From an uncultured Clostridia bacterium (GTDB lineage Bacteria > Bacillota > Clostridia > Christensenellales > UBA1242): 64,000 bases of DNA. Shown here piece after piece: positions 1 to 64,000 of the stretch. How positions within the stretch are numbered: the first letter of the stretch is position 1; every line of letters starts with the position of its first letter. The notes under the pieces were generated by a model. It saw nothing but the letters and a program-made list of their open reading frames with translations. It made no database searches and had not been told where the DNA came from. A program made the translations under genes and the position numbers. The DNA lies in contig CALWTH010000011.1 in assembly GCA_944384405.1 (NCBI GenBank), positions 9,904 to 73,903 on the forward strand, read 5' to 3'.

Positions 1-2
1 TG

Positions 3-1343
3 GAACCAGAAAATCAGTATATCGGAACGTGCGTGACAATAAATCTATTCAAAGTCACCATGACATCACAGTCAAGTTATGGGGGAATGGGAACTACCGA
101 AAATCCATATTTGATTGAAACTGCACAACACTTCTCAAATATATTGTATAGATTGAACAAGCCAGCCTATGAAAATAGTTATACGCTTTCAGTTGGCGAA
201 ACTGACACGCGTGTGACGCTAAGTGAACAAGATAGGTATTTCCACTTCAAACAAGTTGAAGATATAACTGGAGTATCTCCACTTGGACTAAATGAAGAAC
301 TTGATTTCACTGCTGTGTATGACGGAGATATGCACTCTATTACTTGGGACTTTGATATGAAAGACATTTCAATGTCAGTTTCTCAAATTCAGTATGTTGC
401 ATTGTTTGGAACAATAGCAAAAGACGGCGCAGTGAGAAACTTAAGAATATTTGCAAATCTTGAAACAGAGATGGTCATCGGCTCAACAGTTTCGCTTGTT
501 GCATATGAAAACCATGGAACAATTGAAAATATTGTCCTAGGCGAAGAAAACGCAAGCAAAATTTCAATTCAAACTCAGTACACAATCAATGTATATGCAG
601 TTGCAACAACCAATGATGGTACAATAAGCAAAGTCATAAACTACTACGATTTCGATATAAGAAATCTCACAAGTACATCAGGAACACTTGCAAACGTTGC
701 ACTTATTGGTACAAACCTTGGCACTGTTTCTGAAATTGCAAACTACGCAGATATATACATTCAAACAACGCGTAGCACAAGTTCAGGTATAGTCGCAATA
801 AATAGGGGTAGTATACAAAACGCAGTGTTTACCGGAGATGTGACACTAAACATTGCTCGCGATAGGCAAGAGGCGATAACATTTACATTCGGTGGCATAG
901 TTGGAACAAACACCTCGGGCACAATAAGTTATGCTTACACAATGTCAAACATCAATGTTTCAAGAAGTGCACGTGCAACATCTGAAACGGTGAAAATTGC
1001 AGGACTTGTTGGCTCATCAAATAATGGAGCAATAACATCAGCATATGTCAGTGTGGATATTACAGCCACAACATCAATAGATAAAGTCGGAGATTTGGCA
1101 TTGTTCATTGCAAATGTAACAAATGTTTCATCTTCAAGTGAAACATCAACAAGATTTGCAAACATAGACGCGCCATATTCGGCAGCACTTGGAACAAGTG
1201 CAACAAACTTCATAGTCGAGACATATCAGACTGTTCCATCAGGACTTGCACTCAACACCTCAAATGCATACTTCACAATGAACGAAAACGATTTTCCAAC
1301 ACTCGTGTTTGAATCGTCACTCAAATCCATTTGGGGAATTTAA
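3..1343 (+). CDS. C-terminal part of a large GLUG-repeat/beta-helix surface protein (5' end lies outside the window)
   Basis: Frame is open from position 3; GxGTxENPYLI motif and repeated GGIVGxN/GLVG units. Confidence 0.7.
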   Translation, partial: EPENQYIGTCVTINLFKVTMTSQSSYGGMGTTENPYLIETAQHFSNILYRLNKPAYENSYTLSVGETDTRVTLSEQDRYFHFKQVEDITGVSPLGLNEELDFTAVYDGDMHSITWDFDMKDISMSVSQIQYVALFGTIAKDGAVRNLRIFANLETEMVIGSTVSLVAYENHGTIENIVLGEENASKISIQTQYTINVYAVATTNDGTISKVINYYDFDIRNLTSTSGTLANVALIGTNLGTVSEIANYADIYIQTTRSTSSGIVAINRGSIQNAVFTGDVTLNIARDRQEAITFTFGGIVGTNTSGTISYAYTMSNINVSRSARATSETVKIAGLVGSSNNGAITSAYVSVDITATTSIDKVGDLALFIANVTNVSSSSETSTRFANIDAPYSAALGTSATNFIVETYQTVPSGLALNTSNAYFTMNENDFPTLVFESSLKSIWGI

Positions 1344-1353
1344 TGTGAAAGCA

Positions 1354-1398
1354 AAAAAATACTCGTAATAACTATAAAAGTTTTACGAGTATTTTTTT
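1354..1398 (+). terminator. Intrinsic terminator
   Basis: AAAAAATACTCGTAA...TTACGAGTATTTTTTT hairpin right after the stop codon. Confidence 0.75.
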
Positions 1399-1402
1399 GA
1401 CC

Positions 1403-1736
1403 GCCGAAAAACTTCGCAATACTTTGTTTCTGCTATGCTGTTTTTGACAAAAGAAATGCACTGCATTTCTTCCCCTAAGTCACGGCAAAAGTGCCAACAA
1501 AGTGCACTTTTCGTTTGGCCGTGAGAAAGGGGTAAAAACAAACTCAAGCACAACTTTTGCGAAACATTCGCAAAAGTGTGCCGATTAGTGCAGTTTTTGC
1601 CCCAAGACTCGTCTTGCTTGTTTTTAGGCAGTCAAATTTTTTCAGTGGTTGCCGAAAAACGGCGCAATACCCTCACTTGTTTTTAGGCAGTCAAAATTTT
1701 TCAGCGGTTGCCGAAAAACTTCGCAATACTTTGTTT
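1403..1736. repeat. Intergenic repeat element with internal direct repeats
   Basis: 27-mer GCCGAAAAACTTCGCAATACTTTGTTT at 1403 and 1710; near-identical ~40-bp copies at ~1620 and ~1679. Confidence 0.7.
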
Positions 1737-1850
1737 GTGCTAAGGTCAAATATAGCCCAAAATCGTGACACATTTAAACCAATTTTGTGCCAAAATGACA
1801 ATTTTTAACTATTTTGCTCAAAAACTTGACAAAAATCATTTGACATATTA

Positions 1851-1866
1851 GGGGGGGGGGGGGGGG
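1851..1866. repeat. G16 homopolymer tract
   Basis: 16 consecutive G in AT-rich intergenic DNA, 5 nt after TTGACA (1840-1845). Confidence 0.9.
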
Positions 1867-1912
1867 CAAAATAGTTATAGGCTTTTAAAATTTAGAAAAA
1901 ATGTTGAAAAGT

Positions 1913-1941
1913 TTGATTTACGAACAATATTCGTATATACT
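1913..1941 (+). promoter_or_regulatory. Sigma-A-like promoter with palindromic spacer
   Basis: TTGATT-17-TATACT; the spacer is TACGAA-N5-TTCGTA. Confidence 0.55.
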
Positions 1942-2004
1942 AATATACGAAAAAACTAGTACTTTATAGCAAATATCATAACTTTTATGTCAAGGAGTTA
2001 TAAC

Positions 2005-4863
2005 ATGAATAGAAAATTCAAACTGTTTTTTAGTTTAGCATCACTTTGTTTTAGCATAGCAATGTTATGCTTTGGTGTTTATAGTGCTATGAGCGTCAGT
2101 TACTCTGTCAGTGGTAGTGTTAGCTATGAAGTTAGCGGAGTTTATGTAAACATTAACACAACTTTGTATATGTCAACATTAACAACACTGACTGGCGATT
2201 CAAGTCTTGGTTCAAAAGTGAGTGAATTTGAAACTCAACTTAAAAGTAATGGTAGTACTAATGTTAATGTCGCAGACACTGCAAATCATTCATATAATTA
2301 TGACTATTCGTCATATTCAGAAGAAAGTGGATTTAATGCTGAAACAAATCCAAAATCAGATAATATACCAATCAATTATGGAAGTTACATAGAAGACCAA
2401 ACAGCATATGCATATTACATAATAGTGAAGATAGAAAATATAGCAGAAAATAAAATAAATGCAGTACTAGACTTAGGTGACACAAGTATGCTTAATAGTT
2501 ATGTTAAGCCAAACATGACTCAAACAAACATAGATGCAAACTCAACGCAATATTTTGTGATAGGTATGTCATTAAAGGACGCAACAATAGGAGTCAATGA
2601 AACATTTAATTATCATATCACAATAACCCCAGGGGAATTGCAAGAACCAACTCTTTATCAACAAACTTACACTCAAGCAGTTGAAAACCCAACAGGCTTT
2701 ATGCTTTCATCATATGATGTTTATGAGCTAGATACAAGCGCTACAGGGTATAATGTTTCTTTGGCAAATGAGGACTCTTTTGTCGATTTGGCAAATTCTT
2801 CAATCACCGCAACAAGTGATGATATTATATCAATTCAAGCAGGTGAAGGGATATATATAAGTCTAGTTGAATATAAAATTGAAGATTTAAGTAAATTTTT
2901 GAGTACTCCAAAGCTTGAATTGAACATCTCTGTACCGAATAATGAAGGGTTTATTTATGCTATTGTTTTTAAGGGTTCTGCAAAAAATTACGATGCTGAC
3001 AATTTTATGAAAATTCTTCCAGATGTACTTCTCAACCCTGACGCAGAGCCAAACACACTTGGATGTTATACTTCGAGTGAATTACAATCATTATCAGATG
3101 CAGATATTGACTTAGATTATATTTCAAAATTAGATAAAGAAAACACTTTCACAGTTGCTCTTTTGGGGGAGGGGAAGATTAGCGAAACAAGGATATCTAA
3201 CCTTGCAGTTTATAAACCAAAATATAGTGCCGATATTGCTATTGAAGACTATTATCAAAATATTGAATCTTATGACATGCATGTAAATGAAACGGCATAT
3301 GTTAATTATGTCGCTTTGCCTAAGTTTACATTTGTGAAGCAGGCGTCTATTGAAAATATTACTGGAATGACTTTTAATATTTCATCTACGGATAGTTTTA
3401 AAGTGGCTTTAATTTTAAATGGAACTAACTATAGTTATGATGGCAGTACAGGAGAGGATATTTGGGATATTTTAAATGTTGTTAATTTAAATGATTTATT
3501 TTTTGTTGACGGATTAATAGGTTGTTTTGCTTCAGATACTGAAGTTAATAATGCAAGGGTTTATGTACCCTATGTACCCTCAGAACTTATATCTCAAACT
3601 GAAATTTCAAATATAACTGTTGTGCTGGCTTCAAAGCATCAAAAAATATCAGATATACAAAAAATATCAGATATAAAAATAAATTTAACTGATATTAGTA
3701 CCCAAAGTGATAATCCAGTAAGTTCTTCACTTGGTCAAATTCCAGTTGATTCTTCGCTAACTATCACTGCAAACAATGCAGTTTCGTTTGATTTTCCAGC
3801 TTTTACTCCTGGGGCAGAACTTCAAGTATTTAATTATAGAATTGATAATTTTTATCCAAAAGCGCCATTTATGGATATTACATCTTTGCAGCCACACTTA
3901 TATGATAATGGTAGATTTTTATGTGCGTTAAATGGAAATTTTTCTTCTGATGATTCAGAATATGTTGTGTCAACTGTTCTTGAGGCCTTGACGAGTGGGA
4001 GTGATGCAACGTTCCCTGTTAGTACAGATGGAACTCTTATAAGCTCGCAAGAAATTTATGATTCTTATTGTACTTCTGATGGGACATTGGAATTTGCTAT
4101 CGTGTGGCTTTCCGGGGAATTGCCATACCCAGGGGGGTTACCAATATTGCAAATTGGCTTTAGAAGTGGGGAATATCAATATACATTAAATGAAGATGGC
4201 ACTTACACTGCTGAATATGTTGGTAAAGAAAAAAGTATTGAGGTCCCAACCGAGTACCAAGGTAAAAAAGTCACAGGCTTTAAAATTAGTACAGGTGGTA
4301 TGAGTAGCATAGTTGTTCCAGAAGGAATTACAGATATTTCTTTAAACAATTCTACATACTCACAAATAGGTATCAGCAGCATTACAATTCCTACTACTAT
4401 TGAAAGTGTAGAAATTAACACGCCAGGTAGTTGTAGCTTTGAGATAAATTTTAAAATTAATTTAAATAACATCAACGATTGGTTAAGTTCCAAGTATTAC
4501 GATATAAGATATTATTGTAGCCAAAATAGTTCTGACTATATACTCTCATTTGATTTATATGTCGACGGCACTCAAGTTAAGAATATAGTTTTAGAAGATG
4601 TCACAGAGCTTCCAGAATATGCTTTTGCTTATGCCGATCAAATACAATCAGTGACATTGGGTGAAAAAATTGAAAAAATAGGAGGTTATGCCTTTTATGG
4701 CTGTACAAGCTTAAACTCAGTTGATTTTGAAGACAAAGACTCTACATGGACAATTGGAGGTTCTATACATCAAATAACATTAGCAGATTTAAATGATTCA
4801 AGCAAGATAGCACAATATTTGACAGATGAATATTTCTCTTACAACTGGACAAAAAATGTGTAG
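2005..4863 (+). CDS. Secreted/surface protein with N-terminal FGVYS domain and C-terminal BspA-type leucine-rich repeats
   Basis: AAGGAG RBS before ATG 2005; signal peptide; LPEYAF...IGGYAFYGCTSLNSV repeats. Confidence 0.75.
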   Translation: MNRKFKLFFSLASLCFSIAMLCFGVYSAMSVSYSVSGSVSYEVSGVYVNINTTLYMSTLTTLTGDSSLGSKVSEFETQLKSNGSTNVNVADTANHSYNYDYSSYSEESGFNAETNPKSDNIPINYGSYIEDQTAYAYYIIVKIENIAENKINAVLDLGDTSMLNSYVKPNMTQTNIDANSTQYFVIGMSLKDATIGVNETFNYHITITPGELQEPTLYQQTYTQAVENPTGFMLSSYDVYELDTSATGYNVSLANEDSFVDLANSSITATSDDIISIQAGEGIYISLVEYKIEDLSKFLSTPKLELNISVPNNEGFIYAIVFKGSAKNYDADNFMKILPDVLLNPDAEPNTLGCYTSSELQSLSDADIDLDYISKLDKENTFTVALLGEGKISETRISNLAVYKPKYSADIAIEDYYQNIESYDMHVNETAYVNYVALPKFTFVKQASIENITGMTFNISSTDSFKVALILNGTNYSYDGSTGEDIWDILNVVNLNDLFFVDGLIGCFASDTEVNNARVYVPYVPSELISQTEISNITVVLASKHQKISDIQKISDIKINLTDISTQSDNPVSSSLGQIPVDSSLTITANNAVSFDFPAFTPGAELQVFNYRIDNFYPKAPFMDITSLQPHLYDNGRFLCALNGNFSSDDSEYVVSTVLEALTSGSDATFPVSTDGTLISSQEIYDSYCTSDGTLEFAIVWLSGELPYPGGLPILQIGFRSGEYQYTLNEDGTYTAEYVGKEKSIEVPTEYQGKKVTGFKISTGGMSSIVVPEGITDISLNNSTYSQIGISSITIPTTIESVEINTPGSCSFEINFKINLNNINDWLSSKYYDIRYYCSQNSSDYILSFDLYVDGTQVKNIVLEDVTELPEYAFAYADQIQSVTLGEKIEKIGGYAFYGCTSLNSVDFEDKDSTWTIGGSIHQITLADLNDSSKIAQYLTDEYFSYNWTKNV

Positions 4864-4912
4864 GGTTTAAAATCTAAAAAACACGCAGACATTTTATATG
4901 TTTGCGTGCTTT

Positions 4913-5440
4913 TTACTTTTTGACAGTGCAAAGGTATATTTCGCCATTTTTGCTATTGGTGATTTTTTTGCTGTCAAATGTTCGTGTGACATATTTTTTT
5001 CCGTCAATAGACACACATTCGGCTAAAATTTTTGTGATGTATTTTTTCTCTTTGGCAAGAGAGTTGATTTTGTCAAAAAGTGCGTTTGTCAAAAGGTTAA
5101 TTGTTTCGCCGTTTTGGTATTTTTCGTCCACGACAATGGACATTAATAGGCACAAGTTTTTACCTTTATGATAAGGTAAAATGTCACTACCTTGTATTTC
5201 GTCATCGGACATTTCGCCGTTTTTGAATTTTTCAAAACATGCTGGCGTGAGTGGTACGAAGTTAATATATCCCACCATTTTTTCATTGTCATAAATTGAT
5301 ATGTACATGTCAGGGCAGGCATCAAGCCACTGTTTGCACCTTTCTAGTGAACCCATAAGAGTTTCGTCTTTGTATGCCTTTTTATCAAGTTCAATTGCCT
5401 GTTTTAGTTCATACTCATTTGTTATTGGTTTTATTATCAT
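4913..5440 (-). CDS. GNAT-like acetyltransferase
   Basis: SIVVDEKYQNG motif A-like segment; probable leaderless start at ATG 5440. Confidence 0.55.
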   Translation of the reverse strand: MIIKPITNEYELKQAIELDKKAYKDETLMGSLERCKQWLDACPDMYISIYDNEKMVGYINFVPLTPACFEKFKNGEMSDDEIQGSDILPYHKGKNLCLLMSIVVDEKYQNGETINLLTNALFDKINSLAKEKKYITKILAECVSIDGKKYVTRTFDSKKITNSKNGEIYLCTVKK

Positions 5441-5546
5441 AGATGTAGTATATAGCACATTTGAAAAAAAGTAAATTTTTATTTTTGGCTATACACAATT
5501 TTTTTAAATTAGTTATATACTCTAACTTTATACAATAAAATATAGT

Positions 5547-6233
5547 ATGAAATTTTTTGTTGTAAAGAAGAATACACTTGCAGTAATTTTAGCAATTATT
5601 GTTTTTTTAATAAGTTTAATTTCATTTGTTGTAATTTCAACATCTTCATCACCACAGCCATATTATTCAATTGTGATTGATGCAGGGCACGGCGGAATAG
5701 ACAATGGCTCAATTGGTTACAGTGGCACGCTTGAAAGTGAAATAAATTTGTGGTATGCAAAAACACTTCAACAGTACTGCACCGAATTTGGATTTTTTGT
5801 CACCATGACACGCACAAATGACAATGGGCTTTACAGTCCGTTTGCAAAAAACAAGAAAAAAGACGATATGAAGGCAAGGCAAAAGATAATTGAAAGTGCA
5901 TCGCCAGACATGGTCATCAGCATACACATGAACAGTTTTCCAGAAAGTTCTTCGCGTGGGGCACAGGTGTTTTATGCAAAAGATAATAATAAAGGAAAAC
6001 TTTTGGCAGACAGCATACAAGAGCAGTTTGTTCAAAATCTCGTAAAACCAAGACAAAGTAGCGAGGTGGGTGATTATTACATAGTCAACTGCACGACTGC
6101 ACCAAGTGTCATTGTGGAGTGTGGATTTGTTTCCAATCCCGAAGAAGAACAACTTTTGCTGAAAGAAGACTACAAAGACAAAGTTTGTTACAGCGTGGTT
6201 TGCGGTATATTAAAATATTTAATGATAAATTAA
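5547..6233 (+). CDS. cwlD: N-acetylmuramoyl-L-alanine amidase, CwlD-like (Amidase_3)
   Basis: IDAGHGG, E, SIHMN, IVECGF motifs; N-terminal TM; SRGAQVFY. Confidence 0.75.
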   Translation: MKFFVVKKNTLAVILAIIVFLISLISFVVISTSSSPQPYYSIVIDAGHGGIDNGSIGYSGTLESEINLWYAKTLQQYCTEFGFFVTMTRTNDNGLYSPFAKNKKKDDMKARQKIIESASPDMVISIHMNSFPESSSRGAQVFYAKDNNKGKLLADSIQEQFVQNLVKPRQSSEVGDYYIVNCTTAPSVIVECGFVSNPEEEQLLLKEDYKDKVCYSVVCGILKYLMIN

Positions 6234-6241
6234 AATTTATT

Positions 6242-7012
6242 TTAAAGTTTCAAATCTGCCTTACTTATTGCAGACTCAAATTTTTCCAACAGTGTTTTGT
6301 TTGCAAAGGCATAAAAACCATATTGTTTATTGGCATACATACTGCCACCAGCCATTTCAATCAAATACTGGCCTGGGGCAATATCCCAAGCATTTTTTGA
6401 AAATATGATATAAAGGTCGCACTTGCCGTCTGCAAGGTATGCACTGCTTACGCAAGAAGTGCCAATTAGGCGTAGTCTTTTGCAGTTTTCACTTAAATAC
6501 TCTATAAATTTTTGTTGGTCTTTCATATATGTTGCTGAAAAATCTCCAAACAAAACAATGCTTTCACAAAGTTCTTTTTCGTCTGAAACAAAAATTCTTT
6601 TGCCATTTCTATAGGCACCAAACTTGTTTGCATAGTAAACATCTTTTAGCGCTGGGACAACCAAAACAGATATTAATATTTTGTCATCTTCTTTTAGGCA
6701 AAGTTGTGTTCCGTATAGTGGAATATTGTGCTTGAAGTTGCAAGTGCCATCAATTGGATCAACAACAAAAGTATATTTGTTGTTGCTTGATATTTTTTGC
6801 TCTTCACCAATAAAAGAAAAATCGGTGAATATTTTTTTGCACTTTTTTAAAATGTAATTTTGCGTTTCGATATCTCTATTGGTCACATCATCACCTTCGA
6901 ATTTATGACGAGAAGAAACTTCATAAAATGAATGTTTATAATATAGTTTTGTTGCCGATTTTGCAATTTTTATTAGTTTTTTTGTTATTTTTGTTATTTT
7001 TTTATCTTCCAT
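6242..7012 (-). CDS. Inositol monophosphatase family protein
   Basis: GEE, VDPIDGTCNF, WDIAPG motifs. Confidence 0.9.
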   Translation of the reverse strand: MEDKKITKITKKLIKIAKSATKLYYKHSFYEVSSRHKFEGDDVTNRDIETQNYILKKCKKIFTDFSFIGEEQKISSNNKYTFVVDPIDGTCNFKHNIPLYGTQLCLKEDDKILISVLVVPALKDVYYANKFGAYRNGKRIFVSDEKELCESIVLFGDFSATYMKDQQKFIEYLSENCKRLRLIGTSCVSSAYLADGKCDLYIIFSKNAWDIAPGQYLIEMAGGSMYANKQYGFYAFANKTLLEKFESAISKADLKL

Positions 7013-7115
7013 AATAAATATATTATATCAAAAAATCTTATTAAAAAAAATTAAAAAAGCCAATTACAATTAAAATATATTATTTTTTTTGATTTCTATG
7101 TGATATAATACTTAT

Positions 7116-8048
7116 ATGACGACACTGGAAATTGTTTTTTTATCAATATTTTTGGTAATTAGTATAAGTTTGTTATACCTTTTATTTTCAAGTGAATTAA
7201 AGTATATTTTGACATTAAAAAGAAATTGTTTTTTTGGAAAAATAATATATAAATACACAATAAAAAACAAAAATAAATACAGTATTGACCTTTCTTGGTG
7301 GCAAAACACTGAGTATGAAGAAGTGGAAATTACTTCAAAAGACAACTTGAAATTGCATGGATATTTTTTACATAAAAATGACAAAAAAATTGCCATTGTG
7401 GTTCATGGCTATGGCACATGTGCTTTTGCTATGCAACAATATGTCAAAATGTTTTATGACGAAGGCTATTCTGTGCTTGCAATAGACAATCGTGCACATG
7501 GCATTAGTCAAGGCAAGTGTATTAGCATGGGATATTTTGAACACATTGATTTGTCCTCATGGGTGGATTACACTGTCAAAAGATATTCTGGCTGTGAAAT
7601 TGTGGTGTTTGGTCTTAGTATGGGCGGGGCAACTGTTTGTCTTTATAGTGGTGACACAAAGCCCAAAAATGTCAAGGCAATAATTAGCGACTGCGCATAT
7701 TATAGCGCTTACGATGTTGTTCAAAATCTTTGCGAGCAAAGTATTATTTTAAACTTTTTCCCATCACTTTTTGTATATAATTTATATTTGAAATATCGTG
7801 CAAAATTTAGACTGTCGGACATTGATGTAAAAAGTGCAATAAATAAGTGCGATGTTCCTATACTTTTAATTCACGGAAGTCGTGACAAGTTCGTGCCTTT
7901 TTATATGCAAGATGTTTTATATAAAAACGCACCACCTTCGCTATGTCAAAAATATGTAGTACAGGGTGCAGGGCATGCCGAGAGTATGACCACGGCAAAA
8001 GAGGAATACATAAAAACAGTGAAACAATTTTTGAAAAATAACACATAA
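7116..8048 (+). CDS. Membrane-anchored alpha/beta hydrolase
   Basis: VHGY, GLSMGG nucleophile elbow, HGSRD, GAGH. Confidence 0.9.
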   Translation: MTTLEIVFLSIFLVISISLLYLLFSSELKYILTLKRNCFFGKIIYKYTIKNKNKYSIDLSWWQNTEYEEVEITSKDNLKLHGYFLHKNDKKIAIVVHGYGTCAFAMQQYVKMFYDEGYSVLAIDNRAHGISQGKCISMGYFEHIDLSSWVDYTVKRYSGCEIVVFGLSMGGATVCLYSGDTKPKNVKAIISDCAYYSAYDVVQNLCEQSIILNFFPSLFVYNLYLKYRAKFRLSDIDVKSAINKCDVPILLIHGSRDKFVPFYMQDVLYKNAPPSLCQKYVVQGAGHAESMTTAKEEYIKTVKQFLKNNT

Positions 8049-8055
8049 TATCTTT

Positions 8056-8250
8056 ATGGGATATTATAATTATCACGCTAAAATAAAACAAAAAATAAAG
8101 GCGGGCGAACTTTTGAAATTTGAATTTGTAGATAGCTACAAATCATATTCGCCATGCCTTGTACTTTATTTTGCAGACGGAAGTGTGTATCCAATAAAAG
8201 AGTATATGTTTGATGAATACATTAAAATTTTACAACCTTTTTTAAATTAA
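8056..8250 (+). CDS. Small hypothetical protein
   Basis: 64-aa ORF 7 nt after the upstream stop codon. Confidence 0.6.
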   Translation: MGYYNYHAKIKQKIKAGELLKFEFVDSYKSYSPCLVLYFADGSVYPIKEYMFDEYIKILQPFLN

Positions 8251-8497
8251 CACTTTTATTGCAATTTGTTTAGTTTAATGATATACTTTTATTGATGCAA
8301 AACAATTCAAAAAAAGACATAAGAACATACACAATCGTGTTTTTAAGTCTTAAAAATGTTGATTGTTGTGCTTTTGATTTCAAAAAATTATATGTATGAT
8401 AAAAATCAAGACAAATTGTCTTGAATTTTTATGTTAAGTAGTGGTATACTTTATAAGTTTTTATTATTAGGATGTTTTATTTATATAGGAGTACTTT

Positions 8498-10333
8498 ATG
8501 AAGAATGAGAAAATAAGAAATATAGCAATAATAGCACACGTTGACCACGGCAAAACTTCACTTGTCAACGAAATGCTAAAACAAGGTAATGTTTTTCGTG
8601 ATAACCAAGTTGTTGTTGATAGGGTTATGGACTCAAATGCACTTGAACGTGAAAGAGGAATAACAATTCTTTCAAAAAATTGTAGTTGTCAATATAAAGG
8701 TGTGAAAATCAACATTGTCGACACCCCAGGACACGCAGATTTTGGTGGAGAAGTTGAACGCGTACTCAAAATGGTTGACGGCGTACTTTTGGTTGTTGAT
8801 GCTTTTGAAGGCCCTATGCCACAAACTCGTTTTGTTCTTGAACACGCACTTAAACTTAACTTAAAAGTAGTTGTGGTAGTGAATAAAATAGATAGGCAAG
8901 ATGCAAGAATAAGCGAAGTTGTTGACGAGGTTTTGGAACTGTTAATGGATTTAAACGCAAGTGATGAGCAACTTGACTCTCCTTTTGTATATGCATCCGC
9001 ACGAACAGGGAAAGCAAGTCTTGACCCAAACAAAGAAGGTGAAAACTTTATACCACTTTTTGAAACAATACTTTCACACATACCAGCACCAGAGGGTGAA
9101 AGCGATGCTCCACTTAGAATGCTTGTTTCTTCCTGCGAACACAATGACTATGTCGGCAAACTTGCAATAGGTAAAGTTGAAAGGGGAAGCGTTAAAGTTG
9201 GCGACAACATTGTGCTTTGCAACTACCATGACAGTACAAAAAATTCAAAAGGCAAAATTGTTTCACTTTTCACTTACAAAGGCTTAAAGCGTGAGCAAAT
9301 CCAAAGCGCAGAGTTTGGTGATATTGTTTGTATTGCGGGACTTGAAGACGTGCAGATAGGCGATACAGTTTGTGCACCAGAAGATGTCACTCCACTTGAA
9401 TTTGTCAAAATTGCAGAACCTAGTGTTGAAATGACATTTTTGGTCAACAATAGTCCTTTTGCAGGAAAAGAAGGAAAATTTGTTACAAGTAGACACCTTC
9501 GCGAAAGACTTTACAAAGAGGCAGTCAAAGACCTTTCACTTCGCGTAAGTGACACGTCAAGCGCCGAGGCTTTCACAGTTTGCGGACGTGGTGAGATGCA
9601 CCTTAGCATACTCATTGAAAATATGCGTCGTGATGGGTACGAGTTCCAAGTAAGTATGCCAAGAGTTAGATTCAAAACTATTGACGGCAAAAAATGTGAA
9701 CCAATAGATATTGTCACACTTGATGTGCCAGCAGACAGCGTTGGAACAGTTATGAATAAAATGGCAATAAGAAAAGGTGAACTTATTAAAATGACTCCAA
9801 AAGGCTCACGTATGAAAATGGAGTTTTATATCCCAGAACGTGGACTATTTGGCTATAAGAGTGAACTTTTAACCGACACCAAAGGTGAAGGAATAATGGC
9901 ATCAGTATTTTATGACTATGAACCATATAAAGGCGAAATTGATAGGCGTGTTTATGGCTCGCTCATCGCATACGAAACAGGCGAAGCAATAGTCTATGGA
10001 CTTTTCAATGCACAGGAGCGTGGTGAACTTTTCATAACTCCAGGAACAAAGGTATATGGCGGAATGGTTGTTGGAAGAAATCCAAAAGGTGATGACCTTG
10101 TCGTCAACGTATGCAAACGTAAGCACCTTTCAAACTGCCGTTCAAGTGCCTCAGATGATGCTTTAAGACTTGAAACGCCAGTTGTTATGAGTCTTGAAGA
10201 TTGTCTTGAATTTTTGGCTGATGATGAATATTTGGAAGTTACGCCAAAAAGTGTTAGAATAAGAAAGATAATTCTTGACCACAATATGCGTCTTCGTGAG
10301 CGTGGCAAGATGCTCAGGGGTGAAAATGAATAA
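8498..10333 (+). CDS. typA: Translational GTPase TypA/BipA
   Basis: AHVDHGKT, ERERGITI, DTPGHADFGGEVER, NKID, GRGEMHL. Confidence 0.97.
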   Translation: MKNEKIRNIAIIAHVDHGKTSLVNEMLKQGNVFRDNQVVVDRVMDSNALERERGITILSKNCSCQYKGVKINIVDTPGHADFGGEVERVLKMVDGVLLVVDAFEGPMPQTRFVLEHALKLNLKVVVVVNKIDRQDARISEVVDEVLELLMDLNASDEQLDSPFVYASARTGKASLDPNKEGENFIPLFETILSHIPAPEGESDAPLRMLVSSCEHNDYVGKLAIGKVERGSVKVGDNIVLCNYHDSTKNSKGKIVSLFTYKGLKREQIQSAEFGDIVCIAGLEDVQIGDTVCAPEDVTPLEFVKIAEPSVEMTFLVNNSPFAGKEGKFVTSRHLRERLYKEAVKDLSLRVSDTSSAEAFTVCGRGEMHLSILIENMRRDGYEFQVSMPRVRFKTIDGKKCEPIDIVTLDVPADSVGTVMNKMAIRKGELIKMTPKGSRMKMEFYIPERGLFGYKSELLTDTKGEGIMASVFYDYEPYKGEIDRRVYGSLIAYETGEAIVYGLFNAQERGELFITPGTKVYGGMVVGRNPKGDDLVVNVCKRKHLSNCRSSASDDALRLETPVVMSLEDCLEFLADDEYLEVTPKSVRIRKIILDHNMRLRERGKMLRGENE

Positions 10334-10613
10334 AAAAGACACCGAAAATGACATAAAAAGGCAAAAAGCACACGACATGAAAGTGAACATAAAGCGTATT
10401 TGGATTTGCGTTGCAATTTTGATACCTGTGTTCATAATTTTAACATATGTATTTTCGCTTGTTCCATTGCCAGTTTGGCTTATTATGCTCTTAAATGTCA
10501 TAATAGGTGGCTTAATTTGTTTACTTGTTTATATCATTTCTGATAGAATAGAACAAAGAAGAAAAACAAAAGAAATTTTGGATCCGGACAATGACGATCC
10601 GTTTTCAGATTAA
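10326..10613 (+). CDS. Small two-TM membrane protein
   Basis: ATG overlaps the typA end; two hydrophobic helices. Confidence 0.65.
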   Translation: MNKKDTENDIKRQKAHDMKVNIKRIWICVAILIPVFIILTYVFSLVPLPVWLIMLLNVIIGGLICLLVYIISDRIEQRRKTKEILDPDNDDPFSD

Positions 10614-10624
10614 AAGGGGTAGTT

Positions 10625-12097
10625 ATGGCACTAGCGAATGTAAAAACCATGCCACACAGCATAGAGGCAGAACAGTCAGTGCTTGCCTGCATGCTTATTG
10701 ACAACAATGTAGTCACAAAAATAACATCAAGACTTTCATCGTCAGACTTTTATAGTGAGGCACACAAAAGCATATACCAGTCTATGCTTGAACTAAACAA
10801 CACAAATCAGCCAATAGATTTTGTTACAGTTGTTGATAGACTTGAAAAAGACAACACTCTTTCGCAAGTCGGTGGTGCTGACTATATCAACACTTTGACC
10901 ACGGCACTTCCTAGTGCGGCAAACTTTTCAATATATGTTGATATTGTCAAAAGGGATAGTCTTTTACGTGCACTTATAAATGTTTCAAACCAAATTGCAG
11001 AAATGGCTTATTCGTCAGATGATGGGCAAAAAACGCTTGAATATTCTGAGGGACTTATTTATCAACTTGCAGAAAAACAACAACAAAGTGATCTTGAACA
11101 TATAGCCCCAGCGCTTAGTGAAGCCATATCAAATATGGACGAAATTGCCAAAAATGGTGGAAAAATCAAAGGTATTTCGTCAGGGATTAAGGAATTTGAC
11201 CAACTCACAAACGGACTTCAAAACAGCGACCTTATTTTGCTTGCTGCACGTCCTGGTGTTGGTAAAACATCTTTTGCACTCAATATAGCGATAAACGCTT
11301 GTTTAACGCAAAACAAGACTTGCGCTATATTCTCACTTGAAATGCCACGCATTCAACTTGCTCAGCGTGCTATATGCAGTGTTGCCAAGGTTAGTATGAG
11401 CAAAGCCAAAAAAGGCACACTTTCAGCAGAAGATTGGAAATATATTTGGACAGCAAACAAAAAACTCAGCGAAGCAAAAATATATATTGATGACTCTTCA
11501 ATGAATAGACCAAACGACATTTTGGACAAGTGCCGAAGACTAAAAAGAGAAAAAGGCCTTGACATTGTTGTCATAGACTATCTTCAACTTATGACAGGTA
11601 TGACAAAGACTGACAATCGTCAGCAAGAAATTAGTGAAATAACAAGATATTTAAAGATTACAGCCAAGGAGTTAAACGTTCCAATCATACTTTTGTCACA
11701 ATTAAGCCGTGCTATTGAACAGCGTAAAGACCACAAGCCAATGCTCAGTGACCTTCGTGAGTCTGGCGCTATTGAACAAGATGCAGATATTGTGCTCTTC
11801 ATTGACAATCCAGACAAATATAATGATGTTGTCAATCAAAACGAACCCGGAATATGCGAACTTGTTGTTGCAAAGCATAGAAACGGTGAAACTGGCAACA
11901 TTAAAATGAGATGGGTTCCAGAGTACACATTGTTTGTTGATCCTGACAAACGAATTGAAAAACGTGACTATGGTGATGGTGTCAAAATTGTACCAGACGG
12001 AGCGTATGGTGGTGAGCCAGAAAATAGTGACCAAGACCTTAAAGATTTTGACTTTGATGAAGTTGCGACGGCTTTCAACGACAAAAAAATTGACTAA
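10625..12097 (+). CDS. dnaB: Replicative DNA helicase
   Basis: PHSIEAEQSVL, AARPGVGKT, IDYLQL, LSQLSR, DLRESGAIEQDAD. Confidence 0.97.
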   Translation: MALANVKTMPHSIEAEQSVLACMLIDNNVVTKITSRLSSSDFYSEAHKSIYQSMLELNNTNQPIDFVTVVDRLEKDNTLSQVGGADYINTLTTALPSAANFSIYVDIVKRDSLLRALINVSNQIAEMAYSSDDGQKTLEYSEGLIYQLAEKQQQSDLEHIAPALSEAISNMDEIAKNGGKIKGISSGIKEFDQLTNGLQNSDLILLAARPGVGKTSFALNIAINACLTQNKTCAIFSLEMPRIQLAQRAICSVAKVSMSKAKKGTLSAEDWKYIWTANKKLSEAKIYIDDSSMNRPNDILDKCRRLKREKGLDIVVIDYLQLMTGMTKTDNRQQEISEITRYLKITAKELNVPIILLSQLSRAIEQRKDHKPMLSDLRESGAIEQDADIVLFIDNPDKYNDVVNQNEPGICELVVAKHRNGETGNIKMRWVPEYTLFVDPDKRIEKRDYGDGVKIVPDGAYGGEPENSDQDLKDFDFDEVATAFNDKKID

Positions 12098-12126
12098 TTT
12101 ATTTTATTTGTTTTGTTTTATTAATC

Positions 12127-12825
12127 ATGACCAAAATTCAAATATATAATATCTTAAAAATAAGTTTAATAGCAGTCGCCATCATGTTTGGCTTTGAACT
12201 GCTATTTAGTTTCGATTCAATAACAGACGCCATATCAAGCTATATTGCTAGCATGCATGGCGTCATTCTTTATTTAATAATATATTTGATTATGGTGATT
12301 CAGGTGTGTTTTATACCTGTTCCTGTTTATGTTGTTGTCAACGCTTGTATACTTATCGAAAGCATAAATTTGTCATTGACCAGTTCTGACGGTTGGATTT
12401 TCATAGCAGTCACCATGCTTGCATACATGACAGGAGTTGCAATTGCCTACCTTCTTGGCTTAAAGTTTGGAAGTAAAGCAGTGAGATGGTGTGCGGGAAG
12501 TGACGAAGACTATCAAAAATGGGTCAAAGTTTTTAACACGAAAGGCAAGTGGTATTATGCGCTAACCGTGCTATTGCCAGTGTTTCCAGATGACATACTT
12601 TGCATTGTCGCTGGGAGTGTGAAGATGAATTTTGGCTTTTTTATGATTGTCAATTTTATATGTAGATTTATTGGACTTATTGTCATGATTTATTCACTTG
12701 GCCTTGCTCAAAGTCTAAATGACGGCGGTTTTCCTTGGACAGTGCTTGGCTGGGGAATTGCACTTGTTTTGAATATTGTCGCACTTATAATTTTAGGAGT
12801 AAAAATTCGCAAAAAACATTCATAA
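12127..12825 (+). CDS. DedA/TVP38 (VTT domain) membrane protein
   Basis: Multiple TMs; QVCFIPVP and LLPVFPDDIL motifs. Confidence 0.8.
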   Translation: MTKIQIYNILKISLIAVAIMFGFELLFSFDSITDAISSYIASMHGVILYLIIYLIMVIQVCFIPVPVYVVVNACILIESINLSLTSSDGWIFIAVTMLAYMTGVAIAYLLGLKFGSKAVRWCAGSDEDYQKWVKVFNTKGKWYYALTVLLPVFPDDILCIVAGSVKMNFGFFMIVNFICRFIGLIVMIYSLGLAQSLNDGGFPWTVLGWGIALVLNIVALIILGVKIRKKHS

Positions 12826-12881
12826 AAATCAATGTTTGAACGCTTAATTATTGTGTTATACTAATGATGTTTGGAGAACTT

Positions 12882-15800
12882 ATGAAAAAACTATTTTTAT
12901 TTATCATACCAATTATTTTGTGCACATTTTTTGCAAGTGCCAAAATTTTGCCAAGTGTGTATGCACAAACTTCTGATAATACGCAAATAACATATTTTGC
13001 TTTTGGTGACTCAATAAGTGAAGGGACAGTGCTAGAAGAGAACAACTCTTCCCACAACACCCAAAACCGCTTTACAAATGTTTTGACTGACAACATGGAA
13101 CAACTTGTTAGCAGTGTGGACTACCAAAACTACGCAATAGCAGGTCACAAACTTGAAGATTTTGTAAATGTCTATAATAGTACCGAAAATCTTGATACTG
13201 CATCTATTGTCACACTTGATATTGGACCAAACAACATATTGGGACCTGCAACAGACACCCTTTTGGCACAAGCAAGCAACATAGGTTCTTTCATGAATAT
13301 GTCAAATGAAGAAATTGTAAACTATTTAATGCAAGAAGTTGATGCGGCAATGTCAGAAGGAGCACAGTATTTTGCAGATAATTTTGAACAAGACTTTTTG
13401 GATTTTTTGTCAAAACTCGATGAAAATGCAAATGTATATGTTATGAATATATACAATCCCTACAAAGACCTATCACTTCGTTTCAAAATCGATGTTGACC
13501 TTGAAGGTTTTTTACAAGTCCATAAAGATATAAATTTGCCTTTTGGGGATAAGACAAACGAATATTTAAACACGAAGTCTATAAGCATAAACAACACCAT
13601 TGAAAATACAATACAAAATATAAAGAAAAATCCGCAAGTGACACAAAATGTCACACTTGTTGATGTTAAAGGTGCTTTTGACGACTATTATTCAACATAT
13701 GGGATTGACGGTTACCGTTCATTAATTTTAATAAAAGATGAGGCAATAAATAGTCAAACAACACCACTTACTGCCGCTTTAATCGCTAAAATATCATATC
13801 TTATTGATCCACACCCATCGGACGCAGGGCATGCACTTATCGCACAAACATTTTGGAAGGAAATGAGTGGTGCATGCACACCAGAAAATTTTGAAATAAA
13901 ATATAACGATGCAACACTTTCTCAAAATACAGATGTTTTATATCAATATGGCGAGAGTTTGAATTTAACTTCAACGACTCCATTAATTTGGAAAACTAGT
14001 TCAACAATCCAAAACGGCACAACTTTTGATATACCATTTTCTAGTTTACAATTAAACACACAAAGTACATTAAAAGTGAGAGTGTTAAATGGAGACATTG
14101 CATCTTCTGTATATTATATATACAATTTAACTTCAATAATTGACGCAAGCATCACTATTGATAACATAGACAAAACTTTGGGTGATTTTAACTATTTTTA
14201 TACATACACTTTAAAAGCAAATTTTGAAAATAAAAATAAGATACCAGATGATTTGTTTAATATTGTTTGGACTGTCGACGGTGAAAAACAAAGTTCGTCT
14301 GGAAGACAATTGACATACATACCAAGTCGCAGTGGGACAATAGATGTTACTGTATCATTGCAGTATGATGGACAAGAAGTTGCTCAGGACACAACAACTT
14401 TTGTTGCAGAGAAAAACCAAACTACAATTTCTGAAATATCGCATAAACAACTATCTCAGCCAGGACCAAACCAATACCCAACCTATGAACTTACTGCAAC
14501 AGTGGTAAATTCAGATAATTTAGAGTTAACGGTTGTTTGGTACTCGGGTGGCCAAAAAATTGATGTGGGCGAAACAATTTCGTATACACCAACAGAAGAC
14601 GATGTAAATGTCTATGCAATTTTAGAGTATGAAGGCGAAGAAATTGTCTCGTCAAGATGTGATTACTCATTTATTGCAAATAAAGGTGGAGATATCAAAG
14701 TCTCACAAATAACATACACCGAAGAAAAAAATCCAGGCGATTATTCAACTTACACATTCACGGCAAGAGTAGAAAATCCAGAAAATTATGATGTCAAAGT
14801 TGTTTGGTATGTGGATAATCAAAAGGAGAAAGACGGCGAAACAATTACATACACACCAACACAAGATAATGTTAATTTGTATGCAATTTTAGAGTATGAA
14901 GGCGAAGAAATTGCTTCATCAAGATGTGACTATTCATTTGTGGCAAAAAAAAGTGCAAATATATTAGTTTCTGATATTGAATATACCGAGGAGAAAACTC
15001 CTGGGGAATACTCAACATACACATTTAGTGCGATAGTAGAAAATCCTGATAATTTTGATGTGATTGTTATTTGGTATGTAAACAACCAAAAGATTGACGA
15101 GGGTGAAACACTTTTGTACACACCAACTCAAGATGAAATATATATTCGTGCTATTTTAGTGTATGAAAGTCAGGAAGTTGAACAAAGCGAAAGTGAATTA
15201 TATTTAACAGTAAACAAATCAAATAGTGTATACATTCAAAATATTGAATTAAGTGAAAATAAATTCCCAGGCGAATATTCAACTTACACTTTAACTGCGA
15301 CAGTATCAAACCAAGACAATTTTGACGTCACTGTTGTTTGGACAAAAGGTGATGACGTTTTGGGAACAGGTGAAACTATTTTCTATAAGCCAACAAGTTC
15401 AGGGGAACAACTAATCGTTGCACATGTTGAGTTTAACGATCAACCATTACCAAACTCATACTTAGAAAAGACTTTTTTGGCAGAGCAAAGTCAATTGGTG
15501 TATGTTTCTAATATTGCTGTAACAGAACAAAAATTCCCAGGCGAATATTCAACTTACACATTTTCAGCAACTGTTCAAAACGATGAAAATTATGATGTTT
15601 TAATTGTTTGGAAAATTGGTCAAATGCAACTTGAAAATCACGAATTGTCAATAACTTACACTCCAAACAAAGACGAAAATGTTATTTTGACGGCATATGT
15701 TACCTATAATAACAAAAAAGTAGAAAATAGCGATTTTTCAACATCAATTACTTTTAAAAAGAGCAGCGTGGTCACAATAACTGGAATCACCAAAAAAGAT

Positions 15801-16412
15801 ATTTTGAAAGGACCTGGACAATTCAATTCCATAAAGTTCACTGCACAAGTAGACAATGAAGACGATTTTGATGTTGTTGTTGTGTGGGAGATAAACAATG
15901 TAGTTGTTGGGCAGGGCATAACTATTGAATATAATCCAAAATCAGCCGGAAATGAAGAAATAATTGCTTACTTATTAATAAATGGACAAAAAGTTGAAAA
16001 TAGTGAAAAATCATTGTCTTTTGATGTTTTTAAAAATGATATCTCAATAAAATCAATAGAAGTCCAAGAAACCAGAAATGGTATGAATAAAAATTACACA
16101 TATAAATTTACTGCAATAGTCGACAATCCTTACAACCTGACAGGTTATCAAATAAAATGGTATGTTGATGATGAGTTTGTTGCAAGTGGAACGATGTTTG
16201 AATTTACACCAACTTCTCTTAAAGAGCAAAATATTTGTGCTAAGATATACATCAATGATCAAACTTCACAAAGCCTAAGTGTTGAATATTTACTCCATCC
16301 ACAAAAAGACAACACACTAACAATTTTAATAGTTATTTTCGTGTTTGTCGGTGTCTTAACAATCGTTATTGCTATAATATTTATAAGAAAATACAGAAAA
16401 ACTCTATATTAA
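12882..16412 (+). CDS. Surface-anchored SGNH/GDSL hydrolase with a tandem Ig-like repeat stalk and C-terminal TM
   Basis: GGAG RBS; signal peptide; FGDSISEG and DPHPSDAGH; ~8 repeats of ~90 aa (YSTYTFTA...VVWYV...YTPT); TM plus basic tail. Confidence 0.8.
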   Translation: MKKLFLFIIPIILCTFFASAKILPSVYAQTSDNTQITYFAFGDSISEGTVLEENNSSHNTQNRFTNVLTDNMEQLVSSVDYQNYAIAGHKLEDFVNVYNSTENLDTASIVTLDIGPNNILGPATDTLLAQASNIGSFMNMSNEEIVNYLMQEVDAAMSEGAQYFADNFEQDFLDFLSKLDENANVYVMNIYNPYKDLSLRFKIDVDLEGFLQVHKDINLPFGDKTNEYLNTKSISINNTIENTIQNIKKNPQVTQNVTLVDVKGAFDDYYSTYGIDGYRSLILIKDEAINSQTTPLTAALIAKISYLIDPHPSDAGHALIAQTFWKEMSGACTPENFEIKYNDATLSQNTDVLYQYGESLNLTSTTPLIWKTSSTIQNGTTFDIPFSSLQLNTQSTLKVRVLNGDIASSVYYIYNLTSIIDASITIDNIDKTLGDFNYFYTYTLKANFENKNKIPDDLFNIVWTVDGEKQSSSGRQLTYIPSRSGTIDVTVSLQYDGQEVAQDTTTFVAEKNQTTISEISHKQLSQPGPNQYPTYELTATVVNSDNLELTVVWYSGGQKIDVGETISYTPTEDDVNVYAILEYEGEEIVSSRCDYSFIANKGGDIKVSQITYTEEKNPGDYSTYTFTARVENPENYDVKVVWYVDNQKEKDGETITYTPTQDNVNLYAILEYEGEEIASSRCDYSFVAKKSANILVSDIEYTEEKTPGEYSTYTFSAIVENPDNFDVIVIWYVNNQKIDEGETLLYTPTQDEIYIRAILVYESQEVEQSESELYLTVNKSNSVYIQNIELSENKFPGEYSTYTLTATVSNQDNFDVTVVWTKGDDVLGTGETIFYKPTSSGEQLIVAHVEFNDQPLPNSYLEKTFLAEQSQLVYVSNIAVTEQKFPGEYSTYTFSATVQNDENYDVLIVWKIGQMQLENHELSITYTPNKDENVILTAYVTYNNKKVENSDFSTSITFKKSSVVTITGITKKDILKGPGQFNSIKFTAQVDNEDDFDVVVVWEINNVVVGQGITIEYNPKSAGNEEIIAYLLINGQKVENSEKSLSFDVFKNDISIKSIEVQETRNGMNKNYTYKFTAIVDNPYNLTGYQIKWYVDDEFVASGTMFEFTPTSLKEQNICAKIYINDQTSQSLSVEYLLHPQKDNTLTILIVIFVFVGVLTIVIAIIFIRKYRKTLY

Positions 16413-16566
16413 TTTTTAACACAAACTCACATTGTAAAAATCATGACTGCTAAAATAAAAAATCTTATTTAAAAAAAAGTCCCCAAATAAGTTGTCTAGG
16501 TAAACTTAACTTAATTTGGGGCTTTTTAGTTTTTATATTTTTTATGTGAGTTGTTTGTGTCAACAA

Positions 16567-17208
16567 TTACTGTATTGTTTCTAATACAATGTCTATGTTG
16601 TTTTTAACAGGGGGGTCAATCTTTTGATCAAACTGTTTAAGTTCAAACACAATATTTACATAAAGTACTCCATTTTCTGGAATAGTGATTTGGTCAATAT
16701 TAACTGTATTTTCATTTGTGCTTGACAATGTATTAAGTGTGGCATCGGCAAGTTCTTCTTCACTTTCTGCCTGTTTATATGAAGTTGAAAATCTTTGGCC
16801 AATATCATATGCTATGTTTCTAAATTCAACTCCAACTGCGTTTACATTATTTAGATTGGTTATAACAAAAGTGAATGAAATCAATGTTTGCTCTGATGTG
16901 AAATTTGTTGGTCCAAGATCCCATTGCCAATCCCCACTAGTTTTAATTAATTCTTCATCGTCATATGCTTCTGGATTATCTCTGTTGATTTCAACATTGA
17001 CTTCTTGTCTTGCTCCATTTTGAAGCGCAGGCCCTTCGTATTTTGCGTTTATTCTAACAAAAACATTTTCATCACCATTGTCAAAAGATACCGTGTTTGA
17101 CACGCCGGAGTAGTTGGTGACAATGGAGTACACTCCAAATGTGAGAAGTGCCAAGCACAAAACAAGCATAATTACTACAATAGAAAGTCTTATATACTTT
17201 GATTTCAT
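16567..17208 (-). CDS. Secreted protein of the FGVYS family
   Basis: AAGGAG RBS; MKSKY...LLTFGVYS signal region; beta-rich body. Confidence 0.7.
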   Translation of the reverse strand: MKSKYIRLSIVVIMLVLCLALLTFGVYSIVTNYSGVSNTVSFDNGDENVFVRINAKYEGPALQNGARQEVNVEINRDNPEAYDDEELIKTSGDWQWDLGPTNFTSEQTLISFTFVITNLNNVNAVGVEFRNIAYDIGQRFSTSYKQAESEEELADATLNTLSSTNENTVNIDQITIPENGVLYVNIVFELKQFDQKIDPPVKNNIDIVLETIQ

Positions 17209-17358
17209 AACAAGCTCCTTATTTGTTTTTAGTATAAACCAAACCATAAAAAAAACAAAACATTTTTATCATATTAACAAAAATACAAAAAATAGTTGCA
17301 AAGAACTGTTTTGTGTGATAAAATACCACAGACTAGTTAATAAGGAAAGGAGAAACAA

Positions 17359-17622
17359 ATGCCAAACATAAAATCAGCAATAAAAAGAGTCAATGTAAAC
17401 AAAAAAAAGAATTTAGAAAACAAATCAATTAAGTCTCAGATAAACACTGCAGTTAAAAAGTTTGAAGATGCAGTTATTGCAAAAGATGTAGAAAACGCAA
17501 CAAATCTTTATACTGAGGCTGTTTCAGTGATTGATAGTGCAGCAACTAAAAATGTTATTCACAAAAATACCGCATCAAGAAAAAAATCAAGATTGGCTAA
17601 AAAAATTGACGCAATAAGATAA
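17359..17622 (+). CDS. rpsT: 30S ribosomal protein S20
   Basis: MPNIKSAIKR...IHKNTASRKKSRL. Confidence 0.97.
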   Translation: MPNIKSAIKRVNVNKKKNLENKSIKSQINTAVKKFEDAVIAKDVENATNLYTEAVSVIDSAATKNVIHKNTASRKKSRLAKKIDAIR

Positions 17623-17748
17623 TTTTTAGGTAACATCATAAAAACTTACGGCACATATTGTGTCGTATTTTTTTCATATTCTATATATAGGTATAGACAA
17701 ATATAAAAGTCTATGATATCATATAATATCGTATAATAGGAGATATTT

Positions 17749-19542
17749 ATGCCAACATCAAAATACCACAGAGTTTATAAATTTAAAAACGGAGCAACAC
17801 TTATCTACTTTAAACACAATGTCAATAACACCACGAGAGTTTCAAGTGCTTTTATTAGTGGTGCTCAAAAAGACATTATTCCAGGAACTGCACACTTTTT
17901 GGAGCATATGATGGCTAACCTTGGTGACAAACAAGATTTAACAAGAAGAAGTGATATTTATACCAATGCTTTCACTACATCCAGTTGCGTATGCTTTGAC
18001 TTAAACATTCCAAACAAGCACCTTGACCAAGGATTTGAAGTTTTGAAAGCCATGACATTTAATAGTGATTTTGATCCAGATTATTTTGAAAATGAACGCA
18101 AAGCCATACTTCAAGAAAAAGAACTTTATTCAGAGCAAACAAAGTATATCAGTGATTTGTACAATGAATCATATTCAAGGCAACAACTTATAGGTACTGA
18201 AGAAGATATAAATAAGATAACAATAAAAGACATAGAAGATTATAAAAAGCAAAACTTTGTTTCTGAAAACTTGGTCATTTGTGTAACAAGTTCGCTTGAT
18301 TTTGACACCATTAAACAAAAAGTTGAAGAAAGTATTATATCAAATCTTCCAAGTGATATAAGCAAGAAAAACACACCATATCAAGATAAAAAGAGAGTTC
18401 CAAAAAGTTACTTTATTTATCAACCTGTTTCTGATGTTAAGACACTTCAACTTACTTTCGCTATTGTTACAAAAATGTCTTTCGAAGGTGTAAATATTTA
18501 CGAGTATGTTGATGACTTTATATTCAATGATTCTTTCTCTGGACTTTTATTGGATAAATTCAGAACTAAAAAAGGTATTGTTTACAGTGCCCAGATGCAC
18601 AACGAATGTGGAGCAAATGACGATGTTTACAAAGTTTTTACAATCACCACGACAAAAGAGTACGTAAATGAAATCATAGAAACGCTTGCCGAAGTGCTTG
18701 ATATTGCACGAAAAGGCATGTCTATAAAGCAATATGATGATTTTATCTCGAAATTAAAAACGATTGAAACAGAAAGAAGAGTTCAGCAAAAATATTTGGA
18801 TTCAGCAACTATTTTGCAAAGATACATAATGGGTGATAGACTTTGGTTCAACAACCCTGTGCATAAAGCAGTTAAGTTGACCAGGGAACAAATAAACAAT
18901 TATTTAAGCAAAACATATAAAAACAAATCTATTTATTTTAACTTAGTAGGCGATTTTGATTTAGAAAATATTTATGGTCCAGTTAATGTTCAGGAGATGA
19001 CAAAATCCAAGCGTTTCGACTTGGTTCGTGCAAAAGATTCCACAGGAGTGTATTATTACTCTTCAAAAACAGGCGAAGATGTTGAAGAAAAAGATGTCAA
19101 AAACAGCGATAAACACACAGCATCTATCCAGGTTATTGAATCAGCTGATAACATGATCTCAAGCAAACTTATTCTTGCTTTATCGTCTGCACCAATGGAC
19201 GGCAAAATGATAATACTTGAAAGGTTATCAAGAATGTCGGGAGTTGACGATCTTGAACTTCGATTAAAGGAATTTAACGCAAAGAAAACACTTATTGAAA
19301 TGTTTGCAAAAAAACTCAATATCGAATTAGATTTGATAACAGGAGTGGTGAAAGAAGTTGAAGATAATAATGACAATGACGAAATTGACGAAAAACTTAA
19401 AGAATTAAGGCAATTACCTTTTGAAAAAAGATTGCAGTTAATTTCAATATTTGCAAAGAAATACAAACTTGATTTGGACTTCAATGTTCCAAGTTCGAGC
19501 AGTGAAAACGAAAGTGAAAATCAAGAAGAGATACAAAAATAA
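17749..19542 (+). CDS. M16 (insulinase) family zinc peptidase
   Basis: GTAHFLEHM (HxxEH), NAFT, RxKKGIVYS. Confidence 0.85.
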   Translation: MPTSKYHRVYKFKNGATLIYFKHNVNNTTRVSSAFISGAQKDIIPGTAHFLEHMMANLGDKQDLTRRSDIYTNAFTTSSCVCFDLNIPNKHLDQGFEVLKAMTFNSDFDPDYFENERKAILQEKELYSEQTKYISDLYNESYSRQQLIGTEEDINKITIKDIEDYKKQNFVSENLVICVTSSLDFDTIKQKVEESIISNLPSDISKKNTPYQDKKRVPKSYFIYQPVSDVKTLQLTFAIVTKMSFEGVNIYEYVDDFIFNDSFSGLLLDKFRTKKGIVYSAQMHNECGANDDVYKVFTITTTKEYVNEIIETLAEVLDIARKGMSIKQYDDFISKLKTIETERRVQQKYLDSATILQRYIMGDRLWFNNPVHKAVKLTREQINNYLSKTYKNKSIYFNLVGDFDLENIYGPVNVQEMTKSKRFDLVRAKDSTGVYYYSSKTGEDVEEKDVKNSDKHTASIQVIESADNMISSKLILALSSAPMDGKMIILERLSRMSGVDDLELRLKEFNAKKTLIEMFAKKLNIELDLITGVVKEVEDNNDNDEIDEKLKELRQLPFEKRLQLISIFAKKYKLDLDFNVPSSSSENESENQEEIQK

Positions 19543-19555
19543 CCGCTATTTGCGG

Positions 19556-19891
19556 TTATTTTTTATTTTGAATATTTAATCTTTTAATTATCACAACATG
19601 TTTAAAATCGCGCTTAATTTGTTCATTGGTTGGGAAAAATGGAAAAGACAAATTTTCAGCTCTTGTTTTTATGACAAATTTTCTAACATGTTCTTTCAAG
19701 TCTATTTCACATTGACTAATATCTTCATGTACAATATCTTTCATAACAATTCCAGGGACAAAGCCATGAATTTTGCCATTTTCACGCGTAAAGACAAGTG
19801 GTATGCTGATTTTTGTATTATCTTGTTGTTTTTCTGTCTTTTTTTCTTCATTTTGTTCAAAAGCAAAATAATTACGTTTAACAAATGCCAT
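19556..19891 (-). CDS. Hypothetical protein
   Basis: ORF with AGAGGG RBS before ATG 19891. Confidence 0.6.
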   Translation of the reverse strand: MAFVKRNYFAFEQNEEKKTEKQQDNTKISIPLVFTRENGKIHGFVPGIVMKDIVHEDISQCEIDLKEHVRKFVIKTRAENLSFPFFPTNEQIKRDFKHVVIIKRLNIQNKK

Positions 19892-19936
19892 AATAACCCT
19901 CTTTTTTGTGAAGTATAGCACAAAAAACACTTAAAA

Positions 19937-20230
19937 TCAATTATTATCTTCCAAAATAGCCTCATCTTCATTGTTTTTTCGTCTTTTTCTTTGAAACAAT
20001 ACAACTTTGCCCTTGTTTTTCAACATATTAAATAAAATAATAAGGCAGGCAACTCCTATTGCAATATACACAAGTCTTGAAAAAATGGAAGCCTGAGTTC
20101 CAAAAAATCCTGCAACAAAATCATACTGCAATAGTCCAATGCTCAGCCAATTCAGTCCTCCTAAAATTAGTACAATAAATGATATAATAACCATACATAT
20201 ATTTTGTGAATATTTTTTTGTTGTATTCAT
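19937..20230 (-). CDS. DUF378 family membrane protein
   Basis: LGGLNWLSIGL..DFVA..FG....SRLVY. Confidence 0.85.
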   Translation of the reverse strand: MNTTKKYSQNICMVIISFIVLILGGLNWLSIGLLQYDFVAGFFGTQASIFSRLVYIAIGVACLIILFNMLKNKGKVVLFQRKRRKNNEDEAILEDNN

Positions 20231-20260
20231 ATTATTTATAATAATAAATTAAAAAAATGA

Positions 20261-20289
20261 TTGACAAATTTGTGCTATGTTGTTAAAAT
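20261..20289 (+). promoter_or_regulatory. Sigma-A promoter of greA
   Basis: TTGACA-17-TAAAAT. Confidence 0.75.
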
Positions 20290-20356
20290 ACCACATGCTT
20301 ATTTAAAGGCGAGTGGCATAGCCACTGCATTTTTTTAATTATTTAGGAGGCTAATT

Positions 20357-20821
20357 ATGGAGCAAGTATATTTAACAAAAGAAGGGAAAAAACAGCTTGA
20401 AGAAAAGCTTGATTATTATAAAACAGTAAAAAGACCAGAAGTAATAAAAAGAATTGGGCTTGCTCGTGAGTTTGGAGATCTAAGCGAAAATTCCGAGTAT
20501 GATGCAGCAAAAGAAGAGCAGGCACGTATTGAAAGTGAAATAAGTGAGATGGAACAAAAACTTCGCGACTGTATTGTCATCACAAAAATTGACACTTCAA
20601 AAGTTACCATTGGCTGCAATGTTGAACTTTTGAATAATACACTAGGTCAAACTGTGACATACAAGATTGTTGGCTCAACAGAAAGCAATCCACTTCAAGG
20701 ACTCATCTCAAACGAGTCACCAGTGGGCAAAGCAGTGCTTGGCAAAAAGGTTGGTGAAGATGTTGTCGTCACCACTCCAAATGGAGATATTCATTTCACA
20801 GTCAAAAAAATATTTGCATAA
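20357..20821 (+). CDS. greA: Transcription elongation factor GreA
   Basis: GDLSENSEYDAAKEEQ, ISNESPVGKA. Confidence 0.97.
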   Translation: MEQVYLTKEGKKQLEEKLDYYKTVKRPEVIKRIGLAREFGDLSENSEYDAAKEEQARIESEISEMEQKLRDCIVITKIDTSKVTIGCNVELLNNTLGQTVTYKIVGSTESNPLQGLISNESPVGKAVLGKKVGEDVVVTTPNGDIHFTVKKIFA

Positions 20822-20966
20822 ATCATGTTAAAAAAAATGTTGAATATTGCGTAATTTTTACGCAATATTTTTTTGTTTTATATATCGACAAAAATACATT
20901 ATAAAACCAAAATTATTTCTTACCATTTTTTAAATTTTGCAATTATGCTTGAATTCGAGGTGAGAA

Positions 20967-23249
20967 ATGAGCAAACAAAAATTATTTTATTCATTATGTA
21001 AATACACATTATTTTTTGGACTATTTTATTTACTTGCACGCGCACAACTAAACAATGTGATAAGTCCCTTTTCTTTTGGAATGTTTTTTGCGCTTGTGTG
21101 GTGCAATCAAAACATTTTGATACTTTCCCCACTTTATATAGGTGCATCATACCTTTCTGCGTTTTCACTATTTGACCTATATTCTGCACTGGCGACTTGC
21201 TTTGTTATGATAATTATATACGGCATACACCAAAAACTTGGCAAGCGAATACTTCCACAACTAATGATTGTCTATGTTCTTTTGTGTCAAGCGGTCAGCG
21301 TGTTTTTGGACATTTACAGTGGCGTGTCGCCAGTTGTTGTGTTTGTTGAACTTGTGTTTGGCCTACTTTACACCTTTGTACTCATGAAACTATTTGAAAG
21401 TGTGCTTTCTATCGGCTTTGTCAAAAAATTTACTTTAACAAAGTCAATTTGCCTTGGTGTGTTCTTGCTTTCAATATCATGTGCTCTTAGAAGTGTTGAA
21501 ATTTATGGCTTTGACTTTGCAAAACTTTTTATTTTAATATCCGCCATATTTTCAAGTTTAATATTACCACTTACAGAAGGTGGATTCATAGTTACACTTT
21601 TGAGTCTTGGCACACTGCTTTATGACAATAATCCATATTTGGTTGCTCCCATGCTTGTGACTTACATAGTCTTGTCTTGTTTTCGTGGCAAACATAGAAT
21701 TTTTTCGGTACTTGGCATGCTCGTGGTTGAGTGTATGAATGTGTACTACTTTAATTTTTATTATTCGACGTCGCTTATTGTGTTTTTACCATGCTTAATT
21801 ACCGCACTTTTCACAATGGTCATACCAAAGAAGTACTATCAAAAACTCAGTGAGCAGTACAACGCTAGTTTTGCTTCAAGAAGTATGGAAAGCGTAATCA
21901 ATCGCACACAAAACGCCATTCATTCACGACTTTTGAAACTTTCACAAGTTTTTTATGAAATGGACAAAGTTTTTCGTAGCATGGTGAAAGGTAGGGCGAG
22001 TGAAGACGAATTGAAAGCACTCATGCTAACTGAACTTAAAGGCAAATTATGCGTAGATTGTCCAGAAAAAAACAGATGCCACAAACTTTATAGCGAAGAA
22101 ACAGAAAAAACTCTTTGCATGCTCATAGACAAGGCTTTTGCAAATGGCAGAGTGACGCTCATTGACATTCCAACAACTCTCACCGGCAGGTGCTTCAAAG
22201 TCAATCAACTGGTGTATGTTATAAATGATCTTATATCACAATATAAAAGTTATGCAACACTTGTTGGAAATATTGATGCTTCAAAAGTACTGATAAGCGA
22301 GCAACTTTATGGCGTCAGTGATGTTCTCCATCGTCTTGCAGACGAAACTAAAAAGACAGTTGATTTTGATGATGGTATGGAGAAAAAAATAAGTGATGAA
22401 CTTTTATACAACGATGTTGTTTGCAGTGATGTTATCGTATATCACAAAAACGAAAATGTTGTTTCTTGCACCTTAGAAGTCAAAAAAGAAGATACCTTAA
22501 AAAGTAAAATTCCAAGCATAGTTTCCAAAATAACAAAAAGCAAAATGATAGTTGAAAGTGACCAAACAAGTCCACATGCCGGTTGGCAAATACTAACGCT
22601 TAAAAACGCACCAAAATATGATGTCATATTCGGCACAAGCGCCTGCACAAAATCATCTTCAACAAAAAGTGGTGACACCTATTCGCTTATCAGAATAGAA
22701 GACGGAAAAATTTTAATGGCGCTTTGTGATGGAATGGGCAGTGGAGAAAAAGCGCAAAGGACAAGCACCACAGCAATTTCACTTGTTGAAAACTTTTATA
22801 AAGCAGGTTTTCAAAGTGACATAATTTTATCTTGTGTAAATAAGTTTTTGTCGCTTGGTGGTGAAGATACATTCTCTTGTCTTGATATGAGCATAATTGA
22901 TCTAAACAATGGAAGCGTCGACTTTGTAAAACTTGGTGCAACACTTGGCTTTATAAAACATAACGACACCATATCAACAGTTGAGTGTGAAAGTTTGCCA
23001 CTTGGGATAATCTCAACACTTTCTCCAACAATAAAGTCCACTATAGTTAGTGCGGGAGATATGATTGTGCTTGCAACTGATGGTGTGGCGGATAGTTTTG
23101 CTTCTGATGAAGAATATACCGATTTTGTGAACAATACAAAAACACTAAATCCACAAGAATTAGCTGATGCTATAATGGACAAAGCGCTTGAAAATAATCA
23201 TGGAGTGGCGGTGGATGATATGACGATACTTGTCGCCAAACTATTTTAA
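20967..23249 (+). CDS. spoIIE: Stage II sporulation protein E (PP2C-type phosphatase)
   Basis: N-terminal multi-TM region; CxxCxxxxxC; SGD, DGMGSG, TDG, DDMT. Confidence 0.9.
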   Translation: MSKQKLFYSLCKYTLFFGLFYLLARAQLNNVISPFSFGMFFALVWCNQNILILSPLYIGASYLSAFSLFDLYSALATCFVMIIIYGIHQKLGKRILPQLMIVYVLLCQAVSVFLDIYSGVSPVVVFVELVFGLLYTFVLMKLFESVLSIGFVKKFTLTKSICLGVFLLSISCALRSVEIYGFDFAKLFILISAIFSSLILPLTEGGFIVTLLSLGTLLYDNNPYLVAPMLVTYIVLSCFRGKHRIFSVLGMLVVECMNVYYFNFYYSTSLIVFLPCLITALFTMVIPKKYYQKLSEQYNASFASRSMESVINRTQNAIHSRLLKLSQVFYEMDKVFRSMVKGRASEDELKALMLTELKGKLCVDCPEKNRCHKLYSEETEKTLCMLIDKAFANGRVTLIDIPTTLTGRCFKVNQLVYVINDLISQYKSYATLVGNIDASKVLISEQLYGVSDVLHRLADETKKTVDFDDGMEKKISDELLYNDVVCSDVIVYHKNENVVSCTLEVKKEDTLKSKIPSIVSKITKSKMIVESDQTSPHAGWQILTLKNAPKYDVIFGTSACTKSSSTKSGDTYSLIRIEDGKILMALCDGMGSGEKAQRTSTTAISLVENFYKAGFQSDIILSCVNKFLSLGGEDTFSCLDMSIIDLNNGSVDFVKLGATLGFIKHNDTISTVECESLPLGIISTLSPTIKSTIVSAGDMIVLATDGVADSFASDEEYTDFVNNTKTLNPQELADAIMDKALENNHGVAVDDMTILVAKLF

Positions 23250-23281
23250 AACAAATTTGGGAAAAACACTTTGCACAATGC

Positions 23282-23585
23282 CCCTTGCGTACAATCGAGT
23301 GCAAAGCACACTCATGTACGCTCGTGACATTCTGCTTTGTGTTTTTCTCCAACTTTGTTTTAAAATGGACTTTAATTTGTCGAGCCTCGTCTACGCCTCG
23401 CAATTTTGCGTTTTTAGTTGTTACATACAATTTATTTTTTAAATAATTTTGCCCTTGCGTACAATCGAGTGCAAAGCACACTCGTGTACGCTCGTGACAT
23501 TCTGCTTTGTGTTTTTCTCCAACTTTGTTTTAAAATGGACTTTAATTTGCTGAGCCTCGTCTACGCCTCGCAATTTTGCGTTTTA
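23282..23585. repeat. Two ~134-bp direct repeats (170-bp offset), each with a GC-rich hairpin
   Basis: 23282-23415 vs 23452-23585 differ at ~3 positions. Confidence 0.9.
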
Positions 23586-23685
23586 TGGTGGTTGAAAGTG
23601 AAATTATGATTTGTGTTTTATTGTTATCTTATTGCTAAACACTATTTTAGTTTGAAAAGTGTGCAAAATATGTTATAATATCAAT

Positions 23686-24447
23686 ATGCAAAATATATAT
23701 GATAACGAACATTTTTTCACTGAATATGAAAATATGCGTGGAAAAGAAATTAACGCAAACAATTTGATTGAAAAGCCCATTTTCCTTTCAATAATTCCAT
23801 CTCTTTCTGATAAACGAATTTTGGATTTGGGATGTGGAAGTGGTGACTTTTGCAGATTTGCTTTGTCAAGTGGTGCAAGTTTTGTTATGGGAATAGATTG
23901 TTCCAAAAATATGTTAAGCAAAGCCAAGAGTTATGACGATGGAATAACTTACCTTAATTTACCCATGGAAAATATAAGTAAACTTGATGATAAATTTGAT
24001 TTGATAACTAGTTCGCTTGCTTTCCATTATGTCGAAGATTTTGATAAACTAATAGGAGACATAGCAAACTTACTTAAAAATGGCGGAGAACTTGTTTTTT
24101 CGCAAGAACATCCAGTGGCAACTGCTTTCAAATCTCCAAAAGGTGGCGAGATTGACAAAAAAATTGTTATAAAAGGTAAAAGATATTACCTTTTAAGTGA
24201 TTACAACAACATAGGCAAGCGTTTTGTTAAGTGGAATGATAAAGAAGTCATTAAATATCATAGAAATTTTAGTTGTATTTTAAACACACTTATTCGTCAT
24301 GGCTTTGTTGTCACGAATGTTATTGATAGTTACGCAGATGAAGATGCAATAAAAAAAGAACCAAAATACGCATATCAAAATGACAGGCCCTACTTTTTGT
24401 TCATTAGTGCGAAAAAACTAGATATAAACAAAAATTTTATTGAATAG
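23686..24447 (+). CDS. Class I SAM-dependent methyltransferase
   Basis: ILDLGCGSG, FDLITSSLAFHYV. Confidence 0.9.
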   Translation: MQNIYDNEHFFTEYENMRGKEINANNLIEKPIFLSIIPSLSDKRILDLGCGSGDFCRFALSSGASFVMGIDCSKNMLSKAKSYDDGITYLNLPMENISKLDDKFDLITSSLAFHYVEDFDKLIGDIANLLKNGGELVFSQEHPVATAFKSPKGGEIDKKIVIKGKRYYLLSDYNNIGKRFVKWNDKEVIKYHRNFSCILNTLIRHGFVVTNVIDSYADEDAIKKEPKYAYQNDRPYFLFISAKKLDINKNFIE

Positions 24448-24595
24448 AAATCCACATTTTAAATATGTGGATTTTTCTTTATCAACAATTATTTAAACAA
24501 AAAAACGGAGAAAATCAAACAAAAAACGTCAAAATATTTGACGATTCAATGTCGTATTTGATAAAATTCTATTCGTACAATACGGAGTTACACCA

Positions 24596-25204
24596 ATGAA
24601 AAAGAGAGCTAGGTTATTTTTTACTATTGCATCATTATGTATGACGATAAGCATGTTTGTATTTGGAGTATATAGTGCATCTCAACTAACTTACAGTATT
24701 AATGGTAGTGTGTCATATGAAGTTAGAGATGTCTTGGTTACAATATCAACCAAAGTTGCATATATCTCACAAAATACCATTATACAAAATCCAATGCAAT
24801 TAATAATGACTAGTTTTACTGATGATACAAGTCAAGATGGGAAATACTCATCTTATTCAGACAACAATATAGTAAAGCCAGGAGAAATAGACACACCAAC
24901 TTTAGATGTTGAAATTGATTTTAATAAAGCATATGCTTGGAGAATAACGATAAATATAAAAACAATAAATGAAAGTAATGTTTTTGTAAGTTTGGGTAGT
25001 AACGATAATTTTGGTATTCCTAATGATGCAACTTATAGCATTTATGAAATTAATAATAATAATTATGATGAACCTATTAATTCAAGTGATTTAGAAAATC
25101 CAGGGATTGACTTTGTATATTACATCTACATAACTGACTTAACTAAATCCATAAACATGGAATCATTTGAAATACCATTGATTATTGCAAATCAAAAATT
25201 TTAA
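24596..25204 (+). CDS. Secreted protein of the FGVYS family
   Basis: N-terminus aligns closely with the 2005 protein (LFFxxASLC...FGVYSA...GSVSYEV). Confidence 0.75.
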   Translation: MKKRARLFFTIASLCMTISMFVFGVYSASQLTYSINGSVSYEVRDVLVTISTKVAYISQNTIIQNPMQLIMTSFTDDTSQDGKYSSYSDNNIVKPGEIDTPTLDVEIDFNKAYAWRITINIKTINESNVFVSLGSNDNFGIPNDATYSIYEINNNNYDEPINSSDLENPGIDFVYYIYITDLTKSINMESFEIPLIIANQKF

Positions 25205-25238
25205 AATCATGGAAAATTTATATAAATGAGGAAGAAAA

Positions 25239-25634
25239 ATGAAACAAATTCAAGTTGTGGCAGGAATAATTGAAAATGATGGAAAAATATTATGCATGGA
25301 AAGAGATAAGGGCAAATATGATTATGTGTCATATAAGTGGGAATTTCCTGGTGGAAAGATTGAACCAGGCGAAACAAAAGAACAAGCACTTGAAAGGGAA
25401 CTACGAGAAGAAATGGAATTGGAAGTTCAAGTTGGTGACCATTTTTGTGATGTGACTTATGAGTATCCTGATTTTGTAATAACAATGTATTGTTATAGTT
25501 GCAAGACACAGGATTTGAATTTTAAACTTAATGTGCATAAAGATTATAAATGGCTTGAAAAAGACAAACTTGACACTTTGGATTGGGCTCCTGCTGATAG
25601 ACCTATAGTAAAAAAGCTTATGCAAGACAAGTGA
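25239..25634 (+). CDS. NUDIX hydrolase, MutT/NudG-like
   Basis: GGKIEPGETKEQALERELREE Nudix box. Confidence 0.92.
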   Translation: MKQIQVVAGIIENDGKILCMERDKGKYDYVSYKWEFPGGKIEPGETKEQALERELREEMELEVQVGDHFCDVTYEYPDFVITMYCYSCKTQDLNFKLNVHKDYKWLEKDKLDTLDWAPADRPIVKKLMQDK

Positions 25635-25746
25635 AAATTTATTTATACAAAACACAGAATAAAATCTGTGTTTTTTTAAGTTAAATTATTTTGATACAAT
25701 AAAAAAATATGTTATTTTAAAATTATACAAAAAAGTTGAGGTAAAC

Positions 25747-26763
25747 ATGGAATATAAAGTTAGGAAAAAAATTTTTTCTAAAAATAAAATTGACCACATG
25801 GAGATTTTTTTTGACAATGGCGACTTTTTATCAATTTCAAAAAAAGAAATTGTTGATTTTTCAGTAAATTTATATGATGAACTTGTTATGGGAATAGATT
25901 ATTGGAACAGTTTCAGTTGTGTTGTTGAAAGTGGGAATATCAGACTAAAAATAGAAAAAAAGCCAAATGGTATTTATGACAATCCATACTTATGTGATTT
26001 GTGTGCTTACAAAAAAGATAGAATTTCCTATATAAAAGACAGATTGTGTGTAAAAAATGATGAAATAGTTTGCGTCAAGATATATGATAAAAGTAATTGG
26101 CATTTCACTCTTTATTGCAGAACTGAAAATACTATTGACGGCGAATATTTATTGTTGAAATTTTTACCTTGCAAAAACAAAAGTTGTGATAGCAACTTTC
26201 ATACCATTTCTTTGCCACAAGTAACAAAGTCAATTGTGGAAACTATCAATTTAGATTTTGAAAATTGCGAATCTATAACGATAAAAAAAGAAGAAATAGT
26301 TGATATGAATTTGAAGTTTAGTGAAACTTTATGCTGGGGCTCAGGAGACTATATTCGAGTTGTTACGGGTGGATTTTTGAAAATAAAATTAGATAAAGAA
26401 TACAACTATTTTCGAGATTGTTCACTGCAAGATAAACTTGCACTTGGTGAAAAAGGCAATAAGCAGATTGAAAGGCGTTTATGTGGCAAAAAAGGTTTTG
26501 ATGTCCACGACATATGTAATTTATATGTTGAATATGATTACGCAGGTAGTGCATTTTATAGGCGTGAGTGTCTTGAAGTTCGTAGCATTGTTGATATTTA
26601 TAAATTGTCAGATGTTGAAAAATTGTCACAAAAAGATGAAGATTTGTCTTTGTATATTGGGGGTTATGCGCAAAAGCAAGATGATGGCACTATTCTCATC
26701 ACTTTTGGTGAAACAAGCAAACAAAACGAAATATTCAATCAGCAAATAAAAAAATATGTTTAA
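25747..26763 (+). CDS. Hypothetical protein with internal duplication
   Basis: GAGG RBS; FDNGDFLSISKKEIVD vs FENCESITIKKEEIVD. Confidence 0.65.
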   Translation: MEYKVRKKIFSKNKIDHMEIFFDNGDFLSISKKEIVDFSVNLYDELVMGIDYWNSFSCVVESGNIRLKIEKKPNGIYDNPYLCDLCAYKKDRISYIKDRLCVKNDEIVCVKIYDKSNWHFTLYCRTENTIDGEYLLLKFLPCKNKSCDSNFHTISLPQVTKSIVETINLDFENCESITIKKEEIVDMNLKFSETLCWGSGDYIRVVTGGFLKIKLDKEYNYFRDCSLQDKLALGEKGNKQIERRLCGKKGFDVHDICNLYVEYDYAGSAFYRRECLEVRSIVDIYKLSDVEKLSQKDEDLSLYIGGYAQKQDDGTILITFGETSKQNEIFNQQIKKYV

Positions 26764-26771
26764 GGGAATTC

Positions 26772-27452
26772 ATGATAAGTCATTTTGAGACAAGTAAAAA
26801 AATCAAGTTTTCTGTTTATGGTAGTGATCTTAAAGATGTACCGGTCGTATATCTTCCTATGGTAATAGATGAGGGTGAAAAGATTTGGAATGAGTGCAAA
26901 AAGGAGGGGTGCAAACATTTTATTTTGGTGGTTATTTCAAACTTTGATTGGAATGATTATCTAACGCCTTGGCCTATACCTCCTATTTATAAAAATGACA
27001 CACAAAGCAAGGGCTTGGCAGATGAGTTTTTGAAAATTTTAGTTGAAGAAATTATTCCTACCGTAAACAATTTGATTAAGAATAAAGCTGCATATAACAT
27101 ACTGGCTGGATATTCACTCGCCGGACTTTTTGCTGTGTATTGCATATTCAAGACAAAAATTTTTGACAAATTTGTTTCAGCGTCAGGATCGCTTTGGTGT
27201 CCCAATTTTTGCGAATATGTTTTTAATAATCAAATGTTAAAAATCCCTAAGTGCATATACTTTTCTCTTGGCGACAAAGAAAATAATACAAAAAACAAAT
27301 ATTTAAAATCTGTTTTTGAAAATACTGAGAAAGTATATAATTATTTTAAAAACAATAACATAAAAACGATATTTGTTTTAAACAAGGGAAATCACTTTAC
27401 AAACACTGTAAATAGAACAGTTGATGGAATAAAGTGGGCTTTAGAAAATTAA
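26772..27452 (+). CDS. Putative esterase (alpha/beta hydrolase)
   Basis: GYSLAG, SGSLW, GNH. Confidence 0.85.
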   Translation: MISHFETSKKIKFSVYGSDLKDVPVVYLPMVIDEGEKIWNECKKEGCKHFILVVISNFDWNDYLTPWPIPPIYKNDTQSKGLADEFLKILVEEIIPTVNNLIKNKAAYNILAGYSLAGLFAVYCIFKTKIFDKFVSASGSLWCPNFCEYVFNNQMLKIPKCIYFSLGDKENNTKNKYLKSVFENTEKVYNYFKNNNIKTIFVLNKGNHFTNTVNRTVDGIKWALEN

Positions 27453-27550
27453 ATATATTTTAAATATTTCATTTATTACAAAAGAACAAAAAACATCAAA
27501 AAATAAATATAAAAAAGTGGCTAGCACAAAACTAGTCACAAATTTTTTAA

Positions 27551-27626
27551 TGGTGGGCAATAAGAGGCTCGAACTCCTGACTTCCACTACGTGAAAGTGG
27601 CACTCTACCAACTGAGTTAATTGCCC
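27551..27626 (-). tRNA. tRNA-Val(CAC)
   Basis: 76-nt cloverleaf GGGCAAT...ATTGCCC-A-CCA; anticodon stem CCACT/AGTGG with loop TTCACGT; GTTCGA T-loop; upstream TTGCTT-17-TATAAT. Confidence 0.92.
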
Positions 27627-27771
27627 ATAGAACACACTATATATTATATATGTTTATTCACAATAAAGCAACTTATTTTTTATTAATGTTAATATTTCGA
27701 CTTAAAATCATCATTAACAAGTCTGAAAATAGCCATAAATCATTATTGAACACAAAACAGGCATTTGTCTA

Positions 27772-27800
27772 TTGCAAATTTATTTAGTGTGGTGTATAAT
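27772..27800 (+). promoter_or_regulatory. Sigma-A promoter
   Basis: TTGCAA-17-TATAAT. Confidence 0.7.
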
Positions 27801-27807
27801 ATATTAT

Positions 27808-28036
27808 GATCAGGCGTAGATTTTATGTTGCTCGTAAGGACTGTTAACTTAACATGCCGTTTTAACCTTAAAAACGGCTAGAGCAATGTCACGATTGTCT
27901 TGATCTATCTTGCTTTGCAAGAAATCTAAGTCACAAATTCTCATTTAACAAGTGGGGCTTGTAATTAAAAAGGTCATTGGCGGACGCAATAAGTGTTATA
28001 AGTCAGTCTATGAGAATGAGGCAATATATTTGTGGC
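27808..28036 (+). ncRNA. Candidate structured leader RNA/ncRNA of unknown family
   Basis: Starts at the predicted TSS; nested complementary segments. Confidence 0.4.
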
Positions 28037-28063
28037 GAACAGAGGTTATATTTTCATATTTTT

Positions 28064-28780
28064 ATGTCAAACGTCTATTTTATTTTTGCTCAAGTTTTTG
28101 GCGGAATAGCGACTTTGATTTTGTGCTTATCCTATGTGGTAAAAAGTAAAAAGGGCTTTTTGCTTTTAGGACTGTTTGGCGATACAATGTATGGAATATC
28201 ATTTTTGTTTGTGAGTTCTTGGAGTGCAGGGGCAATAGCGTTATTATCATGTTTGCAATTTGTTTTTGTTTACTATTATGAAAAGAAAAACAAAAAACTG
28301 CCAAAGAGCATAGCATTTGTGTTCATTGTTATGTTTTTAATAGCAGGTATACTTACATGGAGTAGTGCTTGGGATATCATTCCTCTTGCAAGCTATATTT
28401 GGTACACGTTTGCATTATATGTTGATGATGTTAAATCAATTAGATTAATGTATGTTTTACCAAATTTGCTTTTAGTGGTCTATGACATAATGGTTATGGC
28501 ATATGCCAGTGCTTTTGAAGATGGGATTGAAGGTTTGTTTTTAATTTTTATGATTTTGTCAGTTTTTGTAAAATCACAAATTTCAAAAAAGAAAGTCTTG
28601 TTGTATTCAAAAACACAATTCGCGAAGAAGTCAAAAGGAACTATTTTTGATAGTTTACAGTCCGCTTATTCACGAATGAGAAAAGTCAATAACTTTTATA
28701 TGTCAAAAATCGCTAAAAATCAGTGGAACACTGTCAGCATTCCAAGTTTTTGCAAATTTAGCAAAGTGTCATTCTATTAG
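28064..28780 (+). CDS. YgjV-like inner membrane protein
   Basis: AQxxGxIA..LSY..KSKK pattern; multiple TMs; start uncertain. Confidence 0.65.
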   Translation: MSNVYFIFAQVFGGIATLILCLSYVVKSKKGFLLLGLFGDTMYGISFLFVSSWSAGAIALLSCLQFVFVYYYEKKNKKLPKSIAFVFIVMFLIAGILTWSSAWDIIPLASYIWYTFALYVDDVKSIRLMYVLPNLLLVVYDIMVMAYASAFEDGIEGLFLIFMILSVFVKSQISKKKVLLYSKTQFAKKSKGTIFDSLQSAYSRMRKVNNFYMSKIAKNQWNTVSIPSFCKFSKVSFY

Positions 28781-29374
28781 CGTATCGGCTATACCAAGCA
28801 GATTAAAAAAAAGAGAGAAAAAACTCTCTTTTTTTTGTATTTTAAATTTATTTGAAGTGTGTATTTTTTGTAATTAATAAATTTTTTATTTGATAAAACA
28901 TAAAATAATAAAAAAATATATAAAATTTTTTTAAAATTTACAAAAAATTTATTATTTTTATTTTAGCGAAAATAATTATTATTTATAAAAAAATAATTTA
29001 TTGTGACATAGTTTGATTTTTTTGTATTTTTTGATATATTATAAATTGAATATGAAAACATTACAAATTGTTCCACTATGTGAAATTGAAAATTTACGAA
29101 AAATGCTGTTTGAATATTTGGTAGAGTTGTCTAAATTTGATAAAGACAACAAAAGATGAAATGGTAGCCACATACAGAAACATCTACAAGCGTGAAGACG
29201 AAGACAAATATGGAGTAGTTATTTTTAAAATAAAAGTTATACATTAATTTTAATAGTACAACAATTTTTTTCAAATATATTATAAGATAGATTTTACATA
29301 TGTAACAAATATACTCCTTTATTAAATATATTAATATGATGGCAACTCGTTGTCGACAAATTAAAGGAGGGAAA

Positions 29375-30469
29375 ATGAACAGAAATTGTTTTTGTGATAA
29401 CCTTTTTTGCAATAAGAACAAATGTTGCTGCAAATATATAATTAAACACATACATCAGTCATCAAGTGGAGTAGGTACAACTGGTCCAACTGGACCAACA
29501 GGCCCCACTGGGCCGACTGGACCTAATGGAATAACAGGGTCAACAGGGTCAACAGGGTCAACAGGACCAACAGGTGCAACCGGACCAACAGGTGCGACAG
29601 GACCTATTGGACCAACTGGACCAAGTAGTGGAATAATAGGGCCAACAGGTCCAACTGGTGCTACAGGTGCAACAGGGCCAACAGGAGCGACTGGACCAAC
29701 GGGAGCGCAGGGAATTATTGGAGCAACAGGGCCAACAGGGGCGACCGGGCCTGCGGGCAACAATGTTGTAAATCCTTATGATTTGTATGTAAGAAGCAAT
29801 ACAATCGGAGGTATTGGAACTCAGTCTAGTCCGTTACCTTCAATAGAAGAGGCGTTGGATTTAGTTGCCAATAATGGAACAATTCATGTTTATGATGGAA
29901 CATATCCAATTGACACAACTACTAATATTTCAAAAAACAATATCACGCTTGAAGGTAAGCCAAACGCTATGATTCTTTTGACGGCGAATACTGTTCCATT
30001 TTTAATTTCTGGGAGTGGTAACACGATAAAGGGCTTCACTATCACAAGCGATGTAGCATATCCTGTTGAGTTTATTCAAGTGGGTGGTAATAATAATGTT
30101 ATACGTGATAACATTATATACGGACCATCTCAACAAGGCAGTTCGGACACATGGGTAACAAATAGGGGAATTGTCACACAGGGTGGTACTTTGAATAACT
30201 GGATTGATGGGAACATCTTTTACTCTTTAAGGCAAAGTGGATATCTAAATCCTTCATCTACTGGATATGTCACGCACAATGTTGTTTATAACACAAGAGG
30301 CTGGGTTGTTGATGGTGCACTTTTTCAATTCTCTGGCAATTCTTGGGGAGAGCCAACCAACGCCGTTGATATTGCGCTTTTAAGTGGCACAACTAGTGGA
30401 GTGCCTTACAATTCAATAACCGAATTACAAGAAAATAACAGTAACGCAAACATAAGTGACCAAAGATAG
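29375..30469 (+). CDS. Collagen-like (BclA-type) protein with Cys-rich N-terminus and beta-helix C-terminus, probably spore surface
   Basis: AAGGAGG RBS; about 30 GPT/GAT/GST triplets. Confidence 0.8.
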
Positions 30470-30780
30470 TTTTTAAACTGTCTTTGCTACGCTATAAAAA
30501 TTTAAGTAAAAATTTTGTTTCATTGTTATTGAATGCAAAAAAGTAGTTTAGGTAACTAAACTACTATTTTCTCTGTTTTTTTGTTTAATCTCCGGCAAGG
30601 TCGGCATCTAGTTTTGTTTTGTGAGTCGTGCCTTTCCGGGAGGTATGCAAAAACATATTATAATTTATGAATACATACATATTTTTGTTAAAAAACTTTT
30701 TTTTACTTTTTAATTTTAATTTTATATGTTATTATACATTTAGTTTTTCAATTTCCATATTTAAAAAAATGGGAGATAAA

Positions 30781-31248
30781 ATGAAAGAGTATGAAAAAGG
30801 TATAAAGGTTGACGATATACAACCATACATAGAATATTGCGAAAAAAATGGTTATAAAAAAGTTGCAGTAACTGAGCAAAATAGAAAAGTTTTTGAAAAT
30901 AAAAATGATAGGAAGATAATATCACGTATAACCACCGAAAAGCATGGTGACCAAGAGAAAATATACCTAGACTTTAAAAACTTTTCAACGCATACGGACA
31001 GTTTGCAAATATCACAAGAGTCAAAAGAACTTGAAATAACAAGACAGCAAATTCCTATTATTTTATCAATGCTTAACACGTTAAACTTCGAGCAGTCTGC
31101 AGACAATTTCAGAACTAGATATGTTTACAAAAAGGGAAGTGTGAAATTTGAAATTGATGATTATAAAGTGCCTAGTATGAAAGTGGTGGCGTTAGAGGGC
31201 AAAGACGATGACGTGGGGCGTGTTTTTGACGAGATAACAAAACTTTAA
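30781..31248 (+). CDS. CYTH-like (triphosphate tunnel) protein
   Basis: N-terminal ExEK motif; RTRYVY...FEIDDY; GGGAG RBS. Confidence 0.6.
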   Translation: MKEYEKGIKVDDIQPYIEYCEKNGYKKVAVTEQNRKVFENKNDRKIISRITTEKHGDQEKIYLDFKNFSTHTDSLQISQESKELEITRQQIPIILSMLNTLNFEQSADNFRTRYVYKKGSVKFEIDDYKVPSMKVVALEGKDDDVGRVFDEITKL

Positions 31249-31341
31249 TAATATGCAATTTATTTTTTATTTTTGTGAAAATTTTATATTAAACATAAGG
31301 GTTGAACAAAAGTATTTTTTAAATTTGGTATAGGAGGAAAT

Positions 31342-31674
31342 ATGAGTAAAGAATATTTAGGAAAAACAGTGACTGTTAAAATGGACAGACCAATGGGGAC
31401 AAAACATCCAAAGCATGGATTTGTGTATCCAGTAAACTATGGTTACATTCCAAACACTGTGTCGGGAGATGGCGAGGAACTTGATGCCTATGTTTTGGGT
31501 GTATTTGAGCCACTTGATACATTTGAGGGCAAAGTTATTGCCATTATTCACAGAACAAACGACAATGATGACAAATTGGTGGTTGCACCAGAAGGCAAAA
31601 ACTATTCAGATGAGCAAATAAGGGCTTTGACAGAATTTCAAGAGCAATGGTTCAAATCTGAGATTTGGCGTTAA
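31342..31674 (+). CDS. Family I inorganic pyrophosphatase (short form)
   Basis: YPVNYGYIPNT.SGDGEELD, DDKLV. Confidence 0.88.
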   Translation: MSKEYLGKTVTVKMDRPMGTKHPKHGFVYPVNYGYIPNTVSGDGEELDAYVLGVFEPLDTFEGKVIAIIHRTNDNDDKLVVAPEGKNYSDEQIRALTEFQEQWFKSEIWR

Positions 31675-31812
31675 CTAAAATTAATACTAAGTTTACAAAA
31701 ACTTTTTTAATGTATTTATATTAAATTTTAAAAAAACAATGGTAAAGACAACTTTTGATAGTCAAAAATATAGGCACTAAAAAAAAACACTCTTTAATTA
31801 TAAAGAGTGTTT

Positions 31813-31983
31813 CAGCGTGTAGACAAACAAATCAGACTGCCGAAAAGCAAGTGAGGCGAGGCTCGCAAAATGTCCAAAAGCAGGAGTTTAGTTACCTAAA
31901 TGACTGTTTTTGGGCGTTTTGCAGTAAACAAAGCAAGAAAAATTTTGCAAAATTTTTCGGTCACGCAGTTTTTCGACAGTCTG
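31813..31983. mobile_element. MITE-like non-autonomous element
   Basis: Inverted repeats CAGACTGCCGAAAA (31833) / TTTTCGACAGTCTG (31970); 22-bp direct repeat at 31786 and 31984. Confidence 0.7.
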
Positions 31984-31995
31984 AACACTCTTTAA

Positions 31996-34900
31996 TTATA
32001 AAGAGCGCTTTTTATTGCGTTTTTTCAAAATTAAAATAAATATTATTATAATTACAATTAAAATAAATATTGCACCAAAAACAACTGCATAAAATATTAT
32101 TTGATTTTGTGGCCGAGACTCATTTTCATCAACAATAGCAGTAATTTCTGTATAGTATTTATCAAAAACAATAGTTTCATTTGGTTCGTATGTATCTCCG
32201 GCATAATACCAGCCCAGTATTTTATTTTTATTTGCGTCTAACAAGTTAAGCGATATTTTGTCACCATCTGAATAAGAGTCTTTTGATGTAAATATTTCAC
32301 CATTTATATTTATTTTTAAATTAAACAAAAGTTGATATAGCACTGCAACAATATTCGTATTTTGAGTTATTGTTATTGTATCGCCAGGGTTATATGTCGC
32401 GTTGGCATATTGCCATGAAACAAACTCATATTTATTTGAAACATTGGCAGTAGGTAATGTATATGTGTCACCATAACTAAACTGCTGGTCAATCATTGTT
32501 GTTTGGTCGGCAATCGTGATTCCGATTTGATAAGTTGCTTTTTTTAGTTTTATTTCTTTTTGATTTTCAGAGAGATATAAATCATATTTAGAAGACATTT
32601 TTGGCGAAATTTTTATGTGATTTTTAAAATCTTCTGACATAACTATGTTGTTAGTTATAATAGTTTTATCAAATCCTTTGTCTGTATATATTGTCGCATT
32701 TATGTTGGTCAAATTGCCATTTAATTTCAATGTATTTGAACCATTTATATACATTTCACCTTCAATTTTGTTGTCTGCAACATTTAAAATTATTGTGCCG
32801 TTATTTAGATAAAGTACATCGCCTTTATTTGATTTGTTTGAGTATATGTCTGAGCTATTTAGTGTTATTGTGCTGTACTGATTTGTATAAACAGTTGCAC
32901 CTTCAACTGATGCTGAATTTTTGGTTAGGGTACAATTTGTAAAAGTTGTCTTTGAAGAACTTTGACCATAGACAACTCCGCCATATTTGGCACTATTTGA
33001 TGTGAAATTGCAATTTTCAAATTGCACTGTGCCATATGCAAAACATACGCCACCAAAACCACTTGCACTATTTTGAGAAAATTCACAGTTTGTGAACGAG
33101 CAAGAGTTTGAGTTGTTGATAAACGCTCCGGCACTTGATGCCTTGTTTGAAATAAAAAGTGAATTTGTAACAATTGTTTTGCACTTTAATTCAAGTGCTC
33201 CGCCGTTGCCACTTACTGAGTTATTTTCAAAAGTGCACGAGTTTATCACAAGCGAAGCAGTTGTCGATGTGGTTATTGCACCACCATTGTCATTTGCTTT
33301 GTTGTTCAAAAACTCTGTATTTTCAAATGTTGCTGTTCCACTTGCAACGTATATCACGCCGCCAGCAGAAGTGTTTGAATTGAAGTTTTGAAAAATCACA
33401 TTTTTTGTCGTCAAGTTGCCGTTTGAAACAATGGCTCTTTCGCCAAGACTTGCATAATTGCCTTCAAAAACAATTTTATTTGTGCTATTTCCTTCAACGT
33501 CGAAATTCACTGCCGAATTTACTGTAAAGATGTTTGAAGAAGTTGTTTTGTAGAAAGTTATATCTTTTGTAACACTTGAATCTATTTTTATGGTAACATT
33601 TTTGTCTATGATGATATTATTTTCTTTAATATCTTTTAATAGATATATTGTGTCACCAGCACTTGCATTTTTTATTGCGTCTTTAAGCCTTGTGAAATAT
33701 GTATCTTCAATTCGGCAAACTGTACTTTCTGTGTTGGCGAATGTATCGCTGTATGCGGTGCAATTTAGTCTTCTGTCAAACGCTCTAATTTTGTAATTTG
33801 GTGTGTAGCCGTCTTGGTATGTTTTTGTGTCTGTGTAATAGTTTGAATTTGTGAAGGCGATTACTTTGTATCCGTCTGTGTCGTTTCCTTCAAGTATTTC
33901 ATAGCCAAGGTGTCCGATTTTGTCTTTTTGGTAAGGCATGAGTATGCTATAACCGTTACTTGTTTTTTCAACAGAAATTATATTTATTTTCATTGAATCG
34001 TCATATATGGAAAGTTTGTCACCATGTTCAAGTAGGTAAGTGTATGTCATGTTGTCTATATACCACAACTTTAATTGATTGTTAACTATTGTACCTTCGT
34101 CATGTAGTTTTTGCATTGCAGATTTAAAAGCATCACTTGCAGAATTTTCAACAAACATCGTTCCGCCAAGTGCATATCCATATCTTTCAAAGTAGTACGA
34201 TAAGTCAATACCTGTAACAATACTGCTAAAATAAACTTGCTTTTCAACTTTGTTCATCCCACTAGCCGTTGCGGTGCGATACATATTTTCAAGTTTGCCC
34301 CAATATCCAGGAAAAACACTTTCAATGTTCCACCATATTGCTGCATTACCTTGATTTTTTTGCCAAACATCTGCTGGATTGACATCGTCTGGTGCCATGA
34401 GGTTAGTGATAGTTGAATGATTTTCTCTTGAACCTGTTTTTTCGTTTGCTGACTTGTTGAAGTTAGATACCATGTTGTTTGTTGTTTCTGACACAACGCG
34501 TTCGCCAATGTCCATCATGTGCCCAATTTCGTGTGTCATTCCCCAGCCAAAGTTCTCGCCAGCCAGTGCAGTGTCTTGCCAGTTATTTGTCTGAATACCA
34601 ATGTGCTCTGTGTATGCGTATGCGGCAGCATATGGTTGCATTATTCTCACATTAACATTAAGATACTCTGCTCTTTCATCATAACTTGATGAATTTTTGT
34701 CAAAATTTACGCCTTCAAAAATGTACAAACTTTTAAGATATGTATCCCAATTTTCGCAAACTTTAGCCACGCTGTAACTTTGAGTTATGTAGTAATCATA
34801 CGCCCTTGATGCTTGAACGGTGAGAATTACTTTGTTTGAAACTATCTCTGTTAAATTCAAATAATTTTCTGGTTGTGCGTTTAAAAGTTCAACATAATCT

Positions 34901-36168
34901 CTTAAATTTTTCTCATATCTTATCTCATCTTGTCCCATGTAATACACAGGGAAAACCGTACCACCTTCAATATAAATTTTCACATCTTCACTTTGCTCGG
35001 TGGTTTTGTATGGATTGATTATGTAAATAGGTCCGCCAGCCAAAGTTTTAATTGACCAAGAAGAATTATAAAGGTTGGGTGTTGTTAAAACATTTTCACC
35101 GATTTGTAGTGTATAATTTCCGCTCTTCCATTGACTCCAATAACCTTGGTGCTGTGTAAACACTATTTGTGGCAATGGATCAGTTGACTTTGCATCAACA
35201 TAAATAGTTATTGTTTCATTGGGTTTAGCATAAATTCCTGTTATTTGCCTGTTTGTTCCTTGCCAAGTCATGTCTAGGTCATACCTTGCGTAGTCCCATA
35301 CATTTCCAACTTGCTTTATATATTTTCCTTTTGTGTCTTTGTTTGTTGAAAATTCCCTATATCTTGTATCAAAAGTCAAATTGCCGTTTAAGATGTTTTT
35401 TGCCCTTTGAATGTCGCTTAAAACTATGCTTGGCACAAAACTAAGTTCGTTTATGTCTTGTTCAAGTTTGTTTATAGCAGACAATGAATTAAAATCTGAA
35501 ATAATAACGCTTTTTTTGTAATCTGTGAACAAATTTCTAGCAGTTTGTAAAATGTCTTGTTCTGGCTTAAAGAATATGAATTCACTAGCAGAGCAGTGTT
35601 GTGTCAAATTACTATTTACATTTGTGTATTCAAATTTAAAGTATTTGAATGAGTATGCTTTATCAAAATTATATATTAGTACATTGGTACTAAGTGGGGA
35701 AACCCCTTCGCCGATTTTTTGAAAAGAGATGCCATCATCTGAGATATAAAAAGTTGCAGTCAAAGGGAAACCCTTTAATTTGTCATCTCTTCTTGTGGCG
35801 AATATGAGTCTGTCGACTTCAACTTGTGTATTAAATTCAATTAAAACATAGTTTTTGTAACTGTCACTGTTTACTTTGTTTGTTTCCCAAAATGTATTAA
35901 AATTCAAGTCAAACGCTCTTGATAGTACATTCCCAGGATAATTTCCGCCGTTGTTTGAATAGTTTGTAATATACTCAGTGTTTTGAGTGTTTGTTGTTAT
36001 TGCGTATGCGTTTAAATAATCGCTTTGCAAGTACTCACTTGATGTGGTTGTGTACTCTATTTCAAATTGGATATCGGCATCTGCACTAATAGGGTGTTGT
36101 ATATAGTTAATTGATGTTATACAAAACATCATCATTGTTAGCATCACTAAAATAAAATATTTTTTCAT
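31996..36168 (-). CDS. Surface-anchored M60-like (enhancin) metallopeptidase with F5/8-type CBM, beta-helix repeats and C-terminal TM
   Basis: Signal peptide; RAFD....FWET; WGMTHEIGH...ETTNN; FxxN.A...GGA repeats; TM plus KKRNKKR. Confidence 0.85.
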   Translation of the reverse strand: MKKYFILVMLTMMMFCITSINYIQHPISADADIQFEIEYTTTSSEYLQSDYLNAYAITTNTQNTEYITNYSNNGGNYPGNVLSRAFDLNFNTFWETNKVNSDSYKNYVLIEFNTQVEVDRLIFATRRDDKLKGFPLTATFYISDDGISFQKIGEGVSPLSTNVLIYNFDKAYSFKYFKFEYTNVNSNLTQHCSASEFIFFKPEQDILQTARNLFTDYKKSVIISDFNSLSAINKLEQDINELSFVPSIVLSDIQRAKNILNGNLTFDTRYREFSTNKDTKGKYIKQVGNVWDYARYDLDMTWQGTNRQITGIYAKPNETITIYVDAKSTDPLPQIVFTQHQGYWSQWKSGNYTLQIGENVLTTPNLYNSSWSIKTLAGGPIYIINPYKTTEQSEDVKIYIEGGTVFPVYYMGQDEIRYEKNLRDYVELLNAQPENYLNLTEIVSNKVILTVQASRAYDYYITQSYSVAKVCENWDTYLKSLYIFEGVNFDKNSSSYDERAEYLNVNVRIMQPYAAAYAYTEHIGIQTNNWQDTALAGENFGWGMTHEIGHMMDIGERVVSETTNNMVSNFNKSANEKTGSRENHSTITNLMAPDDVNPADVWQKNQGNAAIWWNIESVFPGYWGKLENMYRTATASGMNKVEKQVYFSSIVTGIDLSYYFERYGYALGGTMFVENSASDAFKSAMQKLHDEGTIVNNQLKLWYIDNMTYTYLLEHGDKLSIYDDSMKINIISVEKTSNGYSILMPYQKDKIGHLGYEILEGNDTDGYKVIAFTNSNYYTDTKTYQDGYTPNYKIRAFDRRLNCTAYSDTFANTESTVCRIEDTYFTRLKDAIKNASAGDTIYLLKDIKENNIIIDKNVTIKIDSSVTKDITFYKTTSSNIFTVNSAVNFDVEGNSTNKIVFEGNYASLGERAIVSNGNLTTKNVIFQNFNSNTSAGGVIYVASGTATFENTEFLNNKANDNGGAITTSTTASLVINSCTFENNSVSGNGGALELKCKTIVTNSLFISNKASSAGAFINNSNSCSFTNCEFSQNSASGFGGVCFAYGTVQFENCNFTSNSAKYGGVVYGQSSSKTTFTNCTLTKNSASVEGATVYTNQYSTITLNSSDIYSNKSNKGDVLYLNNGTIILNVADNKIEGEMYINGSNTLKLNGNLTNINATIYTDKGFDKTIITNNIVMSEDFKNHIKISPKMSSKYDLYLSENQKEIKLKKATYQIGITIADQTTMIDQQFSYGDTYTLPTANVSNKYEFVSWQYANATYNPGDTITITQNTNIVAVLYQLLFNLKININGEIFTSKDSYSDGDKISLNLLDANKNKILGWYYAGDTYEPNETIVFDKYYTEITAIVDENESRPQNQIIFYAVVFGAIFILIVIIIIFILILKKRNKKRSL

Positions 36169-36354
36169 TTGAAACTCCTATAAAATTTAGCGCTAAAAGT
36201 ATACAACTTTATAAAAACAAATTCAACACTATTAGTAAATATATCTTGTTGAGTTGTGTTATTCATAAAAGTTTTGTGTAATTAATACATTAAAAACGCT
36301 TGCAAAGTAGTTTACATTTTATTAAACTAAAAAAGATAGAAGGGATTTAAGTGT

Positions 36355-36693
36355 ATGGATAGCAAAAAAGACAATATTTTTGATATATATAATAACTACC
36401 TAGATGTGTTTAATCAAGATAAATTATATGATTTTATTTGTAAATATTTAATTGAAGATGAAAGTTTTATTAATATTGTCAATGATATTATTGCACCAAA
36501 ATCGCTAAAAGACATGACACTTGAACAAAGAAAATTTGAATTTTTATATTTTTTGCATAATGGGCATAGAAGTTTTATTTTAAATGTAATTGTTTTAAAA
36601 TATTTGGCACAAAAATTTGAAAAGTTAAGCCCTAACTTTTTAGATGGGTATTGGCAAGAAAAATTTAAAAAATTGCACAATTATGAAATATAA
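36355..36693 (+). CDS. Hypothetical protein
   Basis: 112-aa ORF with AAGGG RBS. Confidence 0.55.
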   Translation: MDSKKDNIFDIYNNYLDVFNQDKLYDFICKYLIEDESFINIVNDIIAPKSLKDMTLEQRKFEFLYFLHNGHRSFILNVIVLKYLAQKFEKLSPNFLDGYWQEKFKKLHNYEI

Positions 36694-36723
36694 TTAAAAA
36701 ATTTTATAAAAAGGAAGGAAAAA

Positions 36724-37221
36724 ATGGAAGAAAAAGAGTTATTAAAACTATCTGCAAAACAATTGACGGATTTAGGAGTATGTCCAACTTGTCTAAACCG
36801 AAAATACAACGGTGCAATATTTGGTGATGATTCAAAATTGAAACTTTATGAAGATAAAGACATAGAATGTTTATTTGTTGGAAATCCAAGAGCAGTAGGG
36901 CATATGATGATATCAACTCAAACACACTATCATGATATGAGCGAAGCCCCAGATGCCATAAATGAAAAAATCATAAGATTTGCAAAGCAGTTTATGATTA
37001 TACTAAAAAAAGTTTATGACTGTGAAAGAGTTTATTTGTGCACAATGAGTGATGGTCCAATGAATCATTATCACGTTCAATTAATCCCAAGATACAAAGA
37101 TGAGGAAAGAGGTTCAAAAAATTTTGTCAAACCAAGGAAACCATATGTTTACGACGAAAAGTCATTTTCTGAAATAAAAAAACTTATAAATGAATACGCA
37201 CGAGCAAATGAAAACCATTAA
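36724..37221 (+). CDS. HIT family protein
   Basis: CPTC, GHMMI, HYHVQLIPR. Confidence 0.8.
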   Translation: MEEKELLKLSAKQLTDLGVCPTCLNRKYNGAIFGDDSKLKLYEDKDIECLFVGNPRAVGHMMISTQTHYHDMSEAPDAINEKIIRFAKQFMIILKKVYDCERVYLCTMSDGPMNHYHVQLIPRYKDEERGSKNFVKPRKPYVYDEKSFSEIKKLINEYARANENH

Positions 37222-37256
37222 GAGTTTTGATTTAAAAATAGCGGAATTGGCAAAAA

Positions 37257-37751
37257 ATGAAATATTTTAGGCTTTTTGGTGTTGTTTTGTGTGCAATTTG
37301 TTGTATTTTTGGTATGGGTGCATGCGATAATAAAAAGTTAGATACAACACCAGACACAGAAATAGGAAGTTCAAACAATGATGAAAATACTGACGCAAAT
37401 GAAGGGGAGATTATGAAAATTGATATAAACGGTGTTATTTTTGAAGCAGTTTTGGAAAATAATAGCACTGCAAACGCTTTTCACAATATGTTGCCACAAA
37501 CTTTTAATATGAATGAACTTAATGACAATGAAAAATATTGCTATCTAAACACAGAATTGCCACCAAACACGTATAAACCACAAACAATTTATGCTGGCGA
37601 TATCATGTTATGGGGGAATAATTGTTTGGTAATATTTTATGAAACTTTTTCAACAACCTATTCATATTCAAAAGTTGGAAAGATAAAAGATGTCACCAAT
37701 CTTAAACAATGTTTGGGCAATGATGATGTCGTTGTTGATTTTAAATTGTAA
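37257..37751 (+). CDS. Lipoprotein with cyclophilin-like fold
   Basis: Lipobox MGAC; NEKY, GDIMLWG..CLVIFY. Confidence 0.75.
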   Translation: MKYFRLFGVVLCAICCIFGMGACDNKKLDTTPDTEIGSSNNDENTDANEGEIMKIDINGVIFEAVLENNSTANAFHNMLPQTFNMNELNDNEKYCYLNTELPPNTYKPQTIYAGDIMLWGNNCLVIFYETFSTTYSYSKVGKIKDVTNLKQCLGNDDVVVDFKL

Positions 37752-37928
37752 AAATAAATTAAACAAAAAAACGATCGAATATAAATTCAACCGTCCATAA
37801 GTATGGCTTAAAGGAACAAATAAAAATTATGATTGTTTGACCTTTTGGTCATATTTTTTTATAATATCAATATTGTAATTGTTTATTTAGAATTGTTTTT
37901 ATTATGTGGACAAAAGAAAGGGGTATTT

Positions 37929-38471
37929 ATGGAAATTTATGTAATGAGACATGGAAGGACTGTGTGGAACGAAAAGCATATTTGTCAGGGCAGGTCACAA
38001 AATAGATTAAGTAAATTTGGAAAATTGCAAGTTGAACAACAAGCAATTGAATACAAAAGATTAAAAATTGATTTTATTTTTGCTTCACCGCTTATGCGTA
38101 CCCTGCAAACTGCAAATATCATGAATAAATACCATAACGCAAAAATTATTCGTGACAAAAGAATAATAGAAGTGAATCAGGGAATATTCACTGGTCAAAA
38201 AAAGGGAAAACTCACTGATGAACAAAAATTTGAAATAAATCAGTTTAAAAAAGATAGCGGAATTGAAACTTATGAGGAAATTTACGAAAGGACAATCGAT
38301 TTTATAAACTATTTAAGAGAAAACTATAAAGATAAGAACATATTAGTTGTAACTCATGGAATAATTGCAAGTTATATTGAAAAAATTGGTGAGAGATTAT
38401 CTTTAGAACAAAACGAGATAAAAAACTATTCAACTTTTGATAACGCCGAAATAAAAAAAACATGTATTTAG
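37929..38471 (+). CDS. Histidine phosphatase (PGM-like) family
   Basis: RHG, SPLMRT.QTA, VTHG. Confidence 0.9.
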   Translation: MEIYVMRHGRTVWNEKHICQGRSQNRLSKFGKLQVEQQAIEYKRLKIDFIFASPLMRTLQTANIMNKYHNAKIIRDKRIIEVNQGIFTGQKKGKLTDEQKFEINQFKKDSGIETYEEIYERTIDFINYLRENYKDKNILVVTHGIIASYIEKIGERLSLEQNEIKNYSTFDNAEIKKTCI

Positions 38472-38621
38472 ATATTTCAATTCACTTTAGTTAAACTATT
38501 TAGGCAACATTAGATAAAGAACAAACTCTTAATACATAATTTGTATTGAAGTCAAATATTTGTGAAAATATAAAAGATATGATATTATACCATTAATTAA
38601 ATTATCTTTATTGGAGGACTA

Positions 38622-41600
38622 ATGCTATTTTATTGCAGTGGGAAAAAGGTTGAAGTAGACGAAAACACGAAGTTTAGCAATTATTTGTTTAAACGTATTT
38701 ATGAAGCCTTGCTCTATAATAAAGAAATGGTACCTGGCAAAAATGGTATTCCTAAATCCATACAATTTAGTGTTAATGACATAATATATTTTTCTTATTT
38801 TGAAACTGGCAGTAATCCAAATGCTCCAGTGCCTTTTGAAATAATAGATGAACAAGATTTAAATTTTGATGAAGTTTATGCAAATACTATTTTTATACGT
38901 TTTAACGATGAAAATTTTAAAAATAAGTATATTTCTTGCAAGTTAAGTAAAAGATGTTGCGAAAGTGACAGATATTTAAAAGGCTATGATGATATAACTT
39001 CAATGAAGAACAACAAAGATGATTTTTGTGTACTATACGCTGATTTTAGCAGTCAATCAAATATTGATAAACTTGAAAAATACCATGATTATTTTAATAT
39101 GCTCTTAATTAAACTTGAAAGCAAAGAGGAAACTCGCTTTGAAATAAATCTTGATTTGATGAAAGAAAATTATTCTTCATTTAATGATACCGCCGTAGAT
39201 GATAAATCGTTACTTCTCCCTGTATATGGTAAATTCTCATATATAAAAGAAGTAGTTTTAAAATACACAATCAAGGGCGAAAACAAAGAATTACATATTA
39301 ATCTTCAAAATTGTTATGTTAAAAATGAAAACAGTTTATATAGAAAAAAATTAATTGATTTGCACATCAATTTAGATGAAAAAACCACAATTTATGAACT
39401 TTGCGATTTGGAGGAACAAGATAGAAATGAAATTGAATGGGTGATAAAAAATGACAAAACTGAAAAATTGTATATTACTGAAGATTTAAAAGGTGAAATA
39501 ACAAGATTAAAACGTATTTTGCGTGCTTTATCAAGAATAAGTTCCGAAAATGTAGAAAACTTAAATTTAGTGGAAACTATATGTAATAATTCTATAGATG
39601 AATTTAAATATAAATTTAATGTAAATGACACTAGTCTTGATGAGATTACTAATAAATATCCTCGTTTTAAACAAAACAAAGAGCAGGCCATTGCCATGAA
39701 GAAAGTGCTTGACATGGATATCAATAATGTTGATGTTATGCTAATCCAAGGCCCACCGGATACGGGAAAAACGGAGCTTATCATAGCATTAATAAAAGAA
39801 CTTTTTCATAGAGGCAAAAATATTTTAGTTTCTTCAAATGTTCATGTCGCATGCGACAATATTATTGAAAGAATAAAAGATGACAAAGAAATTATTGTTA
39901 AAAGATATAAAAATCTTAATCAAACATCTAGTTATAAAATTGAAAAATTAATAAATCAGCAAAACTATGTCAAATCACAAGTTTATAATAAATATAAGAT
40001 AAACGACAATCCTATTTTGAATTTTGATGAGTTAAAAAGCTTACAACTAAAAAAAGCCAATCAATTAAAAGAGATAAACGAACATTATGACGAACTAAAA
40101 ACCAAACAATATGATTTTTTTTGTAAAATCCAACAATTAAAAGATTTAGAAACAAACATTATACAAAATAAAGAAAAAATTGAAACTAAGCAAGAAGAGA
40201 TTAGAGTATTAGAAGATGAAATAAAAGTATTAAACAAAAATTTATCTGACCTAAATGATGAACTTTCTGGAACCTTGGCAGAATTTAACCAAAAGACACA
40301 AGAGTATGACAATTTAGTAAAAAATATAGACAAATTTAAAGCCAAAACAAATAAAGTAGATTTGAAAATTTCTCAATTAAATGATGAGATAACAACACTA
40401 CAAAACAACATTGATTTCAATAAAGATAATATAAAATATATTGAAGAAAATTGTTTAAAAATAGAAAAAGAGATAGAAGAACTCTATTCTATCAACATTG
40501 AAAATTTAAGAAATGAAATACAAGACAAATTTTATCATTGTATTTGCATCGAAAACGCTAACAATTATTTTGAAAAAGCCATAAAAAAAATCAATGACTT
40601 CATTTCGCTTGTGGCTATATTAAACAATCAAAATTTATCTCTTATGGCAATAACCAAAAAGTTACTTTCAAATAACTTTAAAGATTGCAGTTTTATAAGT
40701 GAAATTTTGGAAGATTTAGAAATTTTGAATAAATACTATTCATACGACGCAACTTCAAAAATACTTTCAGTTTTCAAAATAAAGTCTAAAGTAAATAATG
40801 TTTCATATTGGGATTATTTAAAGGCAAAAGAAAAAGTTTTGAATTTTATTTATAATATTTTAAGCACAAAAAAAGAAATTCTTAACACAATTATAGATAA
40901 CAATATAAACAAAGGGGAAATACTAAAAAGAATAAACAGAAGAAAAGGCAGCATACAAAAACAAACTATCCAAAAAGAAAACTTAGAGCAAAAAATTTTA
41001 ACTACAAATAATTCTATTTTGCAAAATGAGAAAAATTTAGAAAATCAAGTTGCAATTAGGGAAAATTTGCAGCACAACATCATGATGATGGAACCTAATG
41101 TCGCGATGTTAAAATATGACATTGATGAATTAGTTGATGATGAAAAGTCCCTACAAGAAGATATATTACAACAAAAAAAGAAATTACAAGAGAAAAATGA
41201 ACTTTTAAAAAATTATTATGAAAGTTTAAAGAAATTGGAAGACGAATTATCTAACTTAACTATAAATGAAAAAACTTTTAACCAATCTATTGACTTGTTG
41301 TCTAATAATGAAGAATTTTTAACATTTAAACAAAGCCTTGATGCCTGTGAAAAACTTCAAAATGACTTAAGTACAGAAATAAATCAATTAAATAACAAAA
41401 TACAATTTTTAAATAAATGTCAAATGTCATTAACAAGTGTAAAAGATAATAGTATATTATTTGATTACATTAAAGAATTGCGAGATATTTCAAATTGCAA
41501 AATTGAAGATTTGAATAAATATTTTGATGGTTGTGGTAACCTTTTTGATGCAGAATTCAATGTCGGAGGAGAGAATAAAGGTTCAATACTGTCTATGACA

Positions 41601-42608
41601 ACCAATCAAGTGGCACAAGTTTATAGAAAGGATATGACTTTTGACTATGCTATTATAGACGAGGCAAGCAAATGCAGTTTGCAAGATTTATTAATAAGTT
41701 TGCCCATTGTTAAAAACATAGTTTTAATTGGCGACTATATGCAACTTGACCCCGTCTACGATAGATACAAAGATTTAGATGATGACACAAAAAAAATATT
41801 TGATGATTGTAAACAATTTTGGGAAGAACTGAATAAATCAGCTTTTAGTCTTTTACTTACAAAAGCTATTGAAAACAACTATAAAAACCAATTAACATCA
41901 TTTAATATTTGCAACAATGTTGCCATTATGAAAAGACAATATCGAATGAATAAAGGCATATTTGATTTGATAAGTCCAATATACAAAATTCATAATGGAT
42001 TTGAACTTATAGATGAGAAAAATACAAAATCAAATGATGTATTGTGCTTAAACATTTATGGGAAAGAGGAAATTGTTTTTATTGGAGAAAGACCAACATA
42101 TAGAAATGTTTTTGAAGCCAATTATATTAAAGATACTATTGAGTATATAGCACAAAATTATGATAAACTTGATATCAAAACTATTGGTATAATTACAGGT
42201 TATAATGGACAAGTTCGAGAGCTTAACAAAATACTAAAAAAGCCTACAAAACAAAGCTTGAAAATTGAAATAGGTACTTTTGATAGATTTCAAGGGAAAG
42301 AATTTGATTTGGTGCTTGTAAGTCTGGTTAGAACTGAGAAATTGGGATTTTTAGATGATGTACGCAGAATGAATGTTGCCTTTTCTCGTGCCAAGAAACA
42401 TCTTATTATATTTGGAAACATAAAAGAAATAGTAAAAAACTGCATGGTGAAGAAAACATATCAAACAAATTTAACTCCTATACAAAAAGAGCATAGATAT
42501 GTTAATGATGAGTTACTTCCAAAATTAAGTAGACTTTCTGATTCAAATGACTGTCATTCGGCAAATGAGGCAATACAAAAAATTAAGAAAATGTTGGAGG
42601 GCAAGTAA
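38622..42608 (+). CDS. SF1 (UPF1/DNA2-like) helicase with long coiled-coil insertion
   Basis: QGPPDTGKT, IIDEASK, GDYMQL, QYRM, FQGKEFD, RMNVAFSRAK. Confidence 0.85.
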   Translation: MLFYCSGKKVEVDENTKFSNYLFKRIYEALLYNKEMVPGKNGIPKSIQFSVNDIIYFSYFETGSNPNAPVPFEIIDEQDLNFDEVYANTIFIRFNDENFKNKYISCKLSKRCCESDRYLKGYDDITSMKNNKDDFCVLYADFSSQSNIDKLEKYHDYFNMLLIKLESKEETRFEINLDLMKENYSSFNDTAVDDKSLLLPVYGKFSYIKEVVLKYTIKGENKELHINLQNCYVKNENSLYRKKLIDLHINLDEKTTIYELCDLEEQDRNEIEWVIKNDKTEKLYITEDLKGEITRLKRILRALSRISSENVENLNLVETICNNSIDEFKYKFNVNDTSLDEITNKYPRFKQNKEQAIAMKKVLDMDINNVDVMLIQGPPDTGKTELIIALIKELFHRGKNILVSSNVHVACDNIIERIKDDKEIIVKRYKNLNQTSSYKIEKLINQQNYVKSQVYNKYKINDNPILNFDELKSLQLKKANQLKEINEHYDELKTKQYDFFCKIQQLKDLETNIIQNKEKIETKQEEIRVLEDEIKVLNKNLSDLNDELSGTLAEFNQKTQEYDNLVKNIDKFKAKTNKVDLKISQLNDEITTLQNNIDFNKDNIKYIEENCLKIEKEIEELYSINIENLRNEIQDKFYHCICIENANNYFEKAIKKINDFISLVAILNNQNLSLMAITKKLLSNNFKDCSFISEILEDLEILNKYYSYDATSKILSVFKIKSKVNNVSYWDYLKAKEKVLNFIYNILSTKKEILNTIIDNNINKGEILKRINRRKGSIQKQTIQKENLEQKILTTNNSILQNEKNLENQVAIRENLQHNIMMMEPNVAMLKYDIDELVDDEKSLQEDILQQKKKLQEKNELLKNYYESLKKLEDELSNLTINEKTFNQSIDLLSNNEEFLTFKQSLDACEKLQNDLSTEINQLNNKIQFLNKCQMSLTSVKDNSILFDYIKELRDISNCKIEDLNKYFDGCGNLFDAEFNVGGENKGSILSMTTNQVAQVYRKDMTFDYAIIDEASKCSLQDLLISLPIVKNIVLIGDYMQLDPVYDRYKDLDDDTKKIFDDCKQFWEELNKSAFSLLLTKAIENNYKNQLTSFNICNNVAIMKRQYRMNKGIFDLISPIYKIHNGFELIDEKNTKSNDVLCLNIYGKEEIVFIGERPTYRNVFEANYIKDTIEYIAQNYDKLDIKTIGIITGYNGQVRELNKILKKPTKQSLKIEIGTFDRFQGKEFDLVLVSLVRTEKLGFLDDVRRMNVAFSRAKKHLIIFGNIKEIVKNCMVKKTYQTNLTPIQKEHRYVNDELLPKLSRLSDSNDCHSANEAIQKIKKMLEGK

Positions 42609-44150
42609 ATGGGGATAGTTAAATATAGTAAAGCGATATCAATTCCGCTTTCTCTTTATTTGCTTAACATAAAAGATGCACCAATTTTAAAGTATGAAAA
42701 TTTAAGATTTTATGAGAAATACATAGTACTTGCCTTAAAATATGGAATCCAAGCAAATGATTTAAGTGATTTAAAACAGAAGATGTGTGAAATTTTTAAT
42801 ATTAAATATTCTTTTGTAGAAGAATTTATAGAGCACTATAACAATATAGGATTTATTAATTATGATAAAGAAAAGTCTTTATTTTCATTAACTGATTCGT
42901 ATTTACTTGAATATGACAAGAAAAACAATTCCATAATTCGCTCATGCACAAAAGAAAGTTTGTGTGACTTTATTAATATTGTTTACTTTAAAAAATCAAA
43001 TACTTTTCTTTATAATGAGGGTTTTAAAGATTTTATAAAAGACATGAAAAGTTATGAGAAAATTAACGATGAAACGTTTATTCAAATGTGCAAAGCAAAT
43101 GAACAATTATTGTTACTGCTCAATGATATATTAAAAAAAGATTCAATACATGCGATTATAAATAATAATCAGTTTGAAAAATCCAACATAGAAGTTTATG
43201 ATGCCGCAATAAAAGTTGATTGTTTATTAAATTATGCATACGATGGGCAATCGTCTAGTTTACAAAACTATATAATACCAAACTCCATACTTAAAGAAAG
43301 TATTAAAGATATTCTTGACGATACCATTGTTTTAAACTATAAAACTGATTTTGAAATTCCAAAATATGTTAAAGAGCATGAGTTGTATTCAGAAATGAAT
43401 GAAAGGAATAAACTTATCTCAAAGCATGAAGAAGAAATATTAAAAAATAACGAAGCGATTTTTGCAAAAGAAAATATTTTAAATTCGTTATCTATTAGGA
43501 AAAATCTAAAAAATAAAGAAAAAAAGACAATTAAAAAATTAAACAAAGAGGTTGTAGATTTAAAAGAGAAAATAGCAGAATTACAACGAGAAAACATCAA
43601 TTTGACAAATTCAAAAGAAGAATATAGTTTTTTTGACAATACAACAAAAGAAGTTTATTACAAATATTGTGGTAATATGTATTTTGACTATATGATTAGA
43701 CAAATTTGTGTAGTTATTGATAAAACAATTGAAGCACTATCAATTGGTGATAATGAAAATGTAGTTTTGGATTTAGCAAGCATAAGAAGTTGGGTAAACA
43801 AATTGGCTTATGCGATATACGACTATTATTGCGATGGACTAAAAGCAAAAGATTTATCTATGTATTTCCACGATAAATTTAAGCGAATGGAACTGGAAAA
43901 TATTTTGGCTAAGTTTAATATAAAACCTTATGACCTTACCAATATGGAAAAATGTCATAAACTTGTTGATTCTTGCTATCATCAAGGAGAAATAAACAAT
44001 AAAACTAAAATCAACCAAGAAAACATTGCAGATTTTTTAACAATTTCACAACAAGAAAAACGAGATATTTTATTAAGTTATATAAAATTATATAAAGTAA
44101 TTGATTTGACGGAAGAACAAAAGAAAGAAGTTTTAAGAAAGATAATATAG
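42609..44150 (+). CDS. Hypothetical helicase-partner protein
   Basis: Starts immediately after the helicase stop codon; winged-helix-like N-terminus, coiled coil, helical C-terminus. Confidence 0.65.
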   Translation: MGIVKYSKAISIPLSLYLLNIKDAPILKYENLRFYEKYIVLALKYGIQANDLSDLKQKMCEIFNIKYSFVEEFIEHYNNIGFINYDKEKSLFSLTDSYLLEYDKKNNSIIRSCTKESLCDFINIVYFKKSNTFLYNEGFKDFIKDMKSYEKINDETFIQMCKANEQLLLLLNDILKKDSIHAIINNNQFEKSNIEVYDAAIKVDCLLNYAYDGQSSSLQNYIIPNSILKESIKDILDDTIVLNYKTDFEIPKYVKEHELYSEMNERNKLISKHEEEILKNNEAIFAKENILNSLSIRKNLKNKEKKTIKKLNKEVVDLKEKIAELQRENINLTNSKEEYSFFDNTTKEVYYKYCGNMYFDYMIRQICVVIDKTIEALSIGDNENVVLDLASIRSWVNKLAYAIYDYYCDGLKAKDLSMYFHDKFKRMELENILAKFNIKPYDLTNMEKCHKLVDSCYHQGEINNKTKINQENIADFLTISQQEKRDILLSYIKLYKVIDLTEEQKKEVLRKII

Positions 44151-44648
44151 TGCTAATAAACAAAAAATAATTTTTTTGCCAATTAACCGAAGCCGTATTT
44201 ACTGGCGGGACTACGCAAAGTTTGGCTAACAGCAAATTTTTGGGGGACATTCATTGTTGTATTTTCCTATACAAAAATTTCATCATGCTTACAGTTGAAT
44301 AAAAGTAGATTACATTTAGATATTATAGCAAAATGGTATTTTAATCAAACAAAAAACATTTCAACAACCCAAAATGTTTTGTAAACTGTATCCATATCTA
44401 TTCATGAAATTAATTGATATGTATTATTTTATTAAAGGATCAGAAGATACTTTTTGTTTAGTTTGGGATTTAATAAAGATGAATTTAAAGATACAAATGA
44501 TTTTTTAAAATAAATTGATGTTGAAGGCAAAATGTGGGCAAATCTTGTATTAAGTAATTGTTGCAAGAAGCATTTAAAAATATAAAAAGTTGTCTTACAG
44601 GTATTAATCTAAATTCAAATGAGGGAAGCGAAGATTGGGTTTCTATAA

Positions 44649-46238
44649 TTATCGGTTAAGAGAAATTAAATTTTTAGGTATATACATGTATTGTGTTCTA
44701 TATAAAACTTGGTTTCTTTTTTTTATGTAATTTGAAATCCGTTTATTGTTATAAAATTTTTTTAACATATTTTGCTTTGTTAATGATACCTTAGTTTTAT
44801 ACATAACAACCAAATTTGTCGAATTGTCAAGATGTAGTTTTTTGCTAAGAATGGAGTTTCGTGCAAGCTTAAACTCGGCAAGACCAAAACAATCTATATA
44901 CTTAAAGTGTTTTAGAAAGTGTAGTGTTTTTCTTAGGTCAAAATTTGTTTCTGACGGATAGTTGTACATTAATGTAACGGAAGTGATTATATTATTTAGA
45001 TAACAATTTTTTAATATTTTTTTTGCTTGCAAAATATTTATTTGTTTATTCATTTTCTTTAGTAAACTATGGCTTAAGCATTCCAATCCAAAAGAAATTT
45101 CCTTAATCCCACTATGAGCTAGCTTGGCAACTTTGTTAAAATCTAAAAATTCCTTTTGAAATCTTGTTTCAACAATCCAATTTAGTTTTATATTATTTTT
45201 AATTAAAAAATCAGAAAGTTTTGACAAAACTTCAAACTGTACACATTCATCGATAAAATAAATCCCTTGTATATTTTCGGATTGAACAAGATCTTTGATT
45301 TTGTTAAAAATAGAGGTTAAGTTTAATAGTCTGTGTTTTTCATAATATATATACCTATTACAAAATTCACATTTAGAATGAAAGCAACCCAAATTTAAGT
45401 AAAATGGAACAATTTTTATGTTTGAAAGATATTTTTCCAAACACAAATCATCAAAACAAGGCGTGTATAAACTTGTATTTATTTCTGGGGTGTTACTACG
45501 TTTGTAAGTGCTGATTGTATCATTAATTTTAATTAAACAATCAATATAACTTTTTTTAGTAATAACATTGCAAATATTTTCATAATTGCCATGAAACACA
45601 ATGGCATCAAAGTCTGTTTTTTTTAAAATTTCCATTGCGTTGTCTTTGATTTGTGTTAAGTAATCGCCGCCAACAACAATGTAAGTATGCTTAAAATTTT
45701 TTTTAATTAAGTTTGCTAATTTAATGGCGAAAGGAATTTGGTAAGCATAACGGATTGATAAATAAAAAGAATCTTTATTTTTGTATGAGTTTAATTGAGA
45801 AAAAAAAATATCATCAAAAAGAGTACAATCATTTAAGGAATAAGAAATCAGCTCGTTGACTGTCCATAGCTGTTTTTGCGGTGTTATATTTCTTGCTGAC
45901 CATTCCAAATTATGAATATTTGAAATAAATTTTAAAACATTATAAAAAGAAGTATTTAATTTAAAAATATTATGAGGAATTTTTGTTTTATCTGTCAGTA
46001 ATTTTTTTGTATCGTTAATATTTTTTATATCTTCTATTGTATTTATATCACAATCATGTAAATACTTTGAATATTTTTCAGTTAAATATTTTTTATTTAG
46101 GCATTCTTGTAAAAATGAAAGAGTTAAATCATAATGAGTCGAACATATATGAGATTGGTTTAAAATATTCTTTATTATACAATTTTCCAGTTGTGGCATA
46201 TTAAAATTTGAAGCCGGGAGAGAAATTAAATTTATCAT
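44649..46238 (-). CDS. B12-binding-type (class B-like) radical SAM protein
   Basis: VVGG B12-domain segment; GCFHSKCEFC; YFIDE; SFGLE; AAAGGA RBS before ATG 46238. Confidence 0.75.
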   Translation of the reverse strand: MINLISLPASNFNMPQLENCIIKNILNQSHICSTHYDLTLSFLQECLNKKYLTEKYSKYLHDCDINTIEDIKNINDTKKLLTDKTKIPHNIFKLNTSFYNVLKFISNIHNLEWSARNITPQKQLWTVNELISYSLNDCTLFDDIFFSQLNSYKNKDSFYLSIRYAYQIPFAIKLANLIKKNFKHTYIVVGGDYLTQIKDNAMEILKKTDFDAIVFHGNYENICNVITKKSYIDCLIKINDTISTYKRSNTPEINTSLYTPCFDDLCLEKYLSNIKIVPFYLNLGCFHSKCEFCNRYIYYEKHRLLNLTSIFNKIKDLVQSENIQGIYFIDECVQFEVLSKLSDFLIKNNIKLNWIVETRFQKEFLDFNKVAKLAHSGIKEISFGLECLSHSLLKKMNKQINILQAKKILKNCYLNNIITSVTLMYNYPSETNFDLRKTLHFLKHFKYIDCFGLAEFKLARNSILSKKLHLDNSTNLVVMYKTKVSLTKQNMLKKFYNNKRISNYIKKRNQVLYRTQYMYIPKNLISLNR

Positions 46239-46248
46239 GAAATATCCT

Positions 46249-47226
46249 TTATTTAATAATACTATTAACAATCGTTTTTGAAAACAACAAATTTTTTATC
46301 CAAATCTTAATAAAGAATATATTGTTAATGTTATATTTGTTTACGCCAACAAAATTTTTAATTTTAGAATAAGTCTTGTTCATCTTTTCTTCTGTATCAA
46401 AAATCAGTGTTAAAAAGTTTGCACTTGATTTTATAATTTTAATACCGTCAAAACCATTTAAGTTGTCATAAATATAATCTCTGTTTTCCATAATGTACTT
46501 TCTTGTAGAATCAAAAGATTTTAATAATTTGGTGTCATTTAATAGTTTGACAATTATAGAAATTGAATGAGTGGAAATGGAATGAGGAGGAATAAGAGTG
46601 TTTCTTAATCCATTTATTCTTAATTTTGTTATCAAATATCCTGCTCTTAAGCCAGAAGCAATGAATTTTTTAGAGAAACTTCTTGCGATCATAATTCTTT
46701 CATTTTTCATACAAAGGTCAAGCAAATGATTCGGGTTGTTTGAGAAATCTACATATGCCTCATCAATAAAAAGATAACCTTTAAAAATAGATAGAATTTC
46801 ATTTATTTGGGCTAAAGAAAAAATTTCGCCATTAAACCATCGTGGGGATGAAATACAAAGCAGTGAATTTTCACTAGAATTTTTTGTTTTTAATTCCTCT
46901 ATAAATTCAGCCGTAGAAACAGCATCAATATGTGTTGTCTTTTTATTGTGTATTATACAGGTTCTTTCGTATAAGCCAAATTCGATAGATGGCAAAAAAA
47001 TTTCTTCCCATCTACTTAATGGCAAGATTGCCGATATAAGCTGACTAATTCCTGCACTAGCATAAATGTATTCTTTATCTATTTTTAAATCGTTAGAAAT
47101 TGCATTTACCAAAGGATCACTTAATGGGGCTTTGGGATCAAAACAGAAATCTCCATCAATATCCCCAAACTTAAATTTTTTAGACCACTTTTTTAATTTT
47201 TTGTTATATAACCAAACAGATGACAC
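46249..47226 (-). CDS. PLP-dependent class I/II aminotransferase-fold enzyme (HisC/CobD-like)
   Basis: FIDEAYVDF, RSFSK...GLRAGY, SSANF; GAGGTG RBS. Confidence 0.85.
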   Translation of the reverse strand: MSSVWLYNKKLKKWSKKFKFGDIDGDFCFDPKAPLSDPLVNAISNDLKIDKEYIYASAGISQLISAILPLSRWEEIFLPSIEFGLYERTCIIHNKKTTHIDAVSTAEFIEELKTKNSSENSLLCISSPRWFNGEIFSLAQINEILSIFKGYLFIDEAYVDFSNNPNHLLDLCMKNERIMIARSFSKKFIASGLRAGYLITKLRINGLRNTLIPPHSISTHSISIIVKLLNDTKLLKSFDSTRKYIMENRDYIYDNLNGFDGIKIIKSSANFLTLIFDTEEKMNKTYSKIKNFVGVNKYNINNIFFIKIWIKNLLFSKTIVNSIIK

Positions 47227-47276
47227 ATCATCACCTCATAGAAATTATAAATTAAAAACAATTTCATGTCAAATAC

Positions 47277-47305
47277 TTGACTTGTAAATTCATTGTTTAT
47301 AAAAT
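47277..47305 (+). promoter_or_regulatory. Sigma-A promoter of the YcaO operon (leaderless)
   Basis: TTGACT-17-TAAAAT, 7 nt before ATG 47313. Confidence 0.65.
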
Positions 47306-47312
47306 ATTAACA

Positions 47313-48911
47313 ATGATTCGATTAGAAAATGAAATTAGGAAAGATGCTCCATTAAGGTCAACGATCAGGCTGATAAAAAGAATTTTAAAAAAAAATAATA
47401 TAAAATTTAAAGAAAAAGGGTTCAAATCCTTAAATGGTTTTTTTTCTGGAAGAATAGCGTTAGATCGCTATACGGGTGCAAACGGCAAGGGGATAACCAA
47501 AAGTCAGGCAAAAGCATCTGCTTATGGCGAATTGCTTGAAAGGCTACAGACAAATATGCTTTATAAAAAAATAACAGAAAAGAAGACATATATTGTAAAT
47601 AGAAAAAATAAATATATTAATATTGCTTTAAAATCTGCATCACAACAATTTAGAGAAGAGTTTTACAAGTTAGACGATACATATTTTTTTGAAGATGAAT
47701 TTGTGGATTTAGCAAGTGAACAAGCAGAAAAATTGCCAATAAGTGTTATAAATTATTCATGCCATACTAATGGTCTTGCTGCTGGAAATTCGAAAGATGA
47801 GGCATGTGTTCAGGCAATTTGTGAGGTGCTTGAACGATATATATACAAAAAAATATTGTCGTGTAATGTTTCTACAAAAATTGTTATGAACTATGAAAAG
47901 AACTTAACTAAAAATAATAAAAAGATCTTGGATAAAATATGTGAAAAAGGATATGATTTTGAAATAAGATATTGTACGGATTTTTGCTATCCAGTGATTG
48001 CTTTTGTGCTTTATAATAAAGAACATACAAAATATATGTTTACACTTGCCTCAGACATTAATTTTAATATTGCTCTTCAAAGAGCTGTTACTGAAATGTT
48101 TCAAGGTCGCAATATAAAAAATATCAACAATCAAATGTTAGATAAAAACGAGGATATTGAAGAACTTGCAAACAAATATAAATATGATTATAATTCATAT
48201 AATTGGCTCCTTTGCTTTAATTATAATTGTGGTTTAATTCCCAAAAGTGCATTTAGTTTAGAAAAAGTTTCGTTTGCAGCTTTAAACTTTAATAGTTGCA
48301 TTAATTCAAACACAAAGGCATTAGAATGGCTAAAGTCATTAATCAACTCGCACATATATGTGAAAGATTATAATGTATTAGGATTTGATACTGTGCGCGT
48401 TTATATCCCTGGGTTAAGTGAAATTGATTGCTTTGACCAATGTGATTTAATAATTTCTAAAAATCAAGAAAAACTTAAGAATATTTTTTTAGACATTTTA
48501 AACCAATCAGATGAGAATATAAACTTTTTTTTAGATAACATATGGGAATTATGTAAACACATAAAATATCAAAATCTTATTTTACCAAAAAATTTTTTTA
48601 AAGTGGAGGGAACTACAAAATATTTTCAGCTGACCTTTACAAGCCTTGCAATAATTTTGTCTGCTATTGTAAAAAGGAAAAAAGAACTAGCTGATTTATT
48701 ACAATTTCAAATAAACAACTTTCCACTTTCGTTAAAAGCAAGAGAAAATAATTTGTATATTCTAAGCTTGTTACAAGACAGACCTTTAACATTAAAAAAT
48801 AAAAATTTAGAAAATTATTATAAAAACTTATTTTTGAATCCCAAAGAATATTTAAAAAGTTTAAAACCGAAAGTAAAGATAGTGGAATCAAAATTGTTTA
48901 ATAAAATATAA
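47313..48911 (+). CDS. YcaO-like family protein
   Basis: KDAPL, NGKG....AKASAYGELLER, TNGLAAGN..EA..QAICEVLER, RAVTE, RVYIPGLSE. Confidence 0.9.
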   Translation: MIRLENEIRKDAPLRSTIRLIKRILKKNNIKFKEKGFKSLNGFFSGRIALDRYTGANGKGITKSQAKASAYGELLERLQTNMLYKKITEKKTYIVNRKNKYINIALKSASQQFREEFYKLDDTYFFEDEFVDLASEQAEKLPISVINYSCHTNGLAAGNSKDEACVQAICEVLERYIYKKILSCNVSTKIVMNYEKNLTKNNKKILDKICEKGYDFEIRYCTDFCYPVIAFVLYNKEHTKYMFTLASDINFNIALQRAVTEMFQGRNIKNINNQMLDKNEDIEELANKYKYDYNSYNWLLCFNYNCGLIPKSAFSLEKVSFAALNFNSCINSNTKALEWLKSLINSHIYVKDYNVLGFDTVRVYIPGLSEIDCFDQCDLIISKNQEKLKNIFLDILNQSDENINFFLDNIWELCKHIKYQNLILPKNFFKVEGTTKYFQLTFTSLAIILSAIVKRKKELADLLQFQINNFPLSLKARENNLYILSLLQDRPLTLKNKNLENYYKNLFLNPKEYLKSLKPKVKIVESKLFNKI

Positions 48912-48922
48912 AGGAGAAATTT

Positions 48923-49042
48923 ATGGGGAAGGTTGCAAAGAAAAAAAACAAAATTTATATCAAGGAGTTAAAACCAGAGATAACACAATGTAGAATAATA
49001 CAAGTGGAGAAAAAAATAAATGAGAAACAAGCAAAAATATGA
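48923..49042 (+). CDS. 39-aa basic small ORF (not in ORF track)
   Basis: AAGGAG RBS; MGKVAKKKNKIYIKELKPEITQCRIIQVEKKINEKQAKI; overlaps the next start. Confidence 0.45.
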   Translation: MGKVAKKKNKIYIKELKPEITQCRIIQVEKKINEKQAKI

Positions 49043-50252
49043 ACTTGCAGGCTTAAGCCAAAAAATAAGCTTAAATTCTTTCAAAACTCCCTTGTATGTA
49101 TATCTACAAATAAACACCATTTGTAATTTCAATTGCAAATTTTGTTCAAGGGAAAGTATGCCCAACAAATCAATAGATTATTTAGATTTTAAATATATTA
49201 TAGATAGTTTATCCGAGTTCGGCGTTAATGATATTTATATTACAGGAGGAGAGCCTCTTCTTCACCCTCAAATTGATGATATGATTGATTATGCTTTGAC
49301 TAAAAAAATGAACATTTCAATTTTGACAAATGGTTTTTACATAGATAGACATGTTGAAATTTTAAAAAAAGTGGCTTGTTTGAGTGTTTCGCTTCATGGC
49401 GAAAAGGAAACACACAACAAAATTGTGGGATTTAATTGTTATGACAAAATTATAAATAATATAAATTTAATGGTTGGCAAGGTTAATTTAACCATAAATT
49501 ACACCGCATTTAACGAAAATATAGATGAAAAGAATATATTGTCAGTTTATAACTTTTGTGATCATAACAAAATCAAAATGAACGTATCTCGCTACAACGA
49601 TTTAGGGTGTGGAAAAATTAATAAATGCGATTTAGACTTAAATATTTTTATGAAAAATATTTATCATTTGGTTGAAAGAGGATATGATATTGGTGTTAAT
49701 AATTGTATTGCTCCGTGTGTTGTTTCTCCGAAATATCTCCATTTAACGCATGGCTGTGGTGCAGGAAGTATATTTTGTGCGATTGATTATGATTTGAATG
49801 TAAAAATTTGTTCAAGTGCAACTCAAGTGATAAGCAATTTGAAAAAAAATTCATTACAGAAGATTTGGAACAACAAATTATTAAAAACATTTCGGGGACT
49901 GAAATGGTTGCCGATTTACTGTAAATCATGTATAAATCTAGCGCGATGTAGAGGAGGCTGTAGGATTGAAGTTGGTAATAACCTTCTAGGGCTTAATGAT
50001 AAAAATGTTTACGACTTAAATGAAAACACTTGGAGAAAAATTCGAAACAAAAATTTTGAAGTGTGTATTGGTAAAGCAAGGAAAGAAGCAAATTTCTTTA
50101 TTAGTTTATCCACGCCATCAAGACTATTTTCAAAGGAGGTATTAAATGTCTTACAAAAAATACAATCTACCGGAAAAATTTCTGACTTAGAACAATATAA
50201 AGATCTTATTTTATCTCTCTATAGAGATAAAGTTATAAAGGAGAAACAATGA
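49020..50252 (+). CDS. Radical SAM/SPASM peptide-maturase-like protein
   Basis: CNFNCKFC, TGGEP, CGAG...C, CKSC..LARCRGGC. Confidence 0.9.
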   Translation: MRNKQKYELAGLSQKISLNSFKTPLYVYLQINTICNFNCKFCSRESMPNKSIDYLDFKYIIDSLSEFGVNDIYITGGEPLLHPQIDDMIDYALTKKMNISILTNGFYIDRHVEILKKVACLSVSLHGEKETHNKIVGFNCYDKIINNINLMVGKVNLTINYTAFNENIDEKNILSVYNFCDHNKIKMNVSRYNDLGCGKINKCDLDLNIFMKNIYHLVERGYDIGVNNCIAPCVVSPKYLHLTHGCGAGSIFCAIDYDLNVKICSSATQVISNLKKNSLQKIWNNKLLKTFRGLKWLPIYCKSCINLARCRGGCRIEVGNNLLGLNDKNVYDLNENTWRKIRNKNFEVCIGKARKEANFFISLSTPSRLFSKEVLNVLQKIQSTGKISDLEQYKDLILSLYRDKVIKEKQ

Positions 50253-51424
50253 TAAATAAGAGATGTTTGGAAAAAGACAAAAACTTAATTATGTGGCTTA
50301 ACAAATACTTTGTTGTGAATGATTTTACATTAAAACTAATCGAGTTTTTTGATGAAAAGAAAACAAAAAAAGAAATAAGTTCGCTTTTGAATATTAGCAG
50401 ATTTAAAGTTGGAAGATATTATAAAAAAATAGAAAATGAAATAATAAAAAGAGATTTCTATGAAAATAATATTAATTTAAAAACACCAATAAAAGTACAA
50501 TGGAAGGTGACAAAGAAATGTAATTTGAAATGTAAGCATTGTTATTTGGGTGAACTTAATAATTTTGAGCCTTCAAAAGAGTTGGTTGATAAAATATTAA
50601 GTGAGATTTTAAAATCAAATGTTATGGAGGTGACATTGTCTGGTGGAGAATGCTTGACCTGCCAATACATTGATTATATCGCAAATACACTGCTATCTCA
50701 TGACATAAAAATAACGATTTTTACAAATGGTTTATTACTAAATAAGTTTGTAGAAAAAATTGATACAAAATACAAGGATAGGGTTGTCATAAATGTTAGC
50801 GTTGATGGCTTAAAAAACACTCATGAACAAATTCGCGGGAATAATACTTTTGACAAAACTATATCTAATATTGAATTTGCCGCATCAAAAGGTTTTTCAA
50901 TAACATCAGCAACAGTGGTTAATAGTATCAATTATGATGATATTATAGACATGATTGTTTTATTAAGGTCAAAAGGGGTTAAACATATTCAGCTGTCAAA
51001 TATTATAATTAGGGGTCGAGCTGAAAAAAAATTAGAATTGAGCATTGAAAAACAAATGGCTATGAAACAAAGATTGTTAAATTTATATAAAGAACACCCT
51101 GAATATGAGCATATTTTCTATTCAGAAGTACCAGATGAAGATGGTAAACGGAAAGTTTTTAAAATTGAAAATGGTAATTCTGAATTTGTTGGTAATGACA
51201 ATTGGAAGTGCACCGCAGGACTGGCAAGGGTAACAATAAATGAAGATGGCCGTGTTTATTGCTGTCCATTCTTAGAAAAAAGCTACTTAGGTGATTTAAA
51301 ATGCAACACTTTAGAAGAAATATGGAACAAGAAAGAAAGATATGAATTTTTGGATTTTATAATAAAAAGTAATACTGACAGAGTTTGCGTTGCAATCAAA
51401 CAAAATAAAGGAGAGGATAAATGA
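50249..51424 (+). CDS. Radical SAM/Twitch protein with RRE-like N-terminal domain
   Basis: CNLKCKHC, SGGE, CTAG...GRVYCCP...LEEIWN; N-terminal ~70-aa winged-helix-like segment. Confidence 0.88.
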   Translation: MINKRCLEKDKNLIMWLNKYFVVNDFTLKLIEFFDEKKTKKEISSLLNISRFKVGRYYKKIENEIIKRDFYENNINLKTPIKVQWKVTKKCNLKCKHCYLGELNNFEPSKELVDKILSEILKSNVMEVTLSGGECLTCQYIDYIANTLLSHDIKITIFTNGLLLNKFVEKIDTKYKDRVVINVSVDGLKNTHEQIRGNNTFDKTISNIEFAASKGFSITSATVVNSINYDDIIDMIVLLRSKGVKHIQLSNIIIRGRAEKKLELSIEKQMAMKQRLLNLYKEHPEYEHIFYSEVPDEDGKRKVFKIENGNSEFVGNDNWKCTAGLARVTINEDGRVYCCPFLEKSYLGDLKCNTLEEIWNKKERYEFLDFIIKSNTDRVCVAIKQNKGEDK

Positions 51425-53139
51425 TATCGGTTGAGAAATTTTATAATAATAAATCAAAAGTTGAAGAGTTTATTTCAAAAAGAGCATTTTGTAGTAGAAT
51501 GTTGTTTCAAATGATTATAAATGAAAAATTTGCAGATGAAATAAATAATTACATTGATTTTTTTAATAAAAAAATATTTGATAGTAAAAAAATTGACAAA
51601 ATTCTAAACAAAATTCACGCTAAAACGGTAAAGTATTACGAAAAGGCCTACAATGAAAGCAAGAATAAGGTAAAGAATATTTTAATGTCACTGGCATATT
51701 TTTACTTCTTAGAGAGTGTTGATGAGCATAGTTCATTTTCTGTTGGGTTGCAAGAAGAAATTAAGAAAAAATATGGTGAAGATAAATACTTGGATATTAT
51801 TTCAAAAGTTGACAAAATTTACCTATCTAATGATGTTAAAAATATAATTCAACAAAGTAACGAAGATATTGACTTAAATTGTCAATTAATTGCGACATAT
51901 TTGGTATTAAAAAAATTCCAGGATTCTCAGCATGATTTTTTTGAGGGCGAATATGGGAAATTTACCGAAGAAGTACAACGAAGGTACTGTAAAAATTATT
52001 CTGCAACACCATTTGATATTGATTTTTTAACTTTAAGAAAATTTTTGTTTAAAATTATGCAGAAAAACAAAATTTTATCATTGGATCAAGTAAGTCTTTT
52101 ATGTGGACTATATATAAAAAAATATGTTATTAAATTAGTTGGTGGAAAAATGTTTGGGCTAGGTATGCTCAATTTACATGGTATAAAAGTTCCGTTCACG
52201 GTTTGTATTCCAACAAATACAAATTTAAAAAACGAAGATCTAAGTTTTCTTGAATCAAAATGTACAAAATTTTCAGTCAGGAGTTCTGCTGATATTGAAG
52301 ATGGAGAAGAAAATTCTTTTGCAGGAATGTTTGATTCATATTTAGATGTTAAGTTTGAAAATTTACCAAAAGCAATACATGATGTTAAAAATTCTGTAAA
52401 CAATTCTCGTTTAAAAGCATATATAAAAAAGACCAAACTTGATAAGCCACATATGGCAGTTGTAATACAAGAGTTTGTTGAGCCTGAATATTCGGGAGTT
52501 TGGATTGGAAATGATAAAGACGATGGAATTTTAGAGTGGGTTAAAGGAAATGGAGAAAAGCTTGTTTCTGGCTCCAGTACTCCTGTTTCCGAAGTGTGGA
52601 ACAAAAAACAATGTGAGGGCCCTTCATTAAAATCTGATAATGATGTTGCTATAGGGGAACAACTGATTTGCTTTCAAAATAAATTAAATGTTATCGCTGA
52701 TTTTGAATGGATGGTTTTAAATGGAAAGCTTGTTATGTTGCAGTATAGGCCAGTAACAAGAAAAATCAAGATAGAGACTATTAAATCTGAAGAAAATAAT
52801 GATGGAGTTATAAAAGGCACGCCAGCATCTTCTGGAATTGTTGAAGCTAAGTTTTATATTGCGGATGATTATACTGAAAAAATCCAAACAGACAAAATTC
52901 TTGTTGCATATGCAACCGATCCAAATTGGATTCCACATATTATAAAATCCAAAGGGGTAGTAACTGTAACTGGTGGTTTTTTATGCCACGCAGCAATTAT
53001 TTGTAGAGAACTTGGAATTCCATGCGTTACTGGTATAGGCAATGAAGGATTAAGTGTTTTAAGCAATAATTTGGAAAAAGTATTGACTTTAAATGGGAAT
53101 CATGGTAGCATTAGTTTAGGAGGGAGTAGTAGTGATTAA
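51421..53139 (+). CDS. PEP synthase/PPDK-like phosphotransferase (ATP-grasp plus phospho-His swivel domain) with extra N-terminal helical domain
   Basis: VGGK, VRSSA..ED....SFAG, GEKLVSG, DFEW...LQYRPVT, GGFLCHAAIICRELGIP. Confidence 0.88.
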   Translation: MISVEKFYNNKSKVEEFISKRAFCSRMLFQMIINEKFADEINNYIDFFNKKIFDSKKIDKILNKIHAKTVKYYEKAYNESKNKVKNILMSLAYFYFLESVDEHSSFSVGLQEEIKKKYGEDKYLDIISKVDKIYLSNDVKNIIQQSNEDIDLNCQLIATYLVLKKFQDSQHDFFEGEYGKFTEEVQRRYCKNYSATPFDIDFLTLRKFLFKIMQKNKILSLDQVSLLCGLYIKKYVIKLVGGKMFGLGMLNLHGIKVPFTVCIPTNTNLKNEDLSFLESKCTKFSVRSSADIEDGEENSFAGMFDSYLDVKFENLPKAIHDVKNSVNNSRLKAYIKKTKLDKPHMAVVIQEFVEPEYSGVWIGNDKDDGILEWVKGNGEKLVSGSSTPVSEVWNKKQCEGPSLKSDNDVAIGEQLICFQNKLNVIADFEWMVLNGKLVMLQYRPVTRKIKIETIKSEENNDGVIKGTPASSGIVEAKFYIADDYTEKIQTDKILVAYATDPNWIPHIIKSKGVVTVTGGFLCHAAIICRELGIPCVTGIGNEGLSVLSNNLEKVLTLNGNHGSISLGGSSSD

Positions 53140-53254
53140 ATTTATTAAAAAATTATTTTCTAGGAAAAAGGATGTTTTGATTGATATTAATTCAATTGAT
53201 AATTCTTTGTCTTTGTCTATGGCTGGACATGGTGATTGCTCTGATCAATGTTAA
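53132..53254 (+). CDS. Candidate 40-aa RiPP precursor peptide (not in ORF track)
   Basis: GGAGGGAG RBS; GTG start overlapping the upstream gene end; MIKFIKKLFSRKKDVLIDINSIDNSLSLSMAGHGDCSDQC. Confidence 0.7.
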   Translation: MIKFIKKLFSRKKDVLIDINSIDNSLSLSMAGHGDCSDQC

Positions 53255-53316
53255 TCAAAATTTATATTGTTTTTTATTAAAAACAAAATACAAACAGTTT
53301 AAAAAATATATATAAG

Positions 53317-53358
53317 AAAAACACACTCTCTTAGATTGTTCTAAGAGAGTGTGTTTTT
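53317..53358 (+). terminator. Intrinsic terminator closing the YcaO operon
   Basis: AAAAACACACTCTCTTAGA-loop-TCTAAGAGAGTGTGTTTTT. Confidence 0.85.
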
Positions 53359-53377
53359 AACATCTCCAAATTGCTGA

Positions 53378-53545
53378 GTTGAAATAATAAAGTTGAAGTT
53401 TGTCCTAATAAAGTACATATGCTAATTTCAATTCCACCAAATTTAATCATGAGTCGAACTAATGTATCAGAAATATGCAAATATGAAAATCAAATATAGG
53501 AATAGAGAATTTTGGTACGTGGATATTATGTAAACAAGTAGAGGA
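53378..53545 (+). pseudogene. tnpA: IS200/IS605 TnpA (Y1 transposase) relic
   Basis: Broken frames give EVCPNKVHMLISIPP, MYQKYANMKIKYRNREFW and RGYYV. Confidence 0.8.
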
Positions 53546-53872
53546 AATTACCAACTTGCCCAGCACAAAAATTGGATTGTGCTCTGCCCACTAAAATCCT
53601 TTAAAACACTAGCAAATAAGATGGTGTTTTTTCTTTTGCTGTCAATCTTAAAATTCACTGACACCTACTGACACCATGCTCAATATTTATGAAAAATTCT
53701 GCCCATTTTAGACTTTCTAGGACTATCTAAAACTAAATATATTATGAATTGAATTTTGTATATTTGAGTTTTCGTAATCAAAAACAATATACAAGAAAGT
53801 ATATAAGAAAATATACAAGATAATTGACTTTTAATGTGAGAATAGGTTACAGTGTAAAAGGAGAAATGATTT

Positions 53873-54688
53873 ATGGAATATTATAAAAAAATAGATAAAT
53901 CCACATTTGATGGCAGGATTACTGTTCCCAAAAAATATTGGATATACTTTATAGATGTTAATAAAGAGACATGGGGTACACATAAAAAAATTTGCATAAA
54001 ATTTAAAAATAAAAAATATAATGGAAAATTTTCTTTTGTTTTACAATCAACAGGAAGAAAAGTTTTTCAAATATTTTTAGATACTGAACTTGTTAAAGTA
54101 TTAAAAAAAGAATTTATTCAATCTTATATTGCAATAGAAAGCCAAAAATTGCTTAACAAGAATGGGAAATTTCATACTGAACTTATTGGCGGAAGTCAAG
54201 AGGTGATTGTCTTTGAAAAGCTAAATGAAACTGAAATTGAATTGTCGACATTTATAAAAGTTGAAACTCCTTATGATAATTTATTTAAGCACCTTGTTGA
54301 TTCGAATGTGTTTGGTTGGTTAAGTTTAGAGAAACAAGATCAGATGATTACTAAATATACAAAATGGATGGATATCTCCGAGTTAAAGAAGCATGAAGAT
54401 CAAAATCATGTTATTTATTATTTAATTGATGAAATTAATAAGGAAGTATACATTGGCAGTGCAACAAGACTTGGAGATAGGGTTAAGATTGGAAGAAAGG
54501 AAATCTCAGGATGGAATAAGTTTATGTATGCGATTATACATCCTAAGTTTCATCAGTACATAAAGGAAATTGAATATCATACTATAATGAGTTTTGCGGC
54601 ATTTATGAAAAATAATGGTAATAAAGCAAATTGTGGTATATCTGATTACACATTAGTAAACAAAGATTACAAATATTACAGAGATTAA
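53873..54688 (+). CDS. GIY-YIG nuclease-like protein
   Basis: VIYYLID....EVYIGSA..L..R in the C-terminal part; AAGGAG RBS. Confidence 0.6.
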   Translation: MEYYKKIDKSTFDGRITVPKKYWIYFIDVNKETWGTHKKICIKFKNKKYNGKFSFVLQSTGRKVFQIFLDTELVKVLKKEFIQSYIAIESQKLLNKNGKFHTELIGGSQEVIVFEKLNETEIELSTFIKVETPYDNLFKHLVDSNVFGWLSLEKQDQMITKYTKWMDISELKKHEDQNHVIYYLIDEINKEVYIGSATRLGDRVKIGRKEISGWNKFMYAIIHPKFHQYIKEIEYHTIMSFAAFMKNNGNKANCGISDYTLVNKDYKYYRD

Positions 54689-54736
54689 AATTAATTTTTT
54701 TTGGTATAAAATAATTTTTTGTTAAGAGGTATGTTA

Positions 54737-55724
54737 TTGACGAAAAATATATTCCGCCTTATGAAATAACTGATGAGATGTTAGAATTAGTGTCCGAAAT
54801 TATGGAAAATTTAGGAAAATTAAGTGGAGTTAATGAACTTGAGAAATTTCCAAGACTTCGCAGAGTGAATAGGATAAAGTCTATTCATTCTTCTCTTGCG
54901 ATTGAAAACAACACTCTTTCCCTCGAGCAAGTGACAGATGTTATTGATGGAAAGCGAGTGTTCGGACCAAATGAAGATATAGTTGCAGTTCAAAATGCAA
55001 ATTTGGCATACAGAGAACTTGAAAATGTAAATCCTTATAGCATTAATGACTTGTTAAAAGTCCACGAAATAATGATGAACGGACTTGCAAACGAGGCGGG
55101 GAAAATTAGGACAGGACAAGTTGGAGTTTATAATGAACACGGAAAAGTTGTTCATTTTGCTCCACCTGCGGAGTTTGTTCCAGAACAACTAGGACAACTT
55201 TTTGACTGGATAAAGACTAGTCCAGCAAATATGCTTATTAAGTCTAGTGTTTTTCATTATGAATTTGAGTTTATCCACCCATTTCGTGATGGGAATGGAA
55301 GAATGGGAAGGCTTTGGCAAACAGTGCTCCTTGCAAGTTGGAAGCCAATCTTTGCTTGGATACCTATTGAAAGTATCATAAAAGATAATCAAGAAGATTA
55401 TTACAATGCAATAACACTGTCAACAAGCCAGGCGAAATCAAACATTTTTATCGTGTTTATGCTAGATGTGATAAACAAAGCAATCAAAGATATAATAACC
55501 GACACAAGAAATCACTATAACCATATAAACAATCAAATCACAGAACTTATGAAAGTAATTGAAAGTTATCCGCAATCTGCAACAGAACTTATGCAAAAAC
55601 TAAATCTAAAGTCTCGTGTTGGTTTCAGAAAAATTACTTACAACCAGCCCTAGATGCTGGACTAATCGGCATGAACGAACCCGGCAAACCAACCAGCAAA
55701 AACCAAAAGTATTTTAGGATTTAG
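54737..55724 (+). pseudogene. Fic family protein with two apparent -1 frameshifts in A-runs
   Basis: HPFRDGNGRMGR motif; N-terminus (TTG 54737, ...YIPPYEIT) and C-terminus (YLQPALDAGLI...PTSKNQKY) are out of frame with the 54778-55653 ORF. Confidence 0.7.
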
Positions 55725-55994
55725 ATATTATAACATGAAATATGAAATTTAATAATAAAAATATTATAACAAACTAATTATAGGAAATATATTCTGGCTC
55801 TATATAAAAATTATAGTGTTTATATTAATCTTATAAAATTTATAATCTTTTGTAGATATCTTTTTTATTTTCTGTATAAATACAAATAGTTGAAAAATAT
55901 AAAATTTTAGAATTAAAATTACATAATAAGTTGCATTTTTCTTATTTATATAATATCATTATATCAAGATATATAGATATCATTAGGAGTTTAT

Positions 55995-56156
55995 ATGAAA
56001 AATACAAAATCTTTAATTATACGTATGTCTCCTGAACTTCATAAACAAATAAAACTTATTGCTGTTAAAAATGATAAAAGTATTAATGAATATGTTGTGG
56101 AAGCTATAAAAAAAATTGTAAAAGTTGAAGAAGGGAGAAAAAATGAAAAGCAATAA
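55995..56156 (+). CDS. Ribbon-helix-helix (Arc/HicB-like) DNA-binding protein, 53 aa (not in ORF track)
   Basis: AGGAG RBS; LIIRMSPELHKQIKLIAVKNDKSINEYVVEAI. Confidence 0.75.
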   Translation: MKNTKSLIIRMSPELHKQIKLIAVKNDKSINEYVVEAIKKIVKVEEGRKNEKQ

Positions 56157-57348
56157 TTACACTTTTATTGATTTATTTGCAGGTGCTGGAGGACTTTCTT
56201 TAGGATTCTGCAATGCAGGATATACTGGAATTTTTGCGATAGAAAAAAATAAGGATGCTTTTAGTACTTTATATTTTAACTTAATTTCTAAAAATAAATT
56301 TAATTGGCCACAATGGCTACCAAGAACTGAATTAGATATTGTCGAAGTCCTTAAAACATATAAGAAAGAATTATATAAACTTAAGGGGGAAATTGATATT
56401 GTTGTAGGAGGTCCACCTTGCCAAGGATTTTCAATGGCTGGAAGAAGGGATCATAGTGATTTTAGGAATACTATGGTAAATAATTATATAGAGTTTGTGA
56501 AATGCGTAAAGCCTAAATATATCCTTTTAGAAAACGTTCATGGTATTTCTGTAGATTTTAAATTAAATAATGGAGATAAAATAAAATACTCGGAAGTTGT
56601 AATTGAAGGATTAAAAAAATTAGGATATAATATAAAAGTTAAAGAGATTTTTATGGATGAGTACGGTATTCCTCAAAGAAGAAAAAGATTTATTTTGGTT
56701 GGAAGTTTGAAAAAAAATATAGATGATTTTTTTGAAAAACTTGACAAGTATAAGTTAAAATTTCTCAAGAAAAAACAGCTAAATATAAGAACTACAGTAG
56801 GCGATGCTATTTCAGATTTGTTAGAGAGTAATGGTATCTATAAATGTCCAGATTGTAAACAGTTTTTTTATAGTGGTTATTATGGTAATATTAATACATC
56901 ATATCAAAGGTTTATGAGAAAAAAAATCAAAAGTGACGAAAATCCAGATAGCCATAGATTTGCGAATCATAGTAAACAAATCCAAGAAATGCAGAAATTT
57001 ATGATTGAACACTTAGAACATGGAAAAAGATATAAACCATCAGACAATTTGGTTCCAAATTTAAAAAGGAGAGGGGTTGTTTTGTTGGATCCTAATAGCC
57101 CAGCTCCAACAGTTACGACTCATCCCGATGATTTTGTACATTATAGTGAACCTAGAATTTTAACAGTTCGTGAATTGGCAAGAATTCAAAGTTTTCCAGA
57201 TTGGTATCAGTTTAAAGGGAAATATACAACAGGTGGGGAATTAAGGAAAAAAGACGTACCAAGATTTACACAAGTTGGTAATGCAGTTCCGCCATTGTTT
57301 GCAGAACAATTGGCAGAAATATTTAAGGAGTTTTTATACAATGATTAA
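56143..57348 (+). CDS. DNA (cytosine-5)-methyltransferase
   Basis: FAGAGG, GGPPCQGFS, ENV, QRRKR, RELARIQSFP, GNAVPP. Confidence 0.95.
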   Translation: MKSNNYTFIDLFAGAGGLSLGFCNAGYTGIFAIEKNKDAFSTLYFNLISKNKFNWPQWLPRTELDIVEVLKTYKKELYKLKGEIDIVVGGPPCQGFSMAGRRDHSDFRNTMVNNYIEFVKCVKPKYILLENVHGISVDFKLNNGDKIKYSEVVIEGLKKLGYNIKVKEIFMDEYGIPQRRKRFILVGSLKKNIDDFFEKLDKYKLKFLKKKQLNIRTTVGDAISDLLESNGIYKCPDCKQFFYSGYYGNINTSYQRFMRKKIKSDENPDSHRFANHSKQIQEMQKFMIEHLEHGKRYKPSDNLVPNLKRRGVVLLDPNSPAPTVTTHPDDFVHYSEPRILTVRELARIQSFPDWYQFKGKYTTGGELRKKDVPRFTQVGNAVPPLFAEQLAEIFKEFLYND

Positions 57349-59596
57349 AAAATTAAATTTTAAAGTTAGTGCTGGTTTAAAAAATATTATTGGAAAAGAA
57401 TTAATAACAAATAAGTTTGTTGCTATTTTTGAATTAGTTAAAAATTCTTTTGATGCGAACTCAAAAAAGGTGGATATAACCTTTAATTATAAAAAAGATG
57501 AAATAGATAGTATTGAAATACAAGATTATGGGAAGGGGATGGACTCTAATCAGATTATAAATAATTGGTTAAATGTAGCATATTCTGACAAAAAACTTGA
57601 GAATGCCAGAAAAAAGGGCATAAAATTTGAAAGAGAACAATTAGGTGCAAAAGGTGTTGGTAGGTTTTCATGCGATAGAGTTGGCTCTATTGTTGATTTG
57701 TATACACGAAAATATAATGAAGATGTGGTTCATCATGTTTCAATTAATTGGGATAACTTTGAAAATGTTGATGAACAAAGTTTTTTAGATATACCTGTTG
57801 AATATGAAGATCTTATTATTGAGACATTTCCTAAGCAAGGAACTTTAATTAAAATTTCTAATTTAAGGGAAAAATGGGATAGGAATGAATTATTGTCTTT
57901 AAAAAGAATGTTAATGAAACTTATTTCTCCAAATACAGACAACTCATCAGAATTTTCAATAGAATTACATGCAGAATTAGAGTTAGAAAGAGATAAAATG
58001 TATAATAATGATAGAGATATTGTTAATGGTGTTATAAAGAATACTTTATTTGAATCATTAAATATTAAAACAGTAGCTTTAACTGTGGACATCGACCCTA
58101 TAGGGAAAGAAATAATTACATCTTTAAATGATAAAGGACAGGAAGTTTTCTATATAAAAGAGAAGAATGAGGATTACACAACACTTAAAGATATTCATTT
58201 AAAATTATTTTATATGAATCGTAAGGCAAAGTTGTTGTTTTCAAAAATAATGGGAATATCACAAGTTTCATATGGGAATATATTCGTGTTTAAAAATGGA
58301 TTTAGGATATTACCATATGGTGAAATCGACGATGATTTCTTTGGCATTAATTTAAGACAACAACAAGGAACTAGAAGATATTTTGGTACAAGAGATTTAG
58401 TAGGAAGAATAGAAATAAATGGTGAAGCTAAAGGATTTGTTGAAGTATCTAGTAGAGACAAGGGATTTATAAAATCAAGACAAGTAGATGAGTTAAAAAA
58501 ATTTTTTGTTGATAAAATGAAGATCCTTGAGACATATGTTGTAGATGTTTTAGATTGGGGAGATCCTGATTCTGAAATGTTTAGTGTTGCAAATATAAAT
58601 TTTGAAAAACTAGTAAAACAAATTGCTGGTATAACAAAGAAAACAAATCCGATAGAACTTAGATATGATGAAAATATAATTGCAGAAGTTTCAAAAAAGG
58701 TAGCAGATTCTTCAATTCAAAATTCACTTAATAAAATATCTTTGATAGCCGAAAAAAATAATAATGAACAGCTATTATCATTAATTAATTCTACAAGAAA
58801 GAGAGTAGAAGATTTACAAGAAGTAAATCGAAAACTTATTTCAAAAAATGAAGAGCAAAGAAAACAACATGAAGATACAAAACAGGAACTACAAAGAATA
58901 ACAAATCAAAACTATTTTTTGGAAAATACGACAAATGAGGATTTTGTAAAAGCTAAAGAAATAATACATTTGAATATGTTGTTCGCAAATAAGATTAAAG
59001 AATATATTGAAATAATATTCGACAATATAAAAAATAAAAAAGAAGACAATATTTTAAAAAATCTTGCACAGGTTGACTTTTTGGCTAGTAAAATATATTC
59101 GATAAGTAATTTTGGTTTAAAAGCAAATTTTTCATTAAAGTCAGATATACAATTAGATTCAGATTTAGTAGCTTTTATCAATGAATATGTAAGAAATATA
59201 TATGATAGATCTCCAAATTTAGGAATGAAAGTTACAATAACAAACAATTTGGACAAAGAAATTAAATTAAAGTTTTCAGCATCAGAAATAGTTGCAGTCA
59301 TTGAAAACTTAATTAGCAATTCTAATAAAGCTCATGCTAAAAACTTATATTTAAATTTTAGTAATGATGAAAAATATTTAATTTTAGATGCTTTAGATGA
59401 TGGGGACGGGTTGAATAAATCTATAAGAAATAAAGAGGAGATATTTAAATTAGGTTATACTTCTACAGAGGGATCAGGAATTGGACTTTATACGATATCA
59501 AAAATATTAAAATCTATGAATGGAACAATAGAATTAATAGATACAAATTTTTCTTTTGGACTAAGGATGAAAATAGCATATGGACATAAAATTTAA
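57341..59596 (+). CDS. MORC/MutL-like GHKL ATPase fused to a coiled coil and histidine-kinase-type ATPase
   Basis: ELVKNSFDA, DYGKGM, GAKGVGRFS; C-terminal ENLISNS, DDGDG, FKLGY, GSGIGL. Confidence 0.85.
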   Translation: MIKKLNFKVSAGLKNIIGKELITNKFVAIFELVKNSFDANSKKVDITFNYKKDEIDSIEIQDYGKGMDSNQIINNWLNVAYSDKKLENARKKGIKFEREQLGAKGVGRFSCDRVGSIVDLYTRKYNEDVVHHVSINWDNFENVDEQSFLDIPVEYEDLIIETFPKQGTLIKISNLREKWDRNELLSLKRMLMKLISPNTDNSSEFSIELHAELELERDKMYNNDRDIVNGVIKNTLFESLNIKTVALTVDIDPIGKEIITSLNDKGQEVFYIKEKNEDYTTLKDIHLKLFYMNRKAKLLFSKIMGISQVSYGNIFVFKNGFRILPYGEIDDDFFGINLRQQQGTRRYFGTRDLVGRIEINGEAKGFVEVSSRDKGFIKSRQVDELKKFFVDKMKILETYVVDVLDWGDPDSEMFSVANINFEKLVKQIAGITKKTNPIELRYDENIIAEVSKKVADSSIQNSLNKISLIAEKNNNEQLLSLINSTRKRVEDLQEVNRKLISKNEEQRKQHEDTKQELQRITNQNYFLENTTNEDFVKAKEIIHLNMLFANKIKEYIEIIFDNIKNKKEDNILKNLAQVDFLASKIYSISNFGLKANFSLKSDIQLDSDLVAFINEYVRNIYDRSPNLGMKVTITNNLDKEIKLKFSASEIVAVIENLISNSNKAHAKNLYLNFSNDEKYLILDALDDGDGLNKSIRNKEEIFKLGYTSTEGSGIGLYTISKILKSMNGTIELIDTNFSFGLRMKIAYGHKI

Positions 59597-60482
59597 ATTA
59601 TTAATAGTTGATGATAATATTCTTGATGAAGAAGATTCAACATATCAAAAAATAAAGAAAAAGGTTGAATCTATGGGCTTGATTCCAGATATAAAATTGT
59701 CTAATGGCTCAGACTATAAGGAAGTAGTTAAATCTGAGGATTATGATTTATATCTGATAGACTATAGCTTAGTTAATGATATTAGTGGGCATGAGGTTAT
59801 CAGGGAAATCAGGGATAACAATAGAAGTTTGACAGATATAATATTATATTCAACGACAAATGAAAATTTATTTCAAAAAATTGATAAATTTCAGCTTGAT
59901 GGAGTGTATATATGCAAGCGAGATGATTTAATTTTAAAAACCGAGAAGATATTAGAAAAATTAGAGAAAAGGACACTTAACCCATTATCATTACGAGGTG
60001 TAGTATTGCACAATTATAGTGATATTGAATTTAGATTAAGGAAATTTCTACTTGAATTATATGAGGGACAATCTCAAGAGTTAAAACAAGTTATATCAAA
60101 TGAAGTAGATAAACTGGTTGAAGAGGGTAATGATAATTTTACTAAAAAGATCAACGAGTGTAAATCTAGTGAAGATTATGTTAGAAGTTTGTTTTTGAAT
60201 AAAAATTATTTATTTGATATGTGCAAAAAAATAAATTTGCTAAAACTCTTTAAAAAATATAGGTTAGTTAATATATCAGATCGGGATATAAACTTGTTGA
60301 AATCATTAAATAATATTAGAAATAATTTGGGACATGCTAAAATTATTATTAAAAATAAAGAAATGATAATACAAGATATAAATGATTTAGAATATAAATA
60401 TACCCAAGATGAGTGCAAAGACATAAAAAATAAAATTATTCGTGCAGTTAAAATTCTTGATGAGTTGGAAATGCAAAAGTAA
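59580..60482 (+). CDS. Receiver domain fused to a helical HEPN-like domain
   Basis: LLIVDD, YLIDY, LYST, K; C-terminal RNNLGH (Rx4H). Confidence 0.7.
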   Translation: MDIKFKLLIVDDNILDEEDSTYQKIKKKVESMGLIPDIKLSNGSDYKEVVKSEDYDLYLIDYSLVNDISGHEVIREIRDNNRSLTDIILYSTTNENLFQKIDKFQLDGVYICKRDDLILKTEKILEKLEKRTLNPLSLRGVVLHNYSDIEFRLRKFLLELYEGQSQELKQVISNEVDKLVEEGNDNFTKKINECKSSEDYVRSLFLNKNYLFDMCKKINLLKLFKKYRLVNISDRDINLLKSLNNIRNNLGHAKIIIKNKEMIIQDINDLEYKYTQDECKDIKNKIIRAVKILDELEMQK

Positions 60483-60544
60483 ATTTTTCTGATTTTAATT
60501 TTATAATACATAAATTTAACAATGTGTTATAATAGTCTAAAGAA

Positions 60545-60804
60545 AAAGTTTTATAAACGAATTTATTTTTATAAAGGAACTATTTAAAAATGAAAAATAT
60601 CAAGAAATGATACATTTTTAAAATATCATTTCCTATGCTCCATCTGCAGATCCCTTTGTGATAGCTAAGGCTAAGTGTGAAAATGCAATAGTTGTAACTA
60701 TTGAAGAGCGAAAACTAAATTCATCTAGGACGCCTACAGTGTGTGATGATATTGGGATAAGATGTATTAGTTATGAAGATTTTATGAGTGAGTATATTAG
60801 ATAA
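60545..60804 (+). pseudogene. DUF4411/PIN-like gene remnant
   Basis: ADPFVIAKA....IVVT.E...PTVC..IGIRCI; no intact 5' end. Confidence 0.6.
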
Positions 60805-60846
60805 ATAAAGTTTATAATTTATTAAAGTTAATGCGAATTAAATATT

Positions 60847-61290
60847 TTATATATAAATTATTGGTTTATTATGCTTTTGGGCATTCTTGACGGTGTGGTA
60901 AGCTCCACTTTTGTAAGTTTCTTCTATGTGACAGACTAAAATGTCACAGTTGTCAATAATCCATTCATTGCGTTTGGTTATCTTTTGTTTGTAATGTAGT
61001 GTTTCAATGTCGGGCAAGATAGAACCATCGTAACAAGAAGGGAGTTCGTATTTCTCTTTATCGTGATGATAATAAGTTAAAATGCGAATAAGTTTAATGT
61101 GTGGATATTTACGTTTCAATTGAATTACGGCATCTGCACACTTTTTATCAAAAGCACCATAATTGTCATCATAAAATATTGTGTATCCTTTATTGATTAG
61201 TTCTTCAATGGTTTGCAAAAGTTTCTCTTCAACACCTATGCAGTGCCATTCATATCTATGTCCTGCGAAAGCAACAATTTTATCTTGCAT
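60847..61290 (-). CDS. SLOG family (DUF1273/YspA-like) protein
   Basis: AFAGHR, RNEWIIDNCD, SGAYHTV..A. Confidence 0.75.
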   Translation of the reverse strand: MQDKIVAFAGHRYEWHCIGVEEKLLQTIEELINKGYTIFYDDNYGAFDKKCADAVIQLKRKYPHIKLIRILTYYHHDKEKYELPSCYDGSILPDIETLHYKQKITKRNEWIIDNCDILVCHIEETYKSGAYHTVKNAQKHNKPIIYI

Positions 61291-61322
61291 TAAGTTCTCC
61301 TTTTAAGCAAAAGAGAACATTG

Positions 61323-63602
61323 TTAGATGATTTTTTTCAAAAATAATTTCACCATCAATTCTAACGATAGGTGTAGACAAAAATATAGCATATATAAATA
61401 AAAAATCGCAAAATTATAATAAAATGACTTAAATTTTTGTGAATGGATATCATCATTATAATTACTTCTACAGATACATAATTCTTCACTTTGTTTGTCA
61501 TAGCGTACAAATCCACCTTTTAAATTATAATTTTTTAAGTATCGTTTTAGTTCAATGAATTTCTTTGAAGAAAAAATATCAATGTCTTCGCTTTCGCCAG
61601 TTCTGTCAAAACCACCTTTAGTTTCAACAATCCAAATTTCACCTTTCACAGAGATTATATAATCAGGATAGAATAGTTTTTGTCTGTTGGAATTATCTAA
61701 GTAAAGAATGGAAAGATATGCATCTCCTTTATCACCATTTTTATAGAACCAATCTATAGCATTGCATTTTTCACAAAATTTCTCAAACTTCTTCTCTGAA
61801 GATGAGCGTGGTTCTGCTGACATTAAATATCCATTATATACATTTTTTCTACTTTCAGATTGAACCTTACTTTGCTCATCGTAAGTGAACATACAGGAGT
61901 GGGGGATAAAGAAATCTTTTTTAGATACACTATGAAATTCAATTCCTAACTGATCAAGTTCTTTTGACATTGCTTTTTTAACAATACTACGCAACAAATC
62001 TGTATTATTTATAACAAATGCATATAATTGCTTAGTTGATAGGCTTAATATTTTATTTCGATATTCAAATTTTTCACCAAATAATTTCCCTATAATGGCA
62101 TTCATAAAAGAGTATTCTAATCCGATTTCAAGTCCAATTCTTCCAACTCTGTTATGATAATCTCTTCCGTGGATATGAGTGTTTATTGGCTCTTGAATTT
62201 TAATTACATTCAATTTATCTTTTTCTGACAATTCACTTAGTTTTACAATATTTCCAGAAAGAGTATAGCGTATTATTTCATTTGAAAATTCAAAACCATT
62301 TGATTGAAGTCTTAATTTGTTTTGGACTTTATTACCTGTAAGACCAAATTCCTGTTGCATATACAGTTTTATTGATTTTAATGCTTTTCTAGGGTCTCTA
62401 ATGTCAGTAACCATTGTTCGTTGTTCTTTTATTAATTTTATTTTCTTATACTCATTTTTTAAGAATAATGTCTTTGCTTCTAATGCTCCTTTTCCTAAAG
62501 CTGTTTTAACACCTTCAGTAAATTTACTATCAAAAGTGTATAGATAACAACTATCTAAAGCATCATTATCATAGTGCTTTGCTTCTGGCATTCTTCTAAT
62601 GCGTCCAATAGTTTGTATTTCAAATGTTTCATCCATATTTTCACGAAGTTTGACTAAAATACTTGCTCTCGGACAATCCCAACCAGTTGCTACTGCTTGT
62701 TTTATTATGACAGCAACTTGATTGGAATTATTTTTTGAAATGTTATCCAAATTTTCGTGTCTATTTGAAAGCCAAATGGCTAAATCATTTTCATAATTAA
62801 TACCATTATCTTCAAAAAACTTTTCTATCGTATCAAGCAACGCATCAGAATTATTTGGCATTTGGACAATTATTAAAGGATTTACATCAACATTTTTGCT
62901 AAGATATAATTGTCTTAATTCTCGTTGTTTATTTAATGCTTTTTCGAGTAAATAATTTGTTTGATTGTCAGTTTCTATTATTTGTGGAAAATTTTCATTA
63001 ATAACTAAAAGCTTTTTGATAAGTCCTTCAGCAATTACTTCTTCTTCGCTAATATTTATAAGTTTTGCTTTTTTGTCAAGTATTGGAGTCGCTGAACAAC
63101 GAATAATTTTATCTGTATGAAATAATTGTATGATTGCATCTGCTTTATCTGTAAAATTTGTATGACTTTCGTCAATAATAATTTTAAATTCAAGTCCCTG
63201 ATTAAATGCTTTTTCAATCCACTCTAAAAAATTTGTTCTTTCACTGTCTTTGAGAGCATTATTACCTTTCTTTGTAAGTTTTTCCCAGTTAATGAAACAA
63301 CTATCATTTTCTTCAAAACCACTTGTCATAACATCTGTCAAAAGTTTTGTTTGTGCATTGTGAATATATCTATCCATTTTTTCTTTACTTTGCTCTTCCA
63401 AACTGCCTTTACCGGGTGTAAGCCATATAAAAACAGTTTTTGAATGACCTTTTAAGTATTCATCCATAAAGTGAGTGAGAATAATAGTTTTGCCACTACC
63501 AGTAGGACTTTTTAAAATTATATTATGTATGTTATCTTCTTCCATATATTCCAAAAGCTGTTTAATTGCATGTAACTGAAAATTTGCTAATTGGATATTC
63601 AT
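61323..63602 (-). CDS. res: Type III restriction endonuclease Res subunit
   Basis: SPTGSGKT, IIDESH, GWDCPRA, QTIGRIRR, YPDY...VETKG. Confidence 0.85.
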   Translation of the reverse strand: MNIQLANFQLHAIKQLLEYMEEDNIHNIILKSPTGSGKTIILTHFMDEYLKGHSKTVFIWLTPGKGSLEEQSKEKMDRYIHNAQTKLLTDVMTSGFEENDSCFINWEKLTKKGNNALKDSERTNFLEWIEKAFNQGLEFKIIIDESHTNFTDKADAIIQLFHTDKIIRCSATPILDKKAKLINISEEEVIAEGLIKKLLVINENFPQIIETDNQTNYLLEKALNKQRELRQLYLSKNVDVNPLIIVQMPNNSDALLDTIEKFFEDNGINYENDLAIWLSNRHENLDNISKNNSNQVAVIIKQAVATGWDCPRASILVKLRENMDETFEIQTIGRIRRMPEAKHYDNDALDSCYLYTFDSKFTEGVKTALGKGALEAKTLFLKNEYKKIKLIKEQRTMVTDIRDPRKALKSIKLYMQQEFGLTGNKVQNKLRLQSNGFEFSNEIIRYTLSGNIVKLSELSEKDKLNVIKIQEPINTHIHGRDYHNRVGRIGLEIGLEYSFMNAIIGKLFGEKFEYRNKILSLSTKQLYAFVINNTDLLRSIVKKAMSKELDQLGIEFHSVSKKDFFIPHSCMFTYDEQSKVQSESRKNVYNGYLMSAEPRSSSEKKFEKFCEKCNAIDWFYKNGDKGDAYLSILYLDNSNRQKLFYPDYIISVKGEIWIVETKGGFDRTGESEDIDIFSSKKFIELKRYLKNYNLKGGFVRYDKQSEELCICRSNYNDDIHSQKFKSFYYNFAIFYLYMLYFCLHLSLELMVKLFLKKII

Positions 63603-63603
63603 A

Positions 63604-63999
63604 TTAACCCTCCAAGTCTCTGTAATAGTAATCAGGGATTATGTTGACTTTTATCTTATTGTTTTTGAACATTTCTTCTTGTTCTTTAGTAGGTAAGATA
63701 TCATGTCCAAGGTAAATTGTTTTACATTCGGCTGGTATGTTATTCATAAAGTTGTCTAGTTCTTCTTCTGTAATAATAATTGCAAGCTCTTTGTTGTCAT
63801 TAAAATTTATCCCATTTTCAAGTTCCACAAGTTCTTTGACATGCTTTAAAAGTTCATCAGCATATTCATAGTAAAATTTATCTGTAATAGGGACAAAATC
63901 GACTTTCATATATTTCAAACTTGCATGATTATTTTTAGAAATTACATTTTTTAATCTTGTATAAGCAACATCTCTACAAATATTATTTTCATTACTAGT
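63604..63999 (-). CDS. mod: Type III R-M Mod subunit, C-terminal part (continues beyond the window)
   Basis: Frame open to the window edge (NENNICRDVAYTRLKNVI...IPDYYY); directly upstream of res. Confidence 0.7.
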   Translation of the reverse strand, partial: TSNENNICRDVAYTRLKNVISKNNHASLKYMKVDFVPITDKFYYEYADELLKHVKELVELENGINFNDNKELAIIITEEELDNFMNNIPAECKTIYLGHDILPTKEQEEMFKNNKIKVNIIPDYYYRDLEG

Positions 64000-64000
64000 A

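What the first reader, a model, noticed from the sequence alone, without database searches (positions are those of the whole stretch)
44649..53358. Candidate new RiPP cluster: YcaO + two radical SAMs + PEP-synthase-like phosphotransferase + B12 radical SAM + PLP enzyme + precursor
Seen: a tightly coupled operon (YcaO, small ORF, rSAM-SPASM, RRE-like rSAM-Twitch, PPDK-like enzyme, 40-aa peptide, strong terminator). A divergent PLP enzyme/B12-rSAM pair starts only 86 bp away. Known: YcaO enzymes activate backbone amides with ATP, SPASM/Twitch rSAMs crosslink or epimerise peptides, and class B rSAMs methylate unactivated carbons. Inference: this is one pathway. I do not recognise this six-enzyme combination from any described RiPP class. 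No TfuA, E1/ThiF partner, dehydrogenase, protease or exporter is visible in it.
Basis: partly seen in the sequence, partly recalled or inferred. Interest (0 to 1): 0.92.

Follow-up and report, generated by a model that had tools for sequence, protein, structure and literature searches.

The report
Undescribed peptide-modifying gene cluster, gut bacterium
A small-genome gut bacterium carries an 8.7-kb gene set that appears to make a heavily modified small peptide, using an enzyme mix (including a phosphate-passing enzyme of the pyruvate-dikinase type) that I could not find described for such peptides.

Summary
Window 44649-53358 encodes a B12-type radical SAM (rSAM) and a HisC-like PLP enzyme on the minus strand. 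On the plus strand lie a YcaO, a 39-aa ORF, an rSAM/SPASM, an RRE-bearing rSAM/Twitch, a PPDK_N + PEP-utilizer protein and a 40-aa peptide, then a 19-bp-stem terminator.

It is one unit. Of 54 public loci holding a full-length relative of the PPDK-like protein, 32 hold a related peptide, 27 of those also a YcaO, and 16 hold all eight genes. They occur in two different gene orders.

The peptide family ends in G-x3-C-x-D(-x-C). It has 90 database clusters, all unnamed. The 39-aa ORF is conserved too (invariant TQCR).

Enzyme sets appear to track single core residues.

No curated NCBIfam model reaches its cut-off beyond the generic YcaO domain. Seven literature searches found no paper pairing a PPDK/PEP-synthase-type enzyme with YcaO, rSAM or RiPPs.

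Best reading: a new RiPP family. Its chemistry is inferred, not shown. The cluster is rare and patchy (1 of 401 genomes of the same order) and lies here in an island rich in defence-type genes.

The parts
44649..46271 (-). B12-type radical SAM enzyme. The ORF is 540 aa from TTG 46271; the conserved Met12 suggests the true start is ATG 46238. The cluster motif is Cx4Cx2C at C296/C301/C304.
   Evidence: Pfam Radical_SAM 34.8 bits. The NCBIfam matches are all to B12-rSAM families and all below cut-off. Cys and Met12 are conserved in 22 sequences. The Pfam B12-binding match is only E 0.092. No PDB sequence hit.
46249..47226 (-). HisC/CobD-like fold-type I PLP enzyme (325 aa, GTG start) with the SFSK lysine at position 186.
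   Evidence: Pfam Aminotran_1_2 92.6 bits. NCBIfam hisC 112 bits and CobD 89 bits, both below cut-off. PDB best match HisC. K186 is conserved in 21 sequences.
47244..47305 (.). Divergent promoter region: TTGACA-17-TATAAT on the minus strand (47272..47244) and TTGACT-17-TAAAAT on the plus strand (47277-47305).
   Evidence: Consensus scan, 12 of 12 and 10 of 12 matches; sequence read. These are consensus matches only, not shown to function.
47313..48911 (+). YcaO (532 aa from ATG 47313; the ORF is open from TTG 47277). ATP/Mg-binding glutamates are conserved; pI 9.2.
   Evidence: Pfam YcaO 126.7 bits. TIGR00702 130.9 bits, above its cut-off. PDB best match E. coli YcaO 4q84. Conserved E85/E88/R89 and E183/E186/R187. 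pI.
48923..49042 (+). Conserved 39-aa ORF (orf39), lysine-rich, with invariant T-Q-C-R. It overlaps the start of rSAM1. It is either a second substrate peptide or a small partner; this is unresolved.
   Evidence: Found with an ATG start in 19 loci and the window, and without a start in pseudogenised L023. Alignment A4 of 18 sequences. No family hit. No profile similarity to the precursor.
49020..50252 (+). Radical SAM/SPASM enzyme (rSAM1, 410 aa): Cx3Cx2C at 35-42, seven SPASM-region Cys, and about 90 extra C-terminal residues.
   Evidence: Pfam Radical_SAM 74.5 bits and SPASM 25 bits. Cys positions. PDB sequence hits SkfB, SuiB and PqqE.
50249..51424 (+). Radical SAM enzyme (rSAM2, 391 aa) with an N-terminal RRE-like domain (residues 3-66) and a Twitch-like C-terminus (C321, C338, C339, C380).
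   Evidence: Pfam. AF2 model pLDDT 85 with three strands then three helices at the N-terminus. Foldseek best SkfB 6efn (TM 0.63), then CteB 5why and SuiB 5v1t. Profile hits.
51421..53139 (+). PPDK/rifampin-phosphotransferase-like enzyme (572 aa): a family-specific helical domain (1-252), an ATP-grasp part, and a swivelling His domain (GGFLCH, His523). It has no PEP/pyruvate-binding barrel.
   Evidence: Pfam PPDK_N and PEP-utilizers. His523 is invariant in 32 sequences. AF2 pLDDT 88.6. Foldseek best PPDK 1kbl and RPH 5hv3. The N-domain has only 51 representative clusters among 1.84 billion proteins.
53132..53254 (+). Precursor peptide (40 aa, GTG start after a GGAGGG Shine-Dalgarno motif): a basic leader followed by the acidic core SLSMAGHGDCSDQC.
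   Evidence: Sequence. Family alignment A2, with G32 and D38 invariant and C36 in at least 90%. 90 database clusters.
53317..53358 (.). Terminator hairpin (19-pair stem, 4-nt loop), flanked by an A run upstream and a T run downstream on the plus strand, so it is terminator-like on both strands.
   Evidence: One search listed it on the minus strand; the plus-strand T run was read from the sequence.

Best explanation
This is a biosynthetic gene cluster for a ribosomally made, post-translationally modified peptide (RiPP) of a family I could not find described.

Substrate. The 40-aa product of 53132-53254 is the substrate. Its basic N-terminal part acts as a leader. The last 9-14 residues (..A-G-H-G-D-C-S-D-Q-C) are the core.

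Shown here:
- the genes, their domains and their catalytic motifs;
- their conservation as a unit across rearrangements;
- the conserved, well-translated peptide gene;
- an RRE-type fold on rSAM2.

Inferred mechanism:
1. The leader docks on the RRE of rSAM2, and probably also on the family-specific helical N-domain of the PPDK-like enzyme.
2. The PPDK-like enzyme takes phosphate from ATP onto His523 and passes it to the core. The most likely target is the invariant Asp38 carboxylate, giving an acyl phosphate that is then captured to close a ring or make a new bond.
3. YcaO activates a backbone amide with ATP at or next to the near-invariant Cys36, giving a thiazoline or, as its closest solved relative does, a TfuA-independent thioamide.
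4. rSAM1 (SPASM) makes a radical cross-link at Cys36 and/or Asp38.
5. rSAM2 plus the 39-aa ORF deal with the terminal x-Cys.
6. The translationally coupled PLP enzyme and B12-type rSAM add a methylation plus an amine/keto or decarboxylation step, possibly tied to Ser37.

The end product is a small, compact, heavily modified C-terminal peptide or a molecule derived from it.
For: Domains and motifs.

Unit conservation. Of 54 genome loci with a full-length PPDK-like relative, 32 hold a precursor, 27 of those also a YcaO, and 16 hold all six other families plus the precursor. Two gene orders occur in those loci and a third in the window. All 7 metagenome loci found with the peptide profile carry rSAM2 (a fragment in one), the PPDK-like gene, the peptide and YcaO; 6 also carry the B12-type rSAM and rSAM1 and 4 the PLP gene, the rest being cut at contig ends.

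Precursor. The regex G-x3-C-x-D(-x-C)$ hits 29 of 21,161 small ORFs, all inside clusters. 29 of the 30 peptide genes given a start have a Shine-Dalgarno-like motif. G32 and D38 are invariant and C36 is in at least 90% of 24 sequences. 90 clusters exist in the 5.8-billion-protein set.

RRE. AF2 gives three strands then three helices at residues 3-66. Whole-length fold matches go to SkfB, CteB and SuiB, and profile matches reach into their N-terminal regions.

PPDK-like enzyme. The model is confident (pLDDT 88.6). The fold is PPDK/rifampin phosphotransferase.

The peptide with only the PPDK-like gene. L048 has a related peptide (..GGSYGTDIC, no Cys at -4) beside the PPDK-like gene, and no YcaO or rSAM within 10 kb.

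Covariation across types:
- Cores ending at D lack rSAM2, orf39, PLP and B12.
- A core with CGDVC has rSAM2 and orf39 but no PLP/B12.
- CSDxC cores have everything.

YcaO. Its closest solved relative is E. coli YcaO. That enzyme thioamidates without TfuA, given sulfide and ATP (PMC13063428, section 28).
Against: - No product, mass shift or transcript has been seen.
- No protease, exporter or immunity gene is conserved with the cluster. That is unusual for a secreted antimicrobial RiPP.
- PLP enzymes of this fold normally need a free amine or keto group, which an internal peptide residue does not offer.
- B12 binding is not verified.
- The role of orf39 is open, and it shows no profile similarity to the precursor.
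- The residue-to-enzyme covariation rests on four or five architecture types. These are clades, not independent events, and two of the links rest on one locus each (L048, L055).
- Database precursors with GGNYCQDxC exist whose gene contexts I could not see. They could break the Ser37-PLP/B12 link.
- 22 of the 54 PPDK-like loci have no recognisable peptide, so the enzyme family is wider than this system.
Confidence: 0.8

Rival explanations
1. The peptide is a scaffold or cofactor precursor rather than the product. The modified C-terminal residues are cut off to give a small molecule used inside the cell, as with PQQ, mycofactocin or pearlin-type pathways. This differs from the best explanation only in what the end product is.
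For: The core is far more conserved than the enzymes: in the last 14 residues, the window and L003 peptides differ at 4 positions, while their PPDK-like proteins are about 51% identical. No exporter, immunity gene or leader protease is conserved. A Peptidase_S51 (PepE-like) follows YcaO in 8 type A loci and lies upstream of the cluster in type B L026. A HisC/CobD-like PLP enzyme fits a free small molecule better than a peptide. rSAM1 and rSAM2 give weak matches to the mycofactocin and PqqE maturases.
Against: The S51 peptidase is missing from the window and from most loci. No downstream enzymes or user enzymes are conserved nearby. The cluster is rare, patchy and sits near recombinases, which is more typical of accessory traits than of cofactors.
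Confidence: 0.3
2. The cluster is part of an anti-phage defence system, as its neighbours in this window suggest, and the peptide product or the enzymes act on phage or host targets during infection.
For: In the window the cluster lies between an MkoA-like SF1 helicase (PADLOC 5.7e-66) on one side and, on the other, a Fic protein, a Dcm methylase, a GHKL ATPase, a receiver-domain protein and a ResIII helicase. The region has lower G+C than the first half of the window. Both rSAMs match prokaryotic viperin models.
Against: The viperin matches cover only the shared rSAM core. None of the other four enzymes matches any PADLOC model. In the other loci the flanks are recombinases, ABC ATPases, kinases and assorted genes, not defence genes. 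No relative was found in the viral contig collection.
Confidence: 0.05
3. The minus-strand PLP/B12-rSAM pair is an unrelated operon that merely lies next to a YcaO/rSAM/PPDK-like operon.
For: They are transcribed divergently here. Types C and D work without them.
Against: PLP and B12 genes sit beside the other genes in 21 of the 32 precursor-bearing loci. They lie upstream in type A and inserted between the precursor gene (downstream of rSAM2) and the PPDK-like gene in type B. That is not expected of chance neighbours.
Confidence: 0.03
4. The YcaO modifies a cellular protein (as E. coli YcaO modifies ribosomal protein uL16) and the small ORFs are not its substrates.
For: E. coli YcaO is the best solved match and the second-best NCBIfam match, after the generic YcaO domain model TIGR00702.
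Against: The NF040716 score is 126.9 against a cut-off of 700. The pI is 9.2, whereas the uL16-type enzymes are acidic (pI 4.4 for EcYcaO; PMC13063428, section 30). YcaO occurs in 27 of 32 precursor loci. It was not found in any of 40 relatives, which does not fit a housekeeping role.
Confidence: 0.03

Closest known systems
RRE-bearing rSAM RiPP maturases SkfB (sporulation killing factor), CteB (sactipeptide) and SuiB (streptide)
   Same: rSAM2 shares their whole-length fold: an N-terminal RRE, an rSAM barrel and a Twitch/SPASM end. Foldseek gives TM 0.63 to SkfB, E 4e-17. Profile hits are. rSAM1 hits the same set by sequence.
   Different: No NCBIfam equivalog of these maturases reaches its cut-off. 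The precursor is unrelated. Those systems have no YcaO, PPDK-like, PLP or B12 enzyme (recalled).
Rifampin phosphotransferase (RPH) and the prodigiosin ligases PigC/RedH; PEP synthase/PPDK
   Same: An ATP-grasp nucleotide domain plus a swivelling phospho-histidine domain with the conserved His. RPH and PigC show that this machinery can phosphorylate or activate a secondary-metabolite substrate instead of pyruvate (mechanism recalled).
   Different: The protein is 572 aa with a new helical N-terminal domain and no PEP/pyruvate barrel. All NCBIfam scores are far below cut-off (for example PigC 110 against 1300). The gene sits beside a peptide gene. My searches found no such enzyme reported in a RiPP pathway.
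YcaO-based RiPPs (azol(in)e peptides, thioamitides with TfuA, bottromycin with class B rSAMs) and E. coli YcaO (uL16 thioamidase)
   Same: The YcaO domain has conserved ATP/Mg residues. As in bottromycin, a YcaO and a B12-type rSAM share one cluster (bottromycin recalled; abstract of PMC5103208 seen in the listing). The YcaO is closest to the TfuA-independent E. coli type.
   Different: There is no E1/ThiF-like partner, no dehydrogenase and no TfuA. The SagD-type model scores 51 against 219. The protein is basic, not acidic. The core is C-terminal and tiny.
Ranthipeptides (PapB/freyrasin) and QhpD: Cys-to-Asp thioethers made by SPASM rSAMs
   Same: A conserved Cys and a conserved Asp lie two residues apart beside SPASM/Twitch rSAMs. 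rSAM2 gives a weak PapB match (60 bits). The chemistry itself is recalled, not tested.
   Different: PapB scores 60 against a cut-off of 340. There is a single C-x-D unit rather than repeats, and many more enzymes.
Peptide-derived cofactors and small molecules (PQQ, mycofactocin) and daptides (PLP aminotransferase acting at a peptide C-terminus)
   Same: A short peptide with a conserved C-terminal end, an rSAM/SPASM maturase and no exporter. There are weak matches to the MftC and PqqE models. A PLP aminotransferase-fold enzyme sits in a RiPP-type cluster, as in daptides (abstract of PMC12338566 seen in the listing).
   Different: All model scores are below cut-off. No PqqB/C/D or MftB/D/E-type genes were seen among the neighbours. 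YcaO and a PPDK-like enzyme are not part of those systems (recalled).

Membership tests
RiPP biosynthetic gene cluster (general) | A short precursor gene with a conserved leader and core, next to the tailoring enzymes | tested here: met
   A 40-aa gene with a Shine-Dalgarno motif. Relatives occur in 32 of 54 loci and in 90 database clusters. The C-terminal motif is specific to the clusters.
RiPP biosynthetic gene cluster (general) | A RiPP recognition element (PqqD-like winged helix) on at least one enzyme | tested here: met
   rSAM2 residues 3-66 model as three strands then three helices. Whole-length fold matches go to SkfB, CteB and SuiB. Pfam gives no PqqD hit, so this rests on the model.
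RiPP biosynthetic gene cluster (general) | Enzyme-dependent modification of the peptide | not testable with these tools
   This needs co-expression and mass spectrometry.
Azoline-forming YcaO (TOMM/LAP, SagD type) | A match to the SagD-type model, an E1/Ocin-ThiF-like partner and a usual FMN dehydrogenase | tested here: not met
   TIGR03604 scores 51.3 against a cut-off of 219. No such partner or dehydrogenase is among the cluster genes or neighbours.
YcaO-TfuA thioamidation (thioamitides, McrA) | A TfuA partner gene | tested here: not met
   PF07812 was not found in the 85%-complete genome; the control genome rang. TIGR03266 scores 59.6 against a cut-off of 365.
E. coli-type YcaO (uL16 thioamidase) | Equivalog-level similarity and a strongly acidic protein | tested here: not met
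   NF040716 scores 126.9 against 700. The pI is 9.2, against 4.4 for EcYcaO (PMC13063428, section 30).
Radical SAM/SPASM-Twitch peptide maturases | A Cx3Cx2C cluster motif plus C-terminal auxiliary-cluster cysteines | tested here: met
   rSAM1 has C35/C39/C42 and seven SPASM-region Cys. rSAM2 has C91/C95/C98 and C321/C338/C339/C380 conserved. Pfam SPASM is above its cut-off in both.
Class B (cobalamin-dependent) radical SAM methyltransferases | An N-terminal B12-binding domain plus an rSAM domain | tested here: inconclusive
   The 13 NCBIfam matches are all B12-rSAM families, some spanning the N-terminus, but all are below cut-off. Pfam B12-binding gives E 0.092. The motif is Cx4Cx2C. There is no PDB sequence hit.
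PEP synthase / pyruvate phosphate dikinase | An ATP-grasp domain, a phospho-His swivel domain and a PEP/pyruvate-binding TIM barrel | tested here: not met
   The first two are present and the His is invariant. There is no barrel domain: the protein ends at residue 572, just after the swivel domain. NCBIfam scores are 143 or less against cut-offs of 598 or more.
Histidinol-phosphate aminotransferase / CobD decarboxylase | Equivalog-level similarity and the PLP lysine | tested here: inconclusive
   The lysine (SFSK, K186) is conserved. hisC scores 112 against 277 and CobD 89 against 291, both below cut-off. The fold family is met; the specific function is not.

The most novel reading that the evidence does not exclude
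A new RiPP class in which a phospho-histidine 'swivel' enzyme of the PPDK/rifampin-phosphotransferase type is the signature tailoring enzyme. It would act on an invariant Asp in a tiny C-terminal core (G-x3-C-x-D). Add-on modules would each be recruited for one extra core residue:
- YcaO + SPASM rSAM for the Cys;
- RRE-rSAM + a 39-aa partner peptide for a terminal x-Cys;
- PLP enzyme + B12-type rSAM for a Ser.

This would be a first use of this phosphotransfer machinery on a ribosomal peptide. It would also be a rare natural case where core residues and enzyme modules can be read against each other.
Probability: 0.5. Interest if true: 0.85.

Novelty: new variant of a known kind. Interest (0 to 1): 0.72.

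Why it matters
RiPP discovery depends on knowing which enzyme types to look for. If a PPDK/rifampin-phosphotransferase-like enzyme modifies a ribosomal peptide, that adds a new enzyme class and probably new chemistry at an Asp carboxylate to the RiPP toolbox. It would also give genome miners a new handle.

The family is compact, with 51 representative clusters for its N-domain and 90 precursor clusters. It lives in uncultured gut Bacilli and Clostridia with small genomes (about 1.2 Mb here), where an 8.7-kb cluster is a large investment.

The modular variants offer a ready-made experimental design: minimal (3-4 genes), intermediate (5) and full (8 genes).

Tried and rejected
- Complex prediction of the PPDK-like protein with the precursor, using alignments A1 and A2, gave no verdict (score 0.00). 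It says nothing either way.
- ESM Atlas look-ups of both small peptides gave no usable lead.
- A viral-contig scan with the PPDK-like profile found no relative.
- The first genome-contig scan, with the single YcaO protein, found nothing. The second, with alignment A1, worked.
- The sequencing-run search listed no RNA holder. The holders are chicken-gut and other metagenome DNA runs. Nothing can be said on expression.
- Contigs of run X2 bridge 42437-45267 and 51601-54105 without differences. Both cluster edges are therefore reproduced in a second sample of the same study. The many short 'joints' in that output have sides of only 20-22 letters, and I did not use them.
- I tested whether orf39 and the precursor share a leader. 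hhalign gave probability 0.6%, so I rejected the idea.
- I looked for precursor-like peptides next to the 21 PPDK-like loci that lacked a core-motif (regex) peptide. Only L048 had one; L054 has an unrelated Cys-containing 37-aa ORF that I did not follow.
- The dehydrazole paper (PMC10676384, passages only) has no PPDK-type enzyme and is not related.
- PMC13063428 states that non-acidic members of the EcYcaO group lie in RiPP contexts, listed in a supplementary data set. Supplements are closed, so I could not see whether this family is among them.
- Pfam at E up to 10 gave no PqqD/RRE hit for the rSAM2 N-terminus or the rSAM1 C-terminus, and nothing for the YcaO C-terminus.

Full report
**What is there.**
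Between 44649 and 53358 the window holds eight genes in two divergent units.

On the minus strand:
- A 325-aa fold-type I PLP enzyme. Pfam Aminotran_1_2 scores 92.6 bits, and the nearest NCBIfam models are HisC and CobD, both below cut-off.
- A 540-aa radical SAM (rSAM) protein, overlapping or abutting the PLP gene. Its only NCBIfam matches are 13 cobalamin-dependent rSAM families, all below cut-off.

On the plus strand:
- A YcaO (126.7 bits).
- A 39-aa ORF.
- An rSAM/SPASM protein (rSAM1).
- A second rSAM (rSAM2).
- A 572-aa protein with PPDK_N and PEP-utilizer domains.
- A 40-aa ORF with a GTG start, 7 nt after GGAGGG.
- A hairpin with a 19-pair stem.

Neighbouring plus-strand genes overlap by a few bases. 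A 12-of-12 consensus promoter faces the PLP gene.

Catalytic motifs are intact and conserved in relatives:
- Cx3Cx2C in rSAM1 and rSAM2.
- Seven SPASM-region Cys in rSAM1.
- Four C-terminal Cys in rSAM2.
- Cx4Cx2C in the B12-type enzyme.
- The SFSK lysine in the PLP enzyme.
- The ExxER-type acidic residues in YcaO.
- GGFLCH with His523 in the swivel domain.

**Is it one unit?**
The PPDK-like protein has many full-length relatives: 801 proteins at E <= 0.001 among the 8000 candidates scored. The 120 listed have 39-89% identity, and their only names are generic.

A profile of 32 of them (A1) pulled 80 loci from species-representative genomes. In 54 of these (L002-L055) the match includes the N-terminal part of the protein.

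I searched those 54 loci with profiles built from the window's genes:
- 32 hold a relative of the 40-aa peptide.
- 27 of those 32 also hold a YcaO. Of the five without, three are cut by a contig end, one is a decayed remnant, and one (L048) truly lacks it.
- 16 hold all of PLP, B12-rSAM, orf39, rSAM1, rSAM2, YcaO, the PPDK-like gene and the peptide.

The order differs between groups:
- Type A: PLP-B12-orf39-rSAM1-rSAM2-PPDK-peptide, with YcaO convergent.
- Type B: orf39-rSAM1-rSAM2-peptide-PLP-B12-PPDK, with YcaO convergent.
- The window: PLP/B12 divergent and YcaO first.

Genes that stay together through such reshuffling belong together.

Seven further loci from metagenomes, found with the peptide profile, are all type A. 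All carry rSAM2 (a fragment in L085), the PPDK-like gene, the peptide and YcaO. Four are complete and the rest are cut at contig ends. orf39 came out as a separate ORF in only one of the seven. In the others the B12 reading frame runs on over its place, and I did not check further.

**The peptides.**
A plain pattern for the C-terminus, G-x3-C-x-D with or without a further x-C, hits 29 of 21,161 ORFs under 120 aa in the 80 loci. Every hit lies inside a cluster and on its strand. 29 of the 30 peptide genes given a start have a Shine-Dalgarno-like motif.

In the alignment of 24 sequences, G32 and D38 are invariant and C36 is kept in at least 90%. The N-terminal part is basic and amphipathic (leader pI 9.8). 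The last 14 residues are acidic (pI 4.2).

The 5.8-billion-protein collection holds 90 clusters of such peptides. None has a Pfam family, and the five that carry a name are called 'hypothetical protein'. Their ends fall into three forms:
- MAG[NHSD]G[ND]CSDxC
- [EQ][LC]GGNYC[SQG]DxC
- [EQ]LGGNYC[QR]D

The 39-aa ORF is also a real gene. It recurs with an ATG start in 19 loci and the window, and it has an invariant T-Q-C-R inside ELKPEMTQCRI(V/I)QVDKK. It is not detectably related to the precursor. Whether it is a second substrate or a small partner is open.

**Why a RiPP.**
- A conserved leader/core peptide sits beside the enzymes.
- rSAM2 models with confidence (pLDDT 85). At its N-terminus it has three strands followed by three helices, the topology of a RiPP recognition element.
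- Its best whole-length structural matches are the RRE-bearing peptide maturases SkfB (TM 0.63), CteB and SuiB. A sequence profile finds the same three.
- rSAM1 hits SkfB, SuiB and PqqE.

**The unusual enzyme.**
The PPDK-like protein models well (pLDDT 88.6, pTM 0.86). It has an all-helical domain (1-252), an ATP-grasp part and a swivelling His domain, and then it ends. There is no PEP/pyruvate barrel, so it is not a PEP synthase or a PPDK.

By sequence and by fold, the nearest solved proteins are PPDK and rifampin phosphotransferase. The helical domain is family-specific. Across 1.84 billion representative proteins it has 51 matches at E <= 0.001, mostly at the start of proteins of 545-640 aa.

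In L048 a related peptide (..GGSYGTDIC, without the Cys) sits beside the PPDK-like gene, with no YcaO or rSAM within 10 kb. That is one locus only. It fits the idea that the PPDK-like enzyme and the Asp-containing end are the base of the system.

**Modules and residues (inference).**
- Type C loci (L018, L032, L034-L036; decayed forms L033 and L039) have only rSAM1, the PPDK-like gene and YcaO, plus a small 272-aa rSAM in four of them. Their peptides stop at ..GGNYCQD.
- L055 adds orf39 and rSAM2, and its peptide ends ..CGDVC.
- Types A, B and the window also have PLP and B12-rSAM, and their peptides read ..CSDxC.

So YcaO and rSAM1 go with the Cys, rSAM2 and orf39 go with the terminal x-Cys, and PLP/B12 may go with the Ser. 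These are four or five clades, not independent trials. Precursors ending GGNYCQDxC exist whose contexts I could not fetch.

**Mechanism, as far as it can be argued.**
By analogy with rifampin phosphotransferase and PigC (recalled), the PPDK-like enzyme should load phosphate from ATP onto His523 and pass it to an oxygen of the substrate. The only invariant side chain with an oxygen is Asp38, so an acyl phosphate at Asp38 is my best guess.

YcaO enzymes phosphorylate backbone amide oxygens. This one lacks the azoline-type partner and TfuA. It is nearest to E. coli YcaO, which thioamidates uL16 with only sulfide, Mg and ATP in vitro (PMC13063428, section 28). But it is basic (pI 9.2), unlike the acidic uL16 enzymes (section 30). 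So a thiazoline at Cys36 and a thioamide are both possible.

SPASM rSAMs that link Cys to Asp are known (PapB and QhpD, recalled), and a C-x-D unit is conserved here.

None of this chemistry is shown.

**Context.**
- The genome is about 1.17 Mb in 57 contigs and 85% complete.
- The YcaO was not found in any of 40 relatives.
- The PPDK-like protein was found at E <= 1e-50 in 1 of 401 genomes of the same order, the window's own.
- Large serine recombinases lie near the cluster in 9 loci.
- Several copies are decaying: L023 is full of stops, and L005, L009, L033 and L039 are remnants.
- In the window the cluster lies in a low-G+C stretch with defence-type genes on both sides. Other loci do not share that context.
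- Some type A loci add a Peptidase_S51 after YcaO and a TehB/TPMT-like methyltransferase before the PLP gene.
- No exporter, immunity gene or leader protease is conserved. This keeps open the reading that the product is a small intracellular molecule cut from the peptide.

**Known or new.**
Among the cluster's proteins no NCBIfam model reaches its cut-off except the generic YcaO domain. No PADLOC model fits beyond the shared rSAM core.

Seven completed full-text searches combined YcaO, radical SAM, RiPP or precursor peptide with PEP-utilizing enzyme, phosphoenolpyruvate synthase, pyruvate phosphate dikinase, rifampin phosphotransferase or 'pyruvate-binding domain-containing protein'. None listed a paper holding a term for the PPDK-type enzyme together with YcaO, radical SAM or RiPP.

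That library lacks most subscription journals, and supplements were closed. So 'not found' is the strongest statement I can make.

I file the cluster as a new family within the known kind 'RiPP cluster', not as a member of any named class.

Noticed in passing
window 38622-44150: A 1328-aa SF1 helicase (AAA_11/AAA_12; PADLOC MkoA, E 5.7e-66) is followed without a gap by a 513-aa protein with no family hit. This may be a Mokosh-like or new two-gene defence pair.
   Followed up: partly
window 53873-63602: A run of defence-type genes: a 271-aa unknown, Fic, a Dcm C5-methylase that overlaps a 773-aa double-GHKL ATPase, a receiver-domain protein, a YpsA/SLOG protein and a ResIII helicase. G+C is 25-30% from about 36 kb to the window end, against 30-38% over most of the window before that (28% at 24-26 kb).
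   Followed up: partly
window 47277-47313: The -10 element of the plus-strand promoter-like site ends 7 nt before ATG 47313, and no Shine-Dalgarno motif lies between them. The YcaO message may therefore be leaderless.
   Followed up: no
L003 4668-4775, L004 4643-4765, L008 4005-4127, L006 3985-4060: Just upstream of the methyltransferase or PLP gene in type A loci, a short frame repeatedly reads ..C-G-G-G-G-(P/A).. from a G-rich DNA stretch. This may be a conserved RNA or regulatory element rather than a peptide.
   Followed up: no
L023 4700-13500: In a complete MAG chromosome the whole type A cluster is broken by many stops and frameshifts, while the peptide end is still readable. The cluster is being lost in that lineage.
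   Followed up: partly
L054 5213-5326: A PPDK-like gene without the usual partners has, just upstream, a 37-aa ORF with a strong Shine-Dalgarno motif whose C-terminal part reads ..SKSHCVCEENK. This is possibly a different precursor type for the same enzyme family.
   Followed up: no
window 31996-36168: A 1390-aa surface protein with M60-like peptidase N-domain, beta-helix and PMP repeats. It may be a mucin-directed protease, fitting a gut habitat.
   Followed up: no
window 53360-53870: About 500 bp of non-coding DNA lies between the terminator and the next gene, with no long ORF. It may mark the island junction or hold a gene remnant.
   Followed up: no

Follow-up and report, generated by a model that had tools for sequence, protein, structure and literature searches.

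Cys-Asp/Glu thioethers are known from the ranthipeptide/SCIFF systems (PapB, CteB) and from QhpC/QhpD, in which a SPASM radical-SAM enzyme is combined with a Cys/Asp core; SCIFF precursors contain several Cys residues, and ranthipeptides carry C-x3-D repeats. In streptide and the other KxxxW peptides (StrA, StrB), the precursor is short, with leader basic and core conserved, and is likewise modified by a SPASM radical-SAM enzyme, and the KxxxW/KGDGW motif of the precursors and a transporter/protease gene of the streptide operon are described in the excerpted text of PMC5491770. Among YcaO proteins, E. coli YcaO (an accessory factor of the S12 methylthiotransferase) and MJ1094 (McrA thioamidation) share the YcaO ATP-binding domain; in the YcaO-TfuA thioamidated RiPPs, TfuA adjoins YcaO; and the azol(in)e-forming enzymes (TOMM) bear a C-terminal PxPxP motif, as given in the excerpted text of PMC12338566. 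The same excerpt describes the daptides, whose C-terminus, a Thr, is decarboxylated, transaminated, and methylated by an NAD-dependent decarboxylase, a class-III aminotransferase (PF00202), and a SAM N-methyltransferase, and which also have a tailoring YcaO.

The stretch of DNA analyzed here (64,000 nt, hereafter the window) contains a gene cluster that resembles each of these systems in part. Its 40-residue peptide PepA shares with streptide the short basic leader, the conserved core, and the SPASM radical-SAM partner, but lacks the Lys...Trp pair, its invariant residues being Gly, Cys, and Asp; the cluster adds a YcaO protein, a B12 radical-SAM enzyme, and a pyridoxal phosphate (PLP) enzyme, and the transporter/protease gene of the streptide operon, as excerpted in PMC5491770, has no counterpart. 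With ranthipeptides, SCIFF, and QhpC/QhpD it shares the SPASM enzyme and the Cys/Asp core, but PepA has a single invariant Cys and C-x-D spacing in place of several Cys residues and C-x3-D repeats. The likeness to daptides is one of analogy only (an oxidizing enzyme, an aminotransferase, and a methylase co-occurring with a C-terminal residue, and YcaO present; PMC12338566, excerpted text); the PLP enzyme here is of class I/II, its companions are radical-SAM enzymes, and the C-terminal residue is Cys. On the comparisons of sequence reported below, we consider it probable, at roughly three chances in four, that pepA encodes a ribosomally synthesized precursor peptide and represents a RiPP family not described before, borne on mobile cassettes in metagenome-assembled genomes of small-genome gut Bacilli and Clostridia.

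The pepA reading frame

The pepA frame lies on the plus strand at 53132–53254 and is delineated as an ORF with a Shine-Dalgarno sequence; its 40 codons specify VIKFIKKLFSRKKDVLIDINSIDNSLSLSMAGHGDCSDQC, with the GTG first codon read as Met. A GGAGG sequence is located 8 nt 5' of the GTG, and the start overlaps the 3' end of the preceding dikinase-like gene (51421–53139), its final codons and TAA stop, by 8 nt. A hairpin with a 19-bp perfect inverted repeat (53317–53358, from an inverted-repeat scan and RNA folding) starts 62 nt past the pepA stop. Listed by the scan on the minus strand, it folds as plus-strand RNA at -33.7 kcal/mol (z -7.56, 0 of 200 shuffles as good) with UUUUU ending its 3' arm, and it probably serves as a bidirectional terminator at the end of the operon. 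The ORF, the strong ribosome-binding site, the overlap with a PPDK-like gene, and the nearby terminator described in the earlier note are thus all borne out by the sequence. A divergent promoter-like region at 47227–47312, between the PLP-enzyme and YcaO genes, is defined by consensus matches only (TTGACA-17-TATAAT on the minus strand, TTGACT-17-TAAAAT on the plus strand), such sites numbering 58 in the region against 50.6 expected.

By itself the frame is no more than chance expectation, 93 ORFs of at least 30 aa being listed within 44000–58000; it is the conservation, not the ORF itself, that exceeds chance and makes pepA a real gene.

Conservation and distribution

An ORF conserved in homologous clusters, which had been set beforehand as the thing to look for, was found in 15 of the 26 genome-contig loci that encode a full-length dikinase (13 intact, 2 in decayed clusters). 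The pepA profile matched these 15 at E ≤ 2.2e-9, with the next best match at 0.055, and amino acid identity to the window's peptide was as low as 32%. In G014, a genome of the same genus whose upstream enzyme shows 89% identity, the ORF persists at 40 aa, begins with ATG, and differs synonymously within the core. Moreover, pepA is retained at each of three positions within the clusters: after the dikinase gene, between the genes for the second radical-SAM enzyme (rSAM2) and the PLP enzyme, and between those for the first (rSAM1) and YcaO. A Shine-Dalgarno sequence precedes all seven type-1 pepA genes checked. Between copies, most codon differences are silent and fall at the third position; those of loci L032 and L051 differ by 19 synonymous and 3 non-synonymous codons (2, 3, and 19 differences at codon positions 1, 2, and 3, respectively). 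As judged from these alignments, pepA is a conserved gene under purifying selection.

Relatives in public data amount to about 94 clusters at E < 1e-3, all predicted proteins, the few with names being called only 'hypothetical protein'; a G-x3-C-x-D-type motif ends 91 of 101 database matches. PepA matched no family in Pfam or NCBIfam. Among 401 genomes of the order, the search with pepA alone was significant only in the window's own genome (G000), and the 24 other matches (E 0.018–0.79), located inside unrelated long frames or containing stops, were rejected as noise; the profile, run against 400 scored genomes of the class, again matched G000 only. A scan of metagenome contigs with the dikinase alignment retained 80 loci, of which only L112–L114 were family-like (36–39%), the peptide of L112 duplicating that of L057, and yielded no further pepA locus. 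Recombinase-like genes flank 4 of the 15 loci. In five loci (L044, L045, L047, L048, and L053), a minus-strand peptide suspected 3' of the dikinase gene, prompted by a conserved-looking plus-strand frame, proved to be the C-terminus of a convergent YcaO gene carrying a CPNCxxC motif.

Leader and core

Alignment of the 15 peptides revealed a conserved, basic N-terminal segment and a conserved C-terminal core separated by a variable middle, which, together with the company of YcaO, radical-SAM, and dikinase genes, upholds the leader/core architecture proposed earlier. The leader (about residues 1–31) is basic and amphipathic. The core in the window is HGDCSDQC, preceded by G32, and that of the family is G-x3-C-x-D with or without a final x-C, so that the C-terminus is Cys or Asp; PepA contains no Trp. 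The core is very short and hardly varies between members (22 variants among 91 peptides). The L-G-G or M-A-G that precedes it resembles a double-glycine leader site; the pairing of such a leader with a C39 exporter was rejected, because no Peptidase_C39 was found in G000 (85% complete).

The earlier observation that the last eight residues hold the only His (H33), both Cys (C36 and C40), and two Asp (D35 and D38) holds for the window's copy. Across the 15 aligned peptides, in contrast, only G32, C36, and D38 are invariant: in most members N, G, S, or D stands in place of His33, position 35 holds N or Y, and Cys40, the second residue of the CxxxC pair, is missing in 24 of 91 motif-bearing database members. 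The chemistries named in the earlier note are therefore compatible with the family only in part. In the light of these invariant residues, Cys and Asp might be linked or Cys36 modified in some other way, whereas an H-x-D cyclophane or a CxxxC metal site is not a common feature of the family, since His33 and Cys40 are not conserved.

The enzymes encoded with pepA

In the gene content of the compared loci, pepA always travels with the SPASM enzyme rSAM1, an E. coli-type YcaO, and the dikinase-like phosphotransferase. rSAM1 (49020–50252, plus strand; CNFNCKFC and CxxCx5Cx3C motifs, with family and structure matches) is found in all three cluster types. rSAM2 (50249–51424, plus strand), a radical-SAM enzyme assigned from family matches and a structure model, has a C-terminal Cys-rich domain of the SPASM/twitch type and occurs only alongside PepA peptides that end in x-C. 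Like YcaO with its acidic motifs and the dikinase with its invariant His523, both look intact, with CxxxCxxC motifs and SPASM cysteines present, and their nearest solved relatives are RiPP maturases (SkfB, 6efn; SuiB, 5v1q), which were also the best fold matches of the rSAM2 model (SuiB over 372–384 alignment columns). The N-terminal extension of rSAM2 (about 80 aa) is modeled as an RRE-like beta-beta-alpha-alpha-alpha unit of low confidence (pLDDT means of 10-residue blocks from 37 to 83); PqqD/RRE models gave no match at E ≤ 0.01 in any cluster enzyme. Against the PapB model NF047865, rSAM2 scored 60 bits (cut-off 340), and neither TIGR03974 nor TIGR04080 was among the 25 best family matches listed for rSAM1 or rSAM2 (50 and 61 families matched in all). 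By maturase family and by the number of Cys residues, the cluster would thus fall outside the ranthipeptides and SCIFF.

The YcaO protein (47277–48911, plus strand; family and structure matches) perhaps starts further in, at the ATG at 47313, since its alignments with homologues begin only near residue 18–21. Its nearest solved relatives are 4q84 (E 3e-22) and 6pe3 (E 7e-11), to which its acidic motifs GE..ER and EV.ER align. Unlike E. coli YcaO and MJ1094, it is encoded in a peptide cluster. It has neither a TfuA nor an E1-like partner: no ThiF or E1-like domain was detected in the six cluster enzymes by domain search, and TfuA (PF07812), matched in a control genome, does not adjoin YcaO and was not found in G000 (85% complete). 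The score against the S12-accessory equivalog was 127 bits (cut-off 700) and that against TIGR03604 (SagD-type cyclodehydratase) 51 bits (cut-off 219). The C-terminus reads ...VESKLFNKI, and the YcaO proteins of type-2 loci end in a CPNCxxC... segment; the PxPxP end of the TOMM enzymes, as excerpted in PMC12338566, is lacking. Both the partner protein and the family score expected of enzymes that make azolines, one of the chemistries suggested earlier, are thus missing here. Since the cluster enzymes lie far below the curated cut-offs of the named RiPP maturase families, the chemistry of those families is not transferable. In PADLOC, the cluster enzymes matched no defense family, save for a generic radical-SAM similarity to pVip models.

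The dikinase (51421–53139, plus strand; 572 aa), identified from Pfam/NCBIfam domains and structure comparison, consists of an all-helical N-domain (residues 1–235), a PPDK_N ATP-grasp domain, and a swivel His domain (PEP-utilizer), in which C522 and H523 are invariant in the alignment. Rifampin phosphotransferase, PEP synthase, and PigC-type proteins share with it the ATP-grasp and mobile PEP-utilizer domains and the invariant His, but are longer (867–883 aa); the domain order also differs, the 235-aa helical domain coming first, and there is neither a rifampin-binding nor a PEP/pyruvate domain. The nearest solved chains, 5fbs and 5hv1, are deposited as 'phosphoenolpyruvate synthase', and we take them to be rifampin phosphotransferase. 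The enzyme is not itself a PEP synthase or pyruvate phosphate dikinase: the PEP/pyruvate barrel is absent in the domain search, and the scores are far below the cut-offs (143 bits against 598 for the PEP synthase model; 47 bits against 843 as the second score with the PEP synthase/pyruvate phosphate dikinase models). The N-domain is predicted with a pLDDT of 90.4, and a Foldseek search of the PDB returned no match better than E 0.72. A prediction of the complex with PepA, run without controls, scored 0.00 against a mark of 0.32 and speaks neither for nor against binding. ESM Atlas gave scores of 0.92 to unnamed clusters; in one of these, PF27448 (Rph_4th) is assigned to 21% of members, a weak lead.

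In a sister clade of the dikinase (L054–L057; 35–37% identical to the window's over the full length, including the N-domain), the gene immediately follows those for a radical-SAM enzyme of the KxxxW-cyclase type and for KGDGW peptides, which ties the dikinase family to ribosomal peptides twice. A K-x3-W core with a TIGR04080-type cyclase is found only in these sister-clade loci and not in the pepA cluster.

Two further genes lie on the minus strand: a HisC/CobD-like class I/II PLP enzyme (46249–47226; SFSKK lysine motif, PF00155), divergent in the window and co-directional in other loci, and a B12-binding-type radical-SAM enzyme (44649–46271), whose best family, the RiPP C-methyltransferase TIGR03975, is matched far below its cut-off. 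Each is conserved in 10 of the 15 loci; that they belong to the cluster had been missed earlier.

This gene content also bears on the reading that PepA yields no secreted peptide but is a sacrificial scaffold for a small peptide-derived cofactor or signal, as in the PQQ or mycofactocin systems, with no more than its final residues being converted and set free within the cell. Indeed, no protease, exporter, or immunity gene is common to the 15 compared loci, which is unusual for a secreted RiPP, and C39 peptidase is likewise missing from G000; moreover, the core is very short with few variants, and enzymes such as a PLP enzyme and a phosphotransferase typically belong to small-molecule metabolism. 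However, the patchy, cassette-like spread, confined to G000 among the class and order genomes and in part flanked by recombinase-like genes, points to an accessory trait more than to a cofactor, the neighborhood holds no conserved dependent enzyme, and the PqqE and mycofactocin maturase models score far below their cut-offs. We therefore regard a scaffold as unlikely, though it is the best of the alternatives to a RiPP precursor.

A second small peptide

A second small ORF, pepB (48923–49042, plus strand; 39 aa), bears the motif KELKPE(I/M)TQCR behind an AAAGGAG Shine-Dalgarno sequence, and its end overlaps the start of rSAM1. In the window and in 10 loci it immediately precedes rSAM1 without exception; 8 of its residues are invariant in 10 sequences, and database relatives form 93 clusters at E < 1e-3, none functionally named; pepB was absent from the earlier note. 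Rfam detected no RNA family in the window between 43000 and 55000 at E ≤ 0.1 and only tRNAs in L044 and L047, so that the conserved stretch 5' of rSAM1 is better read as the pepB ORF. PepA peptides ending in x-C are accompanied by rSAM2, the B12 radical-SAM enzyme, the HisC-like PLP enzyme, and pepB, a co-variation that rests on two or three clades and not on independent events.

The conservation of pepB is at least as strong as that of pepA, and some of the enzymes may in truth act on PepB. PepA might then be an accessory or regulatory protein (an adaptor, inhibitor, or immunity peptide), with the enzymes acting on PepB or on a non-peptide substrate; the stricter pepB motif and its fixed place before rSAM1 favor this. 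However, four minimal clusters (L040, L049, L050, and L052) keep pepA with rSAM1, YcaO, and the dikinase in the absence of pepB, and PepA itself has the pattern of a precursor, with conserved leader, variable linker, and conserved C-terminal core, which makes an accessory role improbable, and more so than a scaffold. That pepA is an untranslated chance frame in AT-rich DNA at the operon end is close to refuted, because, common as short ORFs are in these 14 kb, this one is kept in 15 loci and G014 down to 32% identity with an invariant core, is retained after relocation, shows an excess of synonymous changes, and has a Shine-Dalgarno sequence before every type-1 copy checked.

Proposed maturation

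If PepA is a RiPP precursor, its leader would dock it onto the maturases, possibly through the acidic invariant residues of the dikinase helical N-domain and, where rSAM2 is present, also through the RRE-like N-terminus of that enzyme. rSAM1 would modify the invariant Cys36/Asp38 pair, by a radical cross-link or otherwise; a thioether between the Cys sulfur and an Asp carbon is our first guess, a tentative one at less than even odds. YcaO, with ATP, may activate the backbone amide next to Cys36 to give a thiazoline, a thioamide, or an amidine. The dikinase would move the beta-phosphate of ATP onto His523 and then to the peptide, the Asp38 carboxylate being the presumed target that is thereby activated. 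In x-C cores, the accessory module (rSAM2, the B12 radical-SAM methylase, the HisC-like PLP enzyme, and pepB) may work on the tail or on PepB. Were Gly32 the site of leader cleavage, a heavily modified product of only 5–8 residues would result.

A bolder and rather unlikely elaboration joins PepA and PepB in a two-peptide system: the 5–8-residue product released at Gly32 would contain an N/H-x-x-C-x-D core ring made by Asp38 phosphorylation by the dikinase, a radical-SAM Cys-Asp link, and YcaO backbone activation, while in x-C variants a daptide-like trio (radical-SAM decarboxylase, PLP transaminase, and B12 methylase) would rework the C-terminal Cys. The phosphorylation of Asp38 would be a new use of the PPDK/rifampin-phosphotransferase fold, as an activator of RiPP carboxylates that brings its own helical domain for binding the leader. 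Since neither exporter nor protease is found, the product would be intracellular or a diffusible signal, and the cassette would spread on recombinase-borne islands among minimal-genome gut bacteria.

Implications

In the article texts searched, no description of the cluster, its enzyme combination, or the pepA and pepB motifs was found. If the precursor reading is true, the cluster would represent a RiPP family with an enzyme combination undescribed there, one that brings together a SPASM radical-SAM enzyme, a YcaO of the E. coli type, and a PPDK-like phosphotransferase and may or may not include the B12 radical-SAM and PLP enzymes. The dikinase family, whose confidently folded helical N-domain has no solved relative, is tied to two unrelated precursor families, and this tie offers a testable hypothesis for an uncharacterized branch of the PEP-utilizing enzyme superfamily. 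The cluster is also relevant to YcaO proteins of the E. coli type, which are poorly understood. Its short, nearly invariant core makes PepA a practical target for synthesis and for heterologous reconstitution. Specialized metabolism is almost unexplored in the hosts, gut Bacilli and Clostridia that are uncultured and have reduced genomes.

The pepA gene and its neighborhood

At the end of the gene for a 572-aa PPDK-like phosphotransferase (51421–53139, plus strand; hereafter designated dikinase), we found a 40-codon ORF with a GTG start (53132–53254, plus strand; hereafter pepA), at the position where the earlier note, made from the sequence alone, had placed a precursor-like peptide. The strong ribosome-binding site claimed there corresponds to a GGAGG 8 nt before the GTG, the claimed overlap with the dikinase gene amounts to 8 shared nt, and the proposed terminator is represented by a perfect 19-bp hairpin (53317–53358) that lies 62 nt past the pepA stop and has, as plus-strand RNA, a folding energy of −33.7 kcal/mol (z −7.56). 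By itself, the ORF is unremarkable because 93 ORFs of at least 30 aa overlap positions 44000–58000 of the window, and the case therefore hangs on the cross-genome comparison. The peptide matched no family in Pfam and NCBIfam.

On the same strand lie genes for a YcaO-domain protein (47277–48911), a radical-SAM/SPASM enzyme (rSAM1; 49020–50252), and a further radical-SAM enzyme whose N-terminus is extended by about 80 aa (rSAM2; 50249–51424), and on the opposite strand those for a HisC/CobD-like class I/II PLP enzyme (46249–47226) and a B12-type radical-SAM enzyme (44649–46271). The dikinase combines a PPDK_N ATP-grasp domain and a PEP-utilizer swivel domain, without the PEP/pyruvate barrel. All matches of the cluster enzymes to named equivalogs fell far under the curated cut-offs.

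The cluster is surrounded by a defence/mobile island (38622–44150 and 53873–59596), in which a 1328-aa helicase with a PADLOC match to Mokosh MkoA (E 5.7e-66) precedes a 513-aa protein that matched nothing in Pfam or PADLOC. The downstream part encodes proteins with Fic (HPFRDGNGR) and C5 DNA methyltransferase (GGPPCQGFS) motifs, as well as one of 773 aa that matched nothing in PADLOC.

Conservation of pepA among dikinase loci

A genome of the same genus has a dikinase-like gene 89% identical to that of the window and, after it, likewise a 40-aa ORF, which starts with ATG; the peptide differs by four amino-acid changes, including the residue of the start codon, and the codons of the C-terminal core (HGDCSDQC) show synonymous changes. 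Full-length relatives of the dikinase-like protein at 40–59% identity are numerous (710 proteins at E ≤ 1e-10 among 8000 candidates scored), and a scan of one genome per species gave 26 loci (L032–L057) spanning nearly the whole dikinase, including its N-domain. A motif scan and a peptide HMM located pepA in 15 of the 26 loci, intact in 13, with 15 HMM matches at E ≤ 2.2e-9 and the next best ORF at 0.055. Thus, the conserved ORF proposed as a check in homologous clusters was found both in these loci and in the congeneric genome. The 15 include two decayed clusters, L036 and L042, with broken-up enzyme genes and a frameshifted or altered pepA, the L036 copy ending in ...GNGNCSDK. Among the 11 loci without pepA, L037 stops at a contig edge, L053 is a 4.2-kb fragment, five (L034, L039, L041, L043, and L046) have the dikinase without partner genes by tblastn at 1e-5, and L054–L057 belong to the sister system described below.

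The gene is retained in all of three kinds of position: it may follow the dikinase gene, lie between those for rSAM2 and the PLP enzyme, or separate rSAM1 from YcaO. Most of its codon differences are silent and fall on third positions (L032 against L051, 19 synonymous and 3 non-synonymous), and a Shine-Dalgarno (SD) sequence precedes all seven type-1 pepA genes checked. At the level of sequence, there is strong evidence that pepA is a translated gene under purifying selection.

The peptide family and its gene modules

The 15 aligned peptides have a basic N-terminus of the MIKFIKKLF.RKK type followed by a variable middle, and exactly three residues, Gly32, Cys36, and Asp38 of the window copy, are invariant, in support of the leader/core architecture suggested earlier. 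Of the His/Cys/Asp-rich C-terminal segment, Cys36 and Asp38 thus stand, whereas His33, Asp35, and Cys40 are not family features. Against 5.8 billion proteins, the pepA profile gave 101 matches at E ≤ 10 (94 with E < 1e-3) of 32–66 aa, mostly 36–48 aa, only five of which are named entries, all as 'hypothetical protein'; clustering at 50% left 30 representatives at E ≤ 0.001. A C-terminal G-x3-C-x-D, with or without a further x-C, occurs in 91 of the 101: 31 are of the window's type (type 1, ...MAG(N/H/S/D)G(N/D)CSDxC), 35 of type 2 (...ELGGNYC(S/Q/E/G)DxC), and 24 of type 3, ending at Asp (...LGGNYCQD), with one other tail. The window's own genome was the sole match among 401 genomes of the order and again among 400 scored genomes of the class; the system is rare.

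A second small ORF, pepB (48923–49042, plus strand; 39 aa), with its own SD and the motif KELKPE(I/M)TQCR, lies directly upstream of rSAM1 and overlaps its start. The motif recurs at the same position in 10 other loci (L032, L033, L037, L038, L051, L044, L045, L047, and L048, and as a fragment in L042), with eight invariant residues in the alignment; none of the 93 database clusters with E < 1e-3 carries a functional name. In all nine type 1 and 2 loci with full context (the window, L032, L033, L038, L051, L044, L045, L047, and L048), rSAM1, rSAM2, the PLP enzyme, the B12 radical-SAM enzyme, the dikinase, YcaO, and pepB are present. The three type 3 loci with context (L040, L049, and L050) hold rSAM1, YcaO, and the dikinase, with an additional small radical-SAM enzyme (264–272 aa) in L040 and L049 and an unrelated 510-aa aminotransferase in L040; rSAM2, the HisC-like enzyme, the B12 enzyme, and pepB are absent from all three. 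Presence of the x-C tail of pepA therefore goes along with that of pepB and three enzymes. Two or three clades underlie this co-variation, which is an observation rather than a statistical result.

No transporter, protease, or immunity gene was common to the 15 loci compared; the sole other ORF set in more than three loci comprised homologues of an L049 ORF with Resolvase and Recombinase domains (4 of 15). Pairs of tRNA genes lie at the cluster edge in L047 (2372–2520) and L044 (13923–14076), recombinase-like ORFs flank the cluster in L032, L040, L049, and L051, and L049 also has an integrase, all consistent with a mobile cassette.

The cluster enzymes

SkfB and SuiB, both RiPP maturases, gave the best matches to the rSAM2 model, whose N-terminus has, at low confidence, a beta-beta-alpha-alpha-alpha order. 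The window YcaO aligns to E. coli YcaO with conserved acidic motifs; neither a TfuA partner nor, in the domain scan, an E1-like partner was found, and its C-terminus has no PxPxP tail. The type-2 YcaOs (L044:9771–11366, L045:9731–11320, L047, L048, and L053; minus strand) end in a Cys-rich CPNCxxCx5C...W segment that the window YcaO does not have. Within 47277–47313, a promoter-like TTGACT-17-TAAAAT (consensus match only) ends about 7 nt before ATG 47313, where YcaO homologues begin to align; since no SD precedes this ATG, the mRNA may be leaderless.

In the dikinase swivel domain, Cys522 and His523 are invariant, and the closest relatives of solved structure are 5fbs and 5hv1, which we take to be rifampin phosphotransferase. 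Residues 1–235 are confidently predicted to form an all-helical domain (pLDDT 90.4), which no PDB fold matched at an E-value better than 0.72. Invariant in this domain are, among others, E98, E102, D131, and D168, which would suit a basic leader.

In the sister clade (L054–L057 and L112), a dikinase homologue (35–37% identity) has as neighbours a radical-SAM enzyme and a short peptide with the C-terminus ...(R/H)F(A/S)KGDGW (L054:6567–6668, L055:6579–6683, L056:6349–6450, and L057:251–331, and also in L112), and in L054, L055, and L057 the ORF of the radical-SAM enzyme extends into the gene for the dikinase. Both radical-SAM enzymes scanned had TIGR04080 (KxxxW-cyclase) as best match, below its cut-off (L057, E 7e-89; L055, E 4.6e-43), and two of four KGDGW peptides scanned matched the KxxxW-pheromone model (1e-5 and 2e-4). 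KGDGW is, according to PMC5491770, the Lys-Trp-cyclised motif of streptide-type peptides, and the clade is apparently an undescribed streptide variant with a phosphotransferase. Counting the pepA clusters, the dikinase family therefore occurs as a partner of ribosomal peptides from two precursor families that are unrelated to each other.

A paralogous PPDK_N and swivel-domain protein of 634 aa, a type also present in genome G016, is encoded on another contig of the window's genome (L005:1293–8660, minus strand); its catalytic domains precede a long C-terminal extension. Genes for a ThiF-family protein, an SBP_bac_5 protein, a class I/II aminotransferase, and an ABC-F ATPase line up with its own, forming another uncharacterised cluster.

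A probable new RiPP precursor family

The best reading of the gene, conservation, architecture, and enzyme partners observed here is that pepA encodes the precursor of a new RiPP family. Its chemistry, as we infer it, would comprise a radical-SAM modification in which the invariant Cys36 and Asp38 take part, activation of the backbone by YcaO with use of ATP, and transfer of a phosphoryl group from His523 of the dikinase to the peptide, where the Asp38 carboxylate may be the acceptor; an accessory module would target the x-C tail or pepB. If the invariant Gly32 were the cleavage site, the product would have only 5–8 residues, and the lack of a shared exporter or protease leaves room for a cofactor-like or intracellular role. 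In the main text of CC-licensed articles, we found no paper describing the cluster, the set of enzymes combined in it, or the motifs of pepA and pepB. Collectively, what would be new here is a RiPP precursor family and a type of tailoring enzyme.
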